A stretch of DNA of 64,000 nt from an uncultured Chloroflexia bacterium. GTDB lineage: Bacteria; Chloroflexota; Chloroflexia; Thermomicrobiales; JALYUS01. Below are positions 1 through 64,000 of the stretch, piece by piece (the stretch's first letter is position 1; the number at the start of each line of letters is the position of its first letter). The stretch is from NCBI GenBank assembly GCA_963847195.1, contig CAWJZC010000014.1, positions 6,133 through 70,132 of the forward strand, in the 5' to 3' direction. A program made the position numbers and the translations under genes. Under the pieces are notes generated by a model. That model was not told where the DNA came from, ran no database searches, and worked only from the letters and a program-made list of their open reading frames with translations.

Positions 1-1063
1 CACCAACCCCTTCTCCTCGTTTTCGAGCCAGGAGCCGCAGGGGATGAAGACCGCCTTGTTCTTCAGCCACTCCGCCTGCGATTCGGTGTGCGTCAACCCC
101 TCGGTGCCGGGCAGGAGGTAGCCCTTGTCCGCCAGTTGGTAGAGCGCATCCACGGCGTTCTTCACCTCGGGTTGCCGCCAGGCGTTCGGTTCCAGATTAT
201 CGATCTTCGCGATCGCCTGGATGCCGCCCTGCTTGAAGACCATCTGGTCCATGACCATCGTCATGTACTGCGGATACTTGCCCTGATACGCCCAGGGCGC
301 GATGCCCGCCGCCTTGATCTTCTCGCAGAGCGCGAGCATGGAGTCCCACGTCTTGGGGTACTCCCAGCCGTTCTTCTTCATCAGCGCGTCGCTGTACCAG
401 ATGCCGTAGACACTGAGGACGTAGTTCAGCACGAACTGCTTGCCGTCGTACACTCCGTCGCCCTGCGAGTTCGGCAGGAGCGAATCCTTGAAGGTCTTGC
501 CGGGTGTGTCGAAGGAGGGCGCGCTCATCAGATCGGCGAAATCGGCCAGTTGCCCTTCGGCGACGAGGGCGGCGGTATCGAGGTTGCCCGCGCCGGAGTT
601 GTCGATGATGTCCGGCGGGTTGCCGCCGACGAAGCGGGGTTGCGAATTGCTCGGCGAGGCGCTGGATGCCCTGGTGACCGACTTTCGCCTTCGGGAACGC
701 CGCCGCGAAGATCTTCTCGGCGTTGATCGCGTAATCATCCCCATAGCCGCCCTTGAAAATCACGACATCCAGGGGCGCGTCTTCCTTCACCTTCAGTGGA
801 TTCTTCGCGTCCCCGGTGGGCAGGGTGACGGCGCCGGATGCGGGCGCGCCCGCGACAGTCGAACCCGATGCCGTGGTTGCTGCGGGCACCGCAGATGCCG
901 CACCCGTTGTCGCCACCGGTGCGCTCGTACCCGAGGGCCTCGGCGCTTCCGTTGCCTTGTCACTGCCGCCACAGGCTGCGAGAATTGCCGTGCTCGCCGC
1001 GCCGCCCGCCGCCGCGAGGATCTGTCGCCGGGTCCATCCCGTGCGCTGCCGCCGGTCCGCCAT
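1..1063 (-). CDS. Carbohydrate ABC transporter substrate-binding lipoprotein. The C-terminus runs off the window start and there is one frame break near 650.
   Basis: ORF 197..1063 starts MADRRQRTGWTRRQILAAAGGAASTAILAAC (twin-Arg signal plus lipobox Cys), then DVVIFKGGYGDDYAINAEKIF. Below about 650 the sensible reading (QPRFVGGNPPDIIDNSGAGNL ... SQAEWLKNKAVFIPCGSWLENEEKGLV) is in another minus frame and reaches position 1. Confidence 0.75.
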
Positions 1064-1239
1064 GTCGGGCTCCCTTCCATTTCGACAGAGATCTGCGCCC
1101 CATGGTAGGTGTCACTGGTCTACCATCCGGTGGCACCTACCCCGGTCATGCCAAGGCGCGAAATCTATGCACGACCTGATGATGCATCCATCGCGAGTGT
1201 AAGCCGCACGAACACAGTTTGCAACCAAGGGGATTCCGG

Positions 1240-2639
1240 GGAAGCGTCTCATAGGTGATCGGTTGCCGAGGAAGGAGAAGGAGCCATACTTTCCCGCACT
1301 GGCTGACACCCATTGCACGGAAAGAGGCTCCCATGCAGCTGATGATACCACTGCCGCTCATCGTCCCCGACATCCCGCTCCCCCTCGATCAGTTGGAGGA
1401 GCGGTGCATGCGCGGGGGCTGGCGGTCCAGCAAGCGCCCTCGCGCTCGCCTGGCAGGCGCAGGCTGCGCTGCGCTCCCCGGTCGGCTGCCGCACATGCCC
1501 CGCCGCACGGCAGCAGCGGCGGGCAGTCGCGTCGACGGTCGAGACTCGGTTCGGCCCGGTGCGGTTACGACGGGCGCGGGTGCGCTGCCAGGGATGCGGG
1601 CGGCATTTCCAGCCCGATGACGCTGCCCTCGACGCGACCCTCGGCGCCGGACGCTGCACGCCGCTGCTGCAGGCGTTGGCGGCGCAGTGCGGGGCGAGTT
1701 GGCCGTATCGGCAGGCGGCAGTGGTCATCGGGATGCTGCGCGGGGTGCCGCTCGCGGTCGAGACGGTCCGACGCATCGTTGCCCGGGCGGGTGGTGGGGT
1801 GCGTGCGCAATATGACCGTGAGGCAACTGCCGCCTGTCGGCCACCGGCGACCGCTCCCGCATCGGCACCCCGCCCGCCCACGTCGAGGTCGTCCTCGATG
1901 GCGGATGGGTGCGCAGCCGGGATAACGCGCAGGGGATGGAGATCAAGGTCGGCGTCGTCCATATCGGCAGTGAGCGGTGCAGCGCGACCCGCACGCGCCT
2001 GACCGAACGCCGCTATGCGGCGACCACGGCAGGGGTAACACCCTTCGGGGCGCACATCACGGCGGCGATCACGGCGGTGGACGGTTTTGCCACCGCCGAC
2101 CAGACCGTGCTCGGTGATGGCGCGGCATCGGGTGCCCTTGGGCAGTTGGCGATTGGGCACCGATCTGTTGCCGACAGCGACTCAGGTGTCGGATCGTTGG
2201 CATCTGCGCGATGGCCGGCGGCGCGCGACGCGGGCGGCGATCCCCGACAAGGTGATCCGCCAGCCGTGGAGCGTGCAACTGGAGGAGGCGTTCGATATCG
2301 GTGCGGTGACGAGCGCATTGCTGGTGCTGACGGAGATGATGCGGCAGTATCCCCATCCGGCGCTCGGGGAGTTCGCCGGATATCGTGCGCAACCATGCCG
2401 GGCGGATTCCCGACTATGCGGCGCGGCAGGAGGCAGGGCGGACGATTGGCAGCGGGGCGGTGGAAAAGGGGGTGGATGTCGTGGTGAACCGGCGTCCGAA
2501 GGGGCGACGGGGGATGCGCTGGTGGCGAGAGCGGGCGAGCGGGGTGGTCGCCTTGCGGCTGGCGATCCTCAATGACGAGTGAGAGCAGCGCATCGCTGCC
2601 GCACGCGCAGTTTGAACCGATCACCTATGAGACGCTTCC
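1240..2639 (+). mobile_element. 1.4-kb insertion sequence (ISKra4-like) with perfect 25-bp terminal inverted repeats
   Basis: GGAAGCGTCTCATAGGTGATCGGTT at 1240..1264 is the exact reverse complement of 2615..2639. The interval holds only transposase-like reading frames. No flanking target-site duplication was visible. Confidence 0.8.
1333..2582 (+). pseudogene. DDE transposase (ISKra4-like), split over three frames by at least 4 frame breaks
   Basis: Fragments seen: RARVRCQGCGRHFQPDDAALD (CxxC), GMEIKVGVVHIG, TVLGDGAA, DRWHLRD. The C-terminal RTIGSGAVEKGVDVVVNRRPKGRRGMRWWRERASGVVALRLAILNDE ends at 2582. The family call is from memory of ISKra4-type transposases. Confidence 0.7.
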
Positions 2640-2656
2640 GTCAATCGACCCCCATA

Positions 2657-2685
2657 TTGGCACCGGTCTTGCAACCTTCTATAAT
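2657..2685 (+). promoter_or_regulatory. Sigma70-type promoter candidate TTGGCA-N17-TATAAT upstream of the sensor kinase
   Basis: TTGGCA at 2657..2662, a 17-nt spacer, then TATAAT at 2680..2685. It lies 18 nt beyond the right IS end and about 155 nt upstream of the kinase ATG. Confidence 0.4.
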
Positions 2686-2840
2686 GCCCGTTGGATGGGA
2701 GTATTTTTTGTGCCTGCGATCGCGAGTACCGGCGACTCCCACTCTCGTATCCTCATGCCGGTTGCCTCGATGCATGGTCGCGTGCTTGTGTCGTCGAGCA
2801 TCGAGTCCGGCGCAGGTCGTCAGCGGGGCGCGGAGGTGGT

Positions 2841-5281
2841 ATGACGATAGAGCAGGGGGACGAGCGCCTCCTTACGTTGCATGGCGCGACGCCGCCCGAT
2901 GATCGGGCGGGGTATCCACGACCCCTCGCCGGCGGCGAGATGGGCGAATACAGGTACCTGAGCGACCTGTTCATGCAAGCCCCCGCCATGATCGCAGTGT
3001 TGCGCGGGCCGCAGCATGTCTTCGAACTCGCGAATCCCTTGTATATGCGGGCTGTCGGTGCGCGGCGAGAGATCGTCGGGAAGCCCGTGCGCGATGCCCT
3101 CCCGGAGATCCGAGGCCAGGGACTGTTCGAACTGCTCGACGCCGTCTACCGGACCGGCGAACCGTATCTCGGTGATGAGATCCCGGTACACCTGGATCGC
3201 AAGGGGACCGGCCGCCTCGAGGAGGTCTTCTTCAACTTCGCCTATCTGCCCTACAGAGATGCCGCTGGGGGGACGCAAGGCATTTTCGTCCATGCCGTGG
3301 ATGTGACCGGCCAGGTGCGCGCCAGGCGCCGCGTGGAGGAGCAGAATCGGGTCCTGGAGATGATCACGCAGGGGACACCGCTCGTCGATGCGCTGGATTT
3401 CCTGGTGCGGAGCCTGGAACGGCAATCCGCGGACGGGATGCGGGGGTCGATCCTGCTGCTCGATAGCGACCGGGCGCATCTCCGGCATGGCGCGGCGCCG
3501 AGCCTCCCCGATGCGTATAACGCCGCCATCGACGGCATCGCGATCGGGCCGAACGTCGGCTCCTGCGGCACGGCGGCCTATACCAAGGCGCCGGTCATCG
3601 TCGCGGATATCGCCACCGATCCCTTATGGGCGGACTTCAGGGATCTGGCATCCGCGCACGGCCTGCGGTCGTGCTGGTCGACGCCGATCTTCTCCGCGAC
3701 CGGCGACGTGCTCGGCACCTTCGCGATGTACTACGACGAACTGCGGGAACCGAGCGAAGAGGACCGGCAGCTCATCGCGTTCGCCACGCGCACGACCGCG
3801 CTGCTGATCGAGCGCAAGCGGGCCGAAGAAGCGGTCCACGACGAGCGAGCGACGCTTCCGCGCGATGATCGACGCGCTCCCGGCGGCGATCTACACGACC
3901 GACGCCGAAGGGCGGCTCACGCACTTCAACCCGGCCGCCGTCGCGTTCTCCGGGCGCGTGCCGGAGCTGGGCACCGACCATTGGTGTGTCACCTGGAAGC
4001 TCTACTATCCCGATGGGACGCCGATGCCGCACGACGAGTGCCCGATGGCCATCGCGCTCAAGGAGGGCCGCATCATCACCGGCGCGGAAGCGATCGCCGA
4101 GCGGCCCGACGGCACGCGCGTCTGGTTCACCCCCTATCCGACGCCGCTGCGCGATGCCGAGGGCCGGATCGTCGGGGGCATCAACATGCTGGTGGACATC
4201 ACCGAACGCAAGCAGGCGGAGGAGGCGCGCGCCCGGCTCGCCGCCATCGTCGAGTCGTCGGACGACGCCATCATCAGCAAAGACCTGAATGGGGTCATCG
4301 CCAGTTGGAACAAGGGCGCGGAACGGCTCTTCGGGTACACGGCGGCGGAGGCGGTGGGCAGATCGATCATGATGCTCATCCCCCCCGACCGCCACGATGA
4401 GGAGCCCGAGATCCTCGGGCGCATCCGGCGCGGGCGAACGCATCGACCACTATCGAGACGGTGCGACGCCGCAAGGACGGGACGCTGCTCGACATCTCGC
4501 TCACGGTCTCCCCCGTCGTGGATAGCCGGGGAGCGATCGTGGGCGCGTCGAAGATTGCCCGCGATATCACCGAGCGACGGGCGCTGGAGCGGCAGAAGGA
4601 TGAGTTCCTCGGCATCGCCGCCCACGAGCTCAGGACGCCGGTCACGGGCATCAAGGGCTATACCCAACTGCTGGCCCGGCGCCTCCGTCGCGCGGGCGAC
4701 ACCGCCTCGGCCGAGATGCTCGGCAAGCTGGACCGGCAGATCGACCGGCTGACGGGGCTGATCGACGACCTGCTCGACGTCGCGCGCATCGAGGGCGGCG
4801 AGTTGCCCTTCCGGCCCGCCCCATTCGAGCTCAATGCGTTCGTTCGTGAGATCGTCGAGGAGATGCAACAGACGACGGAACGGCACACCATCGCCTGGGA
4901 ACTCGACGAGAGCGTCACCCTCGTCGCGGACCGCGACCGGATCGGGCAGGTGCTGACGAATCTGCTCAGCAACGCGATCAAGTATTCCCCCCAGGCGGAC
5001 CGCGTCGTCGTGCGGACGACGCGCGATGGGGAGAACGTCATCGTCTCCGTCCGAGGATTTCGGCATCGGCATCCCGCGGGAGAAGCAGGCGCACCTCTTC
5101 GAGCGCTTCTATCGCGTGGACGGGGAGAGCCCGCGCGGGTTTTTCGGGGCTGGGGCTGGGGCTCTACATCGCGGCGGAGTTCGTCAAGCGGCACGGCGGG
5201 ACGATCTGGGTGGAGAGCGAGGAGGATGAGGGCACGACGGTCCGCTTCTCCCTGCCGCTCAATGGCCTATCATGGCGATAA
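2841..5281 (+). CDS. Multi-PAS/GAF sensor histidine kinase (at least 5 frame breaks as assembled)
   Basis: ATG at 2841 follows GGAGGTGG. Domains seen: a PAS-like N-terminus, GAF (GSILLLDSDRAHLRHGAAPSLPDAY..GSCGTAAY) and further PAS modules (LFGYTAAEAVGRSI). Kinase motifs: H-box GIAAHELRTPVTGIKGY, N-box LTNLLSNAIKYS, G-boxes DFGIGIP and GLGLYIA. Frame breaks lie near 3840, 4433, 4452, 5050 and 5150. Confidence 0.8.
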
Positions 5282-5305
5282 GGAGCACGAGGCGGGGGGG
5301 GCGGC

Positions 5306-5687
5306 GTGATCCGGGGGACGCAACGCATCCTGGTGGCCGAGGATGACCAGGTCGTGCTCGACGTGTTGCGGCTGATCCTCGAAGAGGAGGGCTACGCGGT
5401 GGAGGCCATCGCGGACGAGGCGACGCTGCGTGCGTTCCCGCACGGCTATCCCGACCTCTTGCTCCTGGACATCTGGATGTCCGGCTGGGACGGTGGCGAC
5501 TCTCTGCCGCGAGTTGAAGCGCGGGGAGAAGACACGCGGGATCCCCATCCTGCTCTGCTCGGCGAATCGAGGCGGGGAGCGCATCGCGCGGGAGGCGGGC
5601 GCCGACGGATTTATCGCCAAGCCGTTTGATATGGACGATCTCCTTGCAGCGGTCGCGCGGCATCTCCGCGCACGAGCCCGATCATGA
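5306..5687 (+). CDS. Response regulator receiver-domain protein (one frame break near 5490)
   Basis: RILVAEDDQVVLDVLRLILEEEGY..DLLLLDIWM, then in another frame LCRELKRGEKTRGIPILLCSA..ADGFIAKPFDMDDLLAAV. It lies directly downstream of the kinase. Confidence 0.8.
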
Positions 5688-6000
5688 GGCACAATCACCG
5701 GTCATCGTATGTACACCCTTGAAGGCGTGCGCTCAGGCCCAAACGTCGATGGACGCGTGGCCACGTGCGTAGTGCAGCAGTGATCCGCTGTGCTTGAATT
5801 CGGTGGCCGCCTCGGCGGGGCGTGGCTCCCGCTCGTGCGGCCGTACACCGCCGACCAGCTCGCCGGGGCGATCGACGCCGTGCTGCCCCGCCCGCCCGGC
5901 GATTGAGGGCAGGGCCCGTGGCAGCGGTCTTGCTGGCGTCGCCATCGGCCGGGCGCCGCTGGGCGTCCGGGAAGGTGTATCTCACGAAAGGGTCTCATTC

Positions 6001-6240
6001 ATGGAAAGCATTCAGGGCAAGGGGAACGCCGTCGCCAATCAGCAGCAAGTGGTGAGCAAGGCCGCGTATGGCCTGTACGCGGCGTCAATCGTCTCGGTCC
6101 TGCTGTCGCTCGTCATGTGGTTCATCCCGGCCACCGACGAGGCGAAGAAGGCGCGTGGGGAGCGGCTGGCGATCTTCGTCGGGCTGTGGCCGCCGACGCT
6201 GGCGATCTTCGGCAAGGTGGTCGAGGACCGGGGGCGGTAG
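6001..6240 (+). CDS. Small hypothetical membrane protein (79 aa)
   Basis: MESIQGKGNAVANQQQVV.. with two hydrophobic segments (AAYGLYAASIVSVLLSLVMWFI and LAIFVGLWPPTLAIFG). A hairpin follows it. No family recognised. Confidence 0.45.
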   Translation: MESIQGKGNAVANQQQVVSKAAYGLYAASIVSVLLSLVMWFIPATDEAKKARGERLAIFVGLWPPTLAIFGKVVEDRGR

Positions 6241-6271
6241 GGCAAGAGCGTCCAGTAGGCTTCGATGCGAT

Positions 6272-6312
6272 AAGAAAGGGAGGATGCGCGATACCGCACC
6301 CTCCCTTTCTTT
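6272..6312 (+). terminator. Hairpin terminator candidate after the small membrane-protein gene
   Basis: AAGAAAGGGAGG (6272..6283) pairs with CCTCCCTTTCTT (6300..6311) around a 16-nt loop. The T-rich run is part of the descending arm. Confidence 0.5.
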
Positions 6313-6584
6313 GTCGGCATCGCAACGCACGTGAAAGGTTGCGATCAGACTCCTAGAGGCGCAACACAGACACAAGCCCAAATACACTCCTTTTCGCTAC
6401 AATCCTGAACGCTGTTCAGCATAGCCCATGCTGCCTGTATCCCGCGTTTCGTTACCCGTCTCGTTATCAGTCGCTCGTCTACTCGGGGTACTATCGAGTT
6501 TTGAGACTGCCCCTCGCGGGAAAGAGAATGGACTATGCGTTTTGGCGTGTATATGGCAGAACCCTATCACGATAGAGCAGTCGA

Positions 6585-7376
6585 TCATCGCCCGGTGAAT
6601 GACGGGCGCGCCTTCTCCATGAATGCCTCGTAGAAGAGGCGGTGATCCTCGCCCATCAGGAGGAGGGCCTGCGCCTGCGCCTCGGCCTCGATGGCGGCGA
6701 GCAGGTCCATGTTCCACTCGTTGGTGACCATCCGCTTCGTCATCGAGAGGGCGAGCGTCGGCCCCTTCGCCAGCCGCTCCGCCCACTGATAGGCGGTGGG
6801 CAGCAGGTCGGCGGCGGGGAGGACGCGATTGAAGAGGCCGTAGCGCTCGGCGGTGGCGGCGTCGATGCTGTCGCCGAAGAGGAGCAGTTCGAGCGCGCGC
6901 CCCTGCCCGACGACGCGGGGCAGCAGGTAGGCCGCGCCCATGTCCGCCCCGGTCAGCCCGACGCGCGTGAAGAGGAAGGCGATGCGCGCCCGCTCGGCGG
7001 CGAGGCGGAGGTCCGAGGCGAGGGCGATCACCGCGCCCGCGCCCGCCGTCGTGCCGTTCAGGGCGGCGATGATCGGCTTGTCTAAGAGCCGCATGTTCGC
7101 GACGACCGCGCCCGTCATCCGCGTGAACTCCAGATGCGCCTTCATATCCCGCTTCAGCAAGTCGCCGATGATCTCATGCACATCGCCGCCGGAGCAGAAG
7201 CCGTCGCCGCTGCCGGTGAGGACGAGCACTTTCACGTCATCGTCGTAGCGCAGCGCTTCGAGCAGATCGCGGAACTGCGCGTAGATGGCGAAGGTGAGCG
7301 CGTTGAGCACCTCGGGCCGGTCGAAGGTGACGGTCGCGATGCCGTCCTTGACCGTGTACTGGAAGTCGTAGTCCAT
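6585..7376 (-). CDS. Enoyl-CoA hydratase/isomerase (crotonase) family protein
   Basis: MDYDFQYTVKDGIATVTFDRPEVLNALT..VLVLTGSGDGFCSGGDV..IIAALNGTTAGAGAVIAL. AGGAGGG precedes the ATG at 7376. Confidence 0.9.
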   Translation of the reverse strand: MDYDFQYTVKDGIATVTFDRPEVLNALTFAIYAQFRDLLEALRYDDDVKVLVLTGSGDGFCSGGDVHEIIGDLLKRDMKAHLEFTRMTGAVVANMRLLDKPIIAALNGTTAGAGAVIALASDLRLAAERARIAFLFTRVGLTGADMGAAYLLPRVVGQGRALELLLFGDSIDAATAERYGLFNRVLPAADLLPTAYQWAERLAKGPTLALSMTKRMVTNEWNMDLLAAIEAEAQAQALLLMGEDHRLFYEAFMEKARPSFTGR

Positions 7377-7431
7377 TGCCCTCCTCGTACCGTGCGCGGG
7401 CGCTCCCGTACGAGGCATTGGCCTGCGCTCG

Positions 7432-9605
7432 TTATCGGCCTTGCGGTTGCGGCGGGTGAACAGGCAGAGATCGGCGCGCCCGGCGGCGAGCAGGGTGTTC
7501 GCCTGCCCGGTCGTCGTCGTGTAGGCGGTCGCGAGCGTCGGGATACCCGCCTCGTTGCGGATGATGTCGCTGTACCCGGCGAACGCCTCGAAATCGTAGA
7601 CAGGGTGCGCGGCAATCGTCGTCTGCCCGGCATGGGCGGCGATCAGGTCGCAGCCGTGCTCCTTCAGCGTGCGGGCAATCGCGACCGCGTCCGCGCATGT
7701 CGTTGCCGCCCTTCGCCCAATCGGTCGCGGAGAGGGCGACGGCGAGCGGCTTCTCGGCGGGCCAGACGGCGCGGACGGCATCGAAGACGGCGAGCGGGAA
7801 GCGCAGACGGTTTTCCAACGGGCCGCCGTACTCGTCCTCGCGCCGGTTCGTCAGCGGCGAGAGGAAACCGGCGAGCAGGTAGCCGTGCGCCATGTTCAGA
7901 TGCAGCAAGTCGAAACCGGCCTCCGCGCCGCGACGCGCCGCCGCGACGAACGCCGCGCAGACCTGCTCCATCTCGGCGCACTCCATCGCGCGGGGCGTCT
8001 GATTGGCGCGGCTGTAGGGGATGGCGGAGGCGGCGATGAGCGGCCAGTTCCCGTCGCGGAGCGGCCTGTCGAGCCCTTCCGTGCGCGGCCGCGTCGAACC
8101 GCGCCGCCCGGCATGGTTGAGATGCAGCGCGATCTTCGCAGGCGTTTCGGCATGAACCGCCGCGACGATCCGCTGCCCAGGCATCCGCGTGGCCCGATTC
8201 GTAGAGCCCAACATCCCCCGGCGTAATCCGCCCGTCCGCCGTGACCGCGACCGGTTCGGTGACGACGAGCCCCGCGCCGCCGCTTGCGCGCGACAGGATC
8301 GTCGCCGCGTGACGTTCGTTCGGCAGGCCGTCCGTCGCGTCATAGGCCGACGACGGGCGCGAAGACGGCGCGGTTTGCCAGCGTCATATCCCGCAAGCGG
8401 AGCGGCGTGAAGACGGCGGGGGGCGAGACGAGCGCGGGAGCGGGCGGAACATCGCCGTTCGCTTCCCGCGCGGCGGTCTGGAACCAGCGGTCGACGCCGC
8501 CGATGAAGCACGGGGTCGCGCTGCCGGAGGCTGTCGTAGGTGATCCGACCGCTGCGGGTGAGCAGATTGACGGCGAACTGCATCGGCGCGAGGTGGCCGT
8601 ACCGCGCGACATTCTCGAAATAGCGCTGGCTCTCCGCCGCCGCCCGCTGGACCGATTCGACGCGCGGCTTGCGACCGAGCGCATAGACGCGGAGGGCGGT
8701 CGGCACATCGCGCGTGCTGCTCGAAGGCCGTCGCGAGGGCGATGGCGTCCTCCATCGCCAGTTTCGTCCCGGAGCCGATCGAGAAGTGGGCGGTGTGCGC
8801 CGCGTCGCCGAGCAGGACGATATTCTCGTGCGACCAGCGCGCGTGCCGGAGCGTGAGGAACTTCAGCCAGTGCGAGCGGTTCGAGCGGAGACGGCGCCCG
8901 CCGAGGTGGTCGGCGAATAATGCCTCGCAGAAGGCGACGCTCGCCGCCTCGTCCGTCTCGGTCAGGCCCGCGCGCTGCCACGTCTCCTCCGTACACTCCA
9001 CGATGAAGGTGCCCATCGTCGCGTCGAAGGGGTAGGCGTGGACCTGGAAGAGGCCGTGCTCGCTCTCTTTGAAGATGAAGGTGAAGGCATCGTAGAGCTT
9101 GTCCGTGCCGAACCAGATGAAGCGCGTCGCGCCCTGCGCGCGTCTGCGGCCGGAAGGCGTCGGCGTGCCGCTGGCGCGTCAGGCTGTTCACGCCATCCGC
9201 CGCGATCAGCAGGTCGGCGTCGGCGCGGAGCGTATCCGGGTCGTCGATCACCGTCTCGAAATGGAGATCGACGCCGAGGGCGATGCACCGCCGCTGGAGG
9301 ATGTCGAGCAGATGGCGGCGCGCGATGCCCGCGAAGGCGTGCCCCTCGCAGCGGATCACTTCGCCCTTGACATGGACATCAATCGCGTCCCAGAGGACGA
9401 AGGCGTCGGTGATCTCCCGGTAGGTCGTCGGGTCCGCCTCGCGTAGCGCGGTCAGCGTCCGGTCTGAGAAGACGACGCCCCAGCCGTACGTCGCGCCCGC
9501 CGGATTCCGCTCGAAGAGGGCAATCTCCCACGCAGGATGCCCCTGCTTGAGCAGCAGACTCGCATACAGCCCCGCCGGCCCGCCCCCGAGCACCCGCACC
9601 TTCAT
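7432..9605 (-). CDS. Bifunctional FAD monooxygenase / Old-Yellow-Enzyme-like reductase of the salicylyl-CoA 5-hydroxylase / 2-aminobenzoyl-CoA monooxygenase-reductase type (at least 5 frame breaks)
   Basis: N-terminus MKVRVLGGGPAGLY (GxGxxG), then LIAADGVNS and LLGDAAHTAHFSIGSGTKLAMEDA. OYE-like part: FTPLRLRDMTLANRAV, LHLNHAGRRGS, FDLLHLNMAHGYLLAGFLSPLTNRREDEYGG, GRADLCLF. The pieces lie in all three minus frames, with breaks near 9150, 8705, 8515, 8345 and 7700. The 3' end is uncertain. Confidence 0.75.
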
Positions 9606-9630
9606 CAGCGTGCCACCGGAGAAACCGTTT

Positions 9631-9772
9631 GAACCACAGAGACACAGAGCGCACAGAGAAAGACAAAGAGATTATGATGAGACCGTGGCGTGAGCATCGG
9701 CTGAAACGTACGTATCTCTCATTCTCTCTTCTTCTCCGTGTCTCCTCTGTGCCCTCTGTGTCTCTGTGGTTC
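9631..9772. repeat. Stuttered-arm palindromic repeat element (copy A1)
   Basis: The left arm GAACCACAGAGACACAGAGCGCACAGAGAAAGACAAAGAG (9631..9670) is mirrored imperfectly by ..CTCTGTGCCCTCTGTGTCTCTGTGGTTC, which ends at 9772. The outer terminus CCGGCTTCATCC (9777..9788) contains the TGA stop of the LLM gene. Confidence 0.8.
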
Positions 9773-9782
9773 ATATCCGGCT

Positions 9783-10626
9783 TCATCCTAAGACATCAGC
9801 GAGGCGGTCGAGTTGGTCGAGGTGCGCGGTGGTCGGGAAGAGGACGAGGTGATCGCAGCCCGCCTCGGCGTAGCCACGGATGAACTGGGCGATCGATTGC
9901 GGCGTGGTCAGCAGCCCGGCGGCGATCCGCTCGGCGAAGGGGCCGGCGAAGGCGTAGTAATCGAGCAGGTAGCGCGTGCCCGCCTCCGCTTCCGTCGCAC
10001 CGAGGGCGTAGTAGCCCATCGCCCAGAGACGTGGACGGCCCGGTCTGCCCGCGTCGGTCCAGGCGGCGCGCGCCTTGTCGGCGGCGGCGGCGAAGGCGCG
10101 GGGTGGGCCGCCGCCGTGGATGTAGCCGTCCGCATAGCGGGCGGCGCGGGCGTACGCGCTATCGCTCAGGCCACCGACGAGTAGTTCCGGCCCGCCTGGC
10201 TGCACGGGGCACGGGCCGACGTGTTTCGTCTTCCCACTGGGTGCGCAGCGCTGCCAGTTGCTCGCTCAGACGGCGACCTCGCGCGTGGTAGTCAACCCCA
10301 GCGGCATCGTAGTCGTCCTTCCGTGCGCCGAGGGCGACGCCGAGCGTCAGGCGGCCATTGGAGAGCGCGTCGATAGTCGCCGCCGCCTTGGCGAGCAGCG
10401 CGTCGTTCTGCACCGGGCCGATCATCACCGTCGTCGCGAGGCGGATGCGCGTCGTCAGTCCGGCGGCCATCGCCAGCGTCGCGAGGGCGTCGTAACTGTT
10501 GTAGACAAGCCGGTCGAAGACGCCGAGGCTGGCGAACGGCCCCCGGTCCGCCCGGCACGCCCACTCGCGGAGCAGATCGCCCGTCGCCCCCTTCAGCGTA
10601 TTCGGCAGCCCAATCCCGACATCCAT
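9783..10626 (-). CDS. LLM-class (luciferase-like) flavin/F420-dependent oxidoreductase (one frame break near 10200)
   Basis: MDVGIGLPNTLKGATGDLLREWA..LATLAMAAGLTTRIRLATTVM..LSNGRLTLGVALG, then in another frame ..GGPELLVGGLSDSAYARAARYADGYI..CDHLVLFP. Confidence 0.8.
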
Positions 10627-10640
10627 TACTTACTCCTTTT

Positions 10641-10784
10641 GAAGCCGGGGAGAACCGCAAAGAGCGCAAAGAACGCAGAGGTCGCAAAGAACTTACAACG
10701 GGATGACAAATTCGATCTCTCTCATCTCTTCTCTCTCTTTGCGTTCTCTGTGTCCTTTGCGTCTTTGCGGTTCTCCCCGGCTTC
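10641..10784. repeat. Stuttered-arm palindromic repeat element (copy A2)
   Basis: GAAGCCGGGGAGAACCGCAAAGAGCGCAAAGAACGCAGAG .. CTCTTTGCGTTCTCTGTGTCCTTTGCGTCTTTGCGGTTCTCCCCGGCTTC. The terminus CCGGCTTCATCC (10777..10788) contains the TGA stop of the ligase gene. Confidence 0.8.
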
Positions 10785-12423
10785 ATCCCGCAGCTTTCCG
10801 GAGGCGGAAGCGTTGCAGTTTGCCGGTCTCCGTGTACGGCAGGGCGGTGACGAATTCGACGGCGCGCGGGTACTTGTAGGGTGCGATCTCCGCCTTGACG
10901 AAGTCTTGCAGTTCGGTGACCGTCTCCGGCGTCGCGTCCGCCGGGTCGCGCAAGACGACGAAGGCGGTGACGAGCTGGCCGCGCGCCGCGTCCGGCAGGC
11001 CGACGACGGCGCATTCCTGCACCTTCGGGTGCTCGCGCAGGACGTTCTCGACCTCCGGCCCGGCGATGTTGTAGCCGGAAGAGATGATCATGTCATCCGC
11101 GCGGGCCTGATACCAGAAGTAACCGTCCGCGTCCATCCGGTACATATCGCCGGTGAGGTTCCAGCCATCGCGGACGTATGCCCGTTGCCGCTCGGGGTCG
11201 GCAAGGTAGCGGCAGCCGGTCGGGCCGCGCACGGCGAGTCGCCCCACCGTGCCGGGCGGCAGTTCGTTGCCGTCATCGTCCATGATGCGCGCCGCGTAGC
11301 CCGGTACCGGCTTGCCCGTCGCGCCGGGGCGGATGTCGTCACCGGCGGCGGAGATGAAGATGTGCAGCATCTCCGTCGCGCCGATACCGTCGATCAGTTT
11401 GATGCCTGTCGCCTCCTGCCACGCGTGATAGGTAGCGAGGGGCAACGTTTCGCCCGCCGATACGCAGGCGCGCAGCCCGCGGAGGTCATACTCCCGCACC
11501 ATGCCGCAGAGGCGGCGGTACATCGTCGGCGCGGTGAAGAGCGTCGTGACCCGGTACTGCTGGATCGCGTCGAGGAGGCCGGTCGGGCTCGGCTGCTCAA
11601 TCAGTACGGTCGAAGCGCCTACCCGGAAAGGGAAAAGGACCAGTCCGCCGAGCGCGAAGGTGAACCCGAGCGGCGGCGTGCCGCAGAAAACGTCGTCCGC
11701 GCCCGGTTGGAGGATGTGCTGGGAGAAGCAGTCACAGATCGCCAGCACGTCGCGATGGAAGTGCATCGTCCCCTTCGCCTGCCCGGTCGAGCCGGAGGTG
11801 AAGGCGATCAGCGCCACGTCGTCGCTCGCGGTGTCGTTATTCTCGAAGCTATCGGGTTTGCCCGCACTGAGGGCTTCCAGCGTGTCGGGGTGATCGCCGG
11901 CGTGGTAGCAACAGACGCGCGGGGCGAGGCCGCTCTCGCCCCGCGCGACCTGCTCCGTGGCCGCGTGCAGCTCCTCCGCGAACCGGCCGTCGCAGAGCGC
12001 GACCGTGACGCGCGCCTTGGTCATCACGTAGGTGAGCTCCCGCGTGCGCAGTAAGGGCATCGTTGTCACGGCAATCGCGCCCGCCTTGAGGACGGCGAAC
12101 CAGCAGGCGACCAGCATCGGGTTGTTCGGGCCGCGCAGCAGCACGCGATTACCGGGCTCGACGCCGAGGTCTTCCGCGAGTACATGCGCGATGCGGTTCG
12201 CGGTTGCCAGCAGTTCGCCGTAGGTGATGGTGCGCCCATCGAAATGGAGGGCGGGGCGGTCGCCACCCGCGCCCTCCGCCATCGCGTCGAGCAATGCGGC
12301 GGCGCAGTTCAGCCGAGCCGGGTACGTCAGTGGCGAGTCGAATACCGGCCAGTCGGCGCGGGGCGGCAAATTATCGCGCGCGAAGGTATCGACGTGGCCG
12401 GTTCGCCCGAACTCCTCTGCCAT
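10783..12423 (-). CDS. Aryl-CoA ligase (benzoate / 2-aminobenzoate-CoA ligase family, AMP-forming)
   Basis: MAEEFGRTGHVDTFARDNLPP.. after GGGAGGGG. AMP-binding motif IAFTSGSTGQAKGTMH, plus GYNIAGPEVE and LPYTETGKLQRFRLR. The frame is uninterrupted. Confidence 0.88.
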   Translation of the reverse strand: MAEEFGRTGHVDTFARDNLPPRADWPVFDSPLTYPARLNCAAALLDAMAEGAGGDRPALHFDGRTITYGELLATANRIAHVLAEDLGVEPGNRVLLRGPNNPMLVACWFAVLKAGAIAVTTMPLLRTRELTYVMTKARVTVALCDGRFAEELHAATEQVARGESGLAPRVCCYHAGDHPDTLEALSAGKPDSFENNDTASDDVALIAFTSGSTGQAKGTMHFHRDVLAICDCFSQHILQPGADDVFCGTPPLGFTFALGGLVLFPFRVGASTVLIEQPSPTGLLDAIQQYRVTTLFTAPTMYRRLCGMVREYDLRGLRACVSAGETLPLATYHAWQEATGIKLIDGIGATEMLHIFISAAGDDIRPGATGKPVPGYAARIMDDDGNELPPGTVGRLAVRGPTGCRYLADPERQRAYVRDGWNLTGDMYRMDADGYFWYQARADDMIISSGYNIAGPEVENVLREHPKVQECAVVGLPDAARGQLVTAFVVLRDPADATPETVTELQDFVKAEIAPYKYPRAVEFVTALPYTETGKLQRFRLRKAAG

Positions 12424-12605
12424 TCCCCCGCCCCTCCCGCGTCCGCGATCCGCAGCCTGAACGATAGTGCATCCGTATCCGTCCGCGCACATGCCCCGTG
12501 CGACGAGCATCTTCACCTTCATTCGTGACCGCGCTATCGTGCGTCACTTCGCGGATTTGTTCAACACCCTTCCCATCGCGGTCGGTTTGGCGGATGATAC
12601 GGGGT

Positions 12606-12728
12606 GCCCACCCCCTGCCCCCTCCCGACACGGGAGCGGGAACCCATGTCGGGCGCACAGGCTTAGCGGACAAGCCATGGCACGATCGATGAACTCCCCT
12701 CCCGACGCGGGATGGGCAGGGGGTGGGC
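12606..12728. repeat. GC-rich nested inverted repeat in the ligase/RidA divergent intergenic region
   Basis: GCCCACCCCCTGCCC (12606..12620) is the exact reverse complement of GGGCAGGGGGTGGGC (12714..12728). The inner hairpins CTCCCGACACGGGAG and TCCCGACGCGGGA are direct copies of one another. Confidence 0.7.
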
Positions 12729-12745
12729 TCACCGGAGGATCGCCG

Positions 12746-13147
12746 ATGGAAACCTTGCAACCGCCCAACTGGGTGCAACCGCGCGGCTACGCAAATGGCA
12801 TCCTCGCGGAGGGGCGCGTCGTCTTTGTCGCCGGGCAAATCGGCTGGAATGGCGACTGCGTGTTCGAGACGGACGATTTCGCCGCGCAGGTGCGGCAGGC
12901 GCTCGCCAATGTCGTCGCGGTGCTCGCCGAGGCGGGCGGCACTCCAGGCGACATCGCGCGGATGACGTGGTACCTCACCGACAAGCGGGAGTACCGCGCC
13001 GCGCTCAGAGAAGTTGGCCGCGCCTACCGGGACGTGATCGGCGCGCACTACCCGGCGATGACGCTCGTGCAGGTCGCCGCCCTCCTCGAAGACCGCGCCA
13101 AGGTCGAGATCGAAGCGACGGCCGTACTGCCCTCCACAACGCAATAG
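12746..13147 (+). CDS. RidA/YjgF family reactive-intermediate deaminase
   Basis: METLQPPNWVQPRGYANGILAEGRVVFVAGQIGW..ARMTWYLTD..YPAMTLVQVAALLEDRAKVEIEATAVL. GGAGGA precedes the ATG. Confidence 0.9.
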   Translation: METLQPPNWVQPRGYANGILAEGRVVFVAGQIGWNGDCVFETDDFAAQVRQALANVVAVLAEAGGTPGDIARMTWYLTDKREYRAALREVGRAYRDVIGAHYPAMTLVQVAALLEDRAKVEIEATAVLPSTTQ

Positions 13148-13163
13148 GGAAGGGATCAAATCC

Positions 13164-13355
13164 CCAGGGACACCAAGAACACCAAGAAATGCTCGGTATC
13201 CTCAGCGTGTTGGGGTGTGCGCACATGAATATGGCTTTCCCTGGCGGTAGCAGGCAGAGAGCCTGCTTGTCCGTCCTGAGAGGTCAGGCTCACTGCCTGC
13301 TGCCGCCGATGCGATTTCGCCGGAACCCGCTCCGGTCTTCTTGGTGTCCTGGTGG
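13164..13355. repeat. Stuttered-arm palindromic repeat element (copy A3) between the convergent RidA and helicase genes
   Basis: CCAGGGACACCAAGAACACCAAGAA (13164..13188) pairs with GGTCTTCTTGGTGTCCTGGTGG (13334..13355). Inner hairpin AGCAGGCAGAGAGCCTGCT. The right arm abuts the TAA stop at 13356..13358. Confidence 0.7.
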
Positions 13356-16300
13356 TTATCCTTCTGCCGTTGGCACGTTGCCGAAGACGCGTACCTGCTT
13401 GCCGTGCAGCGTCCCCGACCAGAGGGGGACGGTGCAGGTGCGTTCCAGCAGGTGCTTCCAGAGTTGCGCGTGCGCGAATGTCTCCTCATCCGCGCTGAAG
13501 AGGGTGAAGACGGATTCCGAGGCGACGAGGATCATCTTCTGCTTGGCGCGGCTGAGGGCGACGGTCAGGCGGCGGGGATCGAGCAGGAACTTGCCGGACG
13601 CCATCAGGTAGGCGCGGTCGCTCTCCGTCGCGCCGACGAGGATCGCCGTCCGCTCGCCGCCCTGGAAGCGTTCGACGGTATCGACCGATGAGACGACGAT
13701 CGCGCCCGTCCGCTGATCGCGCGTACTAAGGCAGGGGATCTCCTCGCGCAAGGCGGCGCGCTGCGCCCGGTGCGGCACGACGACGCCGAGGCCGTCCACC
13801 GGCCCCAACCCATAGGGCGGCGCGGCGAGCGCTTCGAGGATCGGCGTAATCAGTTGCTGCTCGAAGGGGTTGCGTAACTGGCTCCGCGCCTCATCGTGGA
13901 CGATCACCACCATCGCGTGATCCGGCGCGAGCACGCGGGCGACGAAACCGTCCGGGTCCTCCCACGCCGCGTTCGATGCCAGCAGGGTGTGGTTGTGGGA
14001 GAAGAAGGGGATGCCGTCCTGCGCGTAGATCTCCTCCTTGAGGAAGGTGGCCATATCCGCGTGCAGCCGGAAACTCTCGGTGAACTTAATCATCTCCGGG
14101 ACGTGCGGCAGGAAGGCGAGGAAGAGCGATTCATAGGTGCGATACGCCTTGAACGTCCGGCGCGGCTCGTGCTCCCAGTCGTGTTTGACGATTGGCGGCA
14201 TCTGGCGATGATCGCCGACAATGATTAACTGCCCGTCGCGGTTGAGGAGGAGCGCCGCCATGATCGCCTCGGGCAGGTTCATCTGCGACGCTTCATCGAG
14301 GACGAGGCAGTCGCACCCGCCATGGCCGAGCATCTCCTTGCCCCAGCGATCCTTGACGATGCGGTAGACGCCACCGGGCGTCGCCGCGACGATGCACCAC
14401 GGCTGCGCCTCGATCGCGTCGGCGGCGCGCGGCGTGCCCTTCGGTCGCTCGGTATCGCGCGGCAGCGGGATGACGCCATCGGGGGGCGCCTCGCGCGGCG
14501 TCGTGCGGAAGAGCGGCACATCGAGCAGGCGCGCGTCGAAGTACCGCGCGAAGATCGCCGGGTGGCGTGCCGCGATGTCGCCCAACGTCTCCCGGACGAG
14601 GAGGATATCGCCCAGCAGGACGTTCGTCGCCGCATGGGTCTTGCAGGAGACGAAGGCGCGGAAGGGCCGGGCAGCCGCCATCGCTCCTTGCAGGCGCGCA
14701 AAGAGGGCGAAGGCGGTCGAGTAACTCTTGCCGGTGCCCGGCGGCCCTTGCACGAGCAGTGTCGGCAGATCGCCGCACGCGCCGATGAACCGCCGCTTGC
14801 CCTCCTCAAAGTCGTGGAACGCCCCCGCCGCATGGAGCGCGTCGAGTCCGGCGAGGAAGCGCGCCTGCCCCTCGCGCGCGGCCTCGGGCCAGGTGGCATA
14901 TGCGGCGGCGGGCGCGTCAAGGCGCTCGTAGAGTGTATTCGCCCCGCCCGCGCACAATTCCTGCACGATGCTGGCGCAGAAGGAGCCGTACCAGTCGTTC
15001 GGGTCCGCATCGAGCGTGTAGCATTCACCGTCGCGCAGCGGCCGCTCGAAGGAGGAGAAGGCGAAACCGGGGACGGCACTCTTGGCCCCCGGTCCGCGCA
15101 TCTCAACGACGATGACGTGATCGTTCGCATTGATTTCGACGATTGTCGCGCGGGTGCCGTAGAGCATCTGCTTCGGCGTCGGCGTGAAAGGCGTCCGCTC
15201 CGCCTCCGGCAGCCGCTCATCGACGGTCAGGCGCGGGAAGATGACGACGCTGTCGCCCGCGCGGAGCGAGGTGAGCGCGAGTGCTTCGTCGAGCGAGCAA
15301 TCGAGGCCATCGGCGACCAGTCCGAGCCGGAACCGGAGACCCTGCTGCGACCATTTCGTCTCTTTGCGCTGCTCTTTCGAGAGTTCTGCTCGTGCCGCGC
15401 CGGGGTTGGCGCGGAGGTAGTCCGCCCCGTATCTTGCCGCTTTCTCGGACTGCTCGACGTTCGCGGCATTGGCGGCGGCGACCTCCGGCGATTGCGCGCT
15501 CGCCCGGTAGCGGACGAGCAGCGTCTCACCCGTCAGGGCACGCCGCTCCGGCGGGGCGAGGCGCGCCGCCTTCCACGCGCCGAGCTCGACGTGCCGCTCG
15601 ATCATCACGAACTCGTCGATGGCGTGCGCGCGGGAACGCGCCGTCTCGGAGAATTGCGCGAGGTCCGGCAGGTCGAAGGGGCGTTTCTCGGTCTGTTTGT
15701 TCCCTTTGAACTGCTTGGCGACGTGCTCCATCGCCTCCAACCGACGCCCCTGGAAGCCGCGCAGATCGTCCGTCGTCACGGCGCGGTAGGGAGCGAATTC
15801 ATCCCGCGTGCCCGGCGATGGCGGCGCCAGTTCCCCCCATGCCGCGTAGGCATATTCGAGCGGGATGCGGCTATTGAAGCGCGCCCGCCGTGTATACCAG
15901 CGCGCCGTCTCGTCGTCCGGCTCGAGTTTGCCGCGCGCATCGAAGAGGCGCTCACGGAAGAGGTCGCGGTACGGCGTCCCGGCGTTCCAATCGAAGCGGG
16001 TGATGGACGCGACCGCCTGCAACGACTGGCAGACGATCGGGTAGTTCTTCAACTCGCGAATCTCCCGATCGAGATGCGTGGCAATCGGCGAGTCGAAGGC
16101 GGCGATCTGGGTGACGAAATCGTAGCAGGGCGTCGCCCCGAAGATCGCGCCGAGGTGCCGCGCCAGACCGTCCAGGAGGAGCCGCTGCTCCTGGCTGTCG
16201 TTGAAGATGAGGTGAATTGGCGCGCGCATCGCACCATCGGCGTCCGGCGCGGCGACGGCGACGAGCGCTTGCAGAGTCTCGGCGATCCAGCGGAGGAAGA

Positions 16301-17720
16301 GCGCTTCCTCCTTGGCGGTCGTGTCCGGCGGCCCGTCCGTCAGGTGGATGATGCTCCGGCGCCGCCCGGGGACTTCCTCTCCCCGCTCGCAGGCGACGAC
16401 GAGCGCGCCGATCAGGTAGATGCGGTCGTGCAGGTAATCGTGCTGCGCGTCGATGTAGACGCGGATCAGGTTCGGGTTCTGCGCGGCGTCCGCGTAGGGG
16501 AGCGATCCGTACCCCTTGCTCGGGATGTATCCGAGGGCGGCGAGTGGATCGCCCTGCGAGCGACGATAGCCCCGCGCCCGGTGGATCAATTCGTCCACGC
16601 GCGGGCCGACGGGCCAGGTGGCGGCCAGTCGCGTGGCGAGCGCCTCCTTGCCCGGCGCTGCGACCAGTTCGCTCAGATGGGAGGGTATATCCGCCGCCGC
16701 CGGTTCCTTCACGGTGGCGAGATCGCGGACGGTCGCGATCCCCGCGCCGAGCAGCGCGCTCTTGTCGTTCGGGGTCAGGTGGGGGAGGAGCGAGAGGTCG
16801 TCCCGCTCGACGCTCCGCTTCATGCAGAACTCGTTGTAGAGGCAGCCGTCGCATTTGGCGTTGAGGTGGAAAGGGATGGTATCGAAGGACGCCGCGATGA
16901 CGCGCCGCGCCGTCGAACTCGGCCCGGTGACGAGGTCGTGGACCGAGCGGCGATAGTCGGCGGCGTTCGCGATGATTTCCAGCAGGCCGACATCGCCGCC
17001 GAACGAGTGACGTGCGGCGACCTGTTGTGCGGCTGCCTCAGGCGATGCATCGCCGCCGTCTGCCGGGCCGCGATAGAGCACAGCGATCTCGATCTTCTCG
17101 CAGGCGATGCCATCGGCGGCGAAGAGCGCGTCGAGCATTTCGGCATAGAAGGCGACTTGGAGGCGGTGCTCGACCTTCGCGCTCGTCGAACTTTTCATGT
17201 CGGCGATCATCACGCGCAGGGTGTCGCCCGCGTCCCGCTCCAGGCGGAGGATGTCCACGTCGCCGCGAATCTGCCAGCCATCCAGCGCGACCGTGAGGCG
17301 CGGCTGGAAGAGGACGCGCACGCTCCCGGCGGGGAGCGCGGCTGCCTCGGCGATCACCGCCGCGTTGTTTTCCGGCCGGGCGCCGGAACCGCCGTGCTCC
17401 ACCGCGAAGTCGCGCGTCGCATGGCGCGCGGCGATCACCGCCGTGACATGCTGCTCGAATGTCGCGCCGGAACGGGTGAGCAGCGGGGTGACGGAGACGG
17501 GCGCGACGCTGTACTGGCGCAGGAAGTTCGCGTTCACGCCCCGCTCGTGCAGCCGGAGGCGTAGGTATCGCTCGCATTGTTCGAGGCGGATGAACTGGGA
17601 GATGTCCGTCGGGGAGAGGCGCAACGTCCCATCGGGCCGTTCCGCCGAAAATTCGTCAGTCATCCCACGCTCCATTTCCCCAGAAATCATCTGATAGTCA
17701 TGCCGGAGGCCTGCCTCCAC
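13356..17720 (-). CDS. Giant fusion protein (1454 aa from the GTG at 17720; an ATG at 17663 with a GGAG is an alternative start). It combines a Cas4/RecB-type PD-(D/E)XK Fe-S nuclease, an HhH, an RNase-H-like segment, about 390 unassigned residues and an SF1 Upf1/Dna2-like helicase.
   Basis: Nuclease: C49, GDVD (aa 153-156), IADMK (172-176), QVAFY (188-192), CDGCLYNEFC (290-299). HhH: LTPNDKSALLGAGIATVRDL. RNase-H-like: NLIRVYIDAQHDYLHDRIYLIGALVV. Helicase: Walker A QGPPGTGKS (991-999, nt 14724..14750), Walker B LVLDEASQ (nt 14283..14306), IIVGDHRQMPP, VDTVERFQGGERTAILV, RRLTVALSRAKQKMILV. There is no frame break in 4.3 kb. Confidence 0.85.
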   Translation of the reverse strand: MEAGLRHDYQMISGEMERGMTDEFSAERPDGTLRLSPTDISQFIRLEQCERYLRLRLHERGVNANFLRQYSVAPVSVTPLLTRSGATFEQHVTAVIAARHATRDFAVEHGGSGARPENNAAVIAEAAALPAGSVRVLFQPRLTVALDGWQIRGDVDILRLERDAGDTLRVMIADMKSSTSAKVEHRLQVAFYAEMLDALFAADGIACEKIEIAVLYRGPADGGDASPEAAAQQVAARHSFGGDVGLLEIIANAADYRRSVHDLVTGPSSTARRVIAASFDTIPFHLNAKCDGCLYNEFCMKRSVERDDLSLLPHLTPNDKSALLGAGIATVRDLATVKEPAAADIPSHLSELVAAPGKEALATRLAATWPVGPRVDELIHRARGYRRSQGDPLAALGYIPSKGYGSLPYADAAQNPNLIRVYIDAQHDYLHDRIYLIGALVVACERGEEVPGRRRSIIHLTDGPPDTTAKEEALFLRWIAETLQALVAVAAPDADGAMRAPIHLIFNDSQEQRLLLDGLARHLGAIFGATPCYDFVTQIAAFDSPIATHLDREIRELKNYPIVCQSLQAVASITRFDWNAGTPYRDLFRERLFDARGKLEPDDETARWYTRRARFNSRIPLEYAYAAWGELAPPSPGTRDEFAPYRAVTTDDLRGFQGRRLEAMEHVAKQFKGNKQTEKRPFDLPDLAQFSETARSRAHAIDEFVMIERHVELGAWKAARLAPPERRALTGETLLVRYRASAQSPEVAAANAANVEQSEKAARYGADYLRANPGAARAELSKEQRKETKWSQQGLRFRLGLVADGLDCSLDEALALTSLRAGDSVVIFPRLTVDERLPEAERTPFTPTPKQMLYGTRATIVEINANDHVIVVEMRGPGAKSAVPGFAFSSFERPLRDGECYTLDADPNDWYGSFCASIVQELCAGGANTLYERLDAPAAAYATWPEAAREGQARFLAGLDALHAAGAFHDFEEGKRRFIGACGDLPTLLVQGPPGTGKSYSTAFALFARLQGAMAAARPFRAFVSCKTHAATNVLLGDILLVRETLGDIAARHPAIFARYFDARLLDVPLFRTTPREAPPDGVIPLPRDTERPKGTPRAADAIEAQPWCIVAATPGGVYRIVKDRWGKEMLGHGGCDCLVLDEASQMNLPEAIMAALLLNRDGQLIIVGDHRQMPPIVKHDWEHEPRRTFKAYRTYESLFLAFLPHVPEMIKFTESFRLHADMATFLKEEIYAQDGIPFFSHNHTLLASNAAWEDPDGFVARVLAPDHAMVVIVHDEARSQLRNPFEQQLITPILEALAAPPYGLGPVDGLGVVVPHRAQRAALREEIPCLSTRDQRTGAIVVSSVDTVERFQGGERTAILVGATESDRAYLMASGKFLLDPRRLTVALSRAKQKMILVASESVFTLFSADEETFAHAQLWKHLLERTCTVPLWSGTLHGKQVRVFGNVPTAEG

Positions 17721-17757
17721 TATGACAGGGCTCTACTGTGTTGAACGGTGCGTATCA

Positions 17758-18693
17758 TCAGAACGTGACAGGCTCGTTTCCACTGGTGTGCCGACGGAAG
17801 AGCGTCATGTGGAGAATGACACCCCGATCGACGAGCGCCGCGCCCGCGATGCCGCCCCCGCTGAAGCGAACGTCATGCCCGCTGCCCGGCGACGAGAAGG
17901 TTTCCATCTTCGCCTCGCGGATGCGGCGCGCCATGCGGATGGCGCGCTCCTTCGCAACGGAGGGCGCGGCGGGAGCTCGGAGCGCGTCTAGCGCGGCGGC
18001 CCGTACGAATGTCCGCCAGAGCGCGGCCATCGTCTTGGGCGCGTCGAAAAGTTCGAGGCCGGTGACGCGCCCGCCGATCGCCGTCACCATGCCGACCGCG
18101 CCATCCGGGTAGGGAATGGCGCGCTCGAAGGAGGCGAGATCGTCCCCCCTCCGGTCGTAGAGATCGGCCATCGCCCCGGTCGGCGAGAGGATCGCTTCCG
18201 CGGTCTGTCGCTCCGCGATATTTGCCCAGATTGCGCTCTGATCGCTCCTGTGCGTGCCGCTCTGCCGCAATGACGCAGCGACCTGCATCGCGGTCTCCGC
18301 CCGGAGTGCGGGGTAGAGCGCGTCGTGCGACGCGAAGCCGGCCTGCGGCACGGACCAGCGCGCCTGCTCTACACAGGAGACCGGCAGCACCGTCATCCCC
18401 GGCGGGACGAGTACGGTGCTATTAATGATCCGATTCTGCTTGCCGCCGACCAATTCCTGACCATTAACGATCATGACGGGCAGGGTGCCGGTATTCCGTG
18501 CCATCAGCGTGCCGACGCTCGCACGCTCCATCTCGGCGATGTGTAGCGTCTTCTTCGCCGCCGCATCGGTCAGGAGTGTGTACGCGAGATAGCCGTGACG
18601 CACGCCGCTGAGCGGGAAGATGGTCAGCGCCTCGTGCGTCAGCGCGTCCTCGACCCAGAGTGCGTCGCAGCGTTGTGTGAATAGATTGCTCAT
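17758..18693 (-). CDS. Conserved hypothetical protein (311 aa), first gene of the helicase operon; reminiscent of the DUF6569 / ARPP-1-like family
   Basis: ATG at 18693 after GAGGGGGA. N-terminal half: LTIFPL..YLAYTLLTDAAAKKTLHIAEM..VMIVNGQELVGGKQNRIINSTVLVPPG..LPVSCVEQARW. C-terminal half: GAVGMVTAIGGRVTGLELFDAPKTMAALW. No catalytic motif recognised. The family call is memory only. The gene ends 37 nt before the helicase ORF. Confidence 0.6.
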   Translation of the reverse strand: MSNLFTQRCDALWVEDALTHEALTIFPLSGVRHGYLAYTLLTDAAAKKTLHIAEMERASVGTLMARNTGTLPVMIVNGQELVGGKQNRIINSTVLVPPGMTVLPVSCVEQARWSVPQAGFASHDALYPALRAETAMQVAASLRQSGTHRSDQSAIWANIAERQTAEAILSPTGAMADLYDRRGDDLASFERAIPYPDGAVGMVTAIGGRVTGLELFDAPKTMAALWRTFVRAAALDALRAPAAPSVAKERAIRMARRIREAKMETFSSPGSGHDVRFSGGGIAGAALVDRGVILHMTLFRRHTSGNEPVTF

Positions 18694-18839
18694 GGCTTCC
18701 CCCTCGGTATCTGCCGGTGCGCCGCTTATTCGCGCTGTATCCCACAGTAACAGCACTCACCGGACGAGGATGCGTCCACTTTCATTCCTCTGGTACACTG
18801 AGCTACGCGAATGCGCTGACACCGGAAGGACGATGCAAG

Positions 18840-19886
18840 ATGGGCGTGGAGGGCGAACGTCCGGAGGTGACGGCGGAGCAGCGCTCGCTGGCGATGCTCG
18901 TCGCGCTTCATCTGCACCCGACCGGGCTGCGGCGGGCCGAACTGATCGGCGAGGTGCGGCGTCTCCTCGCCGAGCCGGAACTCTATCTCGGCCAGCGCGA
19001 CGCGGCGGGGGAGACGCGCGAGCGACCGCTGGAGGAGCGCACGATCCATCGCGATCTCGTCCGCGTGCGCGACTGGCTCGGCACGAAACCGTGGCCCGAC
19101 ATCGCCGTGACGGATGAGCACGCCGGGCGGGAGCGGCGGTACCGTCTGGCGCAGGGGCTTGTGCCCGGCTTCGTCCTCACCGACGGCGACCGCGACGCGT
19201 TGCGCGAGATTTTCCAGCACCTCTGCGGCGCGAAGGCGGGGACGCGGTCGATTGTCCTGCCTTTCGTCCAAAAGGTCGCGGGCGAAATGCTCGCCGTGGA
19301 CACCGGAGATGTCCTGCCGCCCGATGTGATGGGGTATCTGACCCAGGAGCAACGGGACGCGCTCGCCGTCATCGTGCGCGCCAAGCAGCGGCAGCAGGGG
19401 ATCGCCTTCGCCTATACGGCGGGGAGCGGCACGAAGCGATACGTCGCGTGGCCGATTGAGATTTCATGGTTCGGGACGCGCGTCTACATTGCCGCGCGCA
19501 AGGACGATCAGCAGTTCCGCGTCTTCCGGCTTGATCGCTTCCTGCCTCGACCGGATCAATCCGCCCGGCATCTCCTCGTCCAGCCGACCGGGAGGAGCGC
19601 GCCGTTCGGACTCAGCCTCCCGTCACGCCCGTTCCGGTTGCGCGTGCGCGGCAATCTCGTGCCCTTCTTCCGGGACACCGCCGTCTTCTTTGATCAAGCA
19701 GTCGCGCCCGAGGAGGACGGATCGCTGATCGTCACGGGGACGTATCGCTCCGACGTTCTCCTCGCGAACAACGTACTCCGGTACGGCGCCGCCGTCGAGT
19801 TGTTGGAACCCAGGCGGGTCCGTACACTGATTACGGAAGAGGTCGCGGCTCTCACGCGCCTCTATGCCGGGGAACCGGCCGGATAG
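18840..19886 (+). CDS. wHTH-WYL-type transcriptional regulator (BrxR/CapW-like architecture)
   Basis: N-terminal wHTH-like LAMLVALHLHPTGLRRAELIGEV..TIHRDLVRVRDWLG. WYL-like core IAFAYTAGSGTKRYVAWPIEISWFGTRVYIAARKDDQQFRVFRLDRF (about nt 19386..19559). C-terminal extension ..VLRYGAAVELLEPRRVR. It is divergent from the helicase operon. Confidence 0.75.
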   Translation: MGVEGERPEVTAEQRSLAMLVALHLHPTGLRRAELIGEVRRLLAEPELYLGQRDAAGETRERPLEERTIHRDLVRVRDWLGTKPWPDIAVTDEHAGRERRYRLAQGLVPGFVLTDGDRDALREIFQHLCGAKAGTRSIVLPFVQKVAGEMLAVDTGDVLPPDVMGYLTQEQRDALAVIVRAKQRQQGIAFAYTAGSGTKRYVAWPIEISWFGTRVYIAARKDDQQFRVFRLDRFLPRPDQSARHLLVQPTGRSAPFGLSLPSRPFRLRVRGNLVPFFRDTAVFFDQAVAPEEDGSLIVTGTYRSDVLLANNVLRYGAAVELLEPRRVRTLITEEVAALTRLYAGEPAG

Positions 19887-19977
19887 CGGCAACTGCCCCG
19901 ATGCGCTCTCAGCCTTCCGCCAGATAGCGCAGCGCGACGGCAGCGTGCATAGTGGGTTGTCGACGATGGAGGGCGGC

Positions 19978-20379
19978 TTATGATGCGTCAGCGTCCGCCG
20001 CATTGGCGCGCTGCGAGACGATGAAGTCATGGACCGCTGCCCAGTCTACCTGCGTCAAGGACCAGTCGACGAATGCCTTGATATCGCCAAGTTCCGGGGG
20101 GGCGAACTGCGTGGCGTATTTCGTCAGGTCCTCGCGCAGCCAGCGGAGGTTGCCATCCCGCTTCACCCGCTTGTCGAGGTACTCCTGCATCTCGGTCAGT
20201 TCGTCCGGCGACACCTGCTCGCCCGCGTCGCTGCGCGCATCGGTCGTGTCGTCCACCCATGCCCGGACGGCACCCTTGGTGTGCATCTCCGCGATCTCGT
20301 CGGGGGCATCGGTGAGCCAGTCGACAATCATGCGGGTCGGTGTCAGTTCCTGTCCGATTGTTTCTGTCGTGGCGCCCAT
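19978..20379 (-). CDS. Acidic hypothetical protein (133 aa)
   Basis: MGATTETIGQELTPTRMIVDWLTDAPDEIAEMH.. preceded by GGAGCAGGAGAGGGAGCAG. It is strongly D/E-rich and no family was recognised. An ATG at 20400 is an alternative start. Confidence 0.5.
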   Translation of the reverse strand: MGATTETIGQELTPTRMIVDWLTDAPDEIAEMHTKGAVRAWVDDTTDARSDAGEQVSPDELTEMQEYLDKRVKRDGNLRWLREDLTKYATQFAPPELGDIKAFVDWSLTQVDWAAVHDFIVSQRANAADADAS

Positions 20380-20500
20380 CTGCTCCCTCTCCTGCTCCAT
20401 TCCTGCCCGCCGCCAATGCACATTGCGTGCCGCCGCGCGGTCGTGCTGCTCGCGAGAGCGAATCGTATGCCGCCATTCTCGGTATAGCGGAGCGCGGCGG

Positions 20501-20529
20501 TTGACACCGCGATCATCGACGGGCAAGAT
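20501..20529 (+). promoter_or_regulatory. Weak promoter candidate TTGACA-N17-CAAGAT upstream of the ABC-2 permease
   Basis: TTGACA at 20501..20506, a 17-nt spacer, then CAAGAT at 20524..20529, about 50 nt upstream of the ATG at 20579. Confidence 0.3.
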
Positions 20530-20578
20530 ACCCGGCGATACTGGAGGGTCGGCACGCACCGTTGATGGGGGACAGAGG

Positions 20579-21434
20579 ATGGCAGAAACGATCGCAAAAC
20601 CGCAGCCGCGCACGCCGGTGTATTCGAGCATTTCGAGTGCCGGTTTGCTCGGGCGGCTGCGCACGCTCTTCGAGCGCCGCGATCTCATCTGGGAGCTGAC
20701 CGCCCGCAACCTCAAGGTCCGCTACCGCCGCTCGGTCTTCGGCTTTCTCTGGGCGATCCTCAACCCGCTGCTCAATGCCCTCGTCTTCGGGTTCGTCTTC
20801 GGCGTCTTGCTCAAGTCCCCGATTGACCGGTTCGTGCTCTTTGTGCTTGATCGGATTTATGGCCTGGGGCGCGTTCGCCGCGTCCGTGCTGGAATCGATG
20901 GCAGTCATTACCGGGTCGTCCGCCCTGGTCACGCGCGTGCGCTTCCCGCATGAGGTGCTGCCGATTTCCACGGTACTCGCGAATATGATCAACCTCGTGC
21001 TGGCGGCGCTGCCGAGCATCTTCGTCGTCATGGCGATCACGCATTCGCCGTTGCACCCGCAGTTGATCTTGTTCCCCCTGGTGCTGATCTGTCTCTTCGC
21101 CTTCTCGCTCGGTGTCGGCTTCATGTCGGCGGCGGCGAATGTCTTCTTCCGCGACACGCGCAACTTCCTCGACGTGGTGATCAGCCTCTGGTTCTTCCTC
21201 ACGCCGATTATTTACAACCTCGACGCCGTGTTCGTCACGCCGAGGTTGCAGCGGCTGGTGTACTGGCTCAACCCGATGGCCTCGATCATCACCCTGCTGC
21301 GCCACATGTTCTACACCGGCTACTGGGACGCCCCCAGCTTCTTCCTGCGCACGACGGTCGCCTGCTTCGCGGTGCTGATCGCGGGCTGGGTCTTCTTCGT
21401 CAAACTCTCCGAGCGATTCGTCGAGGAGCTGTAA
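20579..21434 (+). CDS. ABC-2 type exporter permease (Wzm/TagG-like), one frame break near 20840
   Basis: LIWELTARNLKVRYRRSVFGFLWAILNPLLNALVFGFVFGVLLK, then in another frame ..FMAWGAFAASVLE..VRFPHEVLPISTVLANMINL..NVFFRDTRNFLDVVISLWFFLTPIIY. No ATPase gene is adjacent. Confidence 0.8.
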
Positions 21435-21450
21435 GGCCCTGGTCGATCGG

Positions 21451-21903
21451 ATGGCTACGCCGCTCCGCTATCGCCTCATACTGCTCCCGGTGATGGACGC
21501 GACGGAAGGGCCGGAAGCCGCCGGACATGCCGCCGCGCTCGGTCGCGCCACCGGCGCGACGGTGGCGATCCTCGGCGTGATCGATACGAGCGCGGGCTTC
21601 CAGTTCAGCGCGGAGGGTCTGGCGCGGTACGACCGGCTGCGCGCCGAGACGCAGGGAGCGATCGAGGCGGCGAGCGCGGTCGTGCGCGGCATCGGTGCGG
21701 CGCGGGTCGAGCACCTGATCATGGACGGCACACCGTGCGAGGCAATTATCGAGGTGGCGGACGAACAAGACGCGGGCCTGATCGTCCTCGGTGCGGGCCG
21801 TGCTATGCTTGACGATACATCGCCTGAGAGTCTTGTTGCGCATGTGCTCCGCCATGCTCGCTGCCCGGTCGTGATCGTTCCCGCAGAAAGGAAGAGCCCG
21901 TGA
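21451..21903 (+). CDS. Universal stress protein (UspA family)
   Basis: ILLPVMDATEGPEAAGHAAAL..EAIIEVADEQDAGLIVLGAGR..SLVAHVLRHARCPVVIV. Confidence 0.85.
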   Translation: MATPLRYRLILLPVMDATEGPEAAGHAAALGRATGATVAILGVIDTSAGFQFSAEGLARYDRLRAETQGAIEAASAVVRGIGAARVEHLIMDGTPCEAIIEVADEQDAGLIVLGAGRAMLDDTSPESLVAHVLRHARCPVVIVPAERKSP

Positions 21904-23183
21904 TGGACACCAGCCGCGATGAGGCGCGACGCCGCGACGCCGCCGACCCCCTCGCGTCGTATCGCGACCGCTTCTACACGCAGCCCGGCACGATCTACCT
22001 GGACGGCAACTCGCTCGGCCTCCTCTCGCGCGATGCGGAACGGACGCTGCTGCGCGTCCTGGAGGAGTGGAAGACGCTCGGCATCGAGGCGTGGCTGAAC
22101 GCCGACCCGCCCTGGTTCACGCTCACCGAAGAACTTGGCGCGCTCATGGCCCCGCTCGTCGGCGCGGAGTCGGACGAGGTCGTCGTCACCGCCAGCACGA
22201 CCGTCAATCTGCACACCCTCGCCGCTACCTTCTATTGTCCGACACCCGCGCGGCGGAAGATCGTCGCAACGTCGCTGGACTTTCCCTCGGACATCTACGC
22301 CCTGCAGAGCCAGATTCGTCTGCACGGCGGCGATCCGGTCAGCGATCTTGTGATCGTCGAGAGCCGGGATGGGCGGCTGGTCGAGGAGGACGACATCATC
22401 GCCGCGATGACGAGCGAGGCGGCGATGGCCATTCTGCCCGCCGTCTTCTACCGGAGCGGCCAGTTGCTCGACATCGCGCGCCTGACCGCCGCCGCCCACG
22501 AACGCGGCGTGCTGATCGGTATCGACGGCTGCCACTCCGTCGGCCTCGTGCCGCACCAGTTCGATCGTTGGGGCGTTGATTTTGCCTTCTGGTGCACCTA
22601 CAAATACTTGAACAGTGGCCCCGGCGGGACGGCGGGCTTGTACGTCAATCGCCGGCATTTCGGCGTCGTGCCCGGCATGGCGGGGTGGTGGGGCAGCGAT
22701 AAGTCGACCCAATTTGACATGCTGCACACCTTCACCGGCGCGGGGAACGCGGGCGCGTGGCAGATCGGCACGCCGCCCTTACTCAGCACCGCGCCGCTGC
22801 ACGGCTCATTGCTGATGTTCGCCGAGGTGGGCATCGAGAATGTCCGCGCCGCGTCTCTCGCTCGCACGGACTATTTGATCGCGCTGATCGAGGCGATGGG
22901 TCTCACGGGGGCGCCCTACCACTACGGCATCGGCACCCCGCGCGACCATGCCCGGCGCGGCGGTCACGTCGCCGTCGAGCACGCGGAGGGGACGCGGATC
23001 GCGAAGGCGCTCAAAGTGAAGGGCGTCATCCCGGACTTCCGCCCGCCGAACATCGTTCGCCTCGCCCCTATCGCCCTCTACACCTCATACGAGGAGTGCT
23101 GGCAGGCCGCGCAGCACCTCAAAGCGATCATCGACGAGCGCGCCTACGAGGCATTCGTGATCGGGCGCGAATTGGTGGCGTAA
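21903..23183 (+). CDS. kynU: Kynureninase
   Basis: DPLASYRDRFYTQPGTIYLDGNSLGL.., FAFWCTYKYLNSGPGGTAGLYV (PLP-lysine region), PDFRPPNIVRLAPIALYTSYEE. The ATG overlaps the usp stop (TGATG). Confidence 0.9.
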   Translation: MDTSRDEARRRDAADPLASYRDRFYTQPGTIYLDGNSLGLLSRDAERTLLRVLEEWKTLGIEAWLNADPPWFTLTEELGALMAPLVGAESDEVVVTASTTVNLHTLAATFYCPTPARRKIVATSLDFPSDIYALQSQIRLHGGDPVSDLVIVESRDGRLVEEDDIIAAMTSEAAMAILPAVFYRSGQLLDIARLTAAAHERGVLIGIDGCHSVGLVPHQFDRWGVDFAFWCTYKYLNSGPGGTAGLYVNRRHFGVVPGMAGWWGSDKSTQFDMLHTFTGAGNAGAWQIGTPPLLSTAPLHGSLLMFAEVGIENVRAASLARTDYLIALIEAMGLTGAPYHYGIGTPRDHARRGGHVAVEHAEGTRIAKALKVKGVIPDFRPPNIVRLAPIALYTSYEECWQAAQHLKAIIDERAYEAFVIGRELVA

Positions 23184-23201
23184 CGGGGAGCCCAACCCCT
23201 G

Positions 23202-23814
23202 TCAGAACTTCTTTGCCGGGTCCGGGCGGGTGGCGACGAGCAGGTATTCGCGGTCGTTCTGCCAGAGGACTTCCGGCGATTCGAAGCCGTGGTCGGTGAG
23301 CATCCCGGTCAGTTTCGCCGCGCCGATGCGCCGGGGCTTGGGCGGGCCATTTCCTTCCGGCGCGTCCTCGCGGAACTCGAGGACGGCGACTTTGCCGCCA
23401 TGCCGCAGGACGTGATGCATCTGCGCGATCATGTGTTCCGGTGGCGTGATCTCGTGCAGCACGAAGGCGATGAAGCAGCAATCGAGGCTGCCCTCGGGCA
23501 AGGGGAGATCGTGGTGCAAGTCCACATGCATGACGCGGATCGTGGGCGGCAGCCCCTTCGCGATCATCGCCTGACGCATCTCGTCGCTCTGGTCGAGCGC
23601 GAAGACATGGCCGGTCGGCCCGACCGCCTTCGCCAGTTCGATGGTGAAGAGGCCGGTGCCGGAACCGAGGTCCGCGACGTGCATGCCGTGGTGGAGAGCC
23701 GAGGCGGGCGATCATCGCGGGCGGGTCGAGCCGCGCGATGCGCTCCGGGGATTCCATCCGCTGCCATTTGGCCGTATCGAAGATGTGCGCGCGGTCGCCA
23801 TGCTGCTCTGCCAT
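23202..23814 (-). CDS. Class I SAM-dependent methyltransferase (one frame break near 23700)
   Basis: MAEQHGDRAHIFDTAKWQRMESPERIARLDP.., then in another frame HVADLGSGTGLFTIELAK..FVLHEI..LRHGGKVAVLEF. The ATG overlaps the TAA stop of the upstream GNAT gene (TAATG). Confidence 0.7.
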
Positions 23815-24581
23815 TATTCGTCCCTCCGATATTCGACGCCGGTATCCACGGGCACGAGCCCGAGCAGTTTCGCCAGCCCGAGCGACGAGACATTGTCGGT
23901 GAATGCCGTCCACTGGGGGAGGAGCCCCTGCGCCGCGACAGTCGTCATCAGGGAGTGCGCGCACGCCGTCGCGTATCCCTTGCCGCGCGCGCCGGGGTCC
24001 GTGTGCGCCCCGACTTCCGCGTACGGCGCGGCAATTGCCCAGGTCGCGGCGATGGCGACGAGCCTGCCGCCCTCCTCGACGCCGTCCGCCATCCCTTCGG
24101 CGAGCAGCGCGTTGACGCTCCCGAAGGCGTCGGTCATCCACTCGCCCTCGCCGTGCAGGAGCCGCGCGACCGCCTCGGCGTCCGGTGGGCCGAGCGGTCG
24201 GGTTTCGGCACGCCTCCGCTCCAGCGGCGGCAATCGCCACTCCTCGGTCGCTGCGTGGATCGTCACGTCGGTGCGCTGGTCGCCGAAGAGCGTCTCGGCG
24301 ATCAGGCGCTCCGTCTCCGCGTCGGAGACCCAGAGGCGGCTGATGCCCGGCTCCTCGGCGAGGAAGTCGAGCAGGGATTCCGGGTTGCCGAGCGAGACGA
24401 GGTAGGCGCCCGCCTGCGACGCCGCGGGCATCATCACCGCCGCCGCTTGCGGGCGGGCAATGTCGTCCACCGCGACGCGCGCCCCGCCCGAGCGCAGCAG
24501 GAAGCGGGCGACCGTATGCCACGGGCGCGGCTCCAGGCGGGCCAACAGGGCGGGGAATCGGTCGGGCGGGTAATCTTGCAT
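23814..24581 (-). CDS. GNAT-family N-acetyltransferase
   Basis: C-terminal acetyltransferase core ..GRLVAIAATWAIAAPYAEVGAHTDPGARGKGYATACAHSLMTTV.. The 255-aa ORF is intact. Confidence 0.7.
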   Translation of the reverse strand: MQDYPPDRFPALLARLEPRPWHTVARFLLRSGGARVAVDDIARPQAAAVMMPAASQAGAYLVSLGNPESLLDFLAEEPGISRLWVSDAETERLIAETLFGDQRTDVTIHAATEEWRLPPLERRRAETRPLGPPDAEAVARLLHGEGEWMTDAFGSVNALLAEGMADGVEEGGRLVAIAATWAIAAPYAEVGAHTDPGARGKGYATACAHSLMTTVAAQGLLPQWTAFTDNVSSLGLAKLLGLVPVDTGVEYRRDE

Positions 24582-24737
24582 CGCGTTCGCACTCCAGCGG
24601 TTGCGGTCACAGCGGTCGTCCGCCGCATCATACCAGACGGCGGCCCTCCGGCAGGCGTGCCGGGCGCATTTCGGGGTACACTGTGCGCCGATGCGAACGG
24701 GAAGCGCCGCGATGGCGGATCGGGAGAGGAGACGCGC

Positions 24738-24977
24738 ATGCCACTCGGGCTGACGATGGATGAGATTCAGCTGATGATCGCCGACGCGGCGGAGACGACC
24801 CCGGACATCGGGCCGGACGGCGGCGAGATGAGCGACCCGGAGTATGTCACGGCATACCTATTGAATATCATCATCCCGCTCCTGCGCTACAACAACATGC
24901 GCATCGAGGAGCAGTTGCGCGCTATCGGCATCGTCATCCCCGACGCGCCGCCCGCCGCCGATCCACCGAACATCTAG
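24738..24977 (+). CDS. Hypothetical small protein (79 aa)
   Basis: MPLGLTMDEIQLMIADAAETTPDIG.. preceded by GGGAGAGGAG. No family recognised. Confidence 0.45.
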   Translation: MPLGLTMDEIQLMIADAAETTPDIGPDGGEMSDPEYVTAYLLNIIIPLLRYNNMRIEEQLRAIGIVIPDAPPAADPPNI

Positions 24978-25028
24978 CGCCCCCCGGGTGGCGGAGAATC
25001 TTGTGGCAGCCGGCTTCCCCAATCCGGT

Positions 25029-25065
25029 TCAGCGACGGGCAATTCCATGAATTGCCCGTCGCTGA
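25029..25065. terminator. Perfect 17-bp stem / 3-nt loop hairpin between convergent genes
   Basis: TCAGCGACGGGCAATTC-CAT-GAATTGCCCGTCGCTGA. More hairpins follow: CTCCGG..CCGGAG at about 25183..25202 and a nested GTGCCCAAGGGGCAC at about 25224..25261, just 3' of the thioredoxin-like gene. Confidence 0.4.
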
Positions 25066-25269
25066 CCATCGCGATTCTCACGCTGCCCAGTTTCCTAACT
25101 GCACTGCATTGGGCTTTAGCCTATGGCAGCGGCGCTCGGCAGGCCGAAGCCCGCCGCCACAAAATAGCGGGGACAAGAAACGCTCCGGCCATCAGACCGG
25201 AGCGCAAAGCATGTTCTGTGACTCAGCACTCATGGTGCCCAAGGGGCACCCGCAGTGCTCGGCACTTCG

Positions 25270-25872
25270 TTAGGCGGGCACGCCACTGACGATCTTCTTG
25301 AACTCGTCCACGAGCATCTGGTTCCATGCCGATGTCCGCTCGGCGCGGAGCTTGGTGCTCTCGGCGCCCCACGCCTGCCGCGCCTCGGGGGAGAGCGCGC
25401 CGAAGTCGGCGTCTTGCGGGGCGTTGTATTCGGGGTGGGCGGCGAAGAAGGCGTTGCGCGCGGCGGCGCTTTCGGCGGTCTGGGCGGCGGGCCGCTCGAT
25501 GAAGTGACCGAGCTCGCGCATGTTCTGATCGAAGAAGACGACGACCGGGATGGACTTGAACTGACCATCTTTGAGGTACTGGTTCATCAGGTCTTCGTTC
25601 TGATCGCGCAGGAAGATGCGCACATTGAGCGTGCCGACCGCTTCGGCCAGTTTATTGAGCACCGGCAGGCCCGCGACCACATCGCCGCACCAATCCTCGC
25701 CGATCACAAGCACATTGACCGGCTCCGGCAGGTTCTTGAATGCCGCGATGTCCTCCGGCTTCAGCTCCGCCTTCTCGCCATTCTCGATGAAGCGATCCTT
25801 ATTCTGCGTGATCTGGTCCATGTACTGCTGGTACGTCAAGCCTTCGTTAAACCGTTCCTGGGTCACTGCCAT
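25270..25872 (-). CDS. Thioredoxin-fold family protein
   Basis: MAVTQERFNEGLTYQQYMDQITQNKDRF..VNVLVIGEDWCGDVVAGLPVLNKLAE..KSIPVVVFFD. Confidence 0.75.
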   Translation of the reverse strand: MAVTQERFNEGLTYQQYMDQITQNKDRFIENGEKAELKPEDIAAFKNLPEPVNVLVIGEDWCGDVVAGLPVLNKLAEAVGTLNVRIFLRDQNEDLMNQYLKDGQFKSIPVVVFFDQNMRELGHFIERPAAQTAESAAARNAFFAAHPEYNAPQDADFGALSPEARQAWGAESTKLRAERTSAWNQMLVDEFKKIVSGVPA

Positions 25873-25983
25873 GTCGCGCTCCCTCCGAGGGTTCGTGGAA
25901 CTACGTCCGTGCCGCCCGATACATAGCGACGGCACGATGCTACAACGCGCTGCACCACCTCCTCTATTCCCTCGCCGCGCGAA

Positions 25984-26352
25984 TCACACCAGCCGCGCGA
26001 CGAGAATGCCGAGAGAGACGGCGACGAGACCGGCGACGATGCTCCCGACAATATTGAGCGCCGCCCGCGCGATATTGCCGGCCTGGATCAGTTGGACGGA
26101 CTCGAACATCCACGACGAGAAGGTCGTGTAGGCGCTCAGGAAGCCCGTCGTGAGGAGCAAACGGACATCGGGGCCGATCAATCCGCGCTCCTCCGCGAGC
26201 GTGAGGATGAGGCCGAGGGCGAAGGCGCCGCTGACATTGATGACGAAGAGCGCGGCGATGCTCGGGCCGGTGCGGTCGAGGATCCACCCTTGCAGGAAGT
26301 AGCGGGCCAGCGCGCCGAGTGACCCGCCGACTGCCACAATCGCCACCCGCAT
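25984..26352 (-). CDS. crcB: Fluoride ion channel CrcB/FluC
   Basis: MRVAIVAVGGSLGALARYFL..FVINVSGAFALGLI..GFLSAYTTFSSWMFE. A four-TM small protein. Confidence 0.92.
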   Translation of the reverse strand: MRVAIVAVGGSLGALARYFLQGWILDRTGPSIAALFVINVSGAFALGLILTLAEERGLIGPDVRLLLTTGFLSAYTTFSSWMFESVQLIQAGNIARAALNIVGSIVAGLVAVSLGILVARLV

Positions 26353-26383
26353 CGCCTCGGCCCCCTCGCAGCTACAGCAGCGC

Positions 26384-27049
26384 CTAATCGCGCTGAAAGC
26401 GGACGATCTCGCCCGTGATCCTCTCGTCCGTGATATGGAGGAGGCCGTAGGAGAAACTGGGCGCGGTGCGCCGGTCGGTGGGCGAACCGGGATTGAAGAG
26501 GAGGACGCCGTCCGTCTCTTCGTTCATCGGCTGGTGGCTGTGCCCGAAGATGACGCACTGCACGTCCTTGAAGGTCCGCCGCGCGCGCTCGGGCGTCGTG
26601 CTGCCCCTGCCGCCGTCGCCGTGGACGATGCCGATTCGCCACGGCCCGACTTCAACGACGCGCTGCATCGGTAACGCGCGCTGCACATCCGGGAGATCGG
26701 TATTGCCGCGCACGGCGAGCACGGGCGGCCCGATGCGGCGCACCTGTTCGAGCGCCTCGCGCGTGGTGAAATCGCCCGCGTGGAGGATGAGATCGACGTG
26801 CCGCAGCCCGTTCGTCACCGGGAAGGGCAGTTCACGCGCCCGCGAGGGCATGTGCGTGTCCGCCAGCACGCCGATAGTCAGCGGCGGCGTCCAGACGCGC
26901 TGCTCAGCGGGCGGCGGCGGCGGCAGCGGTGGGAACCGCGAGTTGTCCGCCCCCGTGCGCAGGTTGACCCGCCCCGGTATCGGCGGGCGGTAACTGCTCG
27001 GCCGTTCGGGCCGATCCGGGGGATCCGATTCGTTCAACCAAGCCTCCAC
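26384..27049 (-). CDS. YfcE/MJ0936-type metallophosphoesterase with a Pro-rich N-terminal extension (start uncertain)
   Basis: IGVLADTHM..LILHAGDF..LAVRGNTD..IGIVHGD..VIFGHSHQP..LFNPGS. GTG at 27049 and TTG at 27037 are candidate starts. Confidence 0.8.
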   Translation of the reverse strand: MEAWLNESDPPDRPERPSSYRPPIPGRVNLRTGADNSRFPPLPPPPPAEQRVWTPPLTIGVLADTHMPSRARELPFPVTNGLRHVDLILHAGDFTTREALEQVRRIGPPVLAVRGNTDLPDVQRALPMQRVVEVGPWRIGIVHGDGGRGSTTPERARRTFKDVQCVIFGHSHQPMNEETDGVLLFNPGSPTDRRTAPSFSYGLLHITDERITGEIVRFQRD

Positions 27050-27055
27050 GGAGCA

Positions 27056-27213
27056 AGGACTGAGGATTGAGGGCTGAGGACTGAGCCTTCGCCCGCTCGC
27101 GCCCGATAATACCACGGCTGCGTGGTATACTTGCCGTTCGGCAGCAACGGCTGCTCCGGCATGTGCGTAGCGACGAGGTCTATCCTGGGGAACACTGCAG
27201 TCCTCAGTCCTGA
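27056..27213. repeat. Heptad-stutter inverted repeat (GGACTGAGG units)
   Basis: AGGACTGAGGATTGAGGGCTGAGGACTGAG (27056..27085) against CAGTCCTCAGTCCTGA (27198..27213). The same unit recurs at 35898..35911 and 54733..54750. Confidence 0.65.
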
Positions 27214-27234
27214 AGCGACCAGAGGGAGCGACAG

Positions 27235-27732
27235 ATGGCATCCGCATCGTCCTTCGATATTGTCTCGAAGTTTGACCGGCAAGAATTGAAGAATGCGGTC
27301 GATCAGGCGCAGCGCGAGATGACGACGCGTTACGACCTCAAAGATACGAAGAGCGAGATTACGCTCGACGAGAAGGCGATTACGATCACCGCGCCGTCCG
27401 AATACGTCATCACGACGATCCGCGATCTGCTCGAAAGCAAGGTGCTGCGGCGCAGCCTGTCGCTGAAGATTCTCGACCCCGGCAAGGTGGAAGACATCGT
27501 CGGTGGCCGCGCCAAGCAGATCATCACGCTCAAAGAGGGCCTGCCGGACGACCTCGCCAAGAAGATGACCAAGACGATCCGGGACGAGTTCAAGAAGGTC
27601 CAGCCGCAAATCCAGGGCGACGCCATCCGCGTGCAGGCGAAGGCGAGGGACGACCTGCAGGGCGTCATCCAATACTTCCGCGAGCACGAGAACGACTATC
27701 CCGTCGCCTTGCAGTTCGTCAATTATCGGTAA
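27235..27732 (+). CDS. yajQ: YajQ family (UPF0234) nucleotide/c-di-GMP-binding protein
   Basis: SSFDIVSKFDRQELKNAVDQAQREMTTRYDLKDT..KKVQPQIQGDAIRVQAKARDDLQGVIQYF..LQFVNYR. Confidence 0.92.
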   Translation: MASASSFDIVSKFDRQELKNAVDQAQREMTTRYDLKDTKSEITLDEKAITITAPSEYVITTIRDLLESKVLRRSLSLKILDPGKVEDIVGGRAKQIITLKEGLPDDLAKKMTKTIRDEFKKVQPQIQGDAIRVQAKARDDLQGVIQYFREHENDYPVALQFVNYR

Positions 27733-27739
27733 CAGTTTG

Positions 27740-27778
27740 CTCCCCCTTCCCTTGGAGGGAAGGGGGCTGGGGGTTAGG
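27740..27778. repeat. GC-rich REP-like hairpin with G-rich tail (copy C1)
   Basis: CCCCCTTCCC-TTGGA-GGGAAGGGGG followed by CTGGGGGTTAGG. Related copies lie at 32248..32291, 43374..43422, 48836..48877 (inverted) and 48951..48989. Confidence 0.7.
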
Positions 27779-27783
27779 AAGTC

Positions 27784-29253
27784 TTGCCAAAGCAGCGCAC
27801 GTATCACATCTTGACGCTCGGTTGCGCGAAGAATGCCGTGGATTCCGAGGGGATGCACAGTATCCTCGCCCGTCGCGGCTATGAGGCGGTGAATGCCCCG
27901 CGCGCGGCGGAGGTCGTCATCGTCAATACGTGCGGCTTCATCGGGCCGTCGCGCGACGAGTCGATGGGTGTGCTGCGCGAGTTGGCGGGCCGCAAGCGGC
28001 CGGGGCAACTGCTCGTCGCGGCAGGGTGCCTGCCCGCGCTGCCCGGCTGGGAGCAGACCGTCCGCGACGAGCAGGGCATCGATGCCGTCATCCGCACGCA
28101 GCAATGGAGCGGCATCGCCGATCTCGTGGACGAACTGACGGGCCGCGAGCGCGCGCCGGAGACGTGGGTCGCGAGTCGCCTCGCCGCCGAAGCCGCCGCC
28201 GATGGCATGATCCCGCTGCCGCTGGCCGAAATCACCGGCGACGGCATGATTACCGCCTTCACGCGCGCGGCGGGCCGGCCGAGTGCCTACGTCAAGATCG
28301 CCGACGGCTGCAATCACACCTGCGCCTTCTGCACCATCCCGTCCATCAAGGGCGGCAGCGTCTCGAAGCGGCCGATCGCCGTCCTCGAAGAAGTGCAGGG
28401 ATTGGTCGCGGGTGGGACGCGCGAGGTGGTCTTCATCTCGCAGAATACCGGCGCATACGGGCAGGATTTGGAGCCGCGCACGACCCTCGCGCGGATGCTC
28501 GCCTGGGTCTGCGAACAGACGCCGGATTTGCCCTGGTTGCGGATGCACTACCTCTACCCGACGCACATCAACCCGCAGTTGATCGAGACATTGGCAACGC
28601 ACGCGCAACTGGTGCCGTACATGGATTTCCCCTTGCAACACGCGCACCCGGCCGTGCTGCGCGCGATGGGCCGACCGTCGGACGCCGCGCAGACGCGCCG
28701 GACGATTGCCGCCTTGCGCGAACGCATCCCGGATATCGCCTTGCGCACGACCTTCATCGTCGGCTACCCCGGCGAGACGGAGGAGCAGTTCCAGACGCTG
28801 CTCGACTTCCTCGGCGAGATGCAGTTCGATCACGTCGGCGCGTTCATGTACTGCAACGAGCCGGGCACGCGCGCCGCGCTCCTGCCGGACGATGTGCCCG
28901 CCGAGGTGAAACAGGAACGCTACGCCCGCCTGATGGAGACGCAGCGCGCCATCTCGCTGGCGAAGAATCGCGCGCTCGTCGGCCGCACGCTGGATGTGCT
29001 GATCGAAGGCGAGGGCGAAGTCGAGGACGAAGACGGCACGACCGTACCAATCAGCGCCGGGCGGGCGAAGCGGCATGCGCCGGAGGTGGACGGCCTCGTA
29101 TTTGTCTCCGGCGTACACCAGATTGGCAGCATTGTCCCCGTGCGCGTCACCGAGGCGGATGAGTACGACCTCTGGGGCGACGCGCCCGAACTGGTGGCCG
29201 CCGTCCCCCGCGTGGCTTCTCGCCCCCAGGCGAAGCGCCGCCGCCATCAGTAA
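27784..29253 (+). CDS. rimO: Ribosomal protein S12 methylthiotransferase RimO (radical SAM, MiaB-like)
   Basis: YHILTLGCAKNAVDSEGM..VIVNTCGFI.., radical-SAM motif ADGCNHTCAFCTIPSIKG, C-terminal TRAM-like ..GRTLDVLIEGEGE. TTG start. Confidence 0.9.
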   Translation: MPKQRTYHILTLGCAKNAVDSEGMHSILARRGYEAVNAPRAAEVVIVNTCGFIGPSRDESMGVLRELAGRKRPGQLLVAAGCLPALPGWEQTVRDEQGIDAVIRTQQWSGIADLVDELTGRERAPETWVASRLAAEAAADGMIPLPLAEITGDGMITAFTRAAGRPSAYVKIADGCNHTCAFCTIPSIKGGSVSKRPIAVLEEVQGLVAGGTREVVFISQNTGAYGQDLEPRTTLARMLAWVCEQTPDLPWLRMHYLYPTHINPQLIETLATHAQLVPYMDFPLQHAHPAVLRAMGRPSDAAQTRRTIAALRERIPDIALRTTFIVGYPGETEEQFQTLLDFLGEMQFDHVGAFMYCNEPGTRAALLPDDVPAEVKQERYARLMETQRAISLAKNRALVGRTLDVLIEGEGEVEDEDGTTVPISAGRAKRHAPEVDGLVFVSGVHQIGSIVPVRVTEADEYDLWGDAPELVAAVPRVASRPQAKRRRHQ

Positions 29254-29301
29254 GCGCTGTCCGCCGGAACATGTGCCTCGACCGAAAGAAACGAGAACCG
29301 T

Positions 29302-29961
29302 ATGAGCGCGCGCGATTTGACGGATTGGGAAGAGCAATTCGCCGCCTTCCTCGCGTCGCGGGAGGTGGCTGGCGATGCGGCGCATGACGACATGCATGTG
29401 CGGCGGGTCGTCGCCAATGCGCGCCTGCTCGCCGCCGCGGAGGGTGCGGACCTTCACGTCGTCATACCGGCGGCGTGGCTGCATGACTGCGTAATCATCG
29501 CGAAGGATGCACCGGAGCGGACGATGGCCTCGCGCCTCGCCGCCGCGACGGCGGGCGACTTCCTGCGCGGCGCGGGGTACGATGCGCGGCATATCGCCGC
29601 AATCCAGCACGCCATCGAGGCGCACAGTTTCTCCGCGAAGATTCTGCCGCGCACCGTGGAAGCCGGGGTCGTACAGGACGCCGACCGGCTCGATGCGCTC
29701 GGCGCCATCGGCATCGCGCGGACGATGATGCTCGGCGGCGCGATGGGGAAGCCCCTCTACGACGCGCATGAGCCCTTCCCGCTCGCGCGCGACGCCGATG
29801 ATGGCGAGAATGTCCTCGATCACTTCTTCGTCAAATTGCTGACCTTGAGCGACACGATGCGGACGGATGCCGGTCGTGACGAGGCGGAACGGCGCACCGA
29901 ATTCATGCGCGCCTATCTGGCGCAACTCGGTACGGAGATCGGCGCGACAGCGCAGTGGTAG
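29302..29961 (+). CDS. HD-domain phosphohydrolase
   Basis: AAHDDMHVRRVVANA..AAWLHDCV..VVQDADRLDALGAIGIARTMM. Confidence 0.85.
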   Translation: MSARDLTDWEEQFAAFLASREVAGDAAHDDMHVRRVVANARLLAAAEGADLHVVIPAAWLHDCVIIAKDAPERTMASRLAAATAGDFLRGAGYDARHIAAIQHAIEAHSFSAKILPRTVEAGVVQDADRLDALGAIGIARTMMLGGAMGKPLYDAHEPFPLARDADDGENVLDHFFVKLLTLSDTMRTDAGRDEAERRTEFMRAYLAQLGTEIGATAQW

Positions 29962-29970
29962 CGTGGGGTG

Positions 29971-30381
29971 CTAGTGCCCGAGCGTGCGCACACTCATCGC
30001 ACGCGGCTGCCATGGGACATCGGTGCGTTTGAAGCGGGCGAGCAGGGCCGTTGCTTCGCTATGCAGCGGGCGGATATGGGGCGTCCTGACTTTCCATTTG
30101 CCGAGCACCTGGAAGATGACCAATTGGCTGTCGCCGCGCACCGCGACAGTACAGGTCTTCGGGTCTCCCGATGCGGCGGTGACGCAGTTGAGCACGTCGT
30201 GGAGGGCGGCGATCAGCGTCTGGTATTCCGCCTCATTATTCGTCACACGGTTGCCGAACGTCAGCCGCTCGATGCGGCGCTCCGTGCGCGTGCGCAGTTC
30301 ATAGGAGCCATACCCCTCGCCCGGATTGCCGCGCGAGCCGCCATCGAAAACGATTGTGTAGTCGGCATCATTCCGTTCCAT
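29971..30381 (-). CDS. RNase H (type 1) family protein
   Basis: YTIVFDGGSRGNPGEGYGSY..TNNEAEYQTLIAAL..VRGDSQLVIFQVLGKWKV. Confidence 0.85.
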   Translation of the reverse strand: MERNDADYTIVFDGGSRGNPGEGYGSYELRTRTERRIERLTFGNRVTNNEAEYQTLIAALHDVLNCVTAASGDPKTCTVAVRGDSQLVIFQVLGKWKVRTPHIRPLHSEATALLARFKRTDVPWQPRAMSVRTLGH

Positions 30382-30417
30382 CCCGGCGATGGTATCATAT
30401 GTCCGTACATCGGGGGA

Positions 30418-30504
30418 GTAGTCAGTAGCGGTAGCAGTAGATAGAACTGCCCGGCATCGCGCTGCTGCCGCTTTCCGATTACTGGCTACCGGCTACTGAC
30501 TGAC
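30418..30504. repeat. Heptad-stutter hairpin (AGTAGC/GGTAGC units)
   Basis: GTAGTCAGTAGCGGTAGCAGTAG (30418..30440) pairs imperfectly with TTACTGGCTACCGGCTACTGACTGAC (30479..30504). It lies in a divergent intergenic region. Confidence 0.65.
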
Positions 30505-30518
30505 TCGTTGGAGGGTGC

Positions 30519-32244
30519 ATGGCCGGACTGGCGCTAACGATATTGCTGGCACTCCTCTGGCTCGCGTTTGTCGGGCTCGGCTATTGGCATGGCGGCTGGC
30601 GGCAGGTCGTCCTGCTCGCGGGGATGCTGCTCTCGTACGCCGTGGCCTCCGAGTGGGCCGTGCCGAACGGCCACGACCTCGCCACACGATTCCATTGGAG
30701 TCTCCCGCGCGCGACAACGGCGGTCGGGCTGCTCTATCTGCTCGGCGGCACGCTTGTCGTTGGGTCTCCTCGGCAGCTTCGCATTGGAGCGACCCTATCC
30801 GTTCACCACGGTTGGAGCGGCAATGCGGCGCGGCGATCGGCGTGCTCAACGGCGGGTTGCTGCTCGCGCTCGTCCTGCGGACGCTCCGATCGTACGCGTA
30901 TGTCGCGGGTGGCGGTGACGGCGCTCCACACGTCGGCGCTCTCCCGGTTCCTGATTGAGAGCATCGGCTATCGTCTTGCTCGTCGCGCTCGTGCTCGGCC
31001 TCGTCGCGGTCGTCGTTGGGCTCACGCTCGCGCAACGGCGGCACGCACCCGAGAACCTGATACTCGAACCGGCGCCAGCACCGGCCATGTCGCCTCACCG
31101 CCTCCACCGCAGCAGACTGAACCGCAGCCGGTCAATGTCGCCCCGCCCGCACCTCTCCGCTCACCTCCACGCGCGCCAACGCCCGCGCCCGTCTACGCGG
31201 CGGAGCCGATCATCGACTGGCCTGATCGCCGCCGCCGGGCACGCGGATCGAGCCGAGCGAGGCGGCACAAGGAGTTGCGGCGCCCGCTCCACACGCGATG
31301 AACGCCGAGGCGAAAGCGCCCGAGGAGTCGGGGCCGATCCCGGCGATGCCGGAAGTGCCCCGGCGTGTCGAGCCGCCGATGCGGTATCCGGTCGCGGAAC
31401 TGGTCGCCGCGCGGACCAACACGGCGCAATCTGAGGCATCATCACCTCCGACCGCAGCACCCACACCACCGCCTGCCGCACCGCCCCCGGCAGTCCGACC
31501 AACGACGCCACCACCGGGCGCGCTGCACCCGGCCTTCATCCCGCCAACGATTGCCCGGCCGCTACCCGTTCCGCCGCCCGTGGCGCCGCCTCCGACACAG
31601 TTACCGCCGCCCGCCCCGGAACCCGTTGCCGCCCCGGAGGATACGCCGCCTGTTGTGCGAGAAGTGAAGGTCGCGACGGACGACGCGCTCCCCGTCGTCC
31701 GCGAGAGCGATGCCGCCACGCGGGACGCGCCGCCACCAATTGTGCGGGAAGTAGATGTGACGACGGACGATATTCCGCTCGCCGCAGTCGCGCAGGCGAA
31801 CGCCGCACCACCGGCGGTGCGGATATCGACCGAGCACGCATCAACCACGGGAGGAGAGACGATGAACACCCCTGGGGCTGCCTCCGTTCCGCCAACCCCG
31901 GCGATGCCCAATGCCATCACCGAAACCGCGCCGATCCCCGCAATCGTGCCGCCGCCGTTGCCGCCGCTGCCCGCACGCCGCGCCGCCTGCCTCCCGAGGC
32001 GCCTGAGCGACCGCCGCCGCAGGACGAGCCCGCCAAGGCGCGCGCGGGCTTCGCGCGGGTCGCGGTCGCGCGGCAGGCCGGTCAGCGGTCCGATCCGCCG
32101 CCTACGTCTCAGCCCGCCGAGCCGGAGCCGACCCAACCGCCGCTCCCGACCGGGCCGCACGTCCATGCCTGCCCGACCTGCGGCTACCCGGTGCGCGACC
32201 ACGCCCGCTTCTGCCCCAACTGCGGCACACGCCAACGTCCGTAG
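30519..32244 (+). CDS. CvpA-like membrane segment followed by a long Pro-rich low-complexity region and a C-terminal zinc ribbon. This may be one or two genes; there are several frame breaks.
   Basis: MAGLALTILLALLWLAFVGLGYWHGGW..AAIGVLNGGLLLALVL.. Pro-rich repeats PPVVREVKVATDDALPVVRESDAATRDAPPPIVREVDVTTDD. The end is HACPTCGYPVRDHARFCPNCGTRQRP, with the stop at 32242..32244. Confidence 0.5.
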
Positions 32245-32305
32245 TCTCTCACCCCCTGTCCCCCTTGTGGGCGAGGGGCCGGGGGTGGGGGCTTTCCCGT
32301 CCAAG

Positions 32306-32337
32306 AAAAAGGCCCTCGCGCGATGCGAGGGCCTTTT
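32306..32337. terminator. Bidirectional intrinsic terminator between convergent genes
   Basis: AAAAA-GGCCCTCGC-GCGAT-GCGAGGGCC-TTTT, i.e. an A-tract and a T-tract flanking a 9-bp GC stem. Confidence 0.65.
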
Positions 32338-32358
32338 CAGGTACGGTGGTGCCGGCGG

Positions 32359-34354
32359 CTAGTCGCCGTCCGCCGGGATGGGCGGGGCGTAGGCCGCCGG
32401 TTGCGGATACGGCGTGGGCTGCGGTTCGTTGTAGGTCAACGGTATCTCGCCGTCACGCCCATAATCCTTGGGGAGTGGTTCGTACCGGCTGATGATGTCG
32501 AGCACTTCGTAGTCCGTCAATTCGTGGCGGACGAGCAGTTCTTGCGCGAGCGCATCGACCACCTGGCGGTGCTCGGTGAGCAGTCGCTTCACCTTCTTGT
32601 ACTCTTCCTGCAATACCTTCTCGATGCGCTTCTTCTGGTCGCCGTCCGGCGGCGCACCGGGCAGGAAATAGAAGCTGTTATCGAAGCCGAACATGACGAT
32701 CATCCGCGCGATGTTATTGGCGGACGGGAGATCGCCGCCCATCGTCATGTATTGCTCGCCGAAGAAGACTTCCTCGGCGGCGCGCCCGGCGAGGGCGACT
32801 TGAATGCTCGCCAGCAACTCATCGCGCGAGTTGGTGTGCGATTCGTCCACTTCCTTGAAGCCAACAAACCCCTCGGCATCGCCGTGCCGCAGAATGGTCA
32901 CTTTGGTGATGCGCAGGAAGGGCCGCAGGATCACTTGCGAGTAGGCATGGCCCGCTTCGTGGTAGGCGGTGATGCTGTTGTCGCGGTAGGTCTTCGTCGT
33001 CCGGGGCTGCCGGAGGCCATGCTCGTGCGTGTCGCGGGCGCGGGAGAAATCCCAGTAGTTGATCGACTTGCGGCCATCGAAGTGGGCGTGGACGACCGCC
33101 TCGTTGATGACGTACTTGATCGCCACCGGCGTGTAGCCGATCGTGTCGCTGATCATGCGGTCAATCGGCATCGGATCGTGCTTGACCTTCTCCAGGTAGT
33201 AGTCGATCACTTCGCGGCGACCGTCGGCGTCCGGCAAGTCCACATGAATCTTGCGGTCGAAGCGGCCCGGCCGGAGGAGTGCGGGGTCGAGCGTGCTGGA
33301 GATGTTCGTCGCGCCGATCGTCAGCACGGGGGGAATCTTCGCCTTGCCGCGGATGATGTGCAGGGCGCGCAGGAGGCTGCGCCACCAGACGTATTCGCGG
33401 GGCATCGGGTCCATGTTCGTCAGCAGGGTATTGAGGACACCGCCGCCGCCGCCCATCATCCGCCGCCCATCATGCCGCCGCCGCCCATGCCGCCCATGCC
33501 GCCGGCGCCCATGCGGGACTGGGCGATGGCGTCGATCTCATCGAAGAAGACGATGCAGGCGCCCCATTCCATCGCCTGCTTGCGCGCCTTGCGGTAGATC
33601 ATCGAGGCTTGCAGCGGGCCCATACCGATGAAGACACCGATCAGGGAGGGAGCGGAGCAGTAGCAGAAGGGAATTTTCGCCTCGGTCGAAATCGCCTGCG
33701 CGAGGTACGACTTGCCGGTGCCGGGAGGGCCTTCGAGCAGCAGGCCGCGGATCACTTCGCCGCCCATCTGGCTTGAACTCTTTCGCCCCCTGGAGGAGGA
33801 CGACGACGCGGCGCGCGCCTTCCAGCACTTCGGGGTTGCCCTTGTAGTCCTTGAAGCCGATGCCGCCCTCGCCCGGCTTCATCCAGGTGACGCGCGGACG
33901 CCCCATCAGGAAGAAGAAGGCGCCGAACTGCACCGCCATGAAGGTCATCGCGAACAGCAACTGGAAGAGCAGGCCGATGATCGGATTGCCAGCCATGAAT
34001 GCGGAAACCCGCTTCGACCAATCCGCCTGATTGCGGAAGACGATGATCAAGAAGATGAGCATACAGATGCGGAAGAGCCATTTCGGGCCGCGGTAGCGCA
34101 GCCAGCGGACGAGGCTGTCGATCTGTTCGTCCGCCGCCCGGTCGAGGTCCTCCTCGGCGTTGATGTACTCGTTCGCGTAGGTCGGCTTCGGGCCGAGGTC
34201 GCGCAAGTCCGGCGGCGTGTAGTGGCCGGGGTAGGGGATCGGCGCCGGTGGCGTGGGCGGATGCGTCGGGGGATGCATCGGCGGGTACGGCGCGGGCGGT
34301 GGGGGCTGTGGCTGTGGGTGCGGAGTACTGCGGGTACTCGGGTTCGTTCGCCAT
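32359..34354 (-). CDS. FtsH-like AAA+ zinc metalloprotease with Pro-rich termini and a Gly/Met-rich insert (at least 3 frame breaks)
   Basis: Walker A LLEGPPGTGKSYLAQAIS, FFDEIDAI, PALLRPGRFDRKIHVDLPD, protease motif AYHEAGHAY. N-terminal TM segments WLFRICMLIFLIIVF and IIGLLFQLLFAMTFMAVQFGAFFFL. Frame breaks lie near 34270, 33760 and 33458. Confidence 0.8.
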
Positions 34355-34406
34355 CGCTGTCACTTCCTCTTTCTCGATGCCCGAGGGCATATGGCCTCGC
34401 GGTCTC

Positions 34407-35510
34407 CTAGGGACCCTTGAGTTGCTGCAACATATAGTCGTAAAGCTGGTCGGTTACCTGGCTGATCTGTCCCTTGTCGTCCATCACGAAGACCATCGGC
34501 ACGGATGTCTTCTGCGTCCCCCGCCCGATATCCGCGACGTAGAAGTAGATACCGCCCTTGGTCGGGATCGGCGGCGCCGTTCTTGCCGTACCCGGCGACA
34601 TAATGATACGCCGTGTAGGTGAAGCCCTGCTGCTGCTGCGCCTTCAGCACCGCGTCCAGCACGCTTTTATCGTCGCCGCGCGAGATGCGGTGCGCTTTCT
34701 CCTGCGCGCCGAGCGAATTCCAGACCGCGTCGGTGTCGCCTTTCTGCACGGCCGTCAGATAGGACTGGACGGCGGCGGTCTCGGGCGGGAGCGTGATCGT
34801 GCCGTTCTTGTTCACGGCGTTCGGCGTGGCGTTGATCGTGTTGCTGCCCGTCATCCACTTATCGTAGGCGAACCAGCCCGTCAGGAGGAGCACGAGGATG
34901 AAGGCGATGACCAGGCCGGGGCGAACGCCGAACATCGTCTTGCCGATCGCGCTCCCGCCGCGCACCATGCGGCGCATCATCCGGCGGCCCATCCGCGCGT
35001 TGGAGGCGCGCGGCATCGGCGGCGAAACGGCCTGCTGCGCGGGCGGGGTGTACGAGCCCATGGGCGCCGAGTACCCCCCGGCGATTGCCGGCGCGTAGCT
35101 CGGCGGATTCATGGACGGATGCGACGCTGCCGGAGGCGGTGGCGGCGGCGCGCCATGGGGCTGCACATACGCCTGCGGCGTATACTTCGGCGCGGGCTGC
35201 GGGCGCGGCGCTTGATACTGGACCGGTTCCTCGCGCGTTGGCCGCGCCGGATACTGCGGCAGCGGCGGCGCCCAGACGAGCCGTTCCTGCTCCGCATCAA
35301 TCGAGAAAGGCTCGGTGGCCTTCTCCGCGCCGGCCGCCTCGTTCTGGTTCTGCGGTGTGCCGGGCGGCGCGAGCTTCGTGTTTCGTGCTCGTCGGGCGCG
35401 GTCGCGACGGCCGGCGTCTGGTTCCTGATCGTGCGGCTCGTCGCGTTCGGGATCGGACGCTCGCGCTCCGGCGGGGCACCATGCGGGGGGGATTGATAGG
35501 TGTCGGTCAT
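34407..35510 (-). CDS. Pro-rich membrane-anchored hypothetical protein (at least 2 frame breaks)
   Basis: MTDTYQSPPHGAPPE.., Pro-rich PPPPPPAASHPSMNPPSYAP, TM segment GLVIAFILVLLLTGWFAY, globular tail ..AVQSYLTAVQKGDTDAVWNSLG..GGIYFYVADIGRGTQKTSVPMVFVMDDKGQISQV. Confidence 0.5.
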
Positions 35511-35838
35511 AGGATCAACCCTTCTTGATATGTCCGGCATGCCCATAGCGATACACGCCAAGGGCACATGATCTATCGGTCCGATGAGCGGATTCCATCA
35601 CATCTTCGGGCAGTGATCCTGAACTCACCATGAGCGAATCCTGAAATTCCGCTGAAGGTCTCCCATCTGCCGTCCGCTGCCATCTACGCCATGGATATTG
35701 CCCCTCGGTGCGGCTTCTGCCACTCGTAATGCGCGTTGCCCTGCTCGCGAGGAAGCGTAGGGAAGTGTAGCGCACGCGCGCCCCAACGGTCAAGCAAGGC
35801 TCTGCCGCATTCGGACGCCGCAAAACGCCCCCATCGCC

Positions 35839-35867
35839 TTGTCAGCGCCGCACCCCGCGTGTACGAT
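35839..35867 (+). promoter_or_regulatory. Promoter candidate TTGTCA-N17-TACGAT upstream of ltaE-coaBC
   Basis: TTGTCA at 35839..35844, a 17-nt spacer, then TACGAT at 35862..35867. The -10 context GTACGATGC is the same as in the rplU promoter candidate. Confidence 0.45.
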
Positions 35868-35878
35868 GCCACGGCGAA

Positions 35879-35946
35879 CGAAGGACCGAGGAGTGAGCAC
35901 CGAGGACTGAGGGCCGGCTACCGGCTACTGGCTACTGACGACTGGC
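35879..35946. repeat. Composite heptad-stutter repeat in the ltaE leader
   Basis: GAAGGACCGAGGAGTGAGCACCGAGGACTGAGG is followed by GCCGGCTACCGGCTACTGGCTACTGACGACTGG. This joins the unit types seen separately at 27056 and 30479. Confidence 0.6.
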
Positions 35947-35973
35947 AATTTGCACTCGTGGAGGGGAGATGAC

Positions 35974-37014
35974 ATGGCACAACGGCTCGTGGATTTGCGC
36001 AGCGACACGGTGACGCGGCCAACACCGGCGATGCGCCGGGCGATGGCGGAGGCGGAGGTCGGCGACGATCAGTACGGCGAGGACCCGACGATCAACCGGC
36101 TCGAAGAACTGGCGGCTGAGATGCTCGGCAAGGAGGCGTCGCTCTTCGTCGTCGGCGGCACGATGGGCAATCTCTGCGCGGTGATGGCGCACTGCCAGCG
36201 CGGCCAGGAAGTGATTATGGGCGATCAGTGCCACATCTTCCTCTATGAGGCGGGCGGCACGGCGGTGCTCGGCGGCTTGCCGTGGCACACGCTGCCGAAC
36301 ACGCGCCGGGGCACGATCGAGCCGTCCGCCATCGCGGGGGCGATCCGGGGCGACCGCGAAGGGGAGCCGCCGACGGGCGTCCTCTGCGTCGAGAACACGC
36401 ACAATCGCTGCGGCGGATTGCCGCTCGACCGCGCGACAGTCAAGTCGATGGCCGATGTCGCGCATGAGCATGGCGTCCCGGTGCATATGGACGGGGCGCG
36501 CGTCTTCAATGCCGCCGCCGCGCTCGGCGTCCCGGTCGCCGAGGTCGTGCAGGATGTCGATTCGGTCCAGTTCTGCCTCTCGAAGGGGCTCGCGGCCCCG
36601 GTCGGCTCGATGATCGCCGGGTCGGCGGACTTCATCGCCCGCGCGCGGCGGATGCGGCGCATCGTCGGCGGTGCGATGCGGCAAGGGGGCGTGCTCGCGG
36701 CGGCGGCGATCGTCAGCCTCACCGAGATGGTCGATCGCCTGCCCGAGGATCACGCCCGCGCGCGGCGGCTCGCCGAAGGGTTCGCGGACGTCCCCGGTAT
36801 CGACATCGATCTCGAACTCGTCCAGTCCAACATGGTCTTCTACAAACTCGACCCGCCGAACCCGAACTTCGCCGCCGAGATGAAGGCGCAGGGCGTCCTG
36901 ATCGGCGGCGGCCAGTATGGCGGCCGGATGGTCACCCATTACGAGATCACGGACGAGGATATCGATACGGCGATCATGGCGGCTCGCAAGACCGTCACGG
37001 CGCTCTCGCGCTAG
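35974..37014 (+). CDS. ltaE: Low-specificity L-threonine aldolase
   Basis: LVDLRSDTVTRPTPAMRRAMAEAEVGDDQYGEDPTINRLEE..VENTHNRCGG..FCLSKGLAAPVGS. GGAGGGGA precedes the ATG. Confidence 0.9.
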   Translation: MAQRLVDLRSDTVTRPTPAMRRAMAEAEVGDDQYGEDPTINRLEELAAEMLGKEASLFVVGGTMGNLCAVMAHCQRGQEVIMGDQCHIFLYEAGGTAVLGGLPWHTLPNTRRGTIEPSAIAGAIRGDREGEPPTGVLCVENTHNRCGGLPLDRATVKSMADVAHEHGVPVHMDGARVFNAAAALGVPVAEVVQDVDSVQFCLSKGLAAPVGSMIAGSADFIARARRMRRIVGGAMRQGGVLAAAAIVSLTEMVDRLPEDHARARRLAEGFADVPGIDIDLELVQSNMVFYKLDPPNPNFAAEMKAQGVLIGGGQYGGRMVTHYEITDEDIDTAIMAARKTVTALSR

Positions 37015-37023
37015 CGCGACACG

Positions 37024-38240
37024 ATGGACGCGGCGCGCCCAGGCAGCCTCGCGGGGAAGCACGTCGCGCTCGGTGTGACGGGGAGCATCGCGGCCTATAA
37101 GGTCGTGGAGTTTGCCCGGCTCTGCGTGGCGGCGGGCGCGAGTGTCGATGTCCTGATGACCGAGGGGGCGACGCGCTTCGTCACGCCGCTGACCTTCGCG
37201 ACGCTCACGCAGCGCCGCGTCTGGACGACGCCGTATGAGCCGTGGAGCGAAGCGGAGGAGGGGCATATCGCGGTCGGGCGGCGGGCGGACCTCTTCGTCG
37301 TGGCGCCCGCGACCGCCGATATGCTCGCGAAATTGGCGCACGGCATCGCGGACGATATGGTCTCGCTCTCCGCACTCGCCACCAGCGCGCCGCTCGTCCT
37401 CGCGCCGGCGATGAACCACTTCATGTGGCTGCATCCGGCGGTCGCGGCGAATGTCGCCACCCTCCGGGCGCGGGGCGCGCATCTCGTCGGGCCGGACACG
37501 GGGCCGCTCGCCTCCGGGATGAGCGGCATGGGGCGGCTCGTGCCGATGGAGCGGCTCTTCGATGCGGCGGTTCGGTTGCTCGGCCGGCGGCACGACCTCG
37601 CCGGGCGGCGGATCGTCGTCACGGCGGGCGGGACGCAGGAGCCGATCGACCCGGTGCGGTACATCGGCAACCGCTCCTCCGGGCGGATGGGCTACGCGAT
37701 TGCCGCCGCCGCGGTGGCGCGGGGCGCGGCGGTGACGCTCGTCTCCGGCCCGACGGCGCTCGTGCCACCGGCGGGCGCGGCGTACGTGCCGATCGGGACG
37801 GCGGCGGAGATGGAGGCCGCGACGCGGGCAGGCGGTCAACGGATGCGGACGCCTGATAATGAGCGCGGCGGTGGCGGACTTCCGCCCGGCGCGGGCGGCG
37901 ACGCGGAAGATCAAGAAGACGGCGGAGAGCGCGGCGCCGGAGATCGTGCTGGAGCGCACGCCGGACATCCTCGCCGGGCTGCGCGATCTGCCGCTCGTGA
38001 AGATCGGCTTCGCCGCCGAGACGGAGGATCTGCTGCACAACGCGCGGCAGAAGGTGGCGGCGAAGGGGCTGGCGATGATCGTCGCGAACGACGCCGTCGC
38101 GACGATTGGCGCGCGTGACAGTGCGGCGACATTTCTGTACGCTGATGGGCGCGTGGAGGAGCAGCCGCAGCAGACGAAGGAGGCGCTTGCCGAGCGGATT
38201 CTCGACGAACTGGTGGCGTTGCTCGGCGATCGGAGAAGTG
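37024..38240 (+). CDS. coaBC: Bifunctional phosphopantothenoylcysteine decarboxylase / phosphopantothenate-cysteine ligase (frame break near 37830; 3' end uncertain)
   Basis: GKHVALGVTGSIAAYKVVEFARL..VVAPATADMLAKLAHGIADD..VVTAGGTQEPIDPVRYIGNRSSGRMGYAIA, then ..AAVADFRP..KIKK. As assembled, the frame reads through into HU without a stop. Confidence 0.82.
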
Positions 38241-38257
38241 AGAATGTGTCCGGTGGC

Positions 38258-38302
38258 GTAGGCTTTCAGCCTGCGGCGAGCTCGCGCAGGCTGAAAGCCT
38301 AC
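38258..38302. repeat. 18-bp perfect inverted repeat (REP-like) at the coaBC/HU junction
   Basis: GTAGGCTTTCAGCCTGCG (38258..38275) and CGCAGGCTGAAAGCCTAC (38285..38302) are separated by GCGAGCTCG. Confidence 0.75.
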
Positions 38303-38332
38303 GCTACCAAGATTCGGCGGAGGAGGAGACGA

Positions 38333-38633
38333 ATGAACAAGTCCGTGCATAAGAACGAGTTCATCAAGGCGGTGGCGGAACGCGCGAACGTCACGCAGGC
38401 CGATGCGTCTCGGGTGGTGACCGCCGCGCTGAAGTTGATCGGCCAGACGCTCCAGGAGGGCGACAAGGTCGTCCTGACCGGGTTCGGGACCTTCGAGATG
38501 CGCCAGCGGAGCGCCCGCAAGGGAATCAACCCGCAGACGCGCAAACCGATTACAATACAGCGCATCGGCGACGCCGGGCTTCACCGCGAGCTCGACGTTC
38601 AAAACGCAGGTCAACCAGACCGCCAAGAAATGA
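38333..38633 (+). CDS. hup: HU-family DNA-binding protein (one frame break near 38556)
   Basis: MNKSVHKNEFIKAVAERANVTQADASRVVTAALKLIGQTLQEGDKVVLTGFGTFEMRQRSARKGINPQTRKPITI, then after a shift ASATPGFTASSTFKTQVNQTAKK, with the stop at 38631..38633. GGAGGAGGAG precedes the ATG. Confidence 0.85.
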
Positions 38634-38647
38634 TGGAGGGACCGACG

Positions 38648-38800
38648 ATGCAGGGTGTCTCACGCACGATGTTCCGCAGCCTGATGGGCGTCGCCCTCGC
38701 CGCGCTCGCGACCTGGTTGGCGAACTATCTCACCGAGCGCATCTTCGGCCCGGAAGAGCTGGAAGCGGGTGACGCGCACACGTCCCAGCACGCAGCCTGA
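38648..38800 (+). CDS. Possible small membrane protein (50 aa)
   Basis: MQGVSRTMFRSLMGVALAALATWLANYL.. after GGAGGGA. It is short and no family was recognised. Confidence 0.3.
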   Translation: MQGVSRTMFRSLMGVALAALATWLANYLTERIFGPEELEAGDAHTSQHAA

Positions 38801-38810
38801 CGCACGCGAG

Positions 38811-39707
38811 ATGCGGCTGCTCCTCATCATGAATCCCGCGGCGGGGCGGCGTTCGCCGGATCACGTCGAGGAGGCAGTCCGCGATTCCTTCGCGCGGCGC
38901 GGCATCACCGCGACGATTGATGTCCGCCTTCCCGCGCACGAGCGACGATGCGACGGCCACCGCGCGCGACGCGGCGGGGCGGTACACGATCGTCGCGGCG
39001 GTCGGCGGCGACGGGACGGTGCGCGATGTCGCGGCCGGGCTGGCCGGATCGTCTACACCGCTGGCGATCATCCCCAATGGCACCGCCAATGTCCTCGCCT
39101 CGGACCTCGGCATCCCGATGCGCCCAGCCGACGCGGCGAACTTGCTGCGTGCGGGGGCGTATAGCGCCCCGCTCGATCTTGGCAGCGTGAACGGCAAGCC
39201 CTTCGTGCTCAATGTCGGCGCGGGCTACGCGGCGCGCCTGATCCTCGGCACGCCCCATTCATGGAAGCGGCGGATCGGTTTCTTCGCCTACTTGCCCGCC
39301 GCCGTCCGCGCGACATTCGCCAACGACCGCGCGCGGACGACGATCACCGTGGACGGGATGCAGCTACGAGGGGCGGGTGCAGATGATCTTCGTCGCCAAT
39401 AGCGGCGGCATCGGCGGGCGGGCGATCCAGATCGCCGAGGGCGTGCGCTACGACGACGGCCTCTTCACCGTCGCCGCCTTCGCGCCGCGCTCGCCGCTCG
39501 GCACGCTGATCGCCTTCGTGCAGATCGCCATGCGGCGCTGGTCCCGTATTCCCGGCGCGCGGTACTGGGAGGGGGCGGAAATCACCGTGGCCTGCGATCC
39601 GCCGCTGCCCGATGCAGGTCGATGGCGACGGGATGGGCAAGACGCCGCTTACGATCACAATGCGCCCCGCCGCCCTGCGCGTGATCGTGCCGGAGCCGTC
39701 CGCATGA
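38811..39707 (+). CDS. Diacylglycerol-kinase-family lipid kinase (YegS/BmrU-like), at least 3 frame breaks
   Basis: MRLLLIMNPAAGRR.., TIVAAVGGDGTVRDVAAGL..LAIIPNGTANVLA.., ..MQVDGDGMGKTPLTITMRPAALRVIV. The stop is at 39705..39707. Confidence 0.75.
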
Positions 39708-40376
39708 CGCCGGCGCCGACGATCCCCTGGCTGCGCGACGCGCTCGCCGCGGCGTATGGGCCGCAAACGGCATGGTGGCCCGCCGAGTCCGCCTTCGAGG
39801 TCTGCGTCGGCGCGATCCTCGTGCAGAACACGACCTGGCAGCAGGTCGCCCGCGCCGTCGCCAACCTGAAGGCGGCGGGCGCGCTCGACCCCGCCGTGTT
39901 GTGCTCGCTCCCGACCGAGACCGTCGAGGACCTCGTGCGCCCTTCCGGCACGTTCCGCCAGAAAGCGCGCCGATTGGAGACCTTCTGCGGCCATCTGATG
40001 ACGCGGTGGGACGGCGATCTCGGCAGCGATGCTCGCGCAAGAGGGTGGGACGCTGCGCGCCGAACTGCTCGGCATCTGGGGCATCGGCGAGGAGACGGCG
40101 GACGGCATCGTGCTCTTCGCCGCCCACCAGCCCGCCTTCATCGTCGATGCCTATACGACGCGGATCGTCCGCCGCCTCGGTCTCGTCGCGGAGGATGGGA
40201 CGCGGCACGACGTGCGCGCGCTCTTCATGGCTGCCCTCCCGGCCGATGCCGCCGTGCTGCGCGAGATGCACGCGCTGCTCGTCACCCACGCGAAGGCGCA
40301 TTGCCGCGCCTCGCCGCTCTGTATCGGTTGCCCGCTGGCCCCCCGCTGCGCCTATCGAAAGGACCATGCCGCATGA
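39704..40376 (+). CDS. Endonuclease III-related HhH-GPD protein with a 4Fe-4S cluster loop (one frame break near 40025)
   Basis: FEVCVGAILVQNTTWQQVARAV..LLGIWGIGEETADGIVLFA..DAYTTRIVRRLGL.. and CRASPLCIGCPLAPRC. The ATG overlaps the upstream stop (ATGA). Confidence 0.8.
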
Positions 40377-40388
40377 CTGCCGCAACCG

Positions 40389-41222
40389 ATGACGACATTT
40401 CGCGACCGACTGGATGGCGCGGTGGCCAAGAATCAGTCGCTCCTCTGCGTCGGCCTCGATCCCGAAGTTGGCGAAACTGCCCGACGCCCTCCGCTCGCGC
40501 CACGCCGAGCAAGCGCTGACGACCTTTCTCCACGGCATCATCGCCGCGACGGCGGACCTCGTCTGCTGCTACAAGCCGAACCTCGCCTTCTACCTCGCGC
40601 ACGGCGCGGCGGGCTGGAATGTGCTGCTCGGCCTGCGCGACGTGATCCCGGCGCATATCCCGCATGCTGCTCGACGCGAAGTTCGGCGATATCGGCTCGA
40701 CGGCCGAGATGTACGCGCGCAGCCGCCTACGATGTCGTCAATGCGGACGCCTTGACCGTCAGCCCGTATGTCGGCGGCGACGCACTCGCGCCCTTCTTCG
40801 CGCGGCCGGATCGCACCGCGTTCGTCCTCTGCAAGACCTCCAATCCCGGCAGCGGCGACTTGCAGGATGTTGCGGTCGAGGGTGGCGAGACGGTCTTCCT
40901 GCGCATGGCGGCGCGCATCCGGGAGTGGGGTGCGATGTACGGCAATGTCGGCGCGGTCGTCGGCGCGACCTATCCGGCGCAGATGGCGGCGATCCGCGCC
41001 GCGCTGCCCGATGCGCCGCTGCTCGTGCCGGGCATCGGCGCGCAGGGCGGCGATCTCGCAGGCTCCGTACAGGCCGGGATGGATGCGCGCGGCGCGGGCA
41101 TGCTGATCAGCGCGAGCCGGAGCGTGCTCTATGCATCGGCGGGCGAGGATTACGCCGACGCGGCGCGCGCCGAGGCGCTACGGCTGCGCGATGCGATCAA
41201 CGCGGCGCGGCAGGGTGGCTGA
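40389..41222 (+). CDS. pyrF: Orotidine-5'-phosphate decarboxylase (long, type 2 form), at least 4 frame breaks
   Basis: SLLCVGLDP.., CCYKPNLAFY.., MLLDAKFGDIGSTAEMYA.., ADALTVSPYVGGDAL..FVLCKTSNPGSGDLQD..LLVPGIGAQGGDL. The pieces lie in all three plus frames. Confidence 0.85.
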   Translation: MTTFRDRLDGAVAKNQSLLCVGLDPEVGETARRPPLAPRRASADDLSPRHHRRDGGPRLLLQAEPRLLPRARRGGLECAARPARRDPGAYPACCSTRSSAISARRPRCTRAAAYDVVNADALTVSPYVGGDALAPFFARPDRTAFVLCKTSNPGSGDLQDVAVEGGETVFLRMAARIREWGAMYGNVGAVVGATYPAQMAAIRAALPDAPLLVPGIGAQGGDLAGSVQAGMDARGAGMLISASRSVLYASAGEDYADAARAEALRLRDAINAARQGG

Positions 41223-41223
41223 G

Positions 41224-41680
41224 ATGCGGGGCGTGACCTTTGCGCCGTACACGGAGCGCGACCACGACGCGGTCGTGCGTCTCCTCAATCTGATCACCGA
41301 GAGCGTCGGGCGAGATGTGCTTGCCGTCGCGCTGGAGAAGCCATCCCGGAGCGTTCGTGTCGCGCGCGTTGGCGATCGTGTCGTCGGCGTCCTCATCCTC
41401 GCGCTGATCGAGTGGAGCGGCGACGCGCACCTCCGCTTCCTCGCCGTGGACGAGGAATATCGCAGCCAGGGCATCGGCGCGGCGCTCGTCGATTGGGCGA
41501 AGGAGACCGCGACGGCCGCCGGGATGCGCCGCCTCTACGTCGATACCTCGCACGACAATGTGCGGGCGATGGCCTTCTATATCCGCCAGGGATTCATCCC
41601 GGAGGTCTGCCGCTTCGATTTCTACAAGCCCGGCCTCCATCAGGTGAACTTCTGGCTGGACTTGCCGTATCAAGGGCGGC
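41224..41680 (+). CDS. GNAT acetyltransferase domain 1 of a tandem pair (3' boundary approximate)
   Basis: FAPYTERDHDAVVRLLN..HLRFLAVDEEYRSQGIGAALVDWAKE..NVRAMAFYIRQGFIPEVCRFDFYKPGLHQVNFWLDL. Confidence 0.7.
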
Positions 41681-41689
41681 GATCGTGCC

Positions 41690-42169
41690 GGGTCCGGTGG
41701 TGGCGGTGCCACGGCGCGTCCATCGGCGACCGGGATCGTCGTCGATGCCTTCCGCGAGGCCGACCGGGCCGTCGTCGCCTCGCTGATCGACGCGATCACC
41801 TGGCAAGACGAGGGCATGGGCGTGCTCGACAACGCCCTCCTCAACCACTGGGAAATCTTCGTCGCGCGCGAGGGCGATGCGCCGGTCGGGACGCTCCTGC
41901 TACATATCACGCCGTGGAACGCGACGGCGCACATCGGCATGTTGTCCGTGCTGCCCGAGTACCAGAGCCGTGGTGTCGGCGCGGCGCTGATGGCGGCGGC
42001 AAAATCGCTCGCACAGGAGCAATCGTTGCGGCGGCTGACCGTCGGCACCGGCCACGCCAACTGGCGGGCGCAACTCTTCTATCTCCGCAACGGCTTCGTC
42101 CCCGAGGTCTGCCGCCACGATTTCGGCGGCCCCGGAGTCCACGAAGTGCATCTCTGGCAGGATCTCTAG
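41690..42169 (+). CDS. GNAT acetyltransferase domain 2 (in another frame; possibly fused to domain 1)
   Basis: IVVDAFREADRAVVASLID..HIGMLSVLPEYQSRGVGAALMAAAKS..NWRAQLFYLRNGFVPEVCRHDFGGPGVHEVHLWQDL. It is paralogous to domain 1. Confidence 0.65.
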   Translation, partial: GSGGGGATARPSATGIVVDAFREADRAVVASLIDAITWQDEGMGVLDNALLNHWEIFVAREGDAPVGTLLLHITPWNATAHIGMLSVLPEYQSRGVGAALMAAAKSLAQEQSLRRLTVGTGHANWRAQLFYLRNGFVPEVCRHDFGGPGVHEVHLWQDL

Positions 42170-43258
42170 CCGCCGAATGAGCGCCATCTGCTTGCGTCTC
42201 GGCATCGTTCCTGGGTTATGCCAATCGCTGCTTCAACATGGGCGCGATCCGGGCCGACGAGGAAGAGATGTTCGTGATTGCGCAGGTGTGAGATTTTGCC
42301 GACCTTCTCGCCGCTCGGGTTGAAGATGCCGATCTGCGCGCCGACGTAGCGCTTGAAATCGAGCGCGACGGAGGCGACATAGCCCCGCTGGCCGAGCATC
42401 GCGCTGATCTCCTCGCGCGTGAAATAGCCCTCGGAGTTGAAGGAGACAAGCAGGTACGGCGCGCGGATTGCGCCCAGTAGGTCCGCGAATACCGCGCCCG
42501 CCTGCTTCTTCGAGTTGTAGGCGCTCTTCTGCGTGCGGCAGTCTTCGCGCTTCATGGCGATGCCATAGGTTGGCGGCGCGTCGTTGCGGACGAAGGTTTC
42601 CCAGATGTGATAGTTGCTGAAGTACGAGTGCTGATTGTAGGGCGGGTCCATATAGACCAGATCAATATCCTTGTCCAGTTGCCGCACGAGCGCGTTCGCG
42701 TCCATGCGGGTGACCGCGCCGGTGCCGGGAAGGAGATCAGGCAGCCGCAGTTCGAGCGGGTTGAAGGAGCGGGCTGACCATCCTTTCAGATACGCCATTT
42801 GCAGCCCGACGGTCGAATCGACCCGATCCGCCGCCTCGATGAGCGAGGTGAGCAGGATCGCACGCTCCGTCTCGTTCGCCGCCAGCGCATCGATGCCCGC
42901 GCGGATGGCGTCCATTTTCATGCCGTTGAAGGGTTGGAAGTAGCGCGATTCCTCGCAGAACGTGTGGGTGATATAGCCATGCGACGGGCGGCAAGGCCAT
43001 GAGTTCGGTCGATCACTCGCCGCAATCGCCCCGTGTCGATCGTCGGCTGCGTCTGTCGCGATATAGGTCGTGCCGAAGACTTCGCTGTAGGTCGCGAGGT
43101 CGTTGCTATGTACCCAGAGGCCGGACCGCTTCAGCGCCTGCCCGATCCGTGTCGTGCCCGCGAAGAGGTCGCAGACCCGCCGCACATCGGGCAGATCTGC
43201 GGACGATCGCGCTGATGTGCGGCACGAGCGTCCGCTTCGAGCCGATGTACTTAATCAT
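42166..43258 (-). CDS. Dam-like (D12 class) N6-adenine DNA methyltransferase, orphan, at least 2 frame breaks
   Basis: MIKYIGSKRTLVPHI.. (ATG at 43258), motif I VCDLFAGTTRIG, motif IV LVYMDPPYNQHSYFSNYH. No restriction endonuclease-like ORF is adjacent. Confidence 0.8.
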
Positions 43259-43373
43259 GGCGGGCAAAATACCTCACCCCTTGCCCCTCTCCATCACCGA
43301 TAAGCCGGGATACGGAAAGATCGCGGCGGCGATGGGGCGGAGAAATACGGAAGGCCGTTGCTTCCTTCTCGCT

Positions 43374-43422
43374 CCCCCTCTCCTTTGCTCTCAAGCAAAG
43401 GAGAGGGGGCCGGGGGGTGAGG
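43374..43422. repeat. GC-rich REP-like hairpin with G-rich tail (copy C3)
   Basis: CCCCCTCTCCTTTGCT-CTCA-AGCAAAGGAGAGGGGG followed by CCGGGGGGTGAGG. Confidence 0.75.
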
Positions 43423-43507
43423 CTTCCCCTTCCGCCCGCGTGCTGCTACACTGGCGGGTACCGGGGGCGCGTCGCGTTCCATGATGATGGCGGCAGGAGG
43501 AGCGAAT

Positions 43508-43741
43508 ATGTCCGAATACATCGTGCGGCTCTACTTTAAGGGTGGCATGACGATGGATGTCCCGATCACACTGGCGGAGGACGAGGAACCGGATCTGACC
43601 TGGTTTCTCGGCGAGTCGAGCGACCCGGAGGAGCGGACAGCCGTCCTCACCGAGGGGCAGTATGCCTGGAAATCCGCCGATGTGCTCGCCGCCGAATGGT
43701 ACGAGAACACCATGACCACCGAGGATGAGACCGACGCATAA
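43508..43741 (+). CDS. Small acidic hypothetical protein (77 aa)
   Basis: MSEYIVRLYFKGGMTMDVPITLAEDEEPDLTWFLGESSDPEE.. with AGGAGG 8 nt upstream. No family recognised. Confidence 0.5.
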   Translation: MSEYIVRLYFKGGMTMDVPITLAEDEEPDLTWFLGESSDPEERTAVLTEGQYAWKSADVLAAEWYENTMTTEDETDA

Positions 43742-43826
43742 CGAGTGATGATCGCGCCGGAAAGCGACGACGGCGGCTCTCGTGGCCGCCGTCGTTTGCA
43801 TGGAAGTCCGGTCGCCGGTCACCGGT

Positions 43827-44093
43827 CTAGTCGTCTCCCGTGCTCGCTTCCAAGACCTGATCGGTCGGCGGCGCGACGCTCTCGGTCGTCAGGCGGGCAA
43901 GCCGCGTCCAGGCGAGTTGCCGCCGCGCTTCCATCAGCGCGTCATATTCGTCGACCGGCAGGATCGCAACTTGCGGCCTCCCGTGTGCGGCGACGATCAC
44001 CGCGCTCTTGCCGTTGCGTACCTGATCGATCACTGCGCCAATGTTGCGCTGGAACTCCGTTGACGAAATTGTCTTCGTCTTGGCCTCGGCCAT
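43827..44093 (-). CDS. Phd/YefM-family type II antitoxin (no toxin gene recognised)
   Basis: MAEAKTKTISSTEFQRNIGAVIDQVRNGKSAVIVAAHGRPQVAILPVDEYDALMEA. GGGAGGG precedes the ATG. Confidence 0.8.
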   Translation of the reverse strand: MAEAKTKTISSTEFQRNIGAVIDQVRNGKSAVIVAAHGRPQVAILPVDEYDALMEARRQLAWTRLARLTTESVAPPTDQVLEASTGDD

Positions 44094-44176
44094 GCTGCCC
44101 TCCCACGCTGACGGCATTGCGACACCGGCACATCGCTCGCCGTTGGCCCGTACGCACAACCTGTACGTACACCCGT

Positions 44177-44205
44177 AGTGTACGGTATATCCGGGGAACG
44201 CGCAA
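44177..44205 (-). promoter_or_regulatory. Promoter candidate TTGCGC-N17-TACACT for the antitoxin gene, with palindromes downstream
   Basis: Minus-strand TTGCGC (44205..44200), a 17-nt spacer, then TACACT (44182..44177). GTACGTAC and CCGTAC..GTACGG palindromes at about 44140..44185 could be operators. Confidence 0.3.
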
Positions 44206-44428
44206 GAGGGGCAGGGTTTGCATATCTTGTAGTAGGCGGAGAAAGCGTGAGCGGCGGGCGCTTCCGCCCGCCGCTCTCCGGTTCTGTGGGGGATGCCCCG
44301 GTCCTGCACGCGATGCCGACGAAGCCTCTTTCAGGCGATCCTCCGCGTCCGTCTCGCCGAGCGCTCTGTCTCCCTTAGTGACTGTAATGAATACGCCCGA
44401 AGCATGACCGAGACATCCGTAATCCTAC

Positions 44429-45434
44429 CTATTCGGATGACAGCGTTGTCAGGATTGCCCGCCGGACATCCTCGGCGTGCGGGAGGGCATATTTGCGCAG
44501 CGGCCCGCTCGGGATCGGCACGGGCGCGGCCCCGACGCGGGCAATAGGGCTGCCCGCAGATCGCGCATCGCCCGCTCCGCCACGACGGCGACGATCTCCG
44601 CGCCGATGCCGCCCGCCACCCACGCCTCATGGGCGGTGACGAGGCGACCGGTCTTTCGCACCGATGCGTCACCATCTCCGCGTCCCACGGCGCGAGGGAG
44701 CGGAGGTCGATCACCTCGGTCTCGATGCCTTCCGCGGCGAGGGTGTCCGCCGCCTGTAGCGTGACCGGGACCATCGAGCCGACCGCGACGACCGTGACCT
44801 CGGTGCCTGACCGCGCCAGTCGCGCGGGGCCGATGGGCACGACATCAGTCGCCGGTCGGCACCTCGGCGCGGCGACTGTGGGAGAGCGACATCCCCTCGA
44901 AGAAGAGCACCGGGTTATCGTCGCGAATCGCGGCGGTCATCATGCCCTTCGCGTCGGCGGGCGTCGCGGGCATCACCACTTTCAGGCCCGGCACATGGGC
45001 GAACCAGGCGGAGTAGTCCTGCGGGTGGCCGCCGTACGGGCCGTCCCCGACGCGCGTGCGAATAACTACCGGCGCGCGTCGCGGCGCCGCCCGTCATGTA
45101 ATGGAGGTTCGGCGCTTGGTTGATCAGTTGGTTCATCGCGGCGGGCAGGAACTCGCCGAAACTGATTTCGACGATCGGCCGCCGGCCGAAGAGCGCCGCG
45201 CCGAGCGCGACGCCGACCATCGCGGACTCAGAAATCGGCGCGTCGCGGACGCGGCGGTCGCCGAACTCGTCATACAATCCCTTCGTCCCCTGCATCGCGC
45301 CGCCCATCCGACCGACATCCTGCCCGATGTAGCAGATTCGCTCGTCGCGGCGCATCTCGGCCGCGATGGCCTCGATGACCGCTTCCATGTGCGTGAGGCG
45401 GTGCGTCCCGACCTCGGGCGTCGCTGTGGCTCAT
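44429..45434 (-). CDS. TPP-dependent 2-oxoacid dehydrogenase E1 component, beta subunit (at least 4 frame breaks)
   Basis: MEAVIEAIAAEMRRDERICYIGQDVG..YDEFGDRRVRDAPISESAMVGVALGAAL.., VTVVAVGSMVPVTLQAADTLAAEGIETEVIDLRSLAPWD.., KTGRLVTAHEAWVAGGIGAEI. The ATG overlaps the alpha-subunit stop (ATGA). Confidence 0.8.
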
Positions 45435-46357
45435 GCGTAGACCTCGTCCGTGCCGAGATCGGCGGGCGTCACATCGCGCGATGCCTTCGCGCGTTCCATC
45501 GCTTCCTCCACGGCCGTTTCGGCGTTGGTGCGCGCCTCGATCAGATCGGTGTGTGTCGCCTCGCCCCGATCGAGCAGGCGCGTCGCGAGCACGTCGAGCG
45601 GGTCCTCGCCCGCGTCGCGGTCGGCGTCGGTGCGATAGGAGGCATTATCGCCCGCCCAGTGGCCGTTGCGGCGGATCGTCCGCGCTTCAATGACTGTCGG
45701 GCCCTCGCCGGCGCGGGCGCGGACGGACGCTTCGACAACGGCGGAACGGACCGCATCGATGTCCTGACCATCGACCGCGACGCCGGGGATGCCGTATCCG
45801 GCGGCACGGGCGACGACGGGCGCGGGGAGGTAGCCATGATGTCGCTGCGAGATCGCCCAGCCATTGTTCTGGCAGAGATAGACGATCGGCAATCTCCACG
45901 CGGCGGCGAGATTGATGTTCTCGTGGAAGTCGCCCCGGTTTGCCGTACCGTCCCCGAATGAGCAGACGCAGACCCCCGGCGACCCGCCCTCCTGCAACGC
46001 GAGCGCCGCGCCGGTGGCGATGCCGAGCGAGGTGCCGAGATCGCCCGCCACCCACGGCACGATGCCCATCGCGATCGGCCCCGTGAACGGCACCGCACGT
46101 CCCCGGCTGTATCCCGCCGGCTTGCCGAGCACCTGCGCGATCAGCCGCCAGAGTTCCGCGCCGCGCAGTGCGTAAACGATGAACGGGTCGCGATAATGCG
46201 GTGCGACGATATCCGCCGGGCCGCAGTCATAGAAACCGCCGAGGATCGTTGCTTCCTCGCCCTCGCAGGGGAACCAGCGCGGGTTTGCGGCGCAGAGCGC
46301 GTGATCGAGCACGCGACAGAGCGCCATCCACCGATAGACTGTCAAATCACTCTGCAT
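45431..46357 (-). CDS. TPP-dependent 2-oxoacid dehydrogenase E1 component, alpha subunit
   Basis: MQSDLTVYRWMALCRVLD..HYRDPFIVYALRG..VCSFGDGTANRGDFHENINLAAAWRLPIVYLCQNNGWAIS. The frame is intact. Confidence 0.88.
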   Translation of the reverse strand: MQSDLTVYRWMALCRVLDHALCAANPRWFPCEGEEATILGGFYDCGPADIVAPHYRDPFIVYALRGAELWRLIAQVLGKPAGYSRGRAVPFTGPIAMGIVPWVAGDLGTSLGIATGAALALQEGGSPGVCVCSFGDGTANRGDFHENINLAAAWRLPIVYLCQNNGWAISQRHHGYLPAPVVARAAGYGIPGVAVDGQDIDAVRSAVVEASVRARAGEGPTVIEARTIRRNGHWAGDNASYRTDADRDAGEDPLDVLATRLLDRGEATHTDLIEARTNAETAVEEAMERAKASRDVTPADLGTDEVYA

Positions 46358-46385
46358 CCAGTTCCTACCCGAACGTCCGTGCGTG

Positions 46386-46679
46386 CTAAAGGGCGGATAG
46401 CGTCTCGGTCCGCACGTCGCTGACATAATACTCCGCGCCGTTCTGCTCGACGAAGCGGATGATGCCGGCGAGCATTTCATCGGCATGGCGGGCGGAGGTG
46501 CTGGCGCAGGTGACGCCGATCACGGCGATGCCCCAGGTGTCCTGCGCCTCGACCTCGGCGGCGGAGACGTTGAAGCGATTCTGCACGCGGGCGAGCAGCG
46601 ATTTCAGCACGCCGCGCTTCTCCTTCAACGACTGCGCGGCGGGCAACTCCAGCGTGATTCGCGCGACGCCGACGATCAC
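46386..46679 (-). CDS. DUF503 (YlxP-like) protein
   Basis: MIVGVARITLELPAAQSLKEKRGVLKSLLARVQNRFNVSAAEVEAQDTW. GTG start directly after the upstream TAA. Confidence 0.85.
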   Translation of the reverse strand: MIVGVARITLELPAAQSLKEKRGVLKSLLARVQNRFNVSAAEVEAQDTWGIAVIGVTCASTSARHADEMLAGIIRFVEQNGAEYYVSDVRTETLSAL

Positions 46680-47789
46680 TTACTGCATCACCAGCAGGTC
46701 GCGCGGCGCGTCGTTCAGTTTCTCGCCGCCCGTCTCGGTGCAGACGACGCTGTCCTCGATGCGGACGCCGAACTTGCCCGGCATGTAGATGCCCGGCTCG
46801 TCGGAGAAGACCATGCCGACGCGGAGGGGCAACGTGTTCCCCTCAACCATGTACGGCTCCTCATGCACATCGAGGCCGAGGCCGTGGCCGACGCGGTGGA
46901 TGAAGTATTCGCCATAGCCCGCATCCGTAATGACCGCGCGCGCCGCGCGGTCGATCTCCTGGCAGGCGACGCCGGGCCGCACCGCCGCGAAGGCGGCCTC
47001 GTTCGCGCGGAGGACCGTGTCGTAGACCCTCCGATATTCGTCCGACGGCTCGCCGATGTGGACGGTGCGCGTGATGTCGGAAACGTAGTGCTGATAGCGC
47101 CCGCCGAAGTCGAAGACGATGGCGTCGCCCTCCTGGATGACGCGATCCGCCGTGCCGTAGTGCGGGCTGGCGCTGTTCGGCCCGGAGGCGCAGATGCAGA
47201 AGGCGACGGACTCCATGCCGTGCGCGCGCATCAGGTCCATGAGCCGCTCTCCTGCCTGCCGCTCGGTGAGGCCGGTAATTTTCGTCTGGGTGAATGCGAT
47301 CCATGCTTCGTCGGTGCGGTGCGACGCCTCGCGGATAAGATCGACCTCGGCGGTGTCCTTGCACATGCGCAACTCGCGCATGATGTCCCCGGCGATCTCC
47401 CATTTCACTTCCGGCAGGTGGCGCTGCATTTTGATGAGGAAGGATGCCCAGAGTTCATTGTTCGAGGCGACGGCGCGTGCCCCGGTCTCCCAGATAATGT
47501 CCGCCGCGATGTTTGCCGGGTCCGCCGTCTCTTCCCAGGCGACGGGTGCGAACGGCACTCCGGCGGCCCCGAGGCGCGGCGCCTCCAACTGCGGCACGAC
47601 GATCTTCGGCTCGCCCTCTTTCGGCACGATCATCAGCGTCAGCCGCTCGCTGGTATGGCCTGGATAGCCCGCGAGGTAGAGGAGGTCCGACCCGACGCCG
47701 ATCGCCAGCGCATCGACACCCTGCCGCGCCATCTCCGTCTGCGCCCTCCGCACCCGGTCGTGATAATCCGCTCGCTGCCCGCCTGCCAT
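46680..47789 (-). CDS. M24-family Xaa-Pro aminopeptidase/dipeptidase
   Basis: IVFDFGGRYQHYVSDITRTVHIG..FIHRVGHGLGLDVHEEP..VFSDEPGIYMPGKFGVRIED. Confidence 0.9.
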   Translation of the reverse strand: MAGGQRADYHDRVRRAQTEMARQGVDALAIGVGSDLLYLAGYPGHTSERLTLMIVPKEGEPKIVVPQLEAPRLGAAGVPFAPVAWEETADPANIAADIIWETGARAVASNNELWASFLIKMQRHLPEVKWEIAGDIMRELRMCKDTAEVDLIREASHRTDEAWIAFTQTKITGLTERQAGERLMDLMRAHGMESVAFCICASGPNSASPHYGTADRVIQEGDAIVFDFGGRYQHYVSDITRTVHIGEPSDEYRRVYDTVLRANEAAFAAVRPGVACQEIDRAARAVITDAGYGEYFIHRVGHGLGLDVHEEPYMVEGNTLPLRVGMVFSDEPGIYMPGKFGVRIEDSVVCTETGGEKLNDAPRDLLVMQ

Positions 47790-47802
47790 AGGGGGCTCCT
47801 TT

Positions 47803-47886
47803 CAGTAATAAGTAACGAGTAGCGAGTAACGAGCGAGGACGGCGTTCCGGCCACGCGTTACTCGCTACTCATTACTCGTTACTTCG
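47803..47886. repeat. Heptad-stutter hairpin (AGTAACG/AGTAGCG units)
   Basis: CAGTAATAAGTAACGAGTAGCGAGTAACGAGCG (47803..47835) pairs with CGCGTTACTCGCTACTCATTACTCGTTACTTCG (47854..47886). Confidence 0.75.
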
Positions 47887-47893
47887 GGCGGTG

Positions 47894-48850
47894 TCAATCA
47901 GGCGCAGGGCGGGGACAAGCGTGCGAGAGAGGGGACAAGCGTGCGAGAGAGGGGCTGACACCCCACTCGGCCCAACCGCCGTCGTAGAGCTTGACATGAA
48001 CGTAGCCGAGCGCCTTGAGCGCGAAGAAGGGGAGCGCGGCATCGTTGCTGAAAGTGCCGTACACATCAATCGTGCGGTCCGGCGTCGCGCCGATGCCGCC
48101 GAGCATCGCGCGGAGATCGTCCGGCGAGCGGAACGCCGGCGCCTTCGGCTCGCGGATGAACGATGTCCACGGTAGGTGGCGCGCATTCGGGATGCTGCCG
48201 ATTTGGGTAGTGTTGTCCCATGTTTGCGTCATTTCCGCGTCGGTGCGCACATCCAGGATGACGGATTGCGGATCGTTGACCGCCTTCGACATATCGCAGC
48301 GGTTGATCAGCAGCGACTCGTCGGGGAGATCGCGGTAAAAGGCGCGCGGCGCGGTGTGCGTCTTCGTTTCGATCGTGTATCCGCCCGCTGCCCAGCCCGC
48401 GAGGCCGCCGTTGAGGATGCGGACATTCGGGTGGCCGGCGTACCAGAGCGCCCAGGCGAAGCGCGCCGCCGCCCGGTTGTCGTTGCGGTCATAGACGATC
48501 ACCAGCGTCTTTTGATCGATACCGAGATTGCCGAAGACCTTCTCCCGGTCGGGCTTCCCGGCGAGTCGCCCGTAGGTGTCCGCATGTTGCTCGATGAGGT
48601 CTTCCCAATAGGCATGGACCGCGCCCGGCACATGGCCGAGGAGATACTGTGGGTGGTCCGAGAGATCGACGATGCGGATGTCCGGCGCATTGAGATGATC
48701 CGCGACCCACGACGGCTCGAGAAGCGCGATATCGAGCGGCCATGTATAGGTCGGTAGCAGCGCCGCAGTCCCCGCCGTGGATGGCGCCACCGCAGTCGTA
48801 CATGAGGAGAGGAGCGTAGCGATGAGAAGGAGGAACCCTAACCCCCCAAT
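47894..48850 (-). CDS. Two-domain rhodanese (thiosulfate/3-mercaptopyruvate sulfurtransferase-like) lipoprotein; start uncertain
   Basis: Lipobox LLLIATLLSSC, then IRIVDLSDHPQYLLGHVPGAVH..VIVYDRNDNRAAARFAWALWYAGH..VILDVRTDAEM..GSIPNARHLPW..YDGGWAEW. No standard start codon is in frame near the signal peptide. The longer ORF to the ATG at 48997 translates REP repeats. Confidence 0.8.
   Translation of the reverse strand: MGGLGFLLLIATLLSSCTTAVAPSTAGTAALLPTYTWPLDIALLEPSWVADHLNAPDIRIVDLSDHPQYLLGHVPGAVHAYWEDLIEQHADTYGRLAGKPDREKVFGNLGIDQKTLVIVYDRNDNRAAARFAWALWYAGHPNVRILNGGLAGWAAGGYTIETKTHTAPRAFYRDLPDESLLINRCDMSKAVNDPQSVILDVRTDAEMTQTWDNTTQIGSIPNARHLPWTSFIREPKAPAFRSPDDLRAMLGGIGATPDRTIDVYGTFSNDAALPFFALKALGYVHVKLYDGGWAEWGVSPSLARLSPLSHACPRPAPD
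47911..47955. repeat. Tandem direct repeat, 20 bp x 2.2, inside the 3' end of the rhodanese gene
   Basis: GGGGACAAGCGTGCGAGAGA occurs at 47911..47930 and again at 47931..47950, followed by GGGGC. Confidence 0.9.
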
Positions 48851-48989
48851 TCCCTTCCTTGGTGGGGAAGGGGAAGCCGTAGGGGCGCACGGCTGTGCGC
48901 CCCCTTGACGATGGCAGGCATTCGCGAGCAAGCCACGGCACTTCCGGCGAGTCACCCCCTCCCTTCGAGGGAGGCGGCCGGGGAGTAGG
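48836..48989. repeat. Cluster of three GC-rich REP-like hairpins
   Basis: An inverted-orientation copy CCTAACCCCCCAATTCCCTTCCTTGGTGGGGAAGGGGAAGCC (48836..48877), then AGGGGCGCAC-GGCT-GTGCGCCCCT (about 48880..48903), then a forward copy CACCCCCTCCCTTCGAGGGAGGCGGCCGGGGAGTAGG (48953..48989). Confidence 0.7.
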
Positions 48990-49102
48990 TATCTCATAGC
49001 CGGAGCGTAGCACAACTGACCCGATTGCGGTACGATGCCGCGCGGGATACCGGCCTGGCGGGGACGCCGCCATCGCACCGAGCGGAGAGGAACCACGTCC
49101 GT

Positions 49103-50644
49103 ATGACTACCACGACACTGCCCCGACCGGAAACGAGCGAGGGAGACGCGCCGCCGCCGTTGGAGTCGGTTCTGTTCACGCTCGGCTCGCCGGGGCGCCG
49201 CGCCGTCCGCTTCCCCGCGCTCGATGTGCCAGAGGCGCCGCTGCCGACCGAGTATTTGCGCGAGAACGACCCGAACGACACACTCGCCTGGCCCGAACTC
49301 TCCGAACTGGAGGTCGTGCGCCATTTCGTCCATCTCTCGCAATTGAATATGGCAATCGACGTCAACTTCTACCCGCTCGGCTCGTGCACGATGAAGTACA
49401 ACCCGAAAGTGAACGAGGTCGTCGCCGCCATGCCGGGCTTCGCGGCGATTCATCCCTACCAGCCGGAAGAATCGGTCCAGGGCGCGCTCAAAATCATGTA
49501 CGACATGCAGGAGTATCTGGCCGAGATTTCCGGTTTCGACGCCGTGACGCTCTGCCCGGCGGCGGGCGCGCACGGCGAGTTGACCGGCATCCTGCTCATC
49601 CGGGCGTACCACGAGAGCCGGGGCGAGGGCGCGCGGCGGCGCGTCGTGCTCGTGCCGGATAGCGCGCACGGCACGAACCCCGCGACAGCGGCGATGAGCG
49701 GCTACAAGGTCGTCACCGTGAAGTCGGACGCGCGCGGCAATGTCGATGTCGAGGCGCTACGGGGCCTCGTCGGGCCGGACACCGCCGCGCTGATGATTAC
49801 CAACCCGAACACGCTCGGCCTCTTCGACGAGCACGCGCGGGAGATCGTCGAGATCGTCCACGGCGTCGGCGGCCTCGTCTATAACGACGGCGCGAACTTC
49901 AACGCCATCCTCGGCATCGTGCGGCCCGGCGATATCGGCTTCGATGTGATGCACTACAACCTGCACAAGACCTTCTCGTCTCCGCACGGCGGCGGCGGGC
50001 CGGGCGCGGGGCCGGTGGGGGTGAAGCATGAATTGATCCCCTTCCTGCCCGCGCCGTACATCGTCAAGGAAGGCGAGGCGTACCGTCTGACGACGCCGGA
50101 GCGCTCGATCGGCAAGTTGCACGGCTTCCACGGTAACTGGGGTGTCATCCTGCGCGCCTATACCTATATCCGCTCGAACGGCGGCGAGGGGCTACGCACG
50201 ATCTCCGAGACGGCGATCCTCAACGCGAACTACCTGCTCTCGCAGGTGCGGGAGAACTACGATCTCGCCTACGACCGCTCCTGCATGCACGAGTTCGTGC
50301 TCACCGACCAGAAGCAGCGGCCCGCCGTGCGCACGCTCGACATCGCCAAGCGGATCATCGACTACGGCTTCCATCCGATGACGGTCTACTTCCCCCTGAT
50401 CGTCGAGGGCGCGATGCTCGTCGAGCCGACCGAGACGGAGACGAAGCAGACGCTCGATGCTTTCGCCGCCGCGATGAACGCCATCGCCCGCGAGGCCGCC
50501 GAGAACCCGGACCTGGTCACGAGCGCGCCGCACAACGCGCCGATCACGCGCCTCGACGAGGCGACCGCCGCCCGCAAGCCGAATCTGCGCTGGTTGCCTG
50601 CCGCAACCGCGCCGGAGACCGGATCGCCCATCGCGGCGCGGTAA
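49103..50644 (+). CDS. gcvPB: Glycine dehydrogenase (aminomethyl-transferring) subunit 2
   Basis: [82 protein letters not shown] precedes the ATG. Confidence 0.92.
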
Positions 50645-50711
50645 GGACGATTGATGGAGCGGGCCGGGATCTCGCTCCAATGACGTGCTGGCTTGGAGGC
50701 TCGGATGATTG

Positions 50712-51093
50712 ATGTCTGATCCCTCCATGCCGCGACAAAGAGTCGGTGATTTCGCTCGATCTCTGTCGATTCCTCCTGCGAAGGTCACTGGCTATCTGCT
50801 CGAAATTGGACCATGCTCGCGGAGCGTCGAAGGCCCGGTTCTTCATCGCTTTCGGCTTTCGGCCTGAGCATCCAGAGCCGCTCTTCGGCGCCTTGCTCGA
50901 ACATGGGCATATGAATTATATCGTGACAATCGCATCCGACGCTGGAGTGACCGTGTACACTGTGGAGGGTGAGATTGTATCGCCGGACGGGCGGAACCCA
51001 CGCATCCGTACAGTATGGCAGATCGATGCTGGCAGCGATGTTGCGCGCCTCATCACCGCCGTACCGCTCCGGCGAAGGAGGATGAGCGAATGA
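50712..51093 (+). CDS. DUF6883-like protein (one frame break near 50800)
   Basis: ..IPPAKVTGYLL, then in another frame KLDHARGASKARFFIAFGFRPEHPEPLFGALLEH..VYTVEGEIVSPDGRNPRIRTVWQIDAGSDVARLITAVPL. The family call is from memory. Confidence 0.65.
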
Positions 51094-51341
51094 TTCATGA
51101 GTTCGATATGGTCACGTTGAATACTCCTATCCCGGAGCGGCACCTCTCCGCAGGGCTTGAGGGCACGGTCGTCGATGCCGTTCATTCCGATGACGGATGG
51201 GTCACCGTGGAGTTCTTTCAGGGGGATGAGACCGTTGCGGTTCTTCCGATAGCAATCGAGAAGCTGCGCCTGGGCAGGAAAGCCAAGCCGGAGGAATCTG
51301 GGGATCGACCGCGACAGGTAAAGGAACCTCTGCGGAAATAG
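51090..51341 (+). CDS. DUF4926-like protein
   Basis: MIHEFDMVTLNTPIPERHLSAGLEGTVVDAVHSDDGWVTVEFFQGDETVAVLPIAIEKL. The ATG overlaps the upstream stop (ATGA). Confidence 0.75.
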   Translation: MIHEFDMVTLNTPIPERHLSAGLEGTVVDAVHSDDGWVTVEFFQGDETVAVLPIAIEKLRLGRKAKPEESGDRPRQVKEPLRK

Positions 51342-51447
51342 GTGGCGGTCGGCGATTTTCATGCTCCGCTATAACCCATAGGATCGTCGCCCTCATAGAG
51401 TTCGATACCCCGCAAATCTTTCACTACAAGGGAATGAGGTGATCGCC

Positions 51448-53757
51448 ATGGTCCACAGCCGGCAGATCGGTGCGCGCGTCAAGCGGAAGGAAGATCCTCG
51501 CCTCGTCACCGGCAGTTCGACCTACGTGGACGATCTGCGGCCCCCGCGTACCGTGCAGATGGCGATCCTCCGCAGCGTCTATGCCCACGCGCGGATCGAG
51601 CGCGTCGATCTTGCCGCCGCGCTGGCGCATCCGGGCGTGATCGCGGCGTACAGCGGCGAGCAGTTCCGTGCCCTATGCGGGCCGCTGCCGGGGCGGGAGG
51701 GCGAAGCAATCCCCGGCATGAGCGGCTTCACCCCGCCGACTGTCTGGCCGATGGCGGCGGATCGGGTCCGTTTTGTCGGTGAGCCGGTGGCGGTGGTCGT
51801 CGCGGCGGATCGCTACATCGCGCGCGATGCGCTTGACCTGATTGACGTGATCTACAACCCGTTCCCCGCCGTGGCCGACACCGATGCCGCGCGCGCGCCA
51901 AACGCGCCACAACTCTATGACGAGGCGCCGGGCAATGTCGCCTTCACCTGGCGGCACGCGCAGGGCGACGCGGCGGCAGCCTTCGCGTCGGCTGACGTGG
52001 TGGTGGAGCAGCGCATGGTTAATCAGCGCATCGCGGCGGCGCCGATGGAGGGGCGAGCAATCCTCGCCCAACCCGATCCGCTCAATGGTGGGCTGATCGT
52101 CACGACCTCGACGCAGAATCCCCACGGCGTGCGCAAGCAACTGGCGCAGTTGACCGGCCTGCCGGAGACGCTGGTTCGTGTGATCGCGCCGGAGGTCGGT
52201 GGCGGTTTCGGCGTCAAATCCGGCGTCTACCCGGAGGACGCGATCGTCGCGACCCTCGCGCTGCACCTGCGGCGTCCCGTCAAATGGATCGAATCGCGCG
52301 CCGAAAGCCTCTCGACCACACAGCACGGCCGGGGGCAGGTGGCGGACGTCGCGATCGCGGCGCGTGCGGACGGCGAAATCACCGCGCTGCGCCTGCGGGT
52401 GATCGCGGACCTCGGCGGCTTCCCGCGCGGCCTGTTCGTGCCGATCCTCACCGGGCGGATGATGAACGGTGTCTACCGCTACCAGACCATCGATCTGGAG
52501 ATCACCGGCGTCTACACGAACACGATGGCGACGGGGGCCTATCGCGGTGCGGGGCGACCCGAGGCGGCGTACTACGTCGAACGCATCGTCGATCTGCTCG
52601 CGCGCGAACTCGGCATGACGCCGATCGAGGTGCGCCGGCGCAACTTCATCCCGCCCGATGCCTTCCCCTATCGCACAGCCACGGGGCTGACGTATGACAG
52701 CGGCGATTACGAGAAGGCCCTGGCCCGCGTGCTGGAATTCGCCGATTACGACGCCCTCCGGGAGGAGCAAGCACGCCTGCGCGCGGAGGGGCGATACCTC
52801 GGCATCGGCCTCGTGACGGCGACGGAGATCAGCGGCGGCGGGCCGTTCGAGAGCGCCGGCGTGCGCGTCGAGCCGAGCGGCGCGATTACCGTCTCCACCG
52901 GCATCTCGCCGCACGGACAGGGCGAGGAGACGACCTTCGCGCAGATCGTCGCGGACGAATTGGGCGTGGCGATGTCGGAGATCATCGTTGTGCACGGCGA
53001 TACGGCGCGGACGCCGCCCGGCATCGGCACCTTTGGCTCGCGCGGTCTGGTGGTCGGCGGCTCGGCGCTCGTCCGCGCCCTCGAACCGATCACGGAGAAG
53101 GCCCGTCGGATCGCGGGCCATCTGCTCGAAGCCGCGCCGGAGGATATCGAGATGCGCGACGGGCGATTCGGCGTGACGGGCGCCGCCGACCGCTCCGTCA
53201 CATTGAAGGAGATCGCGGCTGCGGCCTACGGGCAGCGGCTGCCGCCGGATATCACCTCCGGCCTCGAATCGGTCGAATTCTTCCGGCCCGAAATGTCCGC
53301 CTTCCCGTTCAGCGCGGATATCTGCGTCGTCGAGGTGGACGCCGAGACGGGTGTGGTCACGCTCCGCGATTACTTCGCCGTCGATGATTGCGGTCGGGTG
53401 ATCAGCCCCCTGCTTGTTGAGGGCCAGTTGCACGGTGGCCTGGCGCAGGGGATCGCGCAGGCGCTCTGGGAGGAGGTCGTCTACGACGCGGGCGGCCAGT
53501 TGGTCTCCGGGTCGCTGATGGACTATGCGGTGCCGACGGCGCGTGCCTTCCCGCAGTTCGCGACGGCACAGACAGAGACGCCGACGACGTTCAACCCGCT
53601 CGGCGCGAAGGGGATCGGCGAACTGGCGACCGTCAGCGCGCCGCCCGCCATCGTCAACGCCGTGCTGGACGCGCTCGCGCCGTTCGGCATCCGGCATCTC
53701 GACATGCCCTTGCACGCCGAGCGCATCTGGCAGGCGATTCAGAAGGCGCGGCGATAG
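51448..53757 (+). CDS. Xanthine dehydrogenase-family molybdopterin-binding large subunit (form II CoxL-like)
   Basis: IGARVKRKEDPRLVTGSSTYVDD.., NQRIAAAPMEGRA.., EVGGGFGVK.., MATGAYRGAGRPEAAYYVER.., GIGTFGSRG.., GAKGIGE. No medium (FAD) or small (2Fe-2S) subunit gene is adjacent. Confidence 0.9.
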   Translation: MVHSRQIGARVKRKEDPRLVTGSSTYVDDLRPPRTVQMAILRSVYAHARIERVDLAAALAHPGVIAAYSGEQFRALCGPLPGREGEAIPGMSGFTPPTVWPMAADRVRFVGEPVAVVVAADRYIARDALDLIDVIYNPFPAVADTDAARAPNAPQLYDEAPGNVAFTWRHAQGDAAAAFASADVVVEQRMVNQRIAAAPMEGRAILAQPDPLNGGLIVTTSTQNPHGVRKQLAQLTGLPETLVRVIAPEVGGGFGVKSGVYPEDAIVATLALHLRRPVKWIESRAESLSTTQHGRGQVADVAIAARADGEITALRLRVIADLGGFPRGLFVPILTGRMMNGVYRYQTIDLEITGVYTNTMATGAYRGAGRPEAAYYVERIVDLLARELGMTPIEVRRRNFIPPDAFPYRTATGLTYDSGDYEKALARVLEFADYDALREEQARLRAEGRYLGIGLVTATEISGGGPFESAGVRVEPSGAITVSTGISPHGQGEETTFAQIVADELGVAMSEIIVVHGDTARTPPGIGTFGSRGLVVGGSALVRALEPITEKARRIAGHLLEAAPEDIEMRDGRFGVTGAADRSVTLKEIAAAAYGQRLPPDITSGLESVEFFRPEMSAFPFSADICVVEVDAETGVVTLRDYFAVDDCGRVISPLLVEGQLHGGLAQGIAQALWEEVVYDAGGQLVSGSLMDYAVPTARAFPQFATAQTETPTTFNPLGAKGIGELATVSAPPAIVNAVLDALAPFGIRHLDMPLHAERIWQAIQKARR

Positions 53758-53776
53758 GAGTGAACGCAAGAACCCG

Positions 53777-53812
53777 GTGGTAGCGCAGGCAGAAGCCTGC
53801 GCTACCACTTTT
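53777..53812 (+). terminator. Canonical intrinsic terminator after the CoxL-like gene
   Basis: GTGGTAGCGCAGGC-AGAA-GCCTGCGCTACCAC followed by TTTT. Confidence 0.75.
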
Positions 53813-53918
53813 GCAGACATGCCGTCATACCGGGAATAATCGCAGGGCTCGGCCTGTTTGAGACTATGTATCGCGAACAGGCTCCAATGGTCTGGGTCGT
53901 GAGAAGCGATTTCGGGCG

Positions 53919-53947
53919 TTGACATGCCGGGCGCGATGGCGTACGAT
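53919..53947 (+). promoter_or_regulatory. Promoter candidate TTGACA-N17-TACGAT for rplU-rpmA(-rpmE)
   Basis: TTGACA at 53919..53924, a 17-nt spacer, then TACGAT at 53942..53947. The 86-nt leader contains the hairpin GCCGCCGGATTCGGCGGC. Confidence 0.6.
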
Positions 53948-54033
53948 GCTTCCTTGCGCCGCCGGATTCGGCGGCTTGCGTACGCGAAATGACCGGGCGG
54001 GGCTTACCGCTCGCAGAGTGACGGAGGGCATCG

Positions 54034-54354
54034 GTGGCGGACCACTACGCGGTGATCGAGACGGGCGGCAAGCAGTACCGCGTGGCCGTCGGGCAGGCTC
54101 TTGAGATCGAGAAGCTCGACGGGGCCGTGGGGGACGAAGTGACGCTCGGGCGCGTCCTGCTCGTTGCGGGCGAGGGCAGCACCACGATCGGCACGCCGGT
54201 CGTCGCGGGCGCCGCCGTCAAGGCGACCATCGATGCCCAGCATAAGGCGGACAAGGTGATCGTCTTCAAGATGAAAGCGAAGAAGCGCTATCGCCGCCTG
54301 AAGGGGCACCGCCAGCCGCTCACTCGCGTCACCGTCACGGATATCGTCGTCTGA
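54034..54354 (+). CDS. rplU: 50S ribosomal protein L21
   Basis: YAVIETGGKQYRVAVGQALEIEKL..KVIVFKMKAKKRYRRLKGHRQPLTRVTVTDI. GTG start after GGAGGG. Confidence 0.95.
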   Translation: MADHYAVIETGGKQYRVAVGQALEIEKLDGAVGDEVTLGRVLLVAGEGSTTIGTPVVAGAAVKATIDAQHKADKVIVFKMKAKKRYRRLKGHRQPLTRVTVTDIVV

Positions 54355-54421
54355 GTAGACAGTAGTCGGTACTCAGTAATCAGAGCCGACGAACCACTGT
54401 CTACCGTCTACTGTCTACTGG
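54355..54421. repeat. Heptad-stutter hairpin (AGTAGAC units) between rplU and rpmA
   Basis: GTAGACAGTAGTCGGTACTCAGTAATCAG (54355..54383) pairs with CACTGTCTACCGTCTACTGTCTACTGG (54395..54421). It starts directly after the rplU TGA. Confidence 0.75.
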
Positions 54422-54429
54422 AGGAAGCA

Positions 54430-54726
54430 ATGGCACACAAAAAAGGCGTCGGCTCATCCCGGAACGGGCGCGACAGCAAGCCGAAGATGCTCGGTGTCAA
54501 GCGGTACGACGGCCAGATCGTCCATGACGGCGAGATCCTCGTCCGCCAGCGCGGCACGCGCATCATGCCGGGCAACAATGTCGGCGTCGGGCGCGATCAT
54601 ACACTCTTCGCGCTGATCCCCGGCTCCGTCAAGTACGAGCATGTCGGGCGGTACAAGAAGCAGGTCAGCATCTACCCGGTCGCGACGGGTGCTGCGCTCG
54701 AAGAAACCCAGGTCGCGGCAGGATAG
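54430..54726 (+). CDS. rpmA: 50S ribosomal protein L27
   Basis: [58 protein letters not shown]. Confidence 0.95.
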
Positions 54727-54774
54727 CAAACAAGGACTGAGAACTCAGCGCTCGGCCCTGAAAGAGGAACTCGA

Positions 54775-55119
54775 ATGAAGCCAGGAATTCACCCCACCTA
54801 TGTCGAATCCGTTGTGACGTGCTCGTGCGGCAATAGCTGGACGACGCGCTCGACGAAGCCCGCGCTCCGCACCGACTTGTGCTCCCAGTGCCACCCCTTC
54901 TTCACGGGCGAGCAGCGCATCGTGGACACCGCCGGTCAGGTGGAGCGGTTCATGAATAAGCTGAACAGCGCGCAAGAGGGCGGCGTGGTCAGTAAGAAGC
55001 AGGTTCGCCGCGATCAGAAGTTGGCGGAGACGCAGCGCGCGCGCACATTCACACCCGAGTTGGAGGCGCTCGCGCAGGTCGTCGACGCACCCGCCGAGGC
55101 GGCGACGCCGTCGGCATAA
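54775..55119 (+). CDS. rpmE: 50S ribosomal protein L31 (Cys-containing type) with a roughly 45-aa C-terminal extension
   Basis: MKPGIHPTYVESVVTCSCGNSWTTRSTKP..LCSQCHPFFTGEQRIVDTAGQVERFMNK, then an extra tail ..QEGGVVSKKQVRRDQKLAETQRARTFTPELEALAQVVDAPAEAATPSA. Confidence 0.93.
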   Translation: MKPGIHPTYVESVVTCSCGNSWTTRSTKPALRTDLCSQCHPFFTGEQRIVDTAGQVERFMNKLNSAQEGGVVSKKQVRRDQKLAETQRARTFTPELEALAQVVDAPAEAATPSA

Positions 55120-55275
55120 CAGCGATCCTAGCGCGGTTGGGCCGATGACAATATTGCATGCCCGCGCCGCGTAACGAAACCGCATACTGTTCGTTATATC
55201 GGTCAGAGTGTTCGAGGTTCCCTCGACACCCTGGCCGTTCCTCCGTTCTAGACCCAAAGAAAGTGTGCGATTTTC

Positions 55276-57477
55276 GTGGCGCAGACGACCACTCTCCCCG
55301 TGCGCTCGACCTCGTTACGTCTCCCGCCCCGCGATGCTCCGTCCGCTTCCCATGCCGCCGGGCCGCCCGTCGTCCTCAAGGAGGGCGGCACGTTCCTCGT
55401 CGCGGATGCCTGCGGCGATATCACGGGCGCGCACGGTTTGGGGCTCTATGAGCACGACACGCGCTACCTGAGCCGTTTCGTCCTCACCGTCGACGGGCAC
55501 CGGCCCGCCGTGCGGACGACGACGCGGCCCGGCCCGGCGGTCGTTTCGACCCGTGCCGCCGCGAGGCGCTCATGCGACGACCGCCACCCGCTCATCGTCC
55601 ATCGCTCCGCCGTTGTGGATAGTGCGTTGCATGTCAATCTGACGCTACGCAATCCGGCGGCGGCGGCGCGGCGGGTGCGCGTGACGCTGACGATGGCGGC
55701 GGACTTCCGGGACATGTTCGCCGTGCGTGGCTTTTACGCCGGGAAGCGGCGGGGGACGACCCTGATGCCCGACGTCGATGATCGCACCGCCCGCTTCCGA
55801 TACGAGACGCTGGATGGGCTGCCGATCTGGACCGATGTACGCGCGAACCACACGCCCGCCCGCACGACGATGATCCATGCGGGGCATCACCGGCAAACTC
55901 CCGGCCTGCGCTGGACGTTCAGCATCGCCGTGCCCGCCGGTGGGCGCGAGGAACTCTCCTTTCTCGTCACTCCGGGGCGGGCGACCGAGGCGGCGGTCGA
56001 TCGCAGCATCACCGCCTCCCTGCACACCGCGCGTTCCCTCGCGCACCGATGGACGGACGAGATCGCCGCTGTCGAGACGGACAATCACGCCTTCAACCGC
56101 CTGCTGCGCCGCTCAGCGAGCGATCTGCGTGCCCTCCTGACGCCTTGCGCGGCGGGTGAAGTGGCGGCGGCGGGCATTCCCTGGTTCGTCGCGCCATTCG
56201 GGCGGGACTCGTGCATCACCGCGCTCGAATCGCTGATGCTGACGCCGCGCTTCGCGGTGGGTGCGCTCCGGGCGCTGGCGGCGTATCAGGGGACGGCGGT
56301 CAATGCTGCCCGCGACGAGGAGCCCGGCAAAATCCTGCACGAGATCCGCGTCGGCGAGCTGTCTCGCGCCGGGATCGTGCCTTTCTCCACCTACTACGGC
56401 AGCGTAGACAGCACGCCGCTCTTTGTGATGCTCTTCGCCCAGACGATGCGCTGGCTGGACGCCGACGCGCTCTACGACGACCTCCTGCCGAATGTGCGCC
56501 GCGCCCTCGCGTGGTGCGACACGTGGGGCGATCCCGACAGCGACGGCTACATCGAGTTCGGGCGGTACGCGCGCAACGGTGTCGCCAATCAAGCCTGGAA
56601 GGACAGTCACGACTCGCTCCACCACCCGGACGGCGCGGATGTGCTCCGGCCCGTCGCGGTCGCGGAGGCGCAAGCGTACGTGTACGCGGCGAAGGCGTGG
56701 CTGGCGGATGTCGTGGAGCGGCGCGGCGACCCGCTCTGGGCGGCGCAGTTGCGCGTCGAGGCGGCGGAACTCGCCGCCCGGTTCGAGCGCGATTTCTGGC
56801 TGCCGGAGGAAGGGTGCTACGCCTACGCGCTCGACGGCGCGAAGCGGCCCGTGCGTACCGTCGTCTCGAACGCCGGGCATCTGCTCTACTGCGATCTCGT
56901 GCGCGGGGATAAGGCGGAAATCCTCGCCGAACGTCTCCTCCGGCCGGATATGCTCTCCGGGTGGGGCGTCCGCACGCTCTCGGCGGACGCGGCGCGCTAC
57001 GACCCGGACAGTTACCACAACGGCAGCGTCTGGCCGCACGACAACGCGCTGATCGCCCTCGGCATGAGGCGGGCGGGGCAGGCACGGGCGGCAACCGCCG
57101 TTGCGGAGCAGGTGCTCGCGGCCGGGTTGTCGCAGCCGCTCTCGCGGATTCCCGAACTCTACGCGGGCTATGCGCGCACCGCCGAGACGGCGGCGCCCGT
57201 GCCCTATCCGGTCAGTTGCTCCCCGCAGGCATGGTCGGCGGCGAGCGCCTTCGCCTTCGTCCAGGCGATGCTCGGGCTCGATGTGGACGGCTGGACGGGC
57301 GAGATCGCCTGCGCGCCGCACCTACCGGATTGGCTTTCACACGTCCGCGTACGCGGCCTGCGCTATGGCCGGACCCACGCGGATATCGACGTGCGACGCG
57401 ACGGCCCCGGCGCCTATCGCATCGTCATTACCCGCGCGGACGGCGTGCAAACGGACTACGCTGCGTCCGAAGCGTGA
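55276..57477 (+). CDS. Amylo-alpha-1,6-glucosidase / glycogen-debranching-enzyme-like protein
   Basis: VLKEGGTFLVADACGDI..GLYEHDTRYLSRF.., IPWFVAPFGRDSCITALE.., GKILHEIRVGEL..YYGSVDSTPLFVML.., NQAWKDSHDS.., YHNGSVWPHDNALIALG. GTG start. Confidence 0.88.
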   Translation: MAQTTTLPVRSTSLRLPPRDAPSASHAAGPPVVLKEGGTFLVADACGDITGAHGLGLYEHDTRYLSRFVLTVDGHRPAVRTTTRPGPAVVSTRAAARRSCDDRHPLIVHRSAVVDSALHVNLTLRNPAAAARRVRVTLTMAADFRDMFAVRGFYAGKRRGTTLMPDVDDRTARFRYETLDGLPIWTDVRANHTPARTTMIHAGHHRQTPGLRWTFSIAVPAGGREELSFLVTPGRATEAAVDRSITASLHTARSLAHRWTDEIAAVETDNHAFNRLLRRSASDLRALLTPCAAGEVAAAGIPWFVAPFGRDSCITALESLMLTPRFAVGALRALAAYQGTAVNAARDEEPGKILHEIRVGELSRAGIVPFSTYYGSVDSTPLFVMLFAQTMRWLDADALYDDLLPNVRRALAWCDTWGDPDSDGYIEFGRYARNGVANQAWKDSHDSLHHPDGADVLRPVAVAEAQAYVYAAKAWLADVVERRGDPLWAAQLRVEAAELAARFERDFWLPEEGCYAYALDGAKRPVRTVVSNAGHLLYCDLVRGDKAEILAERLLRPDMLSGWGVRTLSADAARYDPDSYHNGSVWPHDNALIALGMRRAGQARAATAVAEQVLAAGLSQPLSRIPELYAGYARTAETAAPVPYPVSCSPQAWSAASAFAFVQAMLGLDVDGWTGEIACAPHLPDWLSHVRVRGLRYGRTHADIDVRRDGPGAYRIVITRADGVQTDYAASEA

Positions 57478-57526
57478 CGGGCACGGGCGCATACGGTGGA
57501 CCGCAAGATTTTTTGGGCTGGCGGAG

Positions 57527-58648
57527 TCAATCGTCGGCCGCCACCTCGCGCTGATCGGCGGCGTGCGTGGCCCCGGCGCGGAGAGATGAGTAATCCCCCA
57601 TCCGCTCGTTGATCAGGCGATCGTAGAGTCGCTCGTAGCCGATCGCCATCGAGCGGGCCGAGAAATGCTGCTCCACTTGCGTGCGGCACGTCATGCGGTC
57701 AATCTCGCCGAGATGCCCCGCCGCTTCCACCAGGCCGTCTACCGTCGGTCGGATGAAGCCGGTGACACCGTCCACCACGATCTCGGGCACGGAGCCGCAC
57801 GGCGTCGCGAGGACGGGCGTGCCACACGCCATCGCCTCCGTCATCGTCAGGCCGAATGGCTCCGGCCACTGGATCGGGAAGAGGAGCGCGCGGGCATTGC
57901 CGAGGAATTCGCTCTTCTCGCCGTCGCCGATCTCACCGACCCAGTCGATGAATGTCCCGTCGATGTGATCCTTGACGAGATCGAAATATTCGGGATGGTC
58001 GTCGTCCACCTTCGCGGCGATTTTGAGGGGGATGCCGGTGCGCTTGGCGATCGCAATCGCCTCGCTGATCCCCTTGTCCGGCGAAATGCGACCGAGGAAG
58101 GCGAGGTAGCCGCCGCTGCCGTCACCGAGATGGAGATGCTGCAGGTCGATGCCGTGGTAGACGTTGCCGATCCAGCGCGCCTGGGGCAGTGGCCGCTGCT
58201 GGTGCCGGCTGATCGAGTTCACGGCGGCATCCGGGTAGGCATCGAAAATGAGCGGCAGGGTCGGCAGGTCGAGCCGTCCGTGCATCGTCGTCAAGACAGG
58301 TGTCCGCACGAGCCGTGTGAACGGGAAAGTGAAGAAGTCGACATGGCTGTGGATGACATCGAACTCCTCGGCGCGCTCGAAAACGCGGCCGAGTTCGAGC
58401 ATCTGCGGCGGGTGGATGTCGCGCGGCATTTCCAGTCCGGGCAGCAGGCGCAGGCCGGAGGACACAAGCGGCACGAGCGTCGCCAGCGTCTCGGAGTCGC
58501 CGGTGGCGAAGAGCGTCACATCATGACCGCGCCGCACCAGTTCGTCGCTGAGCGCCGCGACGACGCGCTCGGTGCCGCCGTACTTCAGCGGCGGCACACG
58601 CTCGGCCAATGGCGCGATCTGCGCGATCCTCAATCCGGTTCTGTTCAT
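57527..58648 (-). CDS. GT4-family glycosyltransferase
   Basis: LRIAQIAPLAERVPPLKYGGTERVVAALSDELVRRGHDVTLFA..FLGRISPDKG..WPEPFGLTMTEAMACGTPVLATPCGSVPEIVVDGVTGF. Confidence 0.9.
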   Translation of the reverse strand: MNRTGLRIAQIAPLAERVPPLKYGGTERVVAALSDELVRRGHDVTLFATGDSETLATLVPLVSSGLRLLPGLEMPRDIHPPQMLELGRVFERAEEFDVIHSHVDFFTFPFTRLVRTPVLTTMHGRLDLPTLPLIFDAYPDAAVNSISRHQQRPLPQARWIGNVYHGIDLQHLHLGDGSGGYLAFLGRISPDKGISEAIAIAKRTGIPLKIAAKVDDDHPEYFDLVKDHIDGTFIDWVGEIGDGEKSEFLGNARALLFPIQWPEPFGLTMTEAMACGTPVLATPCGSVPEIVVDGVTGFIRPTVDGLVEAAGHLGEIDRMTCRTQVEQHFSARSMAIGYERLYDRLINERMGDYSSLRAGATHAADQREVAADD

Positions 58649-59874
58649 GGCCCCTCTCCCTCGAGAAAGCGTACCGCGATCTCATCCGCGAAGAGTCGCG
58701 CCTCCGCGGTGAGTGCGATCCGTCCGTCAGTGCGGGTAACAAAGCCCCGTGCTACGTATTCCGCGATCTGACGACCGTATATCGCATCAATAGTACATTC
58801 GTGCCGGAGCAGGAATGCACTTTCCGAGATTCCTTCTGCAAGACGCATTCCAAGAAGCATCGTTTCCGCGCGTGCGGTGGCCTCCGAAAGCGTCTCCGCG
58901 TCCGCTTCGACACTGCCTTCGGAGACGCCGCTCAGGTATGCGTGGAGATCGCGCACATTCCACCAGCGACGGTTCGCCCGGTGGCTGTGCGCGCCGACGC
59001 CGAAGCCGAGATAGTCCCCGTTGACCCAATAGCCGCAGTTGTGGCGCGAGCGGTGGCCGGGGCGGGCGTAGTTTGAGGTCTCGTAGTGGTGATAGCCCGC
59101 TTCGGCGAGCAGCGCATCGGCGGCGAGGAACATATCCGCGTAGAGGTCGTCGTCCGCGACACGAGCGGCGCCGACCGCGACGGCACGGGCGAGCGGCGTC
59201 CCTTCCTCGACGGTCAATGCGTAGGCGGAAACGTGATCGGGGTGCTGGGCAATAGCGGTGCGGAGATCGTCCCGCCACTCTTCCTCCGTCTGGTCTTGCC
59301 AGCCGAAGATGAGGTCCGCGCTGACACTGTCGAACCCGGCGGCGCGGGCGTTCGCAATTGCCTCCCGGCCATCCTCCGGCGTATGCAACCGACCGAGCGC
59401 CGCGAGGCCGCGCGCGTTGAAGGTTTGCACACCGAGCGAGAGGCGCGTCACCCCCGCCGCGCGGAAACCGGCGAGGTGGCGGGGGCGCAACGGGCCGGGG
59501 TTCGCCTCCAGCGTCACTTCCGCGCCGGGCTGCACGTCGAACACCGCGTTGATCGTCGCGAGGATACGGCCGATCTGTTTGGCGGGTAGCAGCGATGGCG
59601 TGCCGCCGCCGAGAAAGATCGTGGCGACCGGCGGATTGGGCGCGTGGCGTGTGGCGCCCTGTCTGATCTCCGCGCAGAGCGCATCGACGTACGCGGGCGC
59701 GATGTGCAGCATCCCCTCCACGACCGCGAAATCACAATACGGGCAATGTTTCTGGCAGAAAGGGATGTGGACGTAGATACCGATCTGCGTCCCGGTGTCG
59801 ATGATCGGTACGTCGGCAATCATATCCGGGATCGTCGCCCACCCGATGCCGCGTCTTGCGCTAATGTCAAGCAT
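58645..59874 (-). CDS. hemW: Radical-SAM heme chaperone HemW (oxygen-independent coproporphyrinogen oxidase-like)
   Basis: IGIYVHIPFCQKHCPYCDFAV..TIFLGGGTPSLL..LSLGVQTF..YHHYETSNYARPGHRSRHNCGYW. An ATG at 59823 is an alternative start. Confidence 0.88.
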   Translation of the reverse strand: MLDISARRGIGWATIPDMIADVPIIDTGTQIGIYVHIPFCQKHCPYCDFAVVEGMLHIAPAYVDALCAEIRQGATRHAPNPPVATIFLGGGTPSLLPAKQIGRILATINAVFDVQPGAEVTLEANPGPLRPRHLAGFRAAGVTRLSLGVQTFNARGLAALGRLHTPEDGREAIANARAAGFDSVSADLIFGWQDQTEEEWRDDLRTAIAQHPDHVSAYALTVEEGTPLARAVAVGAARVADDDLYADMFLAADALLAEAGYHHYETSNYARPGHRSRHNCGYWVNGDYLGFGVGAHSHRANRRWWNVRDLHAYLSGVSEGSVEADAETLSEATARAETMLLGMRLAEGISESAFLLRHECTIDAIYGRQIAEYVARGFVTRTDGRIALTAEARLFADEIAVRFLEGEGP

Positions 59875-59876
59875 GA

Positions 59877-60104
59877 CTACGATACAAACGCCGGTTGCTG
59901 CACCTCGACAGTTTCCCCGAAAGACTCCGATTCCGGGAGAGGATCGCCATCCTCAATCATGGCATGAACATGCATATCCAAAGCGCCATGAATGTTTTCG
60001 CGCACTTCTTCAAGGGTTCGTCCCGTTGCCACGCAACCAGGGAGATCGGGCACATAGGCGGAGTAGTTGCGCGGTCCGGCGGTAATAACGACAGCGTAGT
60101 GCAT
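59877..60104 (-). CDS. hicB: HicB-family type II antitoxin
   Basis: MHYAVVITAGPRNYSAYVPDLPGCVATGRTLEEVRENIHGALDMHVHAMIEDGDPLPE. Confidence 0.88.
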   Translation of the reverse strand: MHYAVVITAGPRNYSAYVPDLPGCVATGRTLEEVRENIHGALDMHVHAMIEDGDPLPESESFGETVEVQQPAFVS

Positions 60105-60116
60105 CAGGGTTTCTCC

Positions 60117-60302
60117 TCATCTCCAACTAGCTTGCTCTTGAATGCTTTTCCATGTTTTATGGTCGAGTTCCTCATTCGGATGGCCCGCGACTGTCACTTT
60201 GCCTTTCTTTTCTGGATGTCTATACTGGCGGTGGCTACCCTTCTGGTCCTTCAGGTACCATCCATCGTCCAGGAGCCGTCTGATGGCATCCCGCACTTTC
60301 AT
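60117..60302 (-). CDS. hicA: HicA-family type II toxin (mRNA interferase)
   Basis: MKVRDAIRRLLDDGWYLKDQKGSHRQYRHPEKKGKVTVAGHPNEELDHKTWKSIQEQA. It lies 12 nt upstream of hicB. Confidence 0.88.
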   Translation of the reverse strand: MKVRDAIRRLLDDGWYLKDQKGSHRQYRHPEKKGKVTVAGHPNEELDHKTWKSIQEQASWR

Positions 60303-60372
60303 TCTTTAAGCCGCGATTGCCGCACTGTCAAGGTCGCGCCTCTCTGCTCAGCAACATTCATCACGCCCCGGC

Positions 60373-61860
60373 CTAACGCGGTGGGTCGTGATCGGTCGGG
60401 CGCGGACTGTCGCTCGCGATGGCGTTGAAGGCGGCTTCGGCCGCTGCGGCTTCGGCGGCGGTCGCCGGGTGATTGCGGTAGCGCGCAGCACGATAGACAT
60501 CGGTGATCGTCAGGAGGGGTGTTTCCGCGTGCGGGTAGACGTTTCGGAGCGGCGGCACATGCTCCCGTGGCGCGGCGGATGGCGCGCGCGGTACACCGGC
60601 CCGCGCGCCACGATGCAGGAGCCGCGAGTAGAGGGTGCGGATTTTCAGGGTGTGCTGCCATTGCGGGTCGCCGCGCAGCTCCGCCCACGGGTCCACGCCC
60701 TTGCGGCGCAGGCGGTTGGCGAGGTTGGCGAGCATCCCCTTCAGGCCCGCACCGACCTCGTTCCAGTCCATCACCGACTCGCGCTCCTCGCTGCCGCGCT
60801 GCCGTCGCGTCGGCCGGCGGAAGAGGAAGCGGCTGAGTATCCAGACGATTGCCACGAGCACCAATGCGAGCAGGGCGAACCGGAAGACATCCGGCAGGCT
60901 GCCGACTTTATGATTCACCTGATCCGCCGCTTGCCGGGGCGGCGTCGACAGGACCGGCAACTGCCCGACCCTTCCGCCCGTCACCCGATTGACGAGCGAA
61001 CTGAGCACGAGATAGAAGAGATACGCGATCCAACTGATCACCGCGATGATCGCTTCGAGGATGAGATTGAGCACGAAAAAAACCGGACGGAGGATGGCGG
61101 CGACGGTCTTCAGGAAGGTGTGCGAGAGGATCGCCGCCGCGAGCAGCCCGACAATCAGGATGATCGCCACGGGCAGGACGAGCGGCCCGATCCACTGCGG
61201 CCCGAACCGGCCCTGCGCCCGCAGCCCTTCGATCTGCAAGCGCGCGAGCGTCACCGCGCTCAGGGCGAAGAAGAAGAAGCCGATGACGAGGATGCGCGCA
61301 TACACACGCCCCGGCGATTGCGCCTCCTGCGCGGTGACGATGAGGATTGTCGTCACCGCGACAACAATCACGCCGATACGTAGCATCGTGTAGGTCGTGT
61401 CGAGCGACGGCGTCTCGCGCAACCGCCCGCGCGCCCATGCGTAGACGACGACGATCGTCACCAGCCAGACGGACGTCTGCGCGGTCGTCGGGCGGAAGAT
61501 GTAGGCGTGCGCCGCCTCGCGCAACCAGGCCAGGTCCCAGGGCGCATAGTGCGGGAAGGCGGCGGCGTAGAGGAGCAAGAGGAGCGTCGCGATGACGCCC
61601 GCGCCGATTGCCACCTCGTAATCAGGGCTCCACAACTGGAAGGCATCGACGAGGCGCGGGATGGTCGCCGCCAGCAGCATCACCGCGAGGATTGCCAGGG
61701 GATTGATGCCGCCCGTGCCGCGGTCGGAGACCGCGCCGGGCGCCTCGATCAGCCCGACAACGAGCGCGACGAGCATCGACTCGGCGGAGATGAGCGCGAA
61801 ACTGAGCGCGGCGGTGCGCCATTCCCACGTTTTCAGGAGGCGGGCGAGATAGGTGGTCAT
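60373..61860 (-). CDS. Polytopic membrane protein with a C-terminal DUF4129-like domain (third gene of the MoxR operon)
   Basis: There are about 8 or more hydrophobic segments, then ..TLKIRTLYSRLLHRGARAGVPRAPSAAPREHV..LLTITDVYRAARYRNHPATAAEAAAAEAAF. The ATG overlaps the DUF58 stop (ATGA). Confidence 0.75.
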   Translation of the reverse strand: MTTYLARLLKTWEWRTAALSFALISAESMLVALVVGLIEAPGAVSDRGTGGINPLAILAVMLLAATIPRLVDAFQLWSPDYEVAIGAGVIATLLLLLYAAAFPHYAPWDLAWLREAAHAYIFRPTTAQTSVWLVTIVVVYAWARGRLRETPSLDTTYTMLRIGVIVVAVTTILIVTAQEAQSPGRVYARILVIGFFFFALSAVTLARLQIEGLRAQGRFGPQWIGPLVLPVAIILIVGLLAAAILSHTFLKTVAAILRPVFFVLNLILEAIIAVISWIAYLFYLVLSSLVNRVTGGRVGQLPVLSTPPRQAADQVNHKVGSLPDVFRFALLALVLVAIVWILSRFLFRRPTRRQRGSEERESVMDWNEVGAGLKGMLANLANRLRRKGVDPWAELRGDPQWQHTLKIRTLYSRLLHRGARAGVPRAPSAAPREHVPPLRNVYPHAETPLLTITDVYRAARYRNHPATAAEAAAAEAAFNAIASDSPRPTDHDPPR

Positions 61861-63107
61861 CCGGCCGCCTCCTCGGGCTGCGCGATCACCGGCTTCGTCG
61901 CCGCCGCGACCGCTTGCCACGGCAGGCGATGGACGACGACCCCCGCCAACCCCGGATCATCGACGAAGCCGAGGGCGACAATCACCACCCGCAGCCCGCG
62001 CTGCACCAGTTTCGCCAGCGCGCCGCGCAATGCGTCGGTCATCGTCATCGTCACGACGATCACGGTGCTCCCCCACGGGAAGCGCGGCGACTCCTCCTCC
62101 AATGTGCCGGCGATGTTCACATAGGTGAAGGGCGTCAGGCGGGCGAGCCCTTCGAGGATGCGGGCGTACTGATCCTCGCGCCGCCCCGGTGGGATGCGGA
62201 GCATCTGATCGGTCTGGGCGAGCAGCCCGTTGGCGAAGATGCCGACGGCGAACTTCTCAGCGTCCGCCCACTGCGCGATGGAGGCGGAGACGCTGATCGC
62301 CCGTTCGAGGTGCTCTTGATCGACGCCCTCGTAGTAGCGCGTGACGGTGTCGAGATTGAGGAAGATGGCGATCTGGAGATTCGCCGTCGGCTCGTAGACC
62401 TTCGTCTGGTATGTGCCCGCGCGCGCCGATGCCTTCCAGTGGATCGCCTTGAAGGGGTCTTCCGGGCGATATTCGCGCGTGCCGATCGTCCGGGTCGGGT
62501 CGGTAATCACGGTGCGGCGCACATTCGTCTCACCGAGCAGATGGCGCGGCGGCAGCCCGAGTTCCTCCATCGTCACGAGGCGCGGATAGACGGTCAGGTA
62601 GTGCTCGCCGGGGAGCGAGAGCCGGTCGGCGAAGAAGCCGAAGGGATCGCCCGCGCGGACGGTGACGGGGCCGACGCGGTAGTAGCCGCGCTGCGGGCAT
62701 TCGAGCGTCAGATGCCAGGTGATCCGCTCGTACCAGCGGAGGGCGGTGAAGAAGGAGACGATCTGCGTGCCCGGCGACTCCGATTGGAATGCCTCCCAAT
62801 CGCGCACGCGAATGCGCGCCGCAACGGCGTCCTCGACGCGCACCCAGGGCATCGGCAGCAGTTTCTTGTTCGTCATCCGCAGCGTGAGATGGAGCGCCTC
62901 CCCCGCGAAGCAGCGGTCGGCGTCCGTCTGGCGCTCGAAGACGAGGCGATCCAGCACATGCTTGTTCCAGAACCACGAGAGGGCGAGCGTGAGCAGCGTG
63001 ATCGTGCCGATCACCGTCACGGTGGGTTGGCCGAGGATCATCCCGAAGAGGACGACGACAATCGACCCCGTCACCCACGCCTGCCCGTAGATCGCCCCGG
63101 TGCCCAT
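61857..63107 (-). CDS. DUF58 domain protein (vWA-like, MoxR-associated)
   Basis: Two N-terminal TM segments, then RGYYRVGPVTVRAGDPFGFF..GTREYRPEDPFKAIHWKASARAGTYQTKVYEPTANLQIAIFLN. Confidence 0.88.
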   Translation of the reverse strand: MGTGAIYGQAWVTGSIVVVLFGMILGQPTVTVIGTITLLTLALSWFWNKHVLDRLVFERQTDADRCFAGEALHLTLRMTNKKLLPMPWVRVEDAVAARIRVRDWEAFQSESPGTQIVSFFTALRWYERITWHLTLECPQRGYYRVGPVTVRAGDPFGFFADRLSLPGEHYLTVYPRLVTMEELGLPPRHLLGETNVRRTVITDPTRTIGTREYRPEDPFKAIHWKASARAGTYQTKVYEPTANLQIAIFLNLDTVTRYYEGVDQEHLERAISVSASIAQWADAEKFAVGIFANGLLAQTDQMLRIPPGRREDQYARILEGLARLTPFTYVNIAGTLEEESPRFPWGSTVIVVTMTMTDALRGALAKLVQRGLRVVIVALGFVDDPGLAGVVVHRLPWQAVAAATKPVIAQPEEAAG

Positions 63108-63109
63108 CG

Positions 63110-64000
63110 CTAGACGGCCTCGACCGGCACGGGAATTTGCGCCACGATATCGCGCAGAATGCTCTCGATGGTGCGGCCGCGCAAGCGACTCTCCGACGAG
63201 AGGATGATGCGGTGGATGAGGACCGGCGCCCAGAGCGCCTTGATGTCCTCCGGCGTCACATAATCGCGCCCGCGCACGGCGGCATACGCCTGCGAAGCGC
63301 GATAGAGGGCGAGCGAGCCGCGCGGCGAGGCGCCGAGTGCGATCGACTCATGGCCGCGCGTCGCGCGCACGAGCCGGGTGATGTACTGACGCAGTTCGTC
63401 ATCGACATGGACAGCGCGCACCTCCCGCTGCAACGAGGGAAAGTCGGCGATCTCGCCGACCGGCTGCAGGTCCGCCAGCGGATTGTTGCCCTGAAAGCGC
63501 GTGAGGATGGCCGCCTCGTCGTCTTCGTCCGGGTAGCCGATCTTTAGTTTGAGGAAGAAGCGGTCTAGTTGCGCCTCCGGCAGCGGGAAGGTGCCTTCCA
63601 GTTCGATCGGGTTCTCCGTCGCGATGAGCAGGAAGGGGCGCGGCAGGGGCATCGTCTCGTTCTCGACCGTGACCGTCCGCTCCTCCATCGCCTCAAGGAG
63701 CGCCGACTGGGTGCGCGGCGTGGCGCGGTTGATCTCGTCCGCCAGGACGATATTGCCGAAGACCGGGCCGGGGCGGAACTGGAATTCCTGCTCGCGCTGG
63801 TTGAAGTAGGTCAGGCCGCTGATGTCGGATGGCAGAAGGTCCGGCGTGCATTGGATGCGCCGGAAATCGCCGCCAATGGCGCGGGCGAGCGCGCGGGCGA
63901 GCGTCGTCTTGCCAACACCGGGGACATCTTCGAGGAGAATATGCCCCTCGCAGAGCAGCGCCACGAGCGCGAGGTCGACGACCTCGCGCTTGCCCACAAT
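63110..64000 (-). CDS. MoxR-family AAA+ ATPase (the N-terminus runs off the window end)
   Basis: HILLEDVPGVGKTTLARALA..GPVFGNIVLADEINRATPRTQSALLEAMEERTVTV..FLLIATENPIELEGTFPLPEAQLDRF. Confidence 0.92.
   Translation of the reverse strand: MVGKREVVDLALVALLCEGHILLEDVPGVGKTTLARALARAIGGDFRRIQCTPDLLPSDISGLTYFNQREQEFQFRPGPVFGNIVLADEINRATPRTQSALLEAMEERTVTVENETMPLPRPFLLIATENPIELEGTFPLPEAQLDRFFLKLKIGYPDEDDEAAILTRFQGNNPLADLQPVGEIADFPSLQREVRAVHVDDELRQYITRLVRATRGHESIALGASPRGSLALYRASQAYAAVRGRDYVTPEDIKALWAPVLIHRIILSSESRLRGRTIESILRDIVAQIPVPVEAV

Follow-up and report, generated by a model that had tools for sequence, protein, structure and literature searches.

Does the compact gene cluster between a RidA gene and an ABC-2 gene in the genome of an uncultured Chloroflexia bacterium represent a new antiviral defence system, as the original prediction proposed on the basis of its gene content, or has it been assembled from families that are already described? 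Our analysis of the window, the whole 64,000-nucleotide stretch of DNA that contains this cluster, indicates that the locus is a lineage-specific joining rather than a wholly new defence system. In the reading that we tentatively prefer, to which we give slightly less than even weight, a widely recurring WYL and ARPP-1 module has been joined, in one Thermomicrobiales lineage, by a normally stand-alone Dna2/Bad-like protein, with a role that leans towards defence.

Organization of the locus

Three intact genes had been predicted to form a compact unit in which a WYL regulator diverges from a gene pair. This arrangement is confirmed, as the open reading frames at 13356..17720 (minus strand), 17758..18756 (minus strand) and 18717..19886 (plus strand) are all uninterrupted. 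Within the second and third of these, translation from ATG 18693 and ATG 18840 yields proteins of 311 and 348 aa, respectively. The predicted flanking features (RidA, ABC-2 and a hairpin) are likewise present. The features of the region are as follows.

12467-13147, plus strand: RidA, flank on the helicase side
13243-13307: hairpin, arms of 23 nt, in the gap where the RidA and helicase genes converge
13356..17663, minus strand: nuclease-helicase coding sequence, 1435 aa
13359..14783, minus strand: SF1B (Upf1/Dna2-like) helicase, aa 961-1435 (Pfam AAA_11/AAA_12/AAA_19)
14784..15863, minus strand: helical and beta-barrel linker of no assigned family, aa 601-960 (AF2 secondary structure)
15864..16763, minus strand: central region, HhH followed by a probable RNase H-like fold, aa 301-600
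16764..17663, minus strand: Fe-S ("iron-staple") PD-(D/E)XK nuclease, Cas4/RecB/EXO5-like, aa 1-300 (Pfam PDDEXK_1)
17664..17757, minus strand: spacer of 94 nt from the ARPP-1 stop to the helicase start
17758..18693, minus strand: ARPP-1 (PF20208/DUF6569) protein, 311 aa
18694..18839: divergent promoter region between the ARPP-1 and WYL genes, from the sequence and its alignment with two related contigs (L082 and L090)
18762..18777: palindrome GGACG-N6-CGTCC, candidate operator of the WYL regulator
18840..19886, plus strand: WYL-WCX transcription factor, 348 aa
20775-21434, plus strand: ABC-2, flank on the WYL side

The helicase reading frame extends upstream to a GTG at 17720. We prefer the ATG at 17663 because it is preceded by GGAG 6 nt upstream, agrees with the N-termini of homologues and gives the same length as a 1435-aa database protein to which the window protein is 100% identical; the protein thus probably comprises 1435 aa. 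With this start, the gap between the ARPP-1 and helicase genes is 94 nt, not the 37 nt given previously. The spacer is also 94 nt long in L082 and is about 66 nt long in L090, and a terminator scan of its coding strand found no terminator-like site. A spacer of 94 nt is large enough to accommodate a separate promoter. The two genes are probably co-transcribed from a divergent promoter under WYL control, and the hairpin beyond the helicase gene is probably a terminator-type structure that marks the end of the unit.

In an alignment of the divergent promoter regions of the window, L082 and L090, good conservation is confined to the core GACG-N6-CGTC, which occurs a single time in each of L082 (23 kb) and L090 (5.6 kb). 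Judged by its count in the window alone, this core is no rarer than expected by chance, and support for the palindrome comes from three related sequences; GGACG-N6-CGTCC is a candidate operator for the WYL regulator. The core is missing from the spacer between ARPP-1 and the helicase, and a copy located inside the 3′ end of the ARPP-1 gene is not conserved.

Protein families of the three genes

The 311-aa protein, previously described as having no known function, is a clear member of the ARPP-1 family by profile similarity (PF20208; 254 bits, E 1.9e-75) and is predicted to be an enzyme. It retains the invariant family residues Q86, R88, C107, E109, R112 and W113, and its AF2 model (pLDDT 94) has no structural match in the PDB or among viral structures. 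Its pairing with a WYL transcription factor has also been published, as a conserved two-gene neighbourhood that was placed, by prediction, among conflict systems of the NAD+/ADP-ribose type (Iyer et al., 2022; PMC9503650). In our own survey, 35 ARPP-1 loci had 1.2 kb or more of flank upstream, and in 19 of these a WYL gene lies no further than 1.5 kb upstream; WYL/WCX/HTH_11 is the most frequent neighbour family (12 of 57 immediate neighbours). Where a WYL gene lies near ARPP-1, counted over all loci, the two genes diverge in 11 cases and run in the same direction in 10.

The regulator matches Pfam WYL and WCX, as had been anticipated, as well as the PADLOC WYL models; Pfam assigns no HTH to its N-terminal approximately 170 residues. 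By sequence, the DNA-damage regulators PafC and DriD are its nearest relatives of solved structure (E 6e-4 to 9e-3), with a marginal similarity confined to the generic WYL-WCX region, and the BrxR/CapW structures do not match it at E<=1. At the DriD positions that contact single-stranded DNA, the regulator keeps Tyr192 and Arg204 and has Phe in place of Trp206.

The large protein is made up of four parts and has the predicted domain content, with Pfam PDDEXK_1 in its nuclease and AAA_11/AAA_12 in its helicase. The expected resemblance of the nuclease to Cas4 and TM0106 is seen, weakly, in profile searches, and Foldseek aligns the domain with EXO5 (7lw9, E 5.7e-4) and Cas4 SSO0001. In alignments of 23 and 39 sequences, C30, C271, C280, D137, D155, K157, Q169 and Y173 are invariant, as is C274 in the smaller alignment (>=90% in the larger). 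Also invariant across these 23-39 homologues are the nuclease motifs D..D.K and QxxxY and both Walker motifs, A and B. The residues originally named as Walker A K998 and nuclease D174/K176 correspond to K979 and D155/K157 in the 1435-aa numbering.

At the start of the central region, the HhH segment coincides with the TIGR03491 (TM0106) match at aa 288-347. The AF2 model of the region (pLDDT 84) contains a beta-beta-beta-alpha-beta-alpha pattern at aa 400-502, and this region gives weak Foldseek matches to the C-terminal half of UvrC, EndoV, RNase H and NurA (E 0.016-0.2). Among its acidic and histidine residues, D405, D409, E452, H484 and D524 are invariant. A domain with a modelled RNase H-like fold is therefore probable at about aa 400-540, and it might possibly constitute a second nuclease. 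The linker that follows is conserved among full-length homologues, and aa 300-725 is the only part of the protein shared with shorter relatives of about 1260-1330 aa. For the helicase domain, the best solved structure by sequence is that of the mouse Dna2 helicase domain (5eaw, E 6.7e-22), followed by Upf1, and the motifs GPPGTGKS, VLDEASQ, VGDHRQMPP and DTVERFQGGER are intact. Full-length homologues are 53-79% identical, and mean column identity in the helicase is 57-60%. Conservation this strong suits an immune effector no better than it does an enzyme of cellular DNA maintenance.

Distribution of the unit and competing explanations

The complete trio is limited to the window and the two related contigs, among which WYL identities are 74-88%, ARPP-1 identities 64-80% and helicase identities 64-88%. 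The flanks differ among these contigs, with RidA or LeuRS on the helicase side and, on the WYL side, ABC-2, M20 plus ABC-2, or an MMPL-like transporter (a label assigned by eye rather than by family search). Beyond this lineage, the proposed two-gene operon does not hold up as a conserved pair: ARPP-1 is found at 0 of 81 independent helicase loci from other genomes, and the helicase at 2 of 68 ARPP-1 loci, both on closely related contigs. Nor does the locus resemble an inserted cassette, as its GC content (0.66-0.68) is similar to that of the remaining window, no tRNA or Rfam element was found in the window, and a scan of 20 surrounding ORFs, about ten to each side, found no match to a mobile-element or defence family.

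The helicase family occurs in at least 571 of about 185,000 species, distributed over several phyla, almost always as a solo gene with no conserved neighbour. Identities between phyla, at 53-56%, are as high as or higher than many of those within orders, which suggests horizontal transfer. Homologues 73% (L083) and 64% (L002) identical to the window protein have neither ARPP-1 nor WYL beside them, and linkage to the pair is thus dispensable. Most neighbours are metabolic; of 116 proteins encoded no more than two genes away, only about 8 are of a defence type. Individual homologues adjoin a Type I HsdR gene, an integrase/Prim-Pol island (L083), a restriction endonuclease on a haloarchaeal plasmid (L171), a WYL gene with a Tn3 transposase (L004), or WYL-UvrD and a sacsin/HATPase giant (L056). 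The immediate neighbours of ARPP-1 homologues include DrmD, DrmMII, AbiEi, AbiD and the PDC candidates PDC-S05/S23, and REase-ARP is a further neighbour. The predicted defence role thus remains plausible in view of the defence genes beside some relatives elsewhere; the window locus itself is flanked by metabolic genes and does not lie in a defence island.

If the unit does function in defence or conflict, a WYL dimer would bind the GGACG-N6-CGTCC palindrome between the divergent genes, and its activity would shift when the WYL domain binds a ligand derived from nucleic acid, perhaps single-stranded DNA or a nucleotide/ADP-ribose derivative, arising from infection or DNA injury. ARPP-1 and the nuclease-helicase would then be induced jointly. 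The invariant Cys/Gln/Glu pocket of ARPP-1 might act on an adduct linked through a sugar, for instance an abasic or ADP-ribose-type lesion, while the nuclease-helicase would thread onto 5′ single-stranded ends or flaps, translocate 5′ to 3′ and cut single-stranded DNA as do Bad and Dna2. The outcome would be removal of the offending DNA, the target being either foreign DNA or damage inflicted by an invader.

The same genes could instead form a DNA-damage response or repair operon, in which the WYL protein is a single-stranded DNA sensor of the PafBC/DriD/SiwR type, ARPP-1 acts in SRAP-like fashion on an abasic site or DNA-ADP-ribose, and the Dna2-like enzyme resects or removes flaps when the cell repairs its own chromosome; we regard this proposal as somewhat unlikely. 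Control of DNA-damage genes by WYL regulators has been documented (PMC9186387, PMC10693628), and the relationship to PafC and DriD, with two of the three DriD contact residues kept, would accord with such a sensor, although this similarity is marginal and generic. Dna2 as the best helicase match, the high conservation of the helicase, and the housekeeping or metabolic context here and for most homologues also point towards repair, as do a DinB-family gene near the Chlorohelix homologue and the occurrence of ARPP-1 as a neighbour or fusion partner of DNA-repair-type domains (Ogt, ERCC4 in two cases, a HIRAN fusion, and PolA with a NERD helicase). Weighing against it are the patchy, apparently transferred distribution of the helicase, the recurrent, if infrequent, association with DISARM, Abi, RM, Tn3 and integrase genes, and the argument for a conflict role made by the authors who defined ARPP (Iyer et al., 2022). 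We lean towards conflict or defence over pure housekeeping repair.

A further explanation, which we consider unlikely, is that the adjacency is coincidental: WYL and ARPP-1 would form a self-contained module, and the solo nuclease-helicase gene next to it would be independent, with a promoter of its own and a role unrelated to that of the pair. The absence of ARPP-1 from other helicase loci, the close relatives that lack the pair, and the lack of a recurrent third downstream gene at the other 18 WYL-ARPP loci would all be expected from coincidence, and the spacer could hold a promoter and carries no palindrome, the copy in the 3′ end of ARPP-1 being unconserved. Yet the short-spacer, same-strand adjacency has been kept while ARPP-1 and the helicase diverged to 64% identity and both flanks changed, no terminator-like site separates the two genes, and WYL genes adjoin members of the helicase family independently in L004 and L056. 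Moreover, the helicase or nuclease found at ARPP-1 loci elsewhere is of another kind (NERD/UvrD-like, SNF2/DrmD, ERCC4 and REase-ARP), which fits the "variable effector" pattern that has been described (PMC9503650).

Comparison with known systems

As predicted, no known defence-system model fits the locus, since PADLOC yields only single-domain matches (the MkoA/DpdJ helicase domain, weak Cas4 and generic WYL). With Nhi, Hhe, Mokosh MkoA/MkoC, DpdJ, ProA and the PLuB helicase-like protein, the unit shares SF1 Upf1-like helicase motifs and the broad principle of combining a helicase with a nuclease, either in one protein or as partners. Matches to these models span only the helicase core or a 40-residue motif, the scores being 99 bits for PLuB_AAA against a cut-off of 999 and far under the cut-offs for ProA and Hhe. 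No PLD, Vsr or other partner domain of such systems occurs in the unit, and no model named Nhi is among the profile matches.

The regulator resembles PafBC, DriD and SiwR, which act in the DNA-damage response, and BrxR/CapW, which regulate defence systems, in its WYL-WCX effector/dimerisation region, in its position beside, and often divergent from, the controlled genes, and in having a palindromic operator, here a candidate. With the ARPP and WYL pair (Iyer et al., 2022, Viruses 14:1977, by Iyer, Burroughs, Anantharaman and Aravind), the locus shares the adjacency of the two families, which may be divergent or co-directional, the conserved Cys/Gln and the WYL-WCX regulator, but adds the 1435-aa nuclease-helicase after ARPP-1. 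The ARG-centred versions in that study have REase and helicase add-ons, none Dna2-like as in the window, and no ARG, rhodanese-phosphatase, Macro or NADAR gene adjoins the window unit.

Like the TM0106 family (TIGR03491), Cas4 and EXO5, the large protein carries an HhH and RNase H-like module after its Cas4-type Fe-S nuclease; those nucleases lack an SF1B helicase, and the TIGR03491 score of 34 bits is far below the cut-off of 97. Eukaryotic Dna2 (PDB 5eaw/5ean) has an Fe-S PD-(D/E)XK nuclease followed by an SF1B helicase, although the sequence match is limited to the helicase (profile positions 1126-1408), and the window protein has about 650 extra residues between the two and belongs to a family that is non-essential and patchy in bacteria. 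The original prediction took Nhi as the nearest concept and left unconsidered Dna2 and its counterpart Bad, the bacterial DNA2-like helicase-nuclease of Geobacillus stearothermophilus, which cuts single-stranded DNA (Wilkinson et al., 2020, NAR 48:7991; PMC7430649). The window protein and Bad, compared by published architecture, share an N-terminal four-Cys Fe-S RecB-type nuclease, a large central domain that eukaryotic Dna2 lacks, and a C-terminal SF1B helicase, and both occur sporadically as solo genes. Bad is shorter (1245 aa), its gene adjoins a Type III-like methyltransferase rather than WYL and ARPP-1, and its authors found no similarity for its centre, whereas that of the window protein is partly assigned (HhH and RNase H-like). 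The nuclease-helicase thus has a characterised architectural counterpart in Bad/Dna2.

Organization and setting of the three genes

The three open reading frames (ORFs) of the original prediction were all recovered, uninterrupted, in an ORF check of the window, and a third-position GC content of 0.80-0.86 marks each of them as coding. They constitute a trio in which a gene for a WYL regulator is, as had been described, divergent from a minus-strand pair, here encoding an ARPP-1 protein and a Dna2/Bad-like nuclease-helicase.

13356..17720, minus strand: nuclease-helicase ORF (ORF limits; preferred start ATG 17663)
17758..18693, minus strand: ARPP-1 gene, inside a longer ORF reaching up to 18756
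18840..19886, plus strand: WYL gene, inside an ORF beginning at 18717

The ARPP-1 gene starts at ATG 18693, preceded by GAGGGGGAAG, and the WYL gene at ATG 18840, preceded by GGAAGGA. For the nuclease-helicase, the most likely start is ATG 17663, with GGAG 6 nt upstream, because the resulting length of 1435 amino acids (aa) is that of an identical database protein and the N-termini of homologues agree. With this start, the spacer between the ARPP-1 and helicase genes measures 94 nt rather than the 37 nt first assigned to it. No terminator-like site was found in the spacer, and it is therefore plausible that the two genes are co-transcribed. The search for a conserved motif in the same spacer revealed only a short block just past the stop codon that aligns and is uninformative, and a sigma-70 promoter scan gave no informative match in either intergenic region.

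The WYL/WCX gene and the ARPP-1 gene are separated by 146 bp. Apart from one inverted-repeat block, this divergent region aligns poorly with its counterpart in L090, which is one of two related contigs (with L082) that carry the same trio. The sequence GGACG-N6-CGTCC occurs at 18762-18777 in the window, and its core, GACG-N6-CGTC, is common to all three contigs; L082 (23 kb) and L090 (5.6 kb) each contain a single copy, which lies at the divergent-promoter position. This palindrome is a candidate operator for the WYL protein. Another copy of the core, located at 17793-17806 in the 3′ end of ARPP-1, was considered as a second operator preceding the helicase but is treated as a chance occurrence, since it is missing there in L082 and L090 and the pattern alone is not rarer than chance within the 64-kb window.

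On the helicase side, the trio is flanked by genes for RidA and an acyl-CoA synthetase, and on the WYL side by those for an ABC-2 permease, Usp and kynureninase, in agreement with the RidA and permease flanks noted previously. The accompanying suggestion of an inserted cassette found no support, as there is no sign of recent insertion: GC content does not shift, the window contains no tRNA or Rfam element, there is no integrase or transposase in the neighbourhood, and the approximately 20 ORFs around the trio include no defence or mobile genes. A hairpin with 23-nt arms (13243-13307) lies between the convergent RidA and helicase genes. It is bracketed by a tandem CACCAAGAA at 13172-13189 and the complement at 13338-13347, and the hairpin and its bracketing repeats form a composite palindrome of ~190 bp (13164-13350) that is unique within the window. 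Two nearby regions have split profile matches. The overlapping ORFs 9783-10205(-) and 10159-10626(-) match luciferase-like monooxygenase profile positions 165-248 and 22-141, respectively, and look like a frameshifted gene or pseudogene. For the ABC-2 permease, the match is likewise divided between two frames, 19952-20953(+) (profile positions 3-41) and 20775-21434(+) (positions 55-211), so that either the gene is frameshifted or the region previously called a small acidic ORF is part of a longer gene.

Domain architecture of the encoded proteins

The domains that had been expected, namely an AAA_11/AAA_12 helicase, a PD-(D/E)XK or TM0106-like nuclease and a WYL domain, were all found. In the nuclease-helicase, the N-terminal PD-(D/E)XK nuclease carries cysteines in an ‘iron-staple’ pattern, with one located N-terminal and three C-terminal to the nuclease motifs: C30 and C271-x2-C274-x5-C280 flank D137, D155, K157, Q169 and Y173. 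These residues are invariant in alignments of 23 and 39 sequences, save that C274, invariant among the 23, is at least 90% conserved among the 39. Foldseek matches this domain to EXO5 and Cas4, and the cysteine pattern leads us to predict that it is an Fe-S nuclease. The nuclease is followed by an HhH segment, where the TM0106-family profile matches, and then by a region that probably adopts an RNase H-like fold. The AF2 model of this central region (pLDDT 84) has a beta-beta-beta-alpha-beta-alpha pattern and weak Foldseek matches to the C-terminal half of UvrC, EndoV and RNase H. Residues D405, D409, E452, H484 and D524 are invariant in this region (window 15864-16763; domain aa ~400-540), and their conservation within an apparent RNase H-like fold hints that the protein has another nuclease active site. 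The next stretch, helical and beta-barrel, connects to a C-terminal SF1B helicase that matches AAA_11/AAA_12, retains every motif intact and, in a profile search of the PDB, is closest to Dna2 (5eaw, E 6.7e-22) and next to Upf1 (E 1.7e-17).

This order of domains, from an Fe-S nuclease through a large central domain to an SF1B helicase, is also that of Bad (WP_053413574), a DNA2-like helicase-nuclease of the bacterium Geobacillus stearothermophilus, which is a 5′→3′ single-stranded DNA (ssDNA) motor and ssDNA endonuclease, and whose central domain was reported to be without detectable similarity to anything (PMC7430649). By family resemblance, the window enzyme would also translocate 5′→3′ on ssDNA and cleave it as an endonuclease. 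Shorter relatives of 1259-1330 aa from Acidobacteriota and Chloroflexota share aa 300-725 of the window protein and have Bad-like proportions. The nuclease-helicases form a large family, represented in several phyla, with an apparent second, RNase H-like nuclease domain that went unrecognised in Bad, the one analogue that has been studied.

The 311-aa protein, originally listed as unknown, proved to be a full-length match to Pfam ARPP-1 (PF20208; 254.4 bits against a cut-off of 27, E 1.9e-75, profile positions 4-297 of 297). PF20208 is also present in its homologues, one of which is named DUF6569, a designation for which a literature search returned no paper. Residues Q86, R88, C107, E109, R112 and W113 are invariant across 33 sequences and are kept in the window protein. 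Iyer et al. (2022; PMC9503650), who defined ARPP, proposed an active site formed by an absolutely conserved Cys and Gln and predicted an enzyme that acts on ADP-ribose or on sugar moieties. The AlphaFold model of ARPP-1 is very confident (pLDDT 94, pTM 0.92), and neither its best Foldseek match in the PDB (E 0.13) nor that in BFVD (E 4.7e-3, TM 0.15-0.23) is meaningful; a profile search of PDB sequences also gave no relative. ARPP-1 is thus a confidently predicted fold with an invariant Cys pocket and no structural relative in the PDB or BFVD.

The regulator contains a WYL domain (residues 174-234; 28.4 bits, cut-off 21.8) and a WCX domain (residues 264-338; 41.7 bits, cut-off 23.9). Its N-terminus has no Pfam helix-turn-helix (HTH) match, and the PADLOC WYL model PDLC01457 aligns from residue 65. 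Among solved structures, PafC and DriD are its closest relatives by sequence, at a marginal E of 6e-4 to 9e-3.

Distribution and linkage of the components

The helicase family comprises more than 667 proteins at E<=1e-10, those listed being 55-79% identical over their full length, and a genome scan confirmed at least 571 loci, hosted by Chloroflexota, Gemmataceae and other Planctomycetota, Acidobacteriota, Armatimonadota and others. Identities are 53-56% across phyla, compared with 44-64% within Thermomicrobiales. As the cross-phylum values are as high as many within the order, they point to horizontal spread of the family. The central domain falls into 431 clusters at 50% identity, and distant relatives of the helicase reside on a Chlorohelix plasmid or chromid and on haloarchaeal plasmids. 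Phage records yielded no copy of ARPP-1 and only one distant helicase match, on an unannotated contig from a gut metagenome (MT835580.1, 38667-41986; 27% identity across aa 128-1408).

Co-occurrence of ARPP-1 with this helicase, which had been put forward as a check, is not a general property of the family. ARPP-1 is absent from 81 independent helicase loci, among which there are only two or three exceptions to the lack of a nearby WYL gene, and a tblastn search of these loci with both proteins (E<=1) gave nothing significant except a weak WYL match at one locus (L027, E 0.003). All-vs-all clustering of neighbouring ORFs revealed synteny only within sub-clades. With neither a conserved neighbour nor ARPP-1, the helicase is evidently a solo gene.

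The WYL gene and ARPP-1, by comparison, are frequent partners. Among 57 immediate ARPP-1 neighbours, drawn from ~45 of 68 loci, WYL/WCX/HTH_11 is by far the commonest family (WYL/WCX carried by 12, HTH_11 matched by 10). An iterated WYL profile detected a WYL gene within 1.5 kb upstream of ARPP-1 in 19 of the 35 loci with enough flank, and wherever a WYL gene is close to ARPP-1, counted over the whole set of loci, the two are divergent in 11 cases and co-directional in 10. This pairing agrees with the paper that defined ARPP, which lists ‘ARPP + WYL domain TF’ among conserved two-gene neighbourhoods (PMC9503650, section 3.8). No third gene recurs downstream of other WYL-ARPP pairs.

The complete trio was found only in the window, L082 and L090. 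Relative to the window, the L082 proteins are 88% (helicase), 80% (ARPP-1) and 84-88% (WYL) identical, and those of L090 are 64% (ARPP-1), 74% (WYL) and 64% (helicase N-terminus) identical. Across the three contigs, the neighbour on the helicase side is RidA or LeuRS, and that on the WYL side is ABC-2, an M20 peptidase with ABC-2, or a transporter judged MMPL-like by eye that has no homologue in the window. These differences in the flanks on either side are an argument for maintenance of the trio as a unit within one lineage. Helicases 73% (L083/L084) and 64% (L002) identical to that of the window occur without the WYL-ARPP pair.

Several individual loci have noteworthy gene content. L004 (8691-18190), which has no ARPP-1, encodes a helicase of 56% identity that is preceded at 252 bp by a WYL/WCX gene on that strand and followed by a Tn3-family transposase, an arrangement that may represent a transposon-borne WYL-helicase pair. 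In a Gemmataceae MAG (L056, 5844-21649), a co-directional row encodes a WYL regulator whose HTH is of the PafC type, a UvrD helicase bearing a ParE-toxin-like N-terminus, the Dna2-like nuclease-helicase and a 2470-aa sacsin/HATPase_c_3 protein, and looks like a conflict-system cluster. The 73%-identical helicase of L083 (465-16673) and L084 adjoins genes for a tyrosine integrase, Prim-Pol/DUF3987 and HTH_17 proteins, beyond which are a VWA protein and a 1182-aa Peptidase_M78/UvrD helicase/PDDEXK fusion. Chloroflexota MAGs (24 contigs; L085, 2398-8909) carry on one strand DNA polymerase A, a NERD-domain SF1 helicase, a WYL regulator, an HD_4 phosphohydrolase and an ARPP-1 that is 52% identical to that of the window. 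Here, too, ARPP-1 is linked to WYL, together with another helicase. At L142 (3489-6620) and L110 (2662-4257), ARPP-1 homologues adjoin DISARM components. PADLOC searches of the pooled ARPP-1 neighbours returned matches to DrmD (E 0) and DrmMII, which we assigned through Pfam matches to the SNF2 helicase of L142 and the C-5 methylase of L110, respectively.

Possible functions and relation to known systems

We tentatively favour, at a little below an even chance, a composite WYL-gated DNA-processing module that leans toward conflict or defence. A WYL dimer would sit at the palindrome and govern the divergent promoter; binding of a nucleic-acid-derived ligand would induce ARPP-1 together with, in this lineage, the nuclease-helicase that lies downstream. 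The Cys pocket of ARPP-1 might then act on a sugar-linked adduct, and the Dna2/Bad-like enzyme would load on 5′ ssDNA and degrade it, possibly with help from the RNase H-like domain. A conflict role is argued for by the authors who defined ARPP (PMC9503650) and by the defence-like neighbours of both families, together with the Type III-like methyltransferase gene that adjoins Bad (PMC7430649). For ARPP-1, the 57 immediate neighbours include DISARM DrmD, DrmMII, AbiEi, AbiD/Abi_2 and PDC-S05/S23 candidates, as a raw tally, as well as RhuM and REase-ARP. For the helicase, Type I HsdR adjoins a homologue in 2 of 29 loci, a restriction endonuclease does so on a haloarchaeal plasmid, the L083 helicase is next to an integrase/Prim-Pol/excisionase-like island, and the L004 and L056 neighbourhoods described above are further cases.

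A role of the trio in repair of damage to the cell's own DNA, which we regard as somewhat unlikely, would fit the proximity of the WYL protein to PafC and DriD, the well-documented control of DNA-damage genes by WYL regulators (PMC9186387, PMC10693628), and the Dna2-like nature and strong sequence conservation of the effector. It would also fit the occurrence of ARPP-1 with Ogt, ERCC4, a HIRAN fusion, and PolA with a NERD helicase, and the metabolic setting of the window locus and of most helicase neighbours, of which, by raw count, ~8 of the 116 proteins encoded no more than two genes away are defence-like; on the other side stand the defence-like neighbours counted for a conflict role. Unlikely, too, and slightly more so, is mere adjacency of the helicase and the WYL-ARPP pair with no functional coupling; in its favour, the helicase is elsewhere a solo gene, and against it, the trio persists in three contigs whose flanks differ. 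The most ambitious interpretation is a long shot, namely a three-component immune or repair system of an undescribed kind, in which WYL would sense invader- or damage-derived nucleic-acid signals, the ARPP-1 Cys would recognise a sugar-linked DNA adduct or trap it covalently (such as one arising from DNA ADP-ribosylation by phage or toxin ARTs), and a helicase with two nucleases, the Fe-S PD-(D/E)XK and RNase H-like domains, would destroy or repair the marked DNA. If this were true, the 1435-aa family, with more than 570 species, would constitute a new class of Dna2-like effector. The operon-like linkage in this lineage could help to uncover the signals to which WYL-ARPP modules respond and the purpose of Dna2-like enzymes in bacteria. 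The trio is a useful entry point to ARPP-1, its WYL partner and the nuclease-helicase family.

As originally predicted, the trio matches no known defence system, with PADLOC and NCBIfam giving domain-level matches only. The best PADLOC-DB v2 matches of the helicase, MkoA (E 1.2e-28) and DpdJ (E 1.5e-24), cover only residues 988-1419, ARPP-1 has none, and the WYL protein matches generic WYL models only; no PLD, Dpd or other system partner genes are present among the 20 surrounding ORFs. The PLuB helicase-like protein (NF040671) was rejected at 99.3 bits against a cut-off of 999, with the alignment confined to the helicase core (model positions 834-1235 of 1256). PLuB_AAA was ruled out for seven shorter helicase relatives by the same core-only pattern, and no paper on a ‘PLuB system’ was found in the literature. 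ARG-centred ADP-ribose counter-defence systems are built around an ARG, in most cases accompanied by a rhodanese-phosphatase or a different phosphatase (PMC9503650). The 20 surrounding ORFs encode neither an ARG nor a Macro, NADAR or rhodanese-phosphatase protein, and the calcineurin-like phosphoesterase at 26384-27247, at a distance of 6.5 kb, is unlinked to the trio. We do not take the trio to be a new class of defence system: its WYL-ARPP core is of a known, computationally predicted kind, already predicted in 2022 (PMC9503650), and the attachment of a Dna2-like effector to this pair, for which our searches turned up no earlier description, is confined to one lineage.

Follow-up and report, generated by a model that had tools for sequence, protein, structure and literature searches.

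An intact gene for a nuclease-helicase fusion

The window, a 64,000-nucleotide stretch of DNA from an uncultured Chloroflexia bacterium, contains a long open reading frame (ORF) on the reverse strand, which encodes a protein of 1454 residues in which we distinguish eight segments. The ORF, its segments and the two genes next to it are as follows.

13356-17720, reverse strand: whole ORF, 1454 aa, GTG start
16806-17633, reverse strand: Cas4/EXO5/AddB-type PD-(D/E)XK nuclease, aa ~30-305 (Pfam, Foldseek, conservation, pLDDT)
16686-16799, reverse strand: helix-hairpin-helix (HhH; LLGAGIATVRDLA), aa ~308-345 (TIGR03491, hhalign, predicted helices)
15921-16478, reverse strand: RNase-H-fold domain, aa ~415-600 (AF2 topology, Foldseek, conservation)
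15531-15920, reverse strand: conserved helical region, aa ~601-730 (WYTxRARFxSxIPLEYAYAAW; residue conservation)
14997-15530, reverse strand: SH3-like beta-barrel, aa ~731-908 (AF2, pLDDT >90)
14769-14996, reverse strand: helical stalk into helicase domain 1A, aa ~909-984 (AF2)
13506-14768, reverse strand: SF1B (Upf1/Dna2-like) helicase core, aa 985-1405 (Pfam, PDB matches, motif conservation)
13359-13505, reverse strand: conserved C-terminal tail, aa 1406-1454 (W1421, K1422, C1429, W1434, W1446-G-N)
17758-18756, reverse strand: ARPP-1 gene, upstream and co-directional (Pfam PF20208, 2.4e-75)
18717-19886, forward strand: WYL-WCX transcription regulator, divergent (Pfam WYL and WCX; PADLOC WYL)

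The first-pass annotation had described a fusion ORF without a frame break among neighbours riddled with them. This observation is confirmed: the gene is intact, and frame breaks occur at least in a luciferase-like gene (split 10159-10626 / 9783-10205), and the HisKA/HATPase gene at 4461-5309 is truncated. The ORF did not arise by chance, because 1454 stop-free codons have a probability of ~1e-11 at the stop-codon frequency of the window (0.017 per codon), its codon-position GC of 0.70/0.48/0.86 is the same as in the other genes of the window (67% GC), and at least 120 full-length homologues exist (55-79% identity, mostly Chloroflexota). Translation probably starts at M20 (ATG at 17663); the identical public protein, P0001 (1435 aa), is annotated from this residue, with a CDS of 13356-17663. 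Every motif that had been read from the translation was found at the residues named, namely GDVD (153-156), IADMK (172-176), QVAFY (188-192), C49, C290, C293, C299, the HhH stretch (311-335), YIDAQHD (422-428), GPPGTGKS (992-999), DEAS (1142-1145), GDHRQMPP (1169-1176), FQGGER (1352-1357) and ALSRAK (1388-1393). Conservation was assessed in sets of 73 bacterial, 81 bacterial and archaeal, and 30 haloarchaeal sequences.

The N-terminal nuclease and the helix-hairpin-helix

The N-terminal region, previously read as a RecB/Cas4-type nuclease with Fe-S cysteines, matches Pfam PDDEXK_1 (E 3e-8) and, in Foldseek, EXO5 (3e-5) as well as Cas4, AdnAB, AddB and ACE1. Both the profile and the structure searches support a PD-(D/E)XK fold, and the AF2 model of the nuclease has a pLDDT mostly above 90. 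The predicted catalytic residues are D156, D174-x-K176 and Q188...Y192; none of the 73 bacterial sequences departs from these residues or from C290, C293 and C299, and C49 is kept in all 71 sequences of this set that cover its position. The residue invariance also supports the earlier reading. The four cysteines follow the 'iron-staple' pattern of AddB, Dna2 and Cas4 and would be expected to hold an Fe-S cluster.

The proposed HhH at aa 311-335 is supported by a TIGR03491 match to aa 288-347 (E 1.5e-8) and by hhalign, which aligns aa 28-340 with the actinobacterial TM0106-helicase family (probability 97.5%, E 8e-12). The helices of the motif are predicted at aa 317-325 and 331-335 in the AF2 model.

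The RNase-H-fold domain

The third domain gave no significant sequence match: PF13482 does not match the protein, and the hhalign comparison with RNase_H_2 reached only E 0.11. The RNase-H-fold-like block of the first-pass annotation was instead recovered from structure, by the AF2 topology (b1-b2-b3-aA-b4-aB), by Foldseek matches to RNase HI (4e-3), RNase T, UvrC and PIWI, and by giant-virus 'RNase_H superfamily' proteins that match both N-terminal domains (Foldseek E 1e-8 to 6e-7). The domain occupies the position of RNase_H_2 (3'-5' exonuclease type) in TM0106 proteins; this position and the fold are the basis on which we suggest that it descends from a 3'-5' exonuclease.

This block had been suspected to be catalytically dead. 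The canonical DxE of ExoI is indeed lost, as it reads D424-A-Q426 (DxQ), with Gln at 426 in 59 of 73 bacterial sequences and Asp424 replaced by Asn or His in haloarchaea (N/HxQ). On the other hand, D428, E471, H503, R521 and D594 are at least 95% conserved across the 81 bacterial and archaeal sequences, with E471, H503 and R521 strictly invariant, indicating that the domain is constrained rather than decaying. In alignments with genuine RNase_H_2 domains, E471 and H503 fall on their invariant residues E382 and H404-407. The acidic ExoII position is E511 in 21 of 73 bacterial sequences and shows no variation among the 30 haloarchaeal ones, and the protein of the window also keeps D424, D508, E511 and D534.

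The central region and the helicase core

Pfam, NCBIfam and PDB sequence searches returned no match for aa 350-985, nor did Foldseek return a significant one for aa 590-1000, which bears out the earlier remark that ~390 residues belong to no assignable family. In the AF2 model, aa ~600-985 fold into helices, followed by an SH3-like barrel and a helical stalk. The helical region, in which P620, E708 and R727 are at least 93% conserved (P620 and R727 invariant), is common to short-form and haloarchaeal homologues. The barrel is six-stranded with an inserted helical hairpin, has weak small-barrel matches only (IGHMBP2, E=2), and is partly deleted in short-form homologues (gaps at 834-848). It may correspond to the 1B barrel of Upf1/Dna2-type helicases.

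The SF1 Upf1/Dna2-like helicase core is supported by Pfam AAA_11/AAA_12 and by PDB matches to Dna2 (3e-22, the best), Upf1/Nam7 (~1e-17), IGHMBP2 and Sen1. It carries the Walker A lysine K998, the DEAS box and motifs III, V and VI, and at least 71 of the 73 sequences keep the motif residues (72 for Walker A and DEAS). The domain assignments of the first-pass annotation were essentially right, and its interpretation is partly supported.

Relation to known enzymes

One part of that interpretation which did not hold is the unusual nature of the fusion. The protein's own family is large: the N-terminal 985 residues are matched by 873 clusters at 50% identity, sequences across Chloroflexota classes share 55-65% identity over 1450 aa, copies with 52-55% identity occur in Planctomycetota and Abditibacteriota, haloarchaeal plasmids carry full-length homologues, and at least 8 copies lie on plasmids. 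The fusion of a TM0106 module with a helicase is also common in Actinobacteria, and its architecture (COG2251) was catalogued in 2014 (PMC3985635). The annotation had raised the prospect of a common, already characterised repair helicase family; the family is common, but no member has been characterised.

In the actinobacterial fusions, exemplified by the 1180-aa protein of Mycolicibacterium sediminis (L044), the order of Cas4-like Fe-S nuclease, HhH, RNase-H-fold domain and Upf1-like helicase is the same, the N-terminal ~310 residues are homologous by hhalign, and the helicases share 23-27% identity. Their TM0106 module passes TIGR03491 (176.8 bits, cut-off 97.45), whereas our protein scores 34 bits, and their PF13482 domain (3e-21), fused to AAA_11/AAA_12, keeps the full DxE...E...D...YNxxD set in place of DxQ. 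They are also ~270 aa shorter and lack the extra helical and barrel region. The design is known, and the protein of the window adds a new branch to it rather than founding another kind of system.

[quoted passage not shown] It contains an Fe-S cluster, translocates 5'-3' on ssDNA, and also works as a helicase and as an ssDNA endonuclease (PMC7430649, Wilkinson et al. 2020). Both proteins have an N-terminal Fe-S 'iron-staple' RecB-family nuclease, a large central region lacking recognisable homology and a C-terminal SF1B helicase, and both are encoded by stand-alone genes, sporadic in Bacteria and Archaea, annotated only as AAA ATPase. Bad is likened here by description and not by sequence, and has 1245 aa compared with 1454. 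While no fold was found for its central domain by its authors (PMC7430649), the central region here resolves into HhH, RNase-H fold, helices, barrel and stalk.

Eukaryotic Dna2 (PDB 5EAN/5EAW/5EAX) likewise has a four-Cys Fe-S PD-(D/E)XK nuclease N-terminal to an SF1B helicase. In Dna2 the two are separated by a barrel and a stalk, an arrangement that our protein probably shares. However, Dna2 lacks the HhH and RNase-H-fold domain and has no counterpart to the central ~650 residues, and the nuclease domains match at fold level only. Stand-alone TM0106 putative nucleases (TIGR03491) and giant-virus proteins, also uncharacterised, combine a Cas4-like nuclease, an HhH and an RNase_H_2-type domain but no helicase; in sequence they resemble our protein only in the Cys-cluster/HhH stretch. 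AddAB, AdnAB and RecBCD also join an SF1 motor to an Fe-S or RecB-type nuclease, and the AdnA/B and AddB nucleases are among the Foldseek matches. These enzymes consist of two or three different subunits and use UvrD-like SF1A (3'-5') motors, RecBCD having in addition the SF1B (5'-3') subunit RecD; our protein, by contrast, is one chain with an Upf1-like SF1B motor and an N-terminal nuclease. RecC and AddB set a precedent for degenerate domains retained as DNA-guiding modules.

Genomic neighbourhood

The upstream ARPP-1 gene and the divergent WYL regulator form an ARPP-WYL pair, described as a conflict-system module (PMC9503650), and probably constitute a module separate from the helicase. ARPP-1 is probably not a conserved partner, being absent at 18 other loci and present only in an 88%-identical relative, where the nuclease-helicase locus is syntenic. 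No partner gene is conserved at the homologue loci compared; the gene stands alone, mostly among metabolic or housekeeping genes, and its GC content is that of the rest of the window. Some homologues adjoin an integrase/Prim-Pol element and a UvrD-PDDEXK protein, one a PDC-S37/Hhe-like protein (E 2e-270), one, on a haloarchaeal plasmid, an Mrr-like restriction endonuclease, and one a protein with an AAA_5 (dynein-related) domain, a kind found in McrB. Homologues on haloarchaeal plasmids or beside defence-type genes fit defence as well as repair.

Function

On balance, we favour a Dna2/Bad-like nuclease-helicase that works as a single polypeptide in the processing of DNA ends, flaps or forks, a reading that we hold to be somewhat probable. 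The nuclease fold, its active-site residues and the four-Cys pattern are conserved; among solved structures, the helicase is closest to Dna2 and Upf1, which are SF1B 5'-3' enzymes; aa 28-340 are homologous to actinobacterial fusions with a bona fide RNase_H_2 in the same position; and Bad sets a precedent with the same three-part plan. The C-terminal SF1B motor would bind ssDNA and move 5'->3' on ATP, with the beta-barrel and stalk sitting on it like domain 1B of Upf1/Dna2-type helicases. The Cas4/EXO5-type nuclease, presumably held together by a 4Fe-4S cluster with C49, C290, C293 and C299 as ligands, would cleave ssDNA fed or tracked by the motor, so that the two activities would be coupled. 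Nuclease, HhH and RNase-H-fold domain may form a divergent TM0106-type module, whose last domain most probably serves to guide or hold the second strand or the 3' end and may have residual or altered hydrolytic activity. A housekeeping-type role, presumably in genome maintenance, is suggested by the 55-65% identity across Chloroflexota classes, the window-like GC, the stand-alone gene with mostly metabolic neighbours and the synteny in the 88%-identical relative.

It is possible, but rather unlikely, that the protein works on its own as a defence effector against phages or plasmids, comparable to single-gene SF1-helicase/nuclease defence proteins such as Hhe. Its motor would then load onto free ends or ssDNA of foreign DNA that invades or replicates, and its Fe-S nuclease would shred this DNA. 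The best PADLOC/NCBIfam scores of the helicase core are to defence helicases (MkoA 1e-28, DpdJ, PLuB_AAA, ProA, Hhe), yet all these matches cover the generic core only and fall far below the curated NCBIfam cut-offs. The defence-type neighbours of some homologues, the plasmid copies, the Planctomycetota and Abditibacteriota copies, which imply horizontal transfer, and the position of the gene after the ARPP-WYL module point the same way; against them stand the mostly housekeeping neighbourhoods without a conserved partner, the absence of ARPP at 18 other loci and a sequence conservation unusually high for a defence gene.

We also doubt that the protein is a one-chain analogue of AddAB, RecBCD or AdnAB, a dual-nuclease end-resection machine with an RNase-H-fold domain active through D428/E471/H503/D594, in which the motor drives the enzyme while the two strands of a DNA end are degraded with opposite polarity; this seems distinctly improbable to us. 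Five conserved polar residues, three of them invariant, are typical of an active or ligand-binding site, and the alignment of E471 and H503 with RNase_H_2, the acidic residues kept in the window's protein and the full motif set of the actinobacterial sister family agree with such activity. Nevertheless, the ExoI residues are substituted and the ExoII acidic position varies in bacteria, and mutation of these residues normally abolishes the activity of DEDD exonucleases. Finally, Upf1-like helicases act on RNA too, which counts against the DNA-end reading, and the closest helicases of solved structure include Upf1, IGHMBP2 and Sen1, with RNase HI among the Foldseek matches. An RNA-directed enzyme, acting with its nucleases in RNA surveillance or on R-loops, is nonetheless highly improbable in our view: Dna2 is the best helicase match, Bad, the only characterised analogue, acts on DNA, and DNA is the specific target of both the Cas4/EXO5/AddB nuclease family and the HhH motif.

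A real gene among frame-broken neighbours

The nuclease-helicase is encoded on the minus strand of the window by an open frame of 1454 codons (13356-17720) with a GTG start, from which residues are counted here. At the 0.017 stops per codon of this 67% GC window, such a frame has a chance probability of ~1e-11. Its GC content at the three codon positions (0.70/0.48/0.86) is like that of other window genes, and the public databases contain an identical protein, annotated in a Thermomicrobiales MAG as 'AAA domain-containing protein' with its start at M20. From the stop statistics, the codon-position GC and the public protein, we count the ORF as a real gene. An antisense ORF inside it (14322-17564, plus strand, 1080 aa) has a codon-position GC of 0.86/0.50/0.70, the mirror of the real frame; we rejected it as a gene and regard it as a typical high-GC shadow ORF.

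The motifs that the first-pass annotation had read from the translation are all in place: GDVD (aa 153-156), IADMK (172-176) and QVAFY (188-192) of the nuclease, the cysteines C49 and C290-x2-C293-x5-C299, the helix-hairpin-helix (HhH) stretch 311-335, YIDAQHD (422-428), and GPPGTGKS (992-999), DEAS (1142-1145), GDHRQMPP (1169-1176), FQGGER (1352-1357) and ALSRAK (1388-1393) of the helicase. The frame-broken neighbours that it had mentioned are likewise present in the window: a luciferase-like monooxygenase gene lies in two parts within 9783-10626, with the break at ~10180, and a histidine kinase gene (4461-5309) has a truncated HATPase domain. In an 88%-identical relative (L082, 7001-11304), the orthologous helicase is itself split, together with a WYL gene and a tRNA synthetase gene. 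Since different genes are broken there, including the helicase, the breaks look random and give no sign that the nuclease-helicase is selectively preserved, which points to indels introduced by long-read assembly more than to genuine pseudogenes. The ~830 bp that separate the 3' end of the nuclease-helicase from an AMP-binding gene (12523-13355) hold no confident gene; an ORF on the plus strand at 12467-13147 (GC3 0.79) may be a degraded or frameshifted one.

The nuclease and helicase domains

We predicted the structure in two overlapping fragments, using an alignment of 119 sequences. In the first fragment (aa 1-612; pLDDT 84.5, pTM 0.82), Foldseek against the PDB related the first domain to EXO5 (3e-5), Cas4 (SSO0001 and I-C Cas4), AdnA/AdnB, AddB and ACE1. 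Pfam placed PDDEXK_1 at aa 122-299 with 34.4 bits (cut-off 22), and motif II (D), motif III (D/ExK) and QxxxY are all present, with D156, D174, K176, Q188 and Y192 unchanged in 73/73 diverse bacterial family members. The profile score, the structural matches and these invariant residues bear out the proposed N-terminal PD-(D/E)XK nuclease. One N-terminal cysteine and a C-terminal CxxCx5C are spread across the domain as in an 'iron-staple' nuclease; C290, C293 and C299 occur in 73/73 bacterial sequences and C49 in all 71 that cover its position, while 27/30 haloarchaeal sequences have all four. Together the four cysteines would ligate a 4Fe-4S cluster.

The SF1B helicase occupies aa 985-1405, where AAA_12 and AAA_11 score 63.4 and 42.6 bits (Pfam cut-off 27) and motifs I, II, III, V and VI of the Upf1/Dna2-like group are found. 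A sequence search of solved structures returned helicase matches only, namely Dna2 (3e-22), Upf1/Nam7 (8e-18), IGHMBP2 and Sen1. K998, D1142, E1143 and Q1173 are kept in 72/73 bacterial sequences and R1357 in 71/73. Apart from a short TIGR03491 (TM0106) match, sequence profiles recognized no region of the protein beyond PDDEXK_1 and this helicase. The Upf1/Dna2-like core recognized in the first reading is thus confirmed, and its family membership points to 5'-3' translocation. Because the catalytic residues are kept in both the nuclease and the helicase, we predict that both enzymatic ends are active.

A constrained RNase-H-fold domain in the central region

Behind the HhH, the model shows an RNase-H-like topology (aa ~415-600; order b1-b2-b3-aA-b4-aB-b5-aC), with a pLDDT of 80-95 at aa 419-529 and low confidence in the C-terminal part, aa 530-612. 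Foldseek against the PDB matched this second domain to RNase HI (4e-3), RNase T, the C-terminal half of UvrC and Argonaute PIWI. Profile comparisons did not reach significance: a Pfam search of 16 family members gave zero matches to RNase_H_2 (PF13482) at E<=10, hhalign of the block against actinobacterial RNase_H_2 regions gave E 0.11, and both hhalign against the metagenomic protein P0351 and a PDB profile search were negative or insignificant. The E 0.11 alignment pairs E471 and H503 with the invariant Glu and His of genuine RNase_H_2 domains, a pairing that is consistent with common descent, short of proof.

The full set of acidic residues of a DEDD exonuclease (the ExoI DxE and those of ExoII and ExoIII) was not found. 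At ExoI position 424, Asp is present in 71/73 bacterial sequences and is replaced by Asn or His in the haloarchaeal clade, for which 30 homologues were added; position 426 is Gln in 59/73 bacterial sequences, His in 8/73 and Glu in 2/73. The ExoII-equivalent E511 is variable among the 73, and the putative ExoIII residue D594 is present in all of them. Across 81 bacterial and haloarchaeal sequences, seven residues are each at least 95% conserved: E471, H503, R521, W578 and F593 are strictly invariant (81/81), D428 is kept in 79/81 and D594 in 77/81. The block is therefore not a canonical DEDD exonuclease, but its sequence is strongly constrained. The first-pass annotation had proposed a possibly degenerate exonuclease here; it was right that the canonical ExoI DxE is lost, but the conservation of D428, E471, H503, R521 and D594 speaks against decay.

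The second fragment (aa 590-1000) is also confidently folded (pLDDT 86.2) and, from the AF2 secondary structure, contains the following elements.

aa ~600-730, helical region
aa ~731-908, six-stranded barrel with an inserted helical hairpin
after the barrel, stalk helices running into helicase domain 1A

Foldseek against the PDB found no significant structural neighbour of this fragment, with nothing below E 0.02; the best match was to SH3-like ribosomal barrels (E 0.025), and IGHMBP2 appeared at E 2. By analogy with Dna2 and Upf1, the barrel and stalk would be the 1B/stalk element.

A divergent branch of a catalogued fusion family

The N-terminal domains follow the TM0106 order (Cas4-like nuclease, HhH, RNase_H_2-type domain) in the AF2 model, Foldseek and hhalign, and aa 28-340 are homologous to the TM0106-type module of actinobacterial fusions (hhalign probability 97.5%, E 8e-12). 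The curated model TIGR03491 gives the window protein 34.1 bits, below its cut-off of 97.45, and matches only with model positions 193-252 of 462 (aa 288-347), whereas the actinobacterial fusion of Mycolicibacterium sediminis scores 176.8 bits over positions 5-462.

Full-length homologues, 1430-1600 aa long, fall into at least 120 clusters with 55-79% identity, mostly from Chloroflexota, and include Thermomicrobiales, Ktedonobacterales and Sphaerobacter. An exhaustive search with aa 1-985 returned 873 clusters at 50% identity (E<=1e-3), among them a short form (1260-1370 aa) with aa 33-745 in common. A genome scan added full-length copies from Gemmataceae (55% identity), Abditibacteriaceae, Chloroflexus and Acidobacteriota, and tblastn located copies on one Chlorohelix plasmid and seven haloarchaeal plasmids. 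The Halalkalicoccus homologue is likewise 1454 aa long and can be aligned over its whole length (5e-41 for the N-terminal part, 3e-55 for the helicase). A sister family, comprising ~25 of the loci L034-L081 fetched by helicase similarity, has proteins of 1115-1300 aa with PDDEXK_1, RNase_H_2 (PF13482, 3e-21) and AAA_11/12; their N-terminal 490 residues match TIGR03491 end to end and above cut-off. Most are actinobacterial, the three others coming from Planctomycetota, Deltaproteobacteria and an unclassified bacterium.

The fusion had been called unusual. With 873 clusters and a sister family it is common, and it is already catalogued as COG2251, a fusion of a TM0106 module and an SF1B helicase noted in 2014 (PMC3985635). 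The Chloroflexota/haloarchaeal family is a divergent branch of this fusion, beyond the reach of the curated models. It had also been considered that the architecture might belong to a common, characterised repair helicase family: it is common, but the family itself is uncharacterised. The nuclease-helicase is a new divergent variant of a catalogued, experimentally almost untouched class of Dna2-like nuclease-helicases, and the earlier domain reading holds for the most part, with the unusual fusion unsupported and the degeneracy half right. Because the architecture was catalogued before, the advance is incremental and no surprise. Such exonuclease-helicase fusions occur in several forms; a further variant is P0351 (1144 aa), which has RNase_H_2 (PF13482, aa 315-502) and an SF1B helicase without a Pfam PDDEXK match.

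Comparison with Bad and genomic context

In eukaryotes, Dna2-type nuclease-helicase fusions have a central part in the processing of DNA ends and flaps. To our knowledge, the counterparts in bacteria and archaea have hardly been studied: Bad of Geobacillus stearothermophilus alone is characterised, and its central domain has been left without explanation. In Bad, an Fe-S RecB-type nuclease and an SF1B helicase flank this central domain; the monomeric enzyme translocates on ssDNA and unwinds DNA in the 5'-3' direction, and it cleaves ssDNA endonucleolytically close to ss/dsDNA junctions (PMC7430649). Compared by this published description, the window protein has the same plan in one chain, and Bad is its closest characterised analogue. 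Searches seeded with a Firmicutes and a haloarchaeal protein (L018 and L086) returned zero Geobacillus or methanogen proteins.

An all-against-all ORF comparison of 19 loci revealed no conserved operon partner. Most flanking genes are metabolic. Of ten flanking proteins, all were metabolic or surface proteins but one, whose AAA_5 (dynein-related) domain is of a type also present in McrB. Mobile or defence-type genes stand beside the nuclease-helicase at a minority of loci: the AAA_5 protein is one case, and others are an integrase/Prim-Pol and a UvrD-PDDEXK protein, and an Mrr-like endonuclease on a plasmid. In locus L085 (11401-16572), the gene of a 64%-identical homologue runs toward that of a 1723-aa DUF4011/AAA_11/AAA_12/MTES_1575 protein with PADLOC matches to PDC-S37 (E 2e-270) and Hhe (E 9e-130), which puts two giant SF1 helicase-nuclease genes in a tail-to-tail arrangement.

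In the window, the following pair is the immediate upstream neighbour of the nuclease-helicase.

17758-19886, gene for ARPP-1 on the minus strand (PF20208, E 2e-75), with a gene for a WYL-WCX regulator in divergent orientation

ARPP and WYL are a described two-gene unit, predicted to be a conflict or sugar-moiety-processing module (Iyer et al. 2022, PMC9503650); PADLOC has no model for ARPP. We rejected a three-gene system of ARPP-1, WYL and helicase: ARPP stands beside the 88%-identical orthologue only and is absent from 18/18 other loci. As it accompanies the helicase only in this closest relative, we treat ARPP-1/WYL as a neighbour rather than a partner. A promoter and terminator scan of 13000-19200 gave counts no higher than in shuffled sequence and no terminator, and with a gap of 37-95 bp, co-transcription of ARPP-1 with the nuclease-helicase is possible in the window genome.

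Possible mechanism and role

The SF1B motor would track 5'-3' on ssDNA as Bad does, the putative Fe-S nuclease would cut the tracked strand, and the HhH and RNase-H-fold module may handle duplex or the other strand. We lean toward a role in genome maintenance because of the high conservation, the native GC content and the mostly housekeeping contexts. The plasmid copies of homologues, the defence-island contexts at some loci and horizontal transfer speak for a stand-alone defence gene, which we consider rather unlikely. Matches to Mokosh MkoA, Dpd DpdJ, PLuB, ProA and Hhe cover the helicase core only (aa 988-1419), so that membership in these systems was rejected; NCBIfam scores against defence helicase models are far from their cut-offs (99 vs 999, 38 vs 1500 and 23 vs 2000), and no partner genes of known anti-phage helicase systems are conserved near the nuclease-helicase at the 19 loci.

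In a dual-nuclease variant, the RNase-H-fold domain would have kept its activity; this reading has the conserved residues of that domain on its side and the lost DxE against it, and seems improbable to us. An RNA-directed role, with Upf1 and Sen1 among the helicase matches and Dna2 ahead of them, is very improbable. With little confidence, we also put forward that the Chloroflexota/haloarchaeal family, and possibly Bad too, has a cryptic rewired RNase-H-fold domain, in which the DEDD site has given way to a new D428-E471-H503-R521-D594 constellation serving new catalysis or a RecC-like channel for strand or sequence recognition; the enzyme would then do the work of AddAB/RecBCD in a single chain and be the main machine for resecting DNA ends in these lineages.

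Genome maintenance remains the role we favour. In the central region we can now distinguish the HhH, the RNase-H-fold domain with its apparently rewired conserved site, the helical region and the barrel with its stalk. This provides a fold and testable conserved residues for the 'unknown central domain' of such enzymes and yields a hypothesis on the domain left unexplained in Bad-like ones, with D174 (nuclease), K998 (motor) and D428/E471/H503/D594 (RNase-H-fold domain) as concrete targets for mutation.

TM0106-type modules in viruses

In the viral library, Foldseek matched giant-virus proteins to both N-terminal domains (E 1e-8 to 6e-7, 578-762 aligned columns), one of them named 'RNase_H superfamily protein'. 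Carriers of the two-domain module are A0A3G4ZWN9 (Faunusvirus), A0A3G5AGZ9 (Sylvanvirus) and A0A5J6VIM9 (Megaviridae) in BFVD, and the gut phage record MT835580 (38667-39638) encodes a protein that matches the Cas4-like nuclease and the RNase-H-fold domain. The TM0106-type two-domain module is therefore present in viruses as well, in giant viruses and in at least one phage of the gut.

Follow-up and report, generated by a model that had tools for sequence, protein, structure and literature searches.

I found that the window, a stretch of 64,000 nucleotides of Chloroflexota DNA, carries a gene of the ARPP-1/DUF6569 family that probably belongs to a WYL-switched cassette, joined here to an interchangeable Dna2-like helicase-nuclease that is presumed to be co-transcribed. 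The ARPP protein of this cassette would act on sugar-type or ADP-ribose-type lesions. A two-gene neighbourhood of ARPP and a WYL regulator has already been published (Iyer, Burroughs, Anantharaman & Aravind 2022, Viruses 14:1977, PMC9503650, section 3.8). Like that neighbourhood, the window has a WYL factor adjacent to a PF20208 protein, in which the invariant Cys- and Gln-bearing motifs are likewise present. Unlike it, the pair is extended by a co-oriented gene for a 1454-aa Dna2-like nuclease-helicase. This three-gene form is conserved in one branch of Chloroflexota and is not described in PMC9503650.

The ARPP gene (P0001, 311 aa) lies at 17758..18693 on the minus strand, from an ATG at 18693 to a TGA stop at 17760..17758, directly upstream of the nuclease-helicase ORF. 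The Shine-Dalgarno sequence that had been ascribed to it is also present (GAGGGGGA, 18698..18705, minus strand), 4 nt 5′ of the ATG. A longer ORF of 332 aa is open from a GTG at 18756, but it is not the ARPP gene, since the alignments of homologues begin at ATG 18693 (MSNLFTQR / MGNLFTQR). The GC3 of the gene is 0.81, typical of a coding sequence in a window of 67% GC. The original prediction had named the DUF6569/ARPP-1 family, and a profile search agreed with it. Pfam PF20208 (ARPP-1) matches P0001 with E=1.9e-75 and 254.4 bits against a gathering cut-off of 27, and residues 14-299 cover profile positions 4-297 of 297, the full length. The NCBI label for relatives of P0001 is 'DUF6569 family protein'. 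This family is very large, with 13,123 clusters at 50% identity among 1.84 billion representative proteins, and it has been described by computer analysis only. In a literature search for DUF6569, PF20208 and ARPP, PMC9503650 was the only paper found, and no experiment on any ARPP protein was found. ARPP is not a characterised enzyme family of an unrelated field.

It was stated in the original prediction that the protein has no recognisable catalytic motif. This statement was wrong. In addition to an alignment of 30 sequences, 232 ARPP members were aligned, and 14 columns are invariant among the 232. All of these residues are present in P0001: G78, G83, Q86, R88, P104, V105, C107, E109, R112, W113, Q152, W156, G201, and G272. 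Thus, the invariant Cys/Glu/Arg/Trp/Gln set of the family is complete. The sequence blocks quoted in the prediction (LTIFPL, VMIVNGQELVGGKQNRIINSTVLVPPG, LPVSCVEQARW, and GMVTAIGGRVTGLELFDAPKTMAALW) are all found in the translation, and they are where the invariant residues of the family are located. Judging from its sequence, P0001 is a complete and intact ARPP-1/DUF6569 member, and the protein is probably active.

The two-lobed shape that had been predicted for the protein was reproduced by an AlphaFold2 model (pLDDT 93.4, pTM 0.91). In the model, a beta-rich N-lobe (residues 1-125, containing residues 54-113) is followed by a helical linker (128-192) and an alpha/beta C-lobe (201-300). According to PMC9503650, the ARPP fold has a beta-rich core and an inserted beta domain carrying the conserved residues, to which the modelled beta-rich N-lobe may correspond. 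A Foldseek search of the model against PDB and BFVD found no solved or viral neighbour at E<=0.001, and thus gave no fold-derived clue to the function or chemistry of ARPP. Likewise, a PDB sequence search with the ARPP profile gave no match. As modelled, the ARPP-1 fold is a confident orphan without a solved relative, and it carries an invariant Cys-centred site.

The next gene on the minus strand (P0002, 13356..17720, 1454 aa) encodes a predicted Dna2-like Fe-S PD-(D/E)XK nuclease with an SF1B (Upf1/Dna2-type) helicase. It has the cysteine motifs C49 plus C290xxC293x5C299, the nuclease motif IADMK, the Walker A motif GPPGTGKS, and the Walker B motif LVLDEASQ. The Pfam domains are PDDEXK_1, AAA_11, and AAA_12, and among PDB sequences, DNA2 (5eaw, E=3.6e-12) matches best. 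In P0002, as in Dna2, a single polypeptide unites the iron-staple Cys cluster with a PD-(D/E)XK nuclease and a motor of the SF1B Upf1/Dna2 type. Unlike Dna2, it has about 500 extra residues between the nuclease and the motor, and its function is a prediction. Dna2 is not known to have a partner resembling ARPP. NCBIfam TIGR03491 matches the segment 288-347 of P0002 with 34 bits against a cut-off of 97. A nuclease of the TM0106/DUF2779 type, which recurs next to ARPP, was considered for the N-terminal half and was dropped, as the alignment is confined to the Cys-cluster/HhH segment (pairwise E=3e-4). With an HMM built from the N-terminal half, no such nucleases were detected among the ARPP neighbours.

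The ARPP gene had been described as co-oriented with the helicase gene and 37 nt upstream of it. The orientation is correct, but the distance holds only if the helicase starts at the GTG at 17720, the start of the longest ORF. The true start is likely the ATG at 17663, which has a GGAG Shine-Dalgarno sequence 6 nt 5′ of it. Helicase orthologues align only from residue 21-35 of the longest ORF, and the helicase of locus L133 begins with MTEPFAV...LRLSPTDISQ, where the window counterpart reads MTDEFSA...LRLSPTDISQ. With this start, the spacer between the ARPP stop codon and the helicase is 94 nt (17664..17757, minus strand), not 37 nt. A spacer of 94 nt could have room for a promoter, which is a point against co-transcription. 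In that case, WYL and ARPP might form a self-contained unit, in line with the published two-gene neighbourhood, and the helicase might be a separate repair gene, transcribed from a promoter of its own and lying downstream in this lineage by chance. A scan of the minus strand found no terminator-like site between the two genes, which speaks against such a chance arrangement; further evidence on it comes from the comparison of loci below.

On the other side of the ARPP gene, a WYL-WCX transcription regulator is encoded divergently (18840..19886, plus strand; Pfam WYL and WCX). Its ORF is open from a GTG at 18717, and the probable start is the ATG at 18840. Orthologous WYL regulators adjoin ARPP in loci L082, L083, L133, and the P0013 contig. 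Like PafBC, DriD, and CapW/BrxR, the window regulator combines WYL and WCX, and its best PDB sequence match is PafC. Its gene adjoins its presumed targets, and a dyad is present in their common control region. The likeness to PafC is weak (E=6e-4), and both the regulatory role and the operator are predicted. The members of this group that have been characterised respond to ssDNA, and ssDNA sensing by WYL regulators is described in PMC11804915, PMC9186387, and PMC11662680.

The divergent control region (18694..18839) is 146 bp in length. A candidate operator (18743..18800, no strand) has an inner dyad, GGACG-N6-CGTCC (18762..18777), enclosed by an imperfect outer dyad (CACAGTAACAG / CTGGTACACTG), and is the best conserved stretch of the intergenic alignment with L082 and L083. 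The inner dyad occurs once in the window, but at least one match was also found in 33 of 100 shuffles. Thus, the case for the operator rests on conservation and not on rarity. An informal comparison by eye with the PafBC-type promoter motif gave no convincing match in the control region.

Where does the module end? An acidic ORF of 133 aa (19978..20379) was rejected as a part of it on the basis of the L083 arrangement. In L083, the homologue of this ORF (77% identical) keeps its place next to the ABC-2 gene, and an M20 peptidase gene lies between it and the WYL gene. The genes flanking the module are catabolic and transporter genes, and there are no other defence genes among them. No ADP_ribosyl_GH, macro or PARG match was found among the genes from 6585 to 23183, and no coupled phosphatase (rhodanese-phosphatase, calcineurin-like, HD, or HAD) was found in the module. 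Nothing in the same-genus genome G280 corresponds to the region 13132..20677. Since the G280 flanks are on different contigs, this indicates the absence of the module only and not a clean insertion site. The module is accessory.

Is the ARPP protein a partner of this helicase? The pairing of ARPP with a downstream Dna2-like helicase was found in six other loci: L082, L083, L133, L134, L118 (genome G030), and probably the P0013 contig, whose ARPPs are 84, 80, 64, 48, 50, and 73% identical to that of the window, respectively. The WYL-ARPP-helicase trio is kept in L082 and L083. In L133, the WYL regulator is 72% identical to the window WYL, and the N-terminus of the helicase is present. In L134, the gene after ARPP encodes a helicase that shares 58% identity with P0002 across 607 aa. 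In L118, the WYL, ARPP, and helicase genes are all on one strand with a 17-nt gap, and the WYL regulator is only distantly related to that of the window. Thus, the regulator is not strictly conserved with the ARPP-helicase pair. In the ARPP tree, five of the six helicase-linked ARPPs (all but L134) form one moderately supported clade (84/89, below the threshold of the tree tool), and all six are cleanly apart from the NERD-helicase group. The pairing is confined to one Chloroflexota branch, including the genome of the window.

The original prediction went further and suggested that ARPP is a sensor or specificity subunit that physically binds the helicase-nuclease in one effector complex. The tight spacing and common orientation of the pair in the window, its recurrence down to about 48-50% ARPP identity, the clustering of the helicase-linked ARPPs in the tree, and the lack of both genes in the closest relatives (G280 and G264) are all in keeping with this idea, which I nevertheless consider quite unlikely in view of the distribution of the helicase. 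ARPP is absent at 28 of the 29 best helicase orthologue loci. The helicases without ARPP are full length (about 1436-1593 aa) except for one partial ORF at a contig end, so there is no sign of a missing part. Around them are mostly unrelated genes for metabolism and transport, and no WYL regulator. Of the 301 genomes of the class, 157 have the helicase and 9 have ARPP, and ARPP was not found in any other sampled genome of the window's own order. Even where both are present, they may be apart; G012 and G018 have ARPP and the helicase on different contigs. In G012, the neighbours of ARPP are a WYL gene and a 209-aa gene, presumed to encode an HD_4 protein by analogy with locus L084. The helicase family tracks taxonomy like a vertically inherited chromosomal gene and is usually alone among unrelated genes. 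Therefore, the adjacency could be a regulatory convenience and not a shared pathway. A small gene upstream of a large helicase gene need not encode a subunit, and the helicase here mostly lives without ARPP.

I surveyed ARPP neighbourhoods in 80 loci of species-representative genomes. A WYL regulator lies within 3 kb of ARPP in 28 of the 80 loci, and near ARPP in 14 of the 35 loci having full context. Thus, the WYL regulator is the commonest ARPP partner, in line with the published linkage (PMC9503650, section 3.8). These WYL genes were detected only with an iterated HMM; tblastn with the window WYL found none in the 80 loci. In L123 and L138, an NrtR-type regulator replaces WYL beside ARPP. 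The helicase type of the window was not found by tblastn in the 80 loci, so the helicase link is not family-wide. The description of the gene as a helicase partner is right in part only: the pair recurs in the six loci, but WYL is the main neighbour, and the helicase and ARPP are mostly apart. Since the helicase link is confined to one branch and the usual partner is WYL, the window module is better regarded as a variant of the predicted system than as a helicase with a dedicated subunit.

Most ARPP genes in the 80 loci have no helicase nearby. Nevertheless, ARPP homologues do co-localise with helicases and nucleases. An SF1 helicase of one of several unrelated architectures lies within 5 kb of ARPP in 8 of the 80 loci, whereas about one such locus would be predicted if helicases were as dense as in the genome of the window. 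AddA/AdnB-like UvrD+PD-(D/E)XK proteins were found near ARPP in L005, L006, L031, L032, and L068. The L047 locus has an OB-HD protein, a WYL regulator, and an AAA_11/12 helicase with an MTES_1575 REase domain. The L084-87 and L121 loci have a PolA-like protein, a NERD-UvrD helicase, a WYL regulator, and an HD_4 protein. UDG-like proteins are near ARPP in L055, L067, and L122. There are also fusions (ARPP-vWA-PARG, ARPP-ARG, DSP phosphatase-ARPP, and HIRAN-ARPP), and on a Pimelobacter plasmid, ARPP and ARG share an operon with a TM0106 RecB-like nuclease. Cultured carriers of ARPP include Desulfofundulus australicus DSM 11792 (L047) and Pimelobacter simplex N39 (plasmid pA-N39, L139). The excess of helicase-nucleases near ARPP bears on whether the two window genes are neighbours by chance. 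The helicase is mostly alone elsewhere and the spacer is probably 94 nt, as a chance arrangement would have it. However, the adjacency is kept at ARPP identities of 48-50% and helicase identities of 55-58%, and it outlasts the change of regulator type and orientation in L118. A chance arrangement is thus very unlikely.

PMC9503650 describes conflict systems centred on ARG that counter ADP-ribose, have WYL or Nudix repressors, and include ARPP, REase domains, and helicases. The Pimelobacter plasmid operon is an example of such a system. Like these systems, the window has an REase-fold effector with a helicase (PDDEXK_1 + AAA_11 + AAA_12 in P0002). Unlike them, it has no ARG, macro/PARG, rhodanese-phosphatase, or chaperone gene inside or adjacent to the module, and its nuclease is fused to an SF1B helicase. 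HD proteins, which are a phosphatase type of the ARG-centred systems, occur in the related cassettes L084 and L047.

It may be asked whether the trio is an inducible or abortive-infection module against phages, as a reduced version of the ARG-centred systems that were predicted in 2022. ARPP would then detect or reverse a phage-made ADP-ribose mark, and the nuclease-helicase would destroy phage or host DNA. Besides the published assignment to conflict systems, the variable partner modules, the patchy distribution of ARPP (9 of 301 class genomes and no other sampled genome of its own order), and the absence of the module from the same-genus genome G280 fit this explanation. In addition, CapW/BrxR-type WYL repressors are described as controlling defence operons. 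The helicase core also weakly matches defence models (MkoA, DpdJ, PLuB, ProA, and Hhe), but these matches cover the generic SF1 core only, at 38-99 bits, far under the NCBIfam cut-offs of 999-2000. No PADLOC-DB 2.0 or NCBIfam model matches P0001. None of 50,697 phage records gave an ARPP match, and plasmids rarely carry ARPP (three weak matches). Considering also the catabolic and transporter neighbours, the non-defence contexts of the helicase orthologues, which track taxonomy, and the lack of ARG, macro, and phosphatase genes in the module, I regard anti-phage defence as unlikely.

In the favoured reading, that of a WYL-switched ARPP cassette, ARPP would be the conserved payload of a cassette controlled by the regulator with which it shares the 146-bp control region and its conserved nested dyad. 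The regulator may sense ssDNA or a nucleotide-type signal arising from DNA damage or infection and turn the operon on; such sensing has been shown for other WYL regulators. The site formed by Cys107, Glu109, Arg112, Trp113, Gln86, and Gln152 may bind or chemically act on a sugar-type nucleic-acid adduct, and the candidate substrates are ADP-ribose, ribose, or an abasic sugar. Since the window module has no ARG, macro, or phosphatase gene, ADP-ribose is extrapolated from other ARPP members. The helicase-nuclease, probably co-transcribed, would then unwind and degrade the affected strand. As a downstream processing enzyme, it would be interchangeable, with no need to form a complex with ARPP; other ARPP cassettes have a different helicase-nuclease, an HD phosphohydrolase, a UDG-like protein, ARG, or PARG in the same slot.

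The three-gene form is without ARG, phosphatase, or chaperone and thus consists of one regulator, one putative enzyme (ARPP), and one recognisable DNA enzyme, so that a clean reconstitution is possible. This reduction suggests that in the Chloroflexota branch, the substrate is carried on DNA and not on protein. A broader and speculative proposal is that ARPP-1 is the lesion recogniser or processor of a widespread, hitherto unrecognised WYL- or NrtR-switched pathway for ADP-ribosylated or sugar-damaged DNA, passing its product to the neighbouring end-processing enzyme. I hold this to be unlikely, but if it is true, the Chloroflexota branch offers a natural minimal system for solving the function of a family of ~13,000 clusters.

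The SRAP domain (HMCES/YedK) was used as a functional analogy for ARPP in PMC9503650. By this analogy, the conserved ARPP cysteine is proposed to link covalently to a DNA sugar. ARPP has no sequence or fold relation to SRAP. While SRAP uses an N-terminal cysteine, Cys107 of ARPP is internal. Like SRAP, ARPP has genomic links to proteins handling DNA ends or lesions, namely HIRAN, UDG-like proteins, and helicase-nucleases.

The 311-aa ARPP gene was confirmed at 17758..18693 of the window with its own Shine-Dalgarno (SD) sequence, as in the original prediction, after a correction of the strand. It lies on the minus strand, where translation runs from ATG 18693 to TGA 17760..17758, and the SD sequence (GAGGGGGA, 18698..18705) precedes the ATG by 4 nt. 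A maximal ORF of 332 aa from GTG 18756 was rejected as the gene, since homologues start at the methionine of ATG 18693. The GC3 value of 0.81 is typical for genes of the 67% GC window. The protein (P0001) matches the Pfam profile PF20208 ARPP-1 over essentially its whole length (E=1.9e-75, 254 bits, cut-off 27), and thus the proposed resemblance to DUF6569/ARPP-1 holds. NCBI labels its relatives 'DUF6569 family protein', while PADLOC and NCBIfam have no model matching P0001. The family is very large: among 1.84 billion representative proteins, its profile matches 13,123 clusters with E<=0.001, of which 9,698 reach E<=1e-10. A search of a literature library for ARPP-1/DUF6569 found a mention only in PMC9503650, in which Iyer, Burroughs, Anantharaman & Aravind (2022) defined ARPP computationally. 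There, ARG-centred systems are predicted to counter viral ADP-ribosylation with ARPP as an accessory component, and three more two-gene neighbourhoods pair ARPP with HIRAN, with a WYL regulator, or with a secreted deacetylase. Ribose or sugar moieties are the proposed target, and an SRAP-like covalent linkage is considered possible (PMC9503650).

P0001 had been described as a two-lobed protein with no recognisable catalytic motif. An alignment of 30 diverse members has 14 invariant columns, and 14 residues are 100% conserved in 232 members (G78, G83, Q86, R88, P104, V105, C107, E109, R112, W113, Q152, W156, G201, and G272). P0001 has all of them. The invariant residues fall exactly in the blocks that had been quoted as conserved-looking (GGKQNR and PVSCVEQARW), so the absence of a motif was not upheld. 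Carrying every invariant residue, P0001 is, as judged by the family's own sequence criteria, an intact ARPP copy. The two lobes fared better: in the confident AlphaFold2 model (pLDDT 93.4, pTM 0.91), the motif lies in a beta-rich N-lobe, followed by a helical linker that contains DQxxxW and by a second lobe of alpha/beta type, an overall arrangement consistent with the published fold description. At E<=0.001, Foldseek found no structural neighbour of this model in PDB or BFVD, and no PDB sequence matched the ARPP profile. The ARPP fold remains an orphan.

Downstream of ARPP on the same strand, translation of 13356..17720 (minus) gives a Dna2-like nuclease-helicase ORF of 1454 aa (P0002). It has the Pfam domains PDDEXK_1, AAA_11, and AAA_12, and the proteins of solved structure that it matches best in sequence are DNA2 and Upf1. 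The translation shows the iron-staple Cys pattern (C49 and C290xxC293x5C299), an IADMK nuclease motif, and Walker A/B. The predicted gap of 37 nt between the two genes is right for GTG 17720, but the start of P0002 is probably ATG 17663, leaving a protein of about 1435 aa and a spacer of 94 nt. The ATG is favoured because a GGAG SD lies 6 nt upstream, because orthologues align only from residue 21-35, and because the homologue at L133, a locus with a related ARPP, begins at the equivalent methionine. No terminator-like site was found in the spacer on the minus strand. The helicase genes of the two close relatives are each split into two ORFs (L082 9268-13349; L083 8980-13316). The leucyl-tRNA synthetase gene next door in L083 is also broken, which points to assembly frameshifts rather than real pseudogenes in the two helicases.

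Is ARPP a partner of the helicase? Full-length P0002 orthologues (45-62% identity) occur in 157 of the 301 class genomes, mostly as a single copy, and ARPP in 9 of the 301; the other genomes sampled from the order of the window yielded no ARPP. Among the 29 best P0002 orthologue loci, ARPP is upstream only in L114 of the genome G030. Most genes around the orthologues serve unrelated metabolism and transport, and no WYL gene is among the neighbour families listed for these 29 loci. The helicase tree largely follows taxonomy, with the two ARPP-linked lineages lying apart on a weak backbone. Conversely, none of 80 ARPP loci from species-representative genomes has the helicase type of the window. 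The pair does recur in near relatives. L082 and L083 (ARPP 84 and 80% identical to P0001) keep the order of WYL, ARPP, and helicase with the WYL gene divergent. On the contig of a 73% identical ARPP (P0013), WYL and ARPP are followed by a co-oriented gene, probably that of the helicase. L133 (64%) has an orthologous WYL (72% identical) and the N-terminus of the helicase, and in L134 (48%) the gene after ARPP encodes a helicase that shares 58% identity with P0002 across 607 aa. At L118, the ARPP locus of G030 (50%), a single strand carries all three genes (WYL, ARPP, and helicase) with a 17-nt gap, and this WYL is only distantly related to that of the window. Five of the six helicase-linked ARPPs (that of L134 is the exception) share a moderately supported clade of the ARPP tree (84/89, below the threshold of the tree tool); the clade also holds two members without the helicase (L002 and L135), and the NERD/HD-linked ARPPs form a separate clade. 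The idea of a helicase partner is thus partly supported. In one Chloroflexota branch the pair is a real, selected arrangement; neither of the two requires the other, and ARPP is most often accompanied by the regulator.

WYL regulators are the dominant neighbours of ARPP (19/109 immediate and 7/109 second neighbours). With an iterated HMM, WYL was found within 3 kb in 28 of the 80 loci and in 14 of the 35 whose flanks are complete; at some loci (L123 and L138), NrtR-type regulators stand in its place. An SF1 helicase lies within 5 kb in 8/80 loci against roughly 1 expected from the density of such helicase genes in the genome of the window, a rough background taken from one genome, and some of the loci are kin. 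These helicases have several unrelated architectures. AddA/AdnB-like UvrD+PD-(D/E)XK proteins are found at L005, L006 (twice), L031, L032, and L068, and UvrD with a UDG-like gene at L055 and L067. In the cultured Desulfofundulus australicus DSM 11792 (L047 10001-18167), a cluster of four genes on one strand encodes ARPP, an OB-fold+HD protein, WYL, and an AAA_11/12 helicase of 1502 aa that carries an MTES_1575 REase domain at its C-terminus. L084 2398-8909 (also L085-L087) has a PolA-like protein (626 aa), a NERD+UvrD-type helicase (598 aa), HTH-WYL-WCX, HD_4, and ARPP on one strand. L001 and L121 hold partial copies of this cassette form, L121 repeating the order of WYL, a 209-aa gene, and ARPP. 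An identical ARPP of this cassette occurs both on contigs assigned to Rubrobacter and on contigs assigned to Chloroflexota, which casts doubt on at least one of the bins. Further neighbours at the 80 loci include Macro (3), DUF4062 (4), UDG (2), ERCC4 (2), DUF2779 (2), and AlkZ-like (1). In the Pimelobacter simplex plasmid pA-N39 (L139 5860-10207), an annotated operon has ARPP, a small hypothetical ORF, ARG, and a TM0106-family RecB-like nuclease, which shares only the CxxCx5C/HhH segment with P0002 (27% over 157 aa). Domain fusions of the family are ARPP-vWA-PARG, ARPP-vWA, ARPP-ARG, DSP phosphatase-ARPP, and HIRAN-ARPP. Two themes, ADP-ribose removal and the processing of DNA ends or lesions, meet around ARPP.

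The WYL-WCX regulator of the window (18840, the probable start, to 19886, plus strand) is divergent from ARPP, and PafC is the protein that it matches best in the PDB. When the divergent control region is aligned with those of L082 and L083, conservation is highest in a nested dyad (18743-18800), about 70-77 nt from each start codon. The inner dyad GGACG-N6-CGTCC (18762..18777) lies within an imperfect 11-nt outer dyad (CACAGTAACAG / CTGGTACACTG). By itself the inner dyad is not statistically rare in the window; the nested dyad is a candidate WYL operator, suggested by intergenic conservation. The closest WYL relative in a same-family genome (G264), with 70% nucleotide identity, lies between lepA and two ABC exporter genes without ARPP (L131 7330-8376, G264:C23). 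Thus, the WYL lineage of the window is not tied to ARPP. A response to ssDNA has been shown for WYL regulators of the PafBC, DriD, and CapW types (PMC11804915, PMC9186387, and PMC11662680). Together with the fusions and neighbours, such regulators make a cassette switched by damage or infection an economical model. The constant enzyme ARPP would act on a sugar-type adduct, with both substrate and chemistry conjectural, and the variable neighbour, in the window the Dna2-like enzyme, would process nucleic acid. The locus is no new kind of system. It represents a three-gene variant, specific to its lineage, of the WYL-ARPP cassette and ARG-centred family that had been predicted computationally. 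Unlike the ARG-centred systems (PMC9503650), the module lacks the core of ARG and phosphatase, and it offers a clean minimal context for testing an ARPP protein.

The module sits among ordinary genes for a crotonase, a split luciferase-like monooxygenase, an aryl-CoA ligase, RidA, an ABC-2 permease, Usp, and a kynureninase. The flanks match a same-genus genome (G280) at 81-83% identity on different contigs (C49, C20, and C149), while the 7.5 kb at 13132-20677 with helicase, ARPP, WYL, and an acidic ORF have no DNA match in it. A search throughout that genome found neither helicase nor ARPP. The acidic 133-aa ORF (19978-20379) was rejected as a module member: in L083, a homologue with 77% identity keeps its place next to the gene of the ABC-2 permease, and an M20 peptidase gene separates it from the WYL gene. 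Thus, this ORF belongs with the transporter. The monooxygenase (9783-10626) consists of two overlapping ORFs, 9783..10205 and 10159..10626, which match successive parts of the Pfam profile, possibly owing to a frameshift or an assembly error. Segments of ~30-70 nt at 9618-9784, 10719-10773, and 12607-12644 match dozens of sites on many contigs and both strands of the same-genus genome, and they resemble a dispersed family of REP-like palindromic repeats just beyond gene ends.
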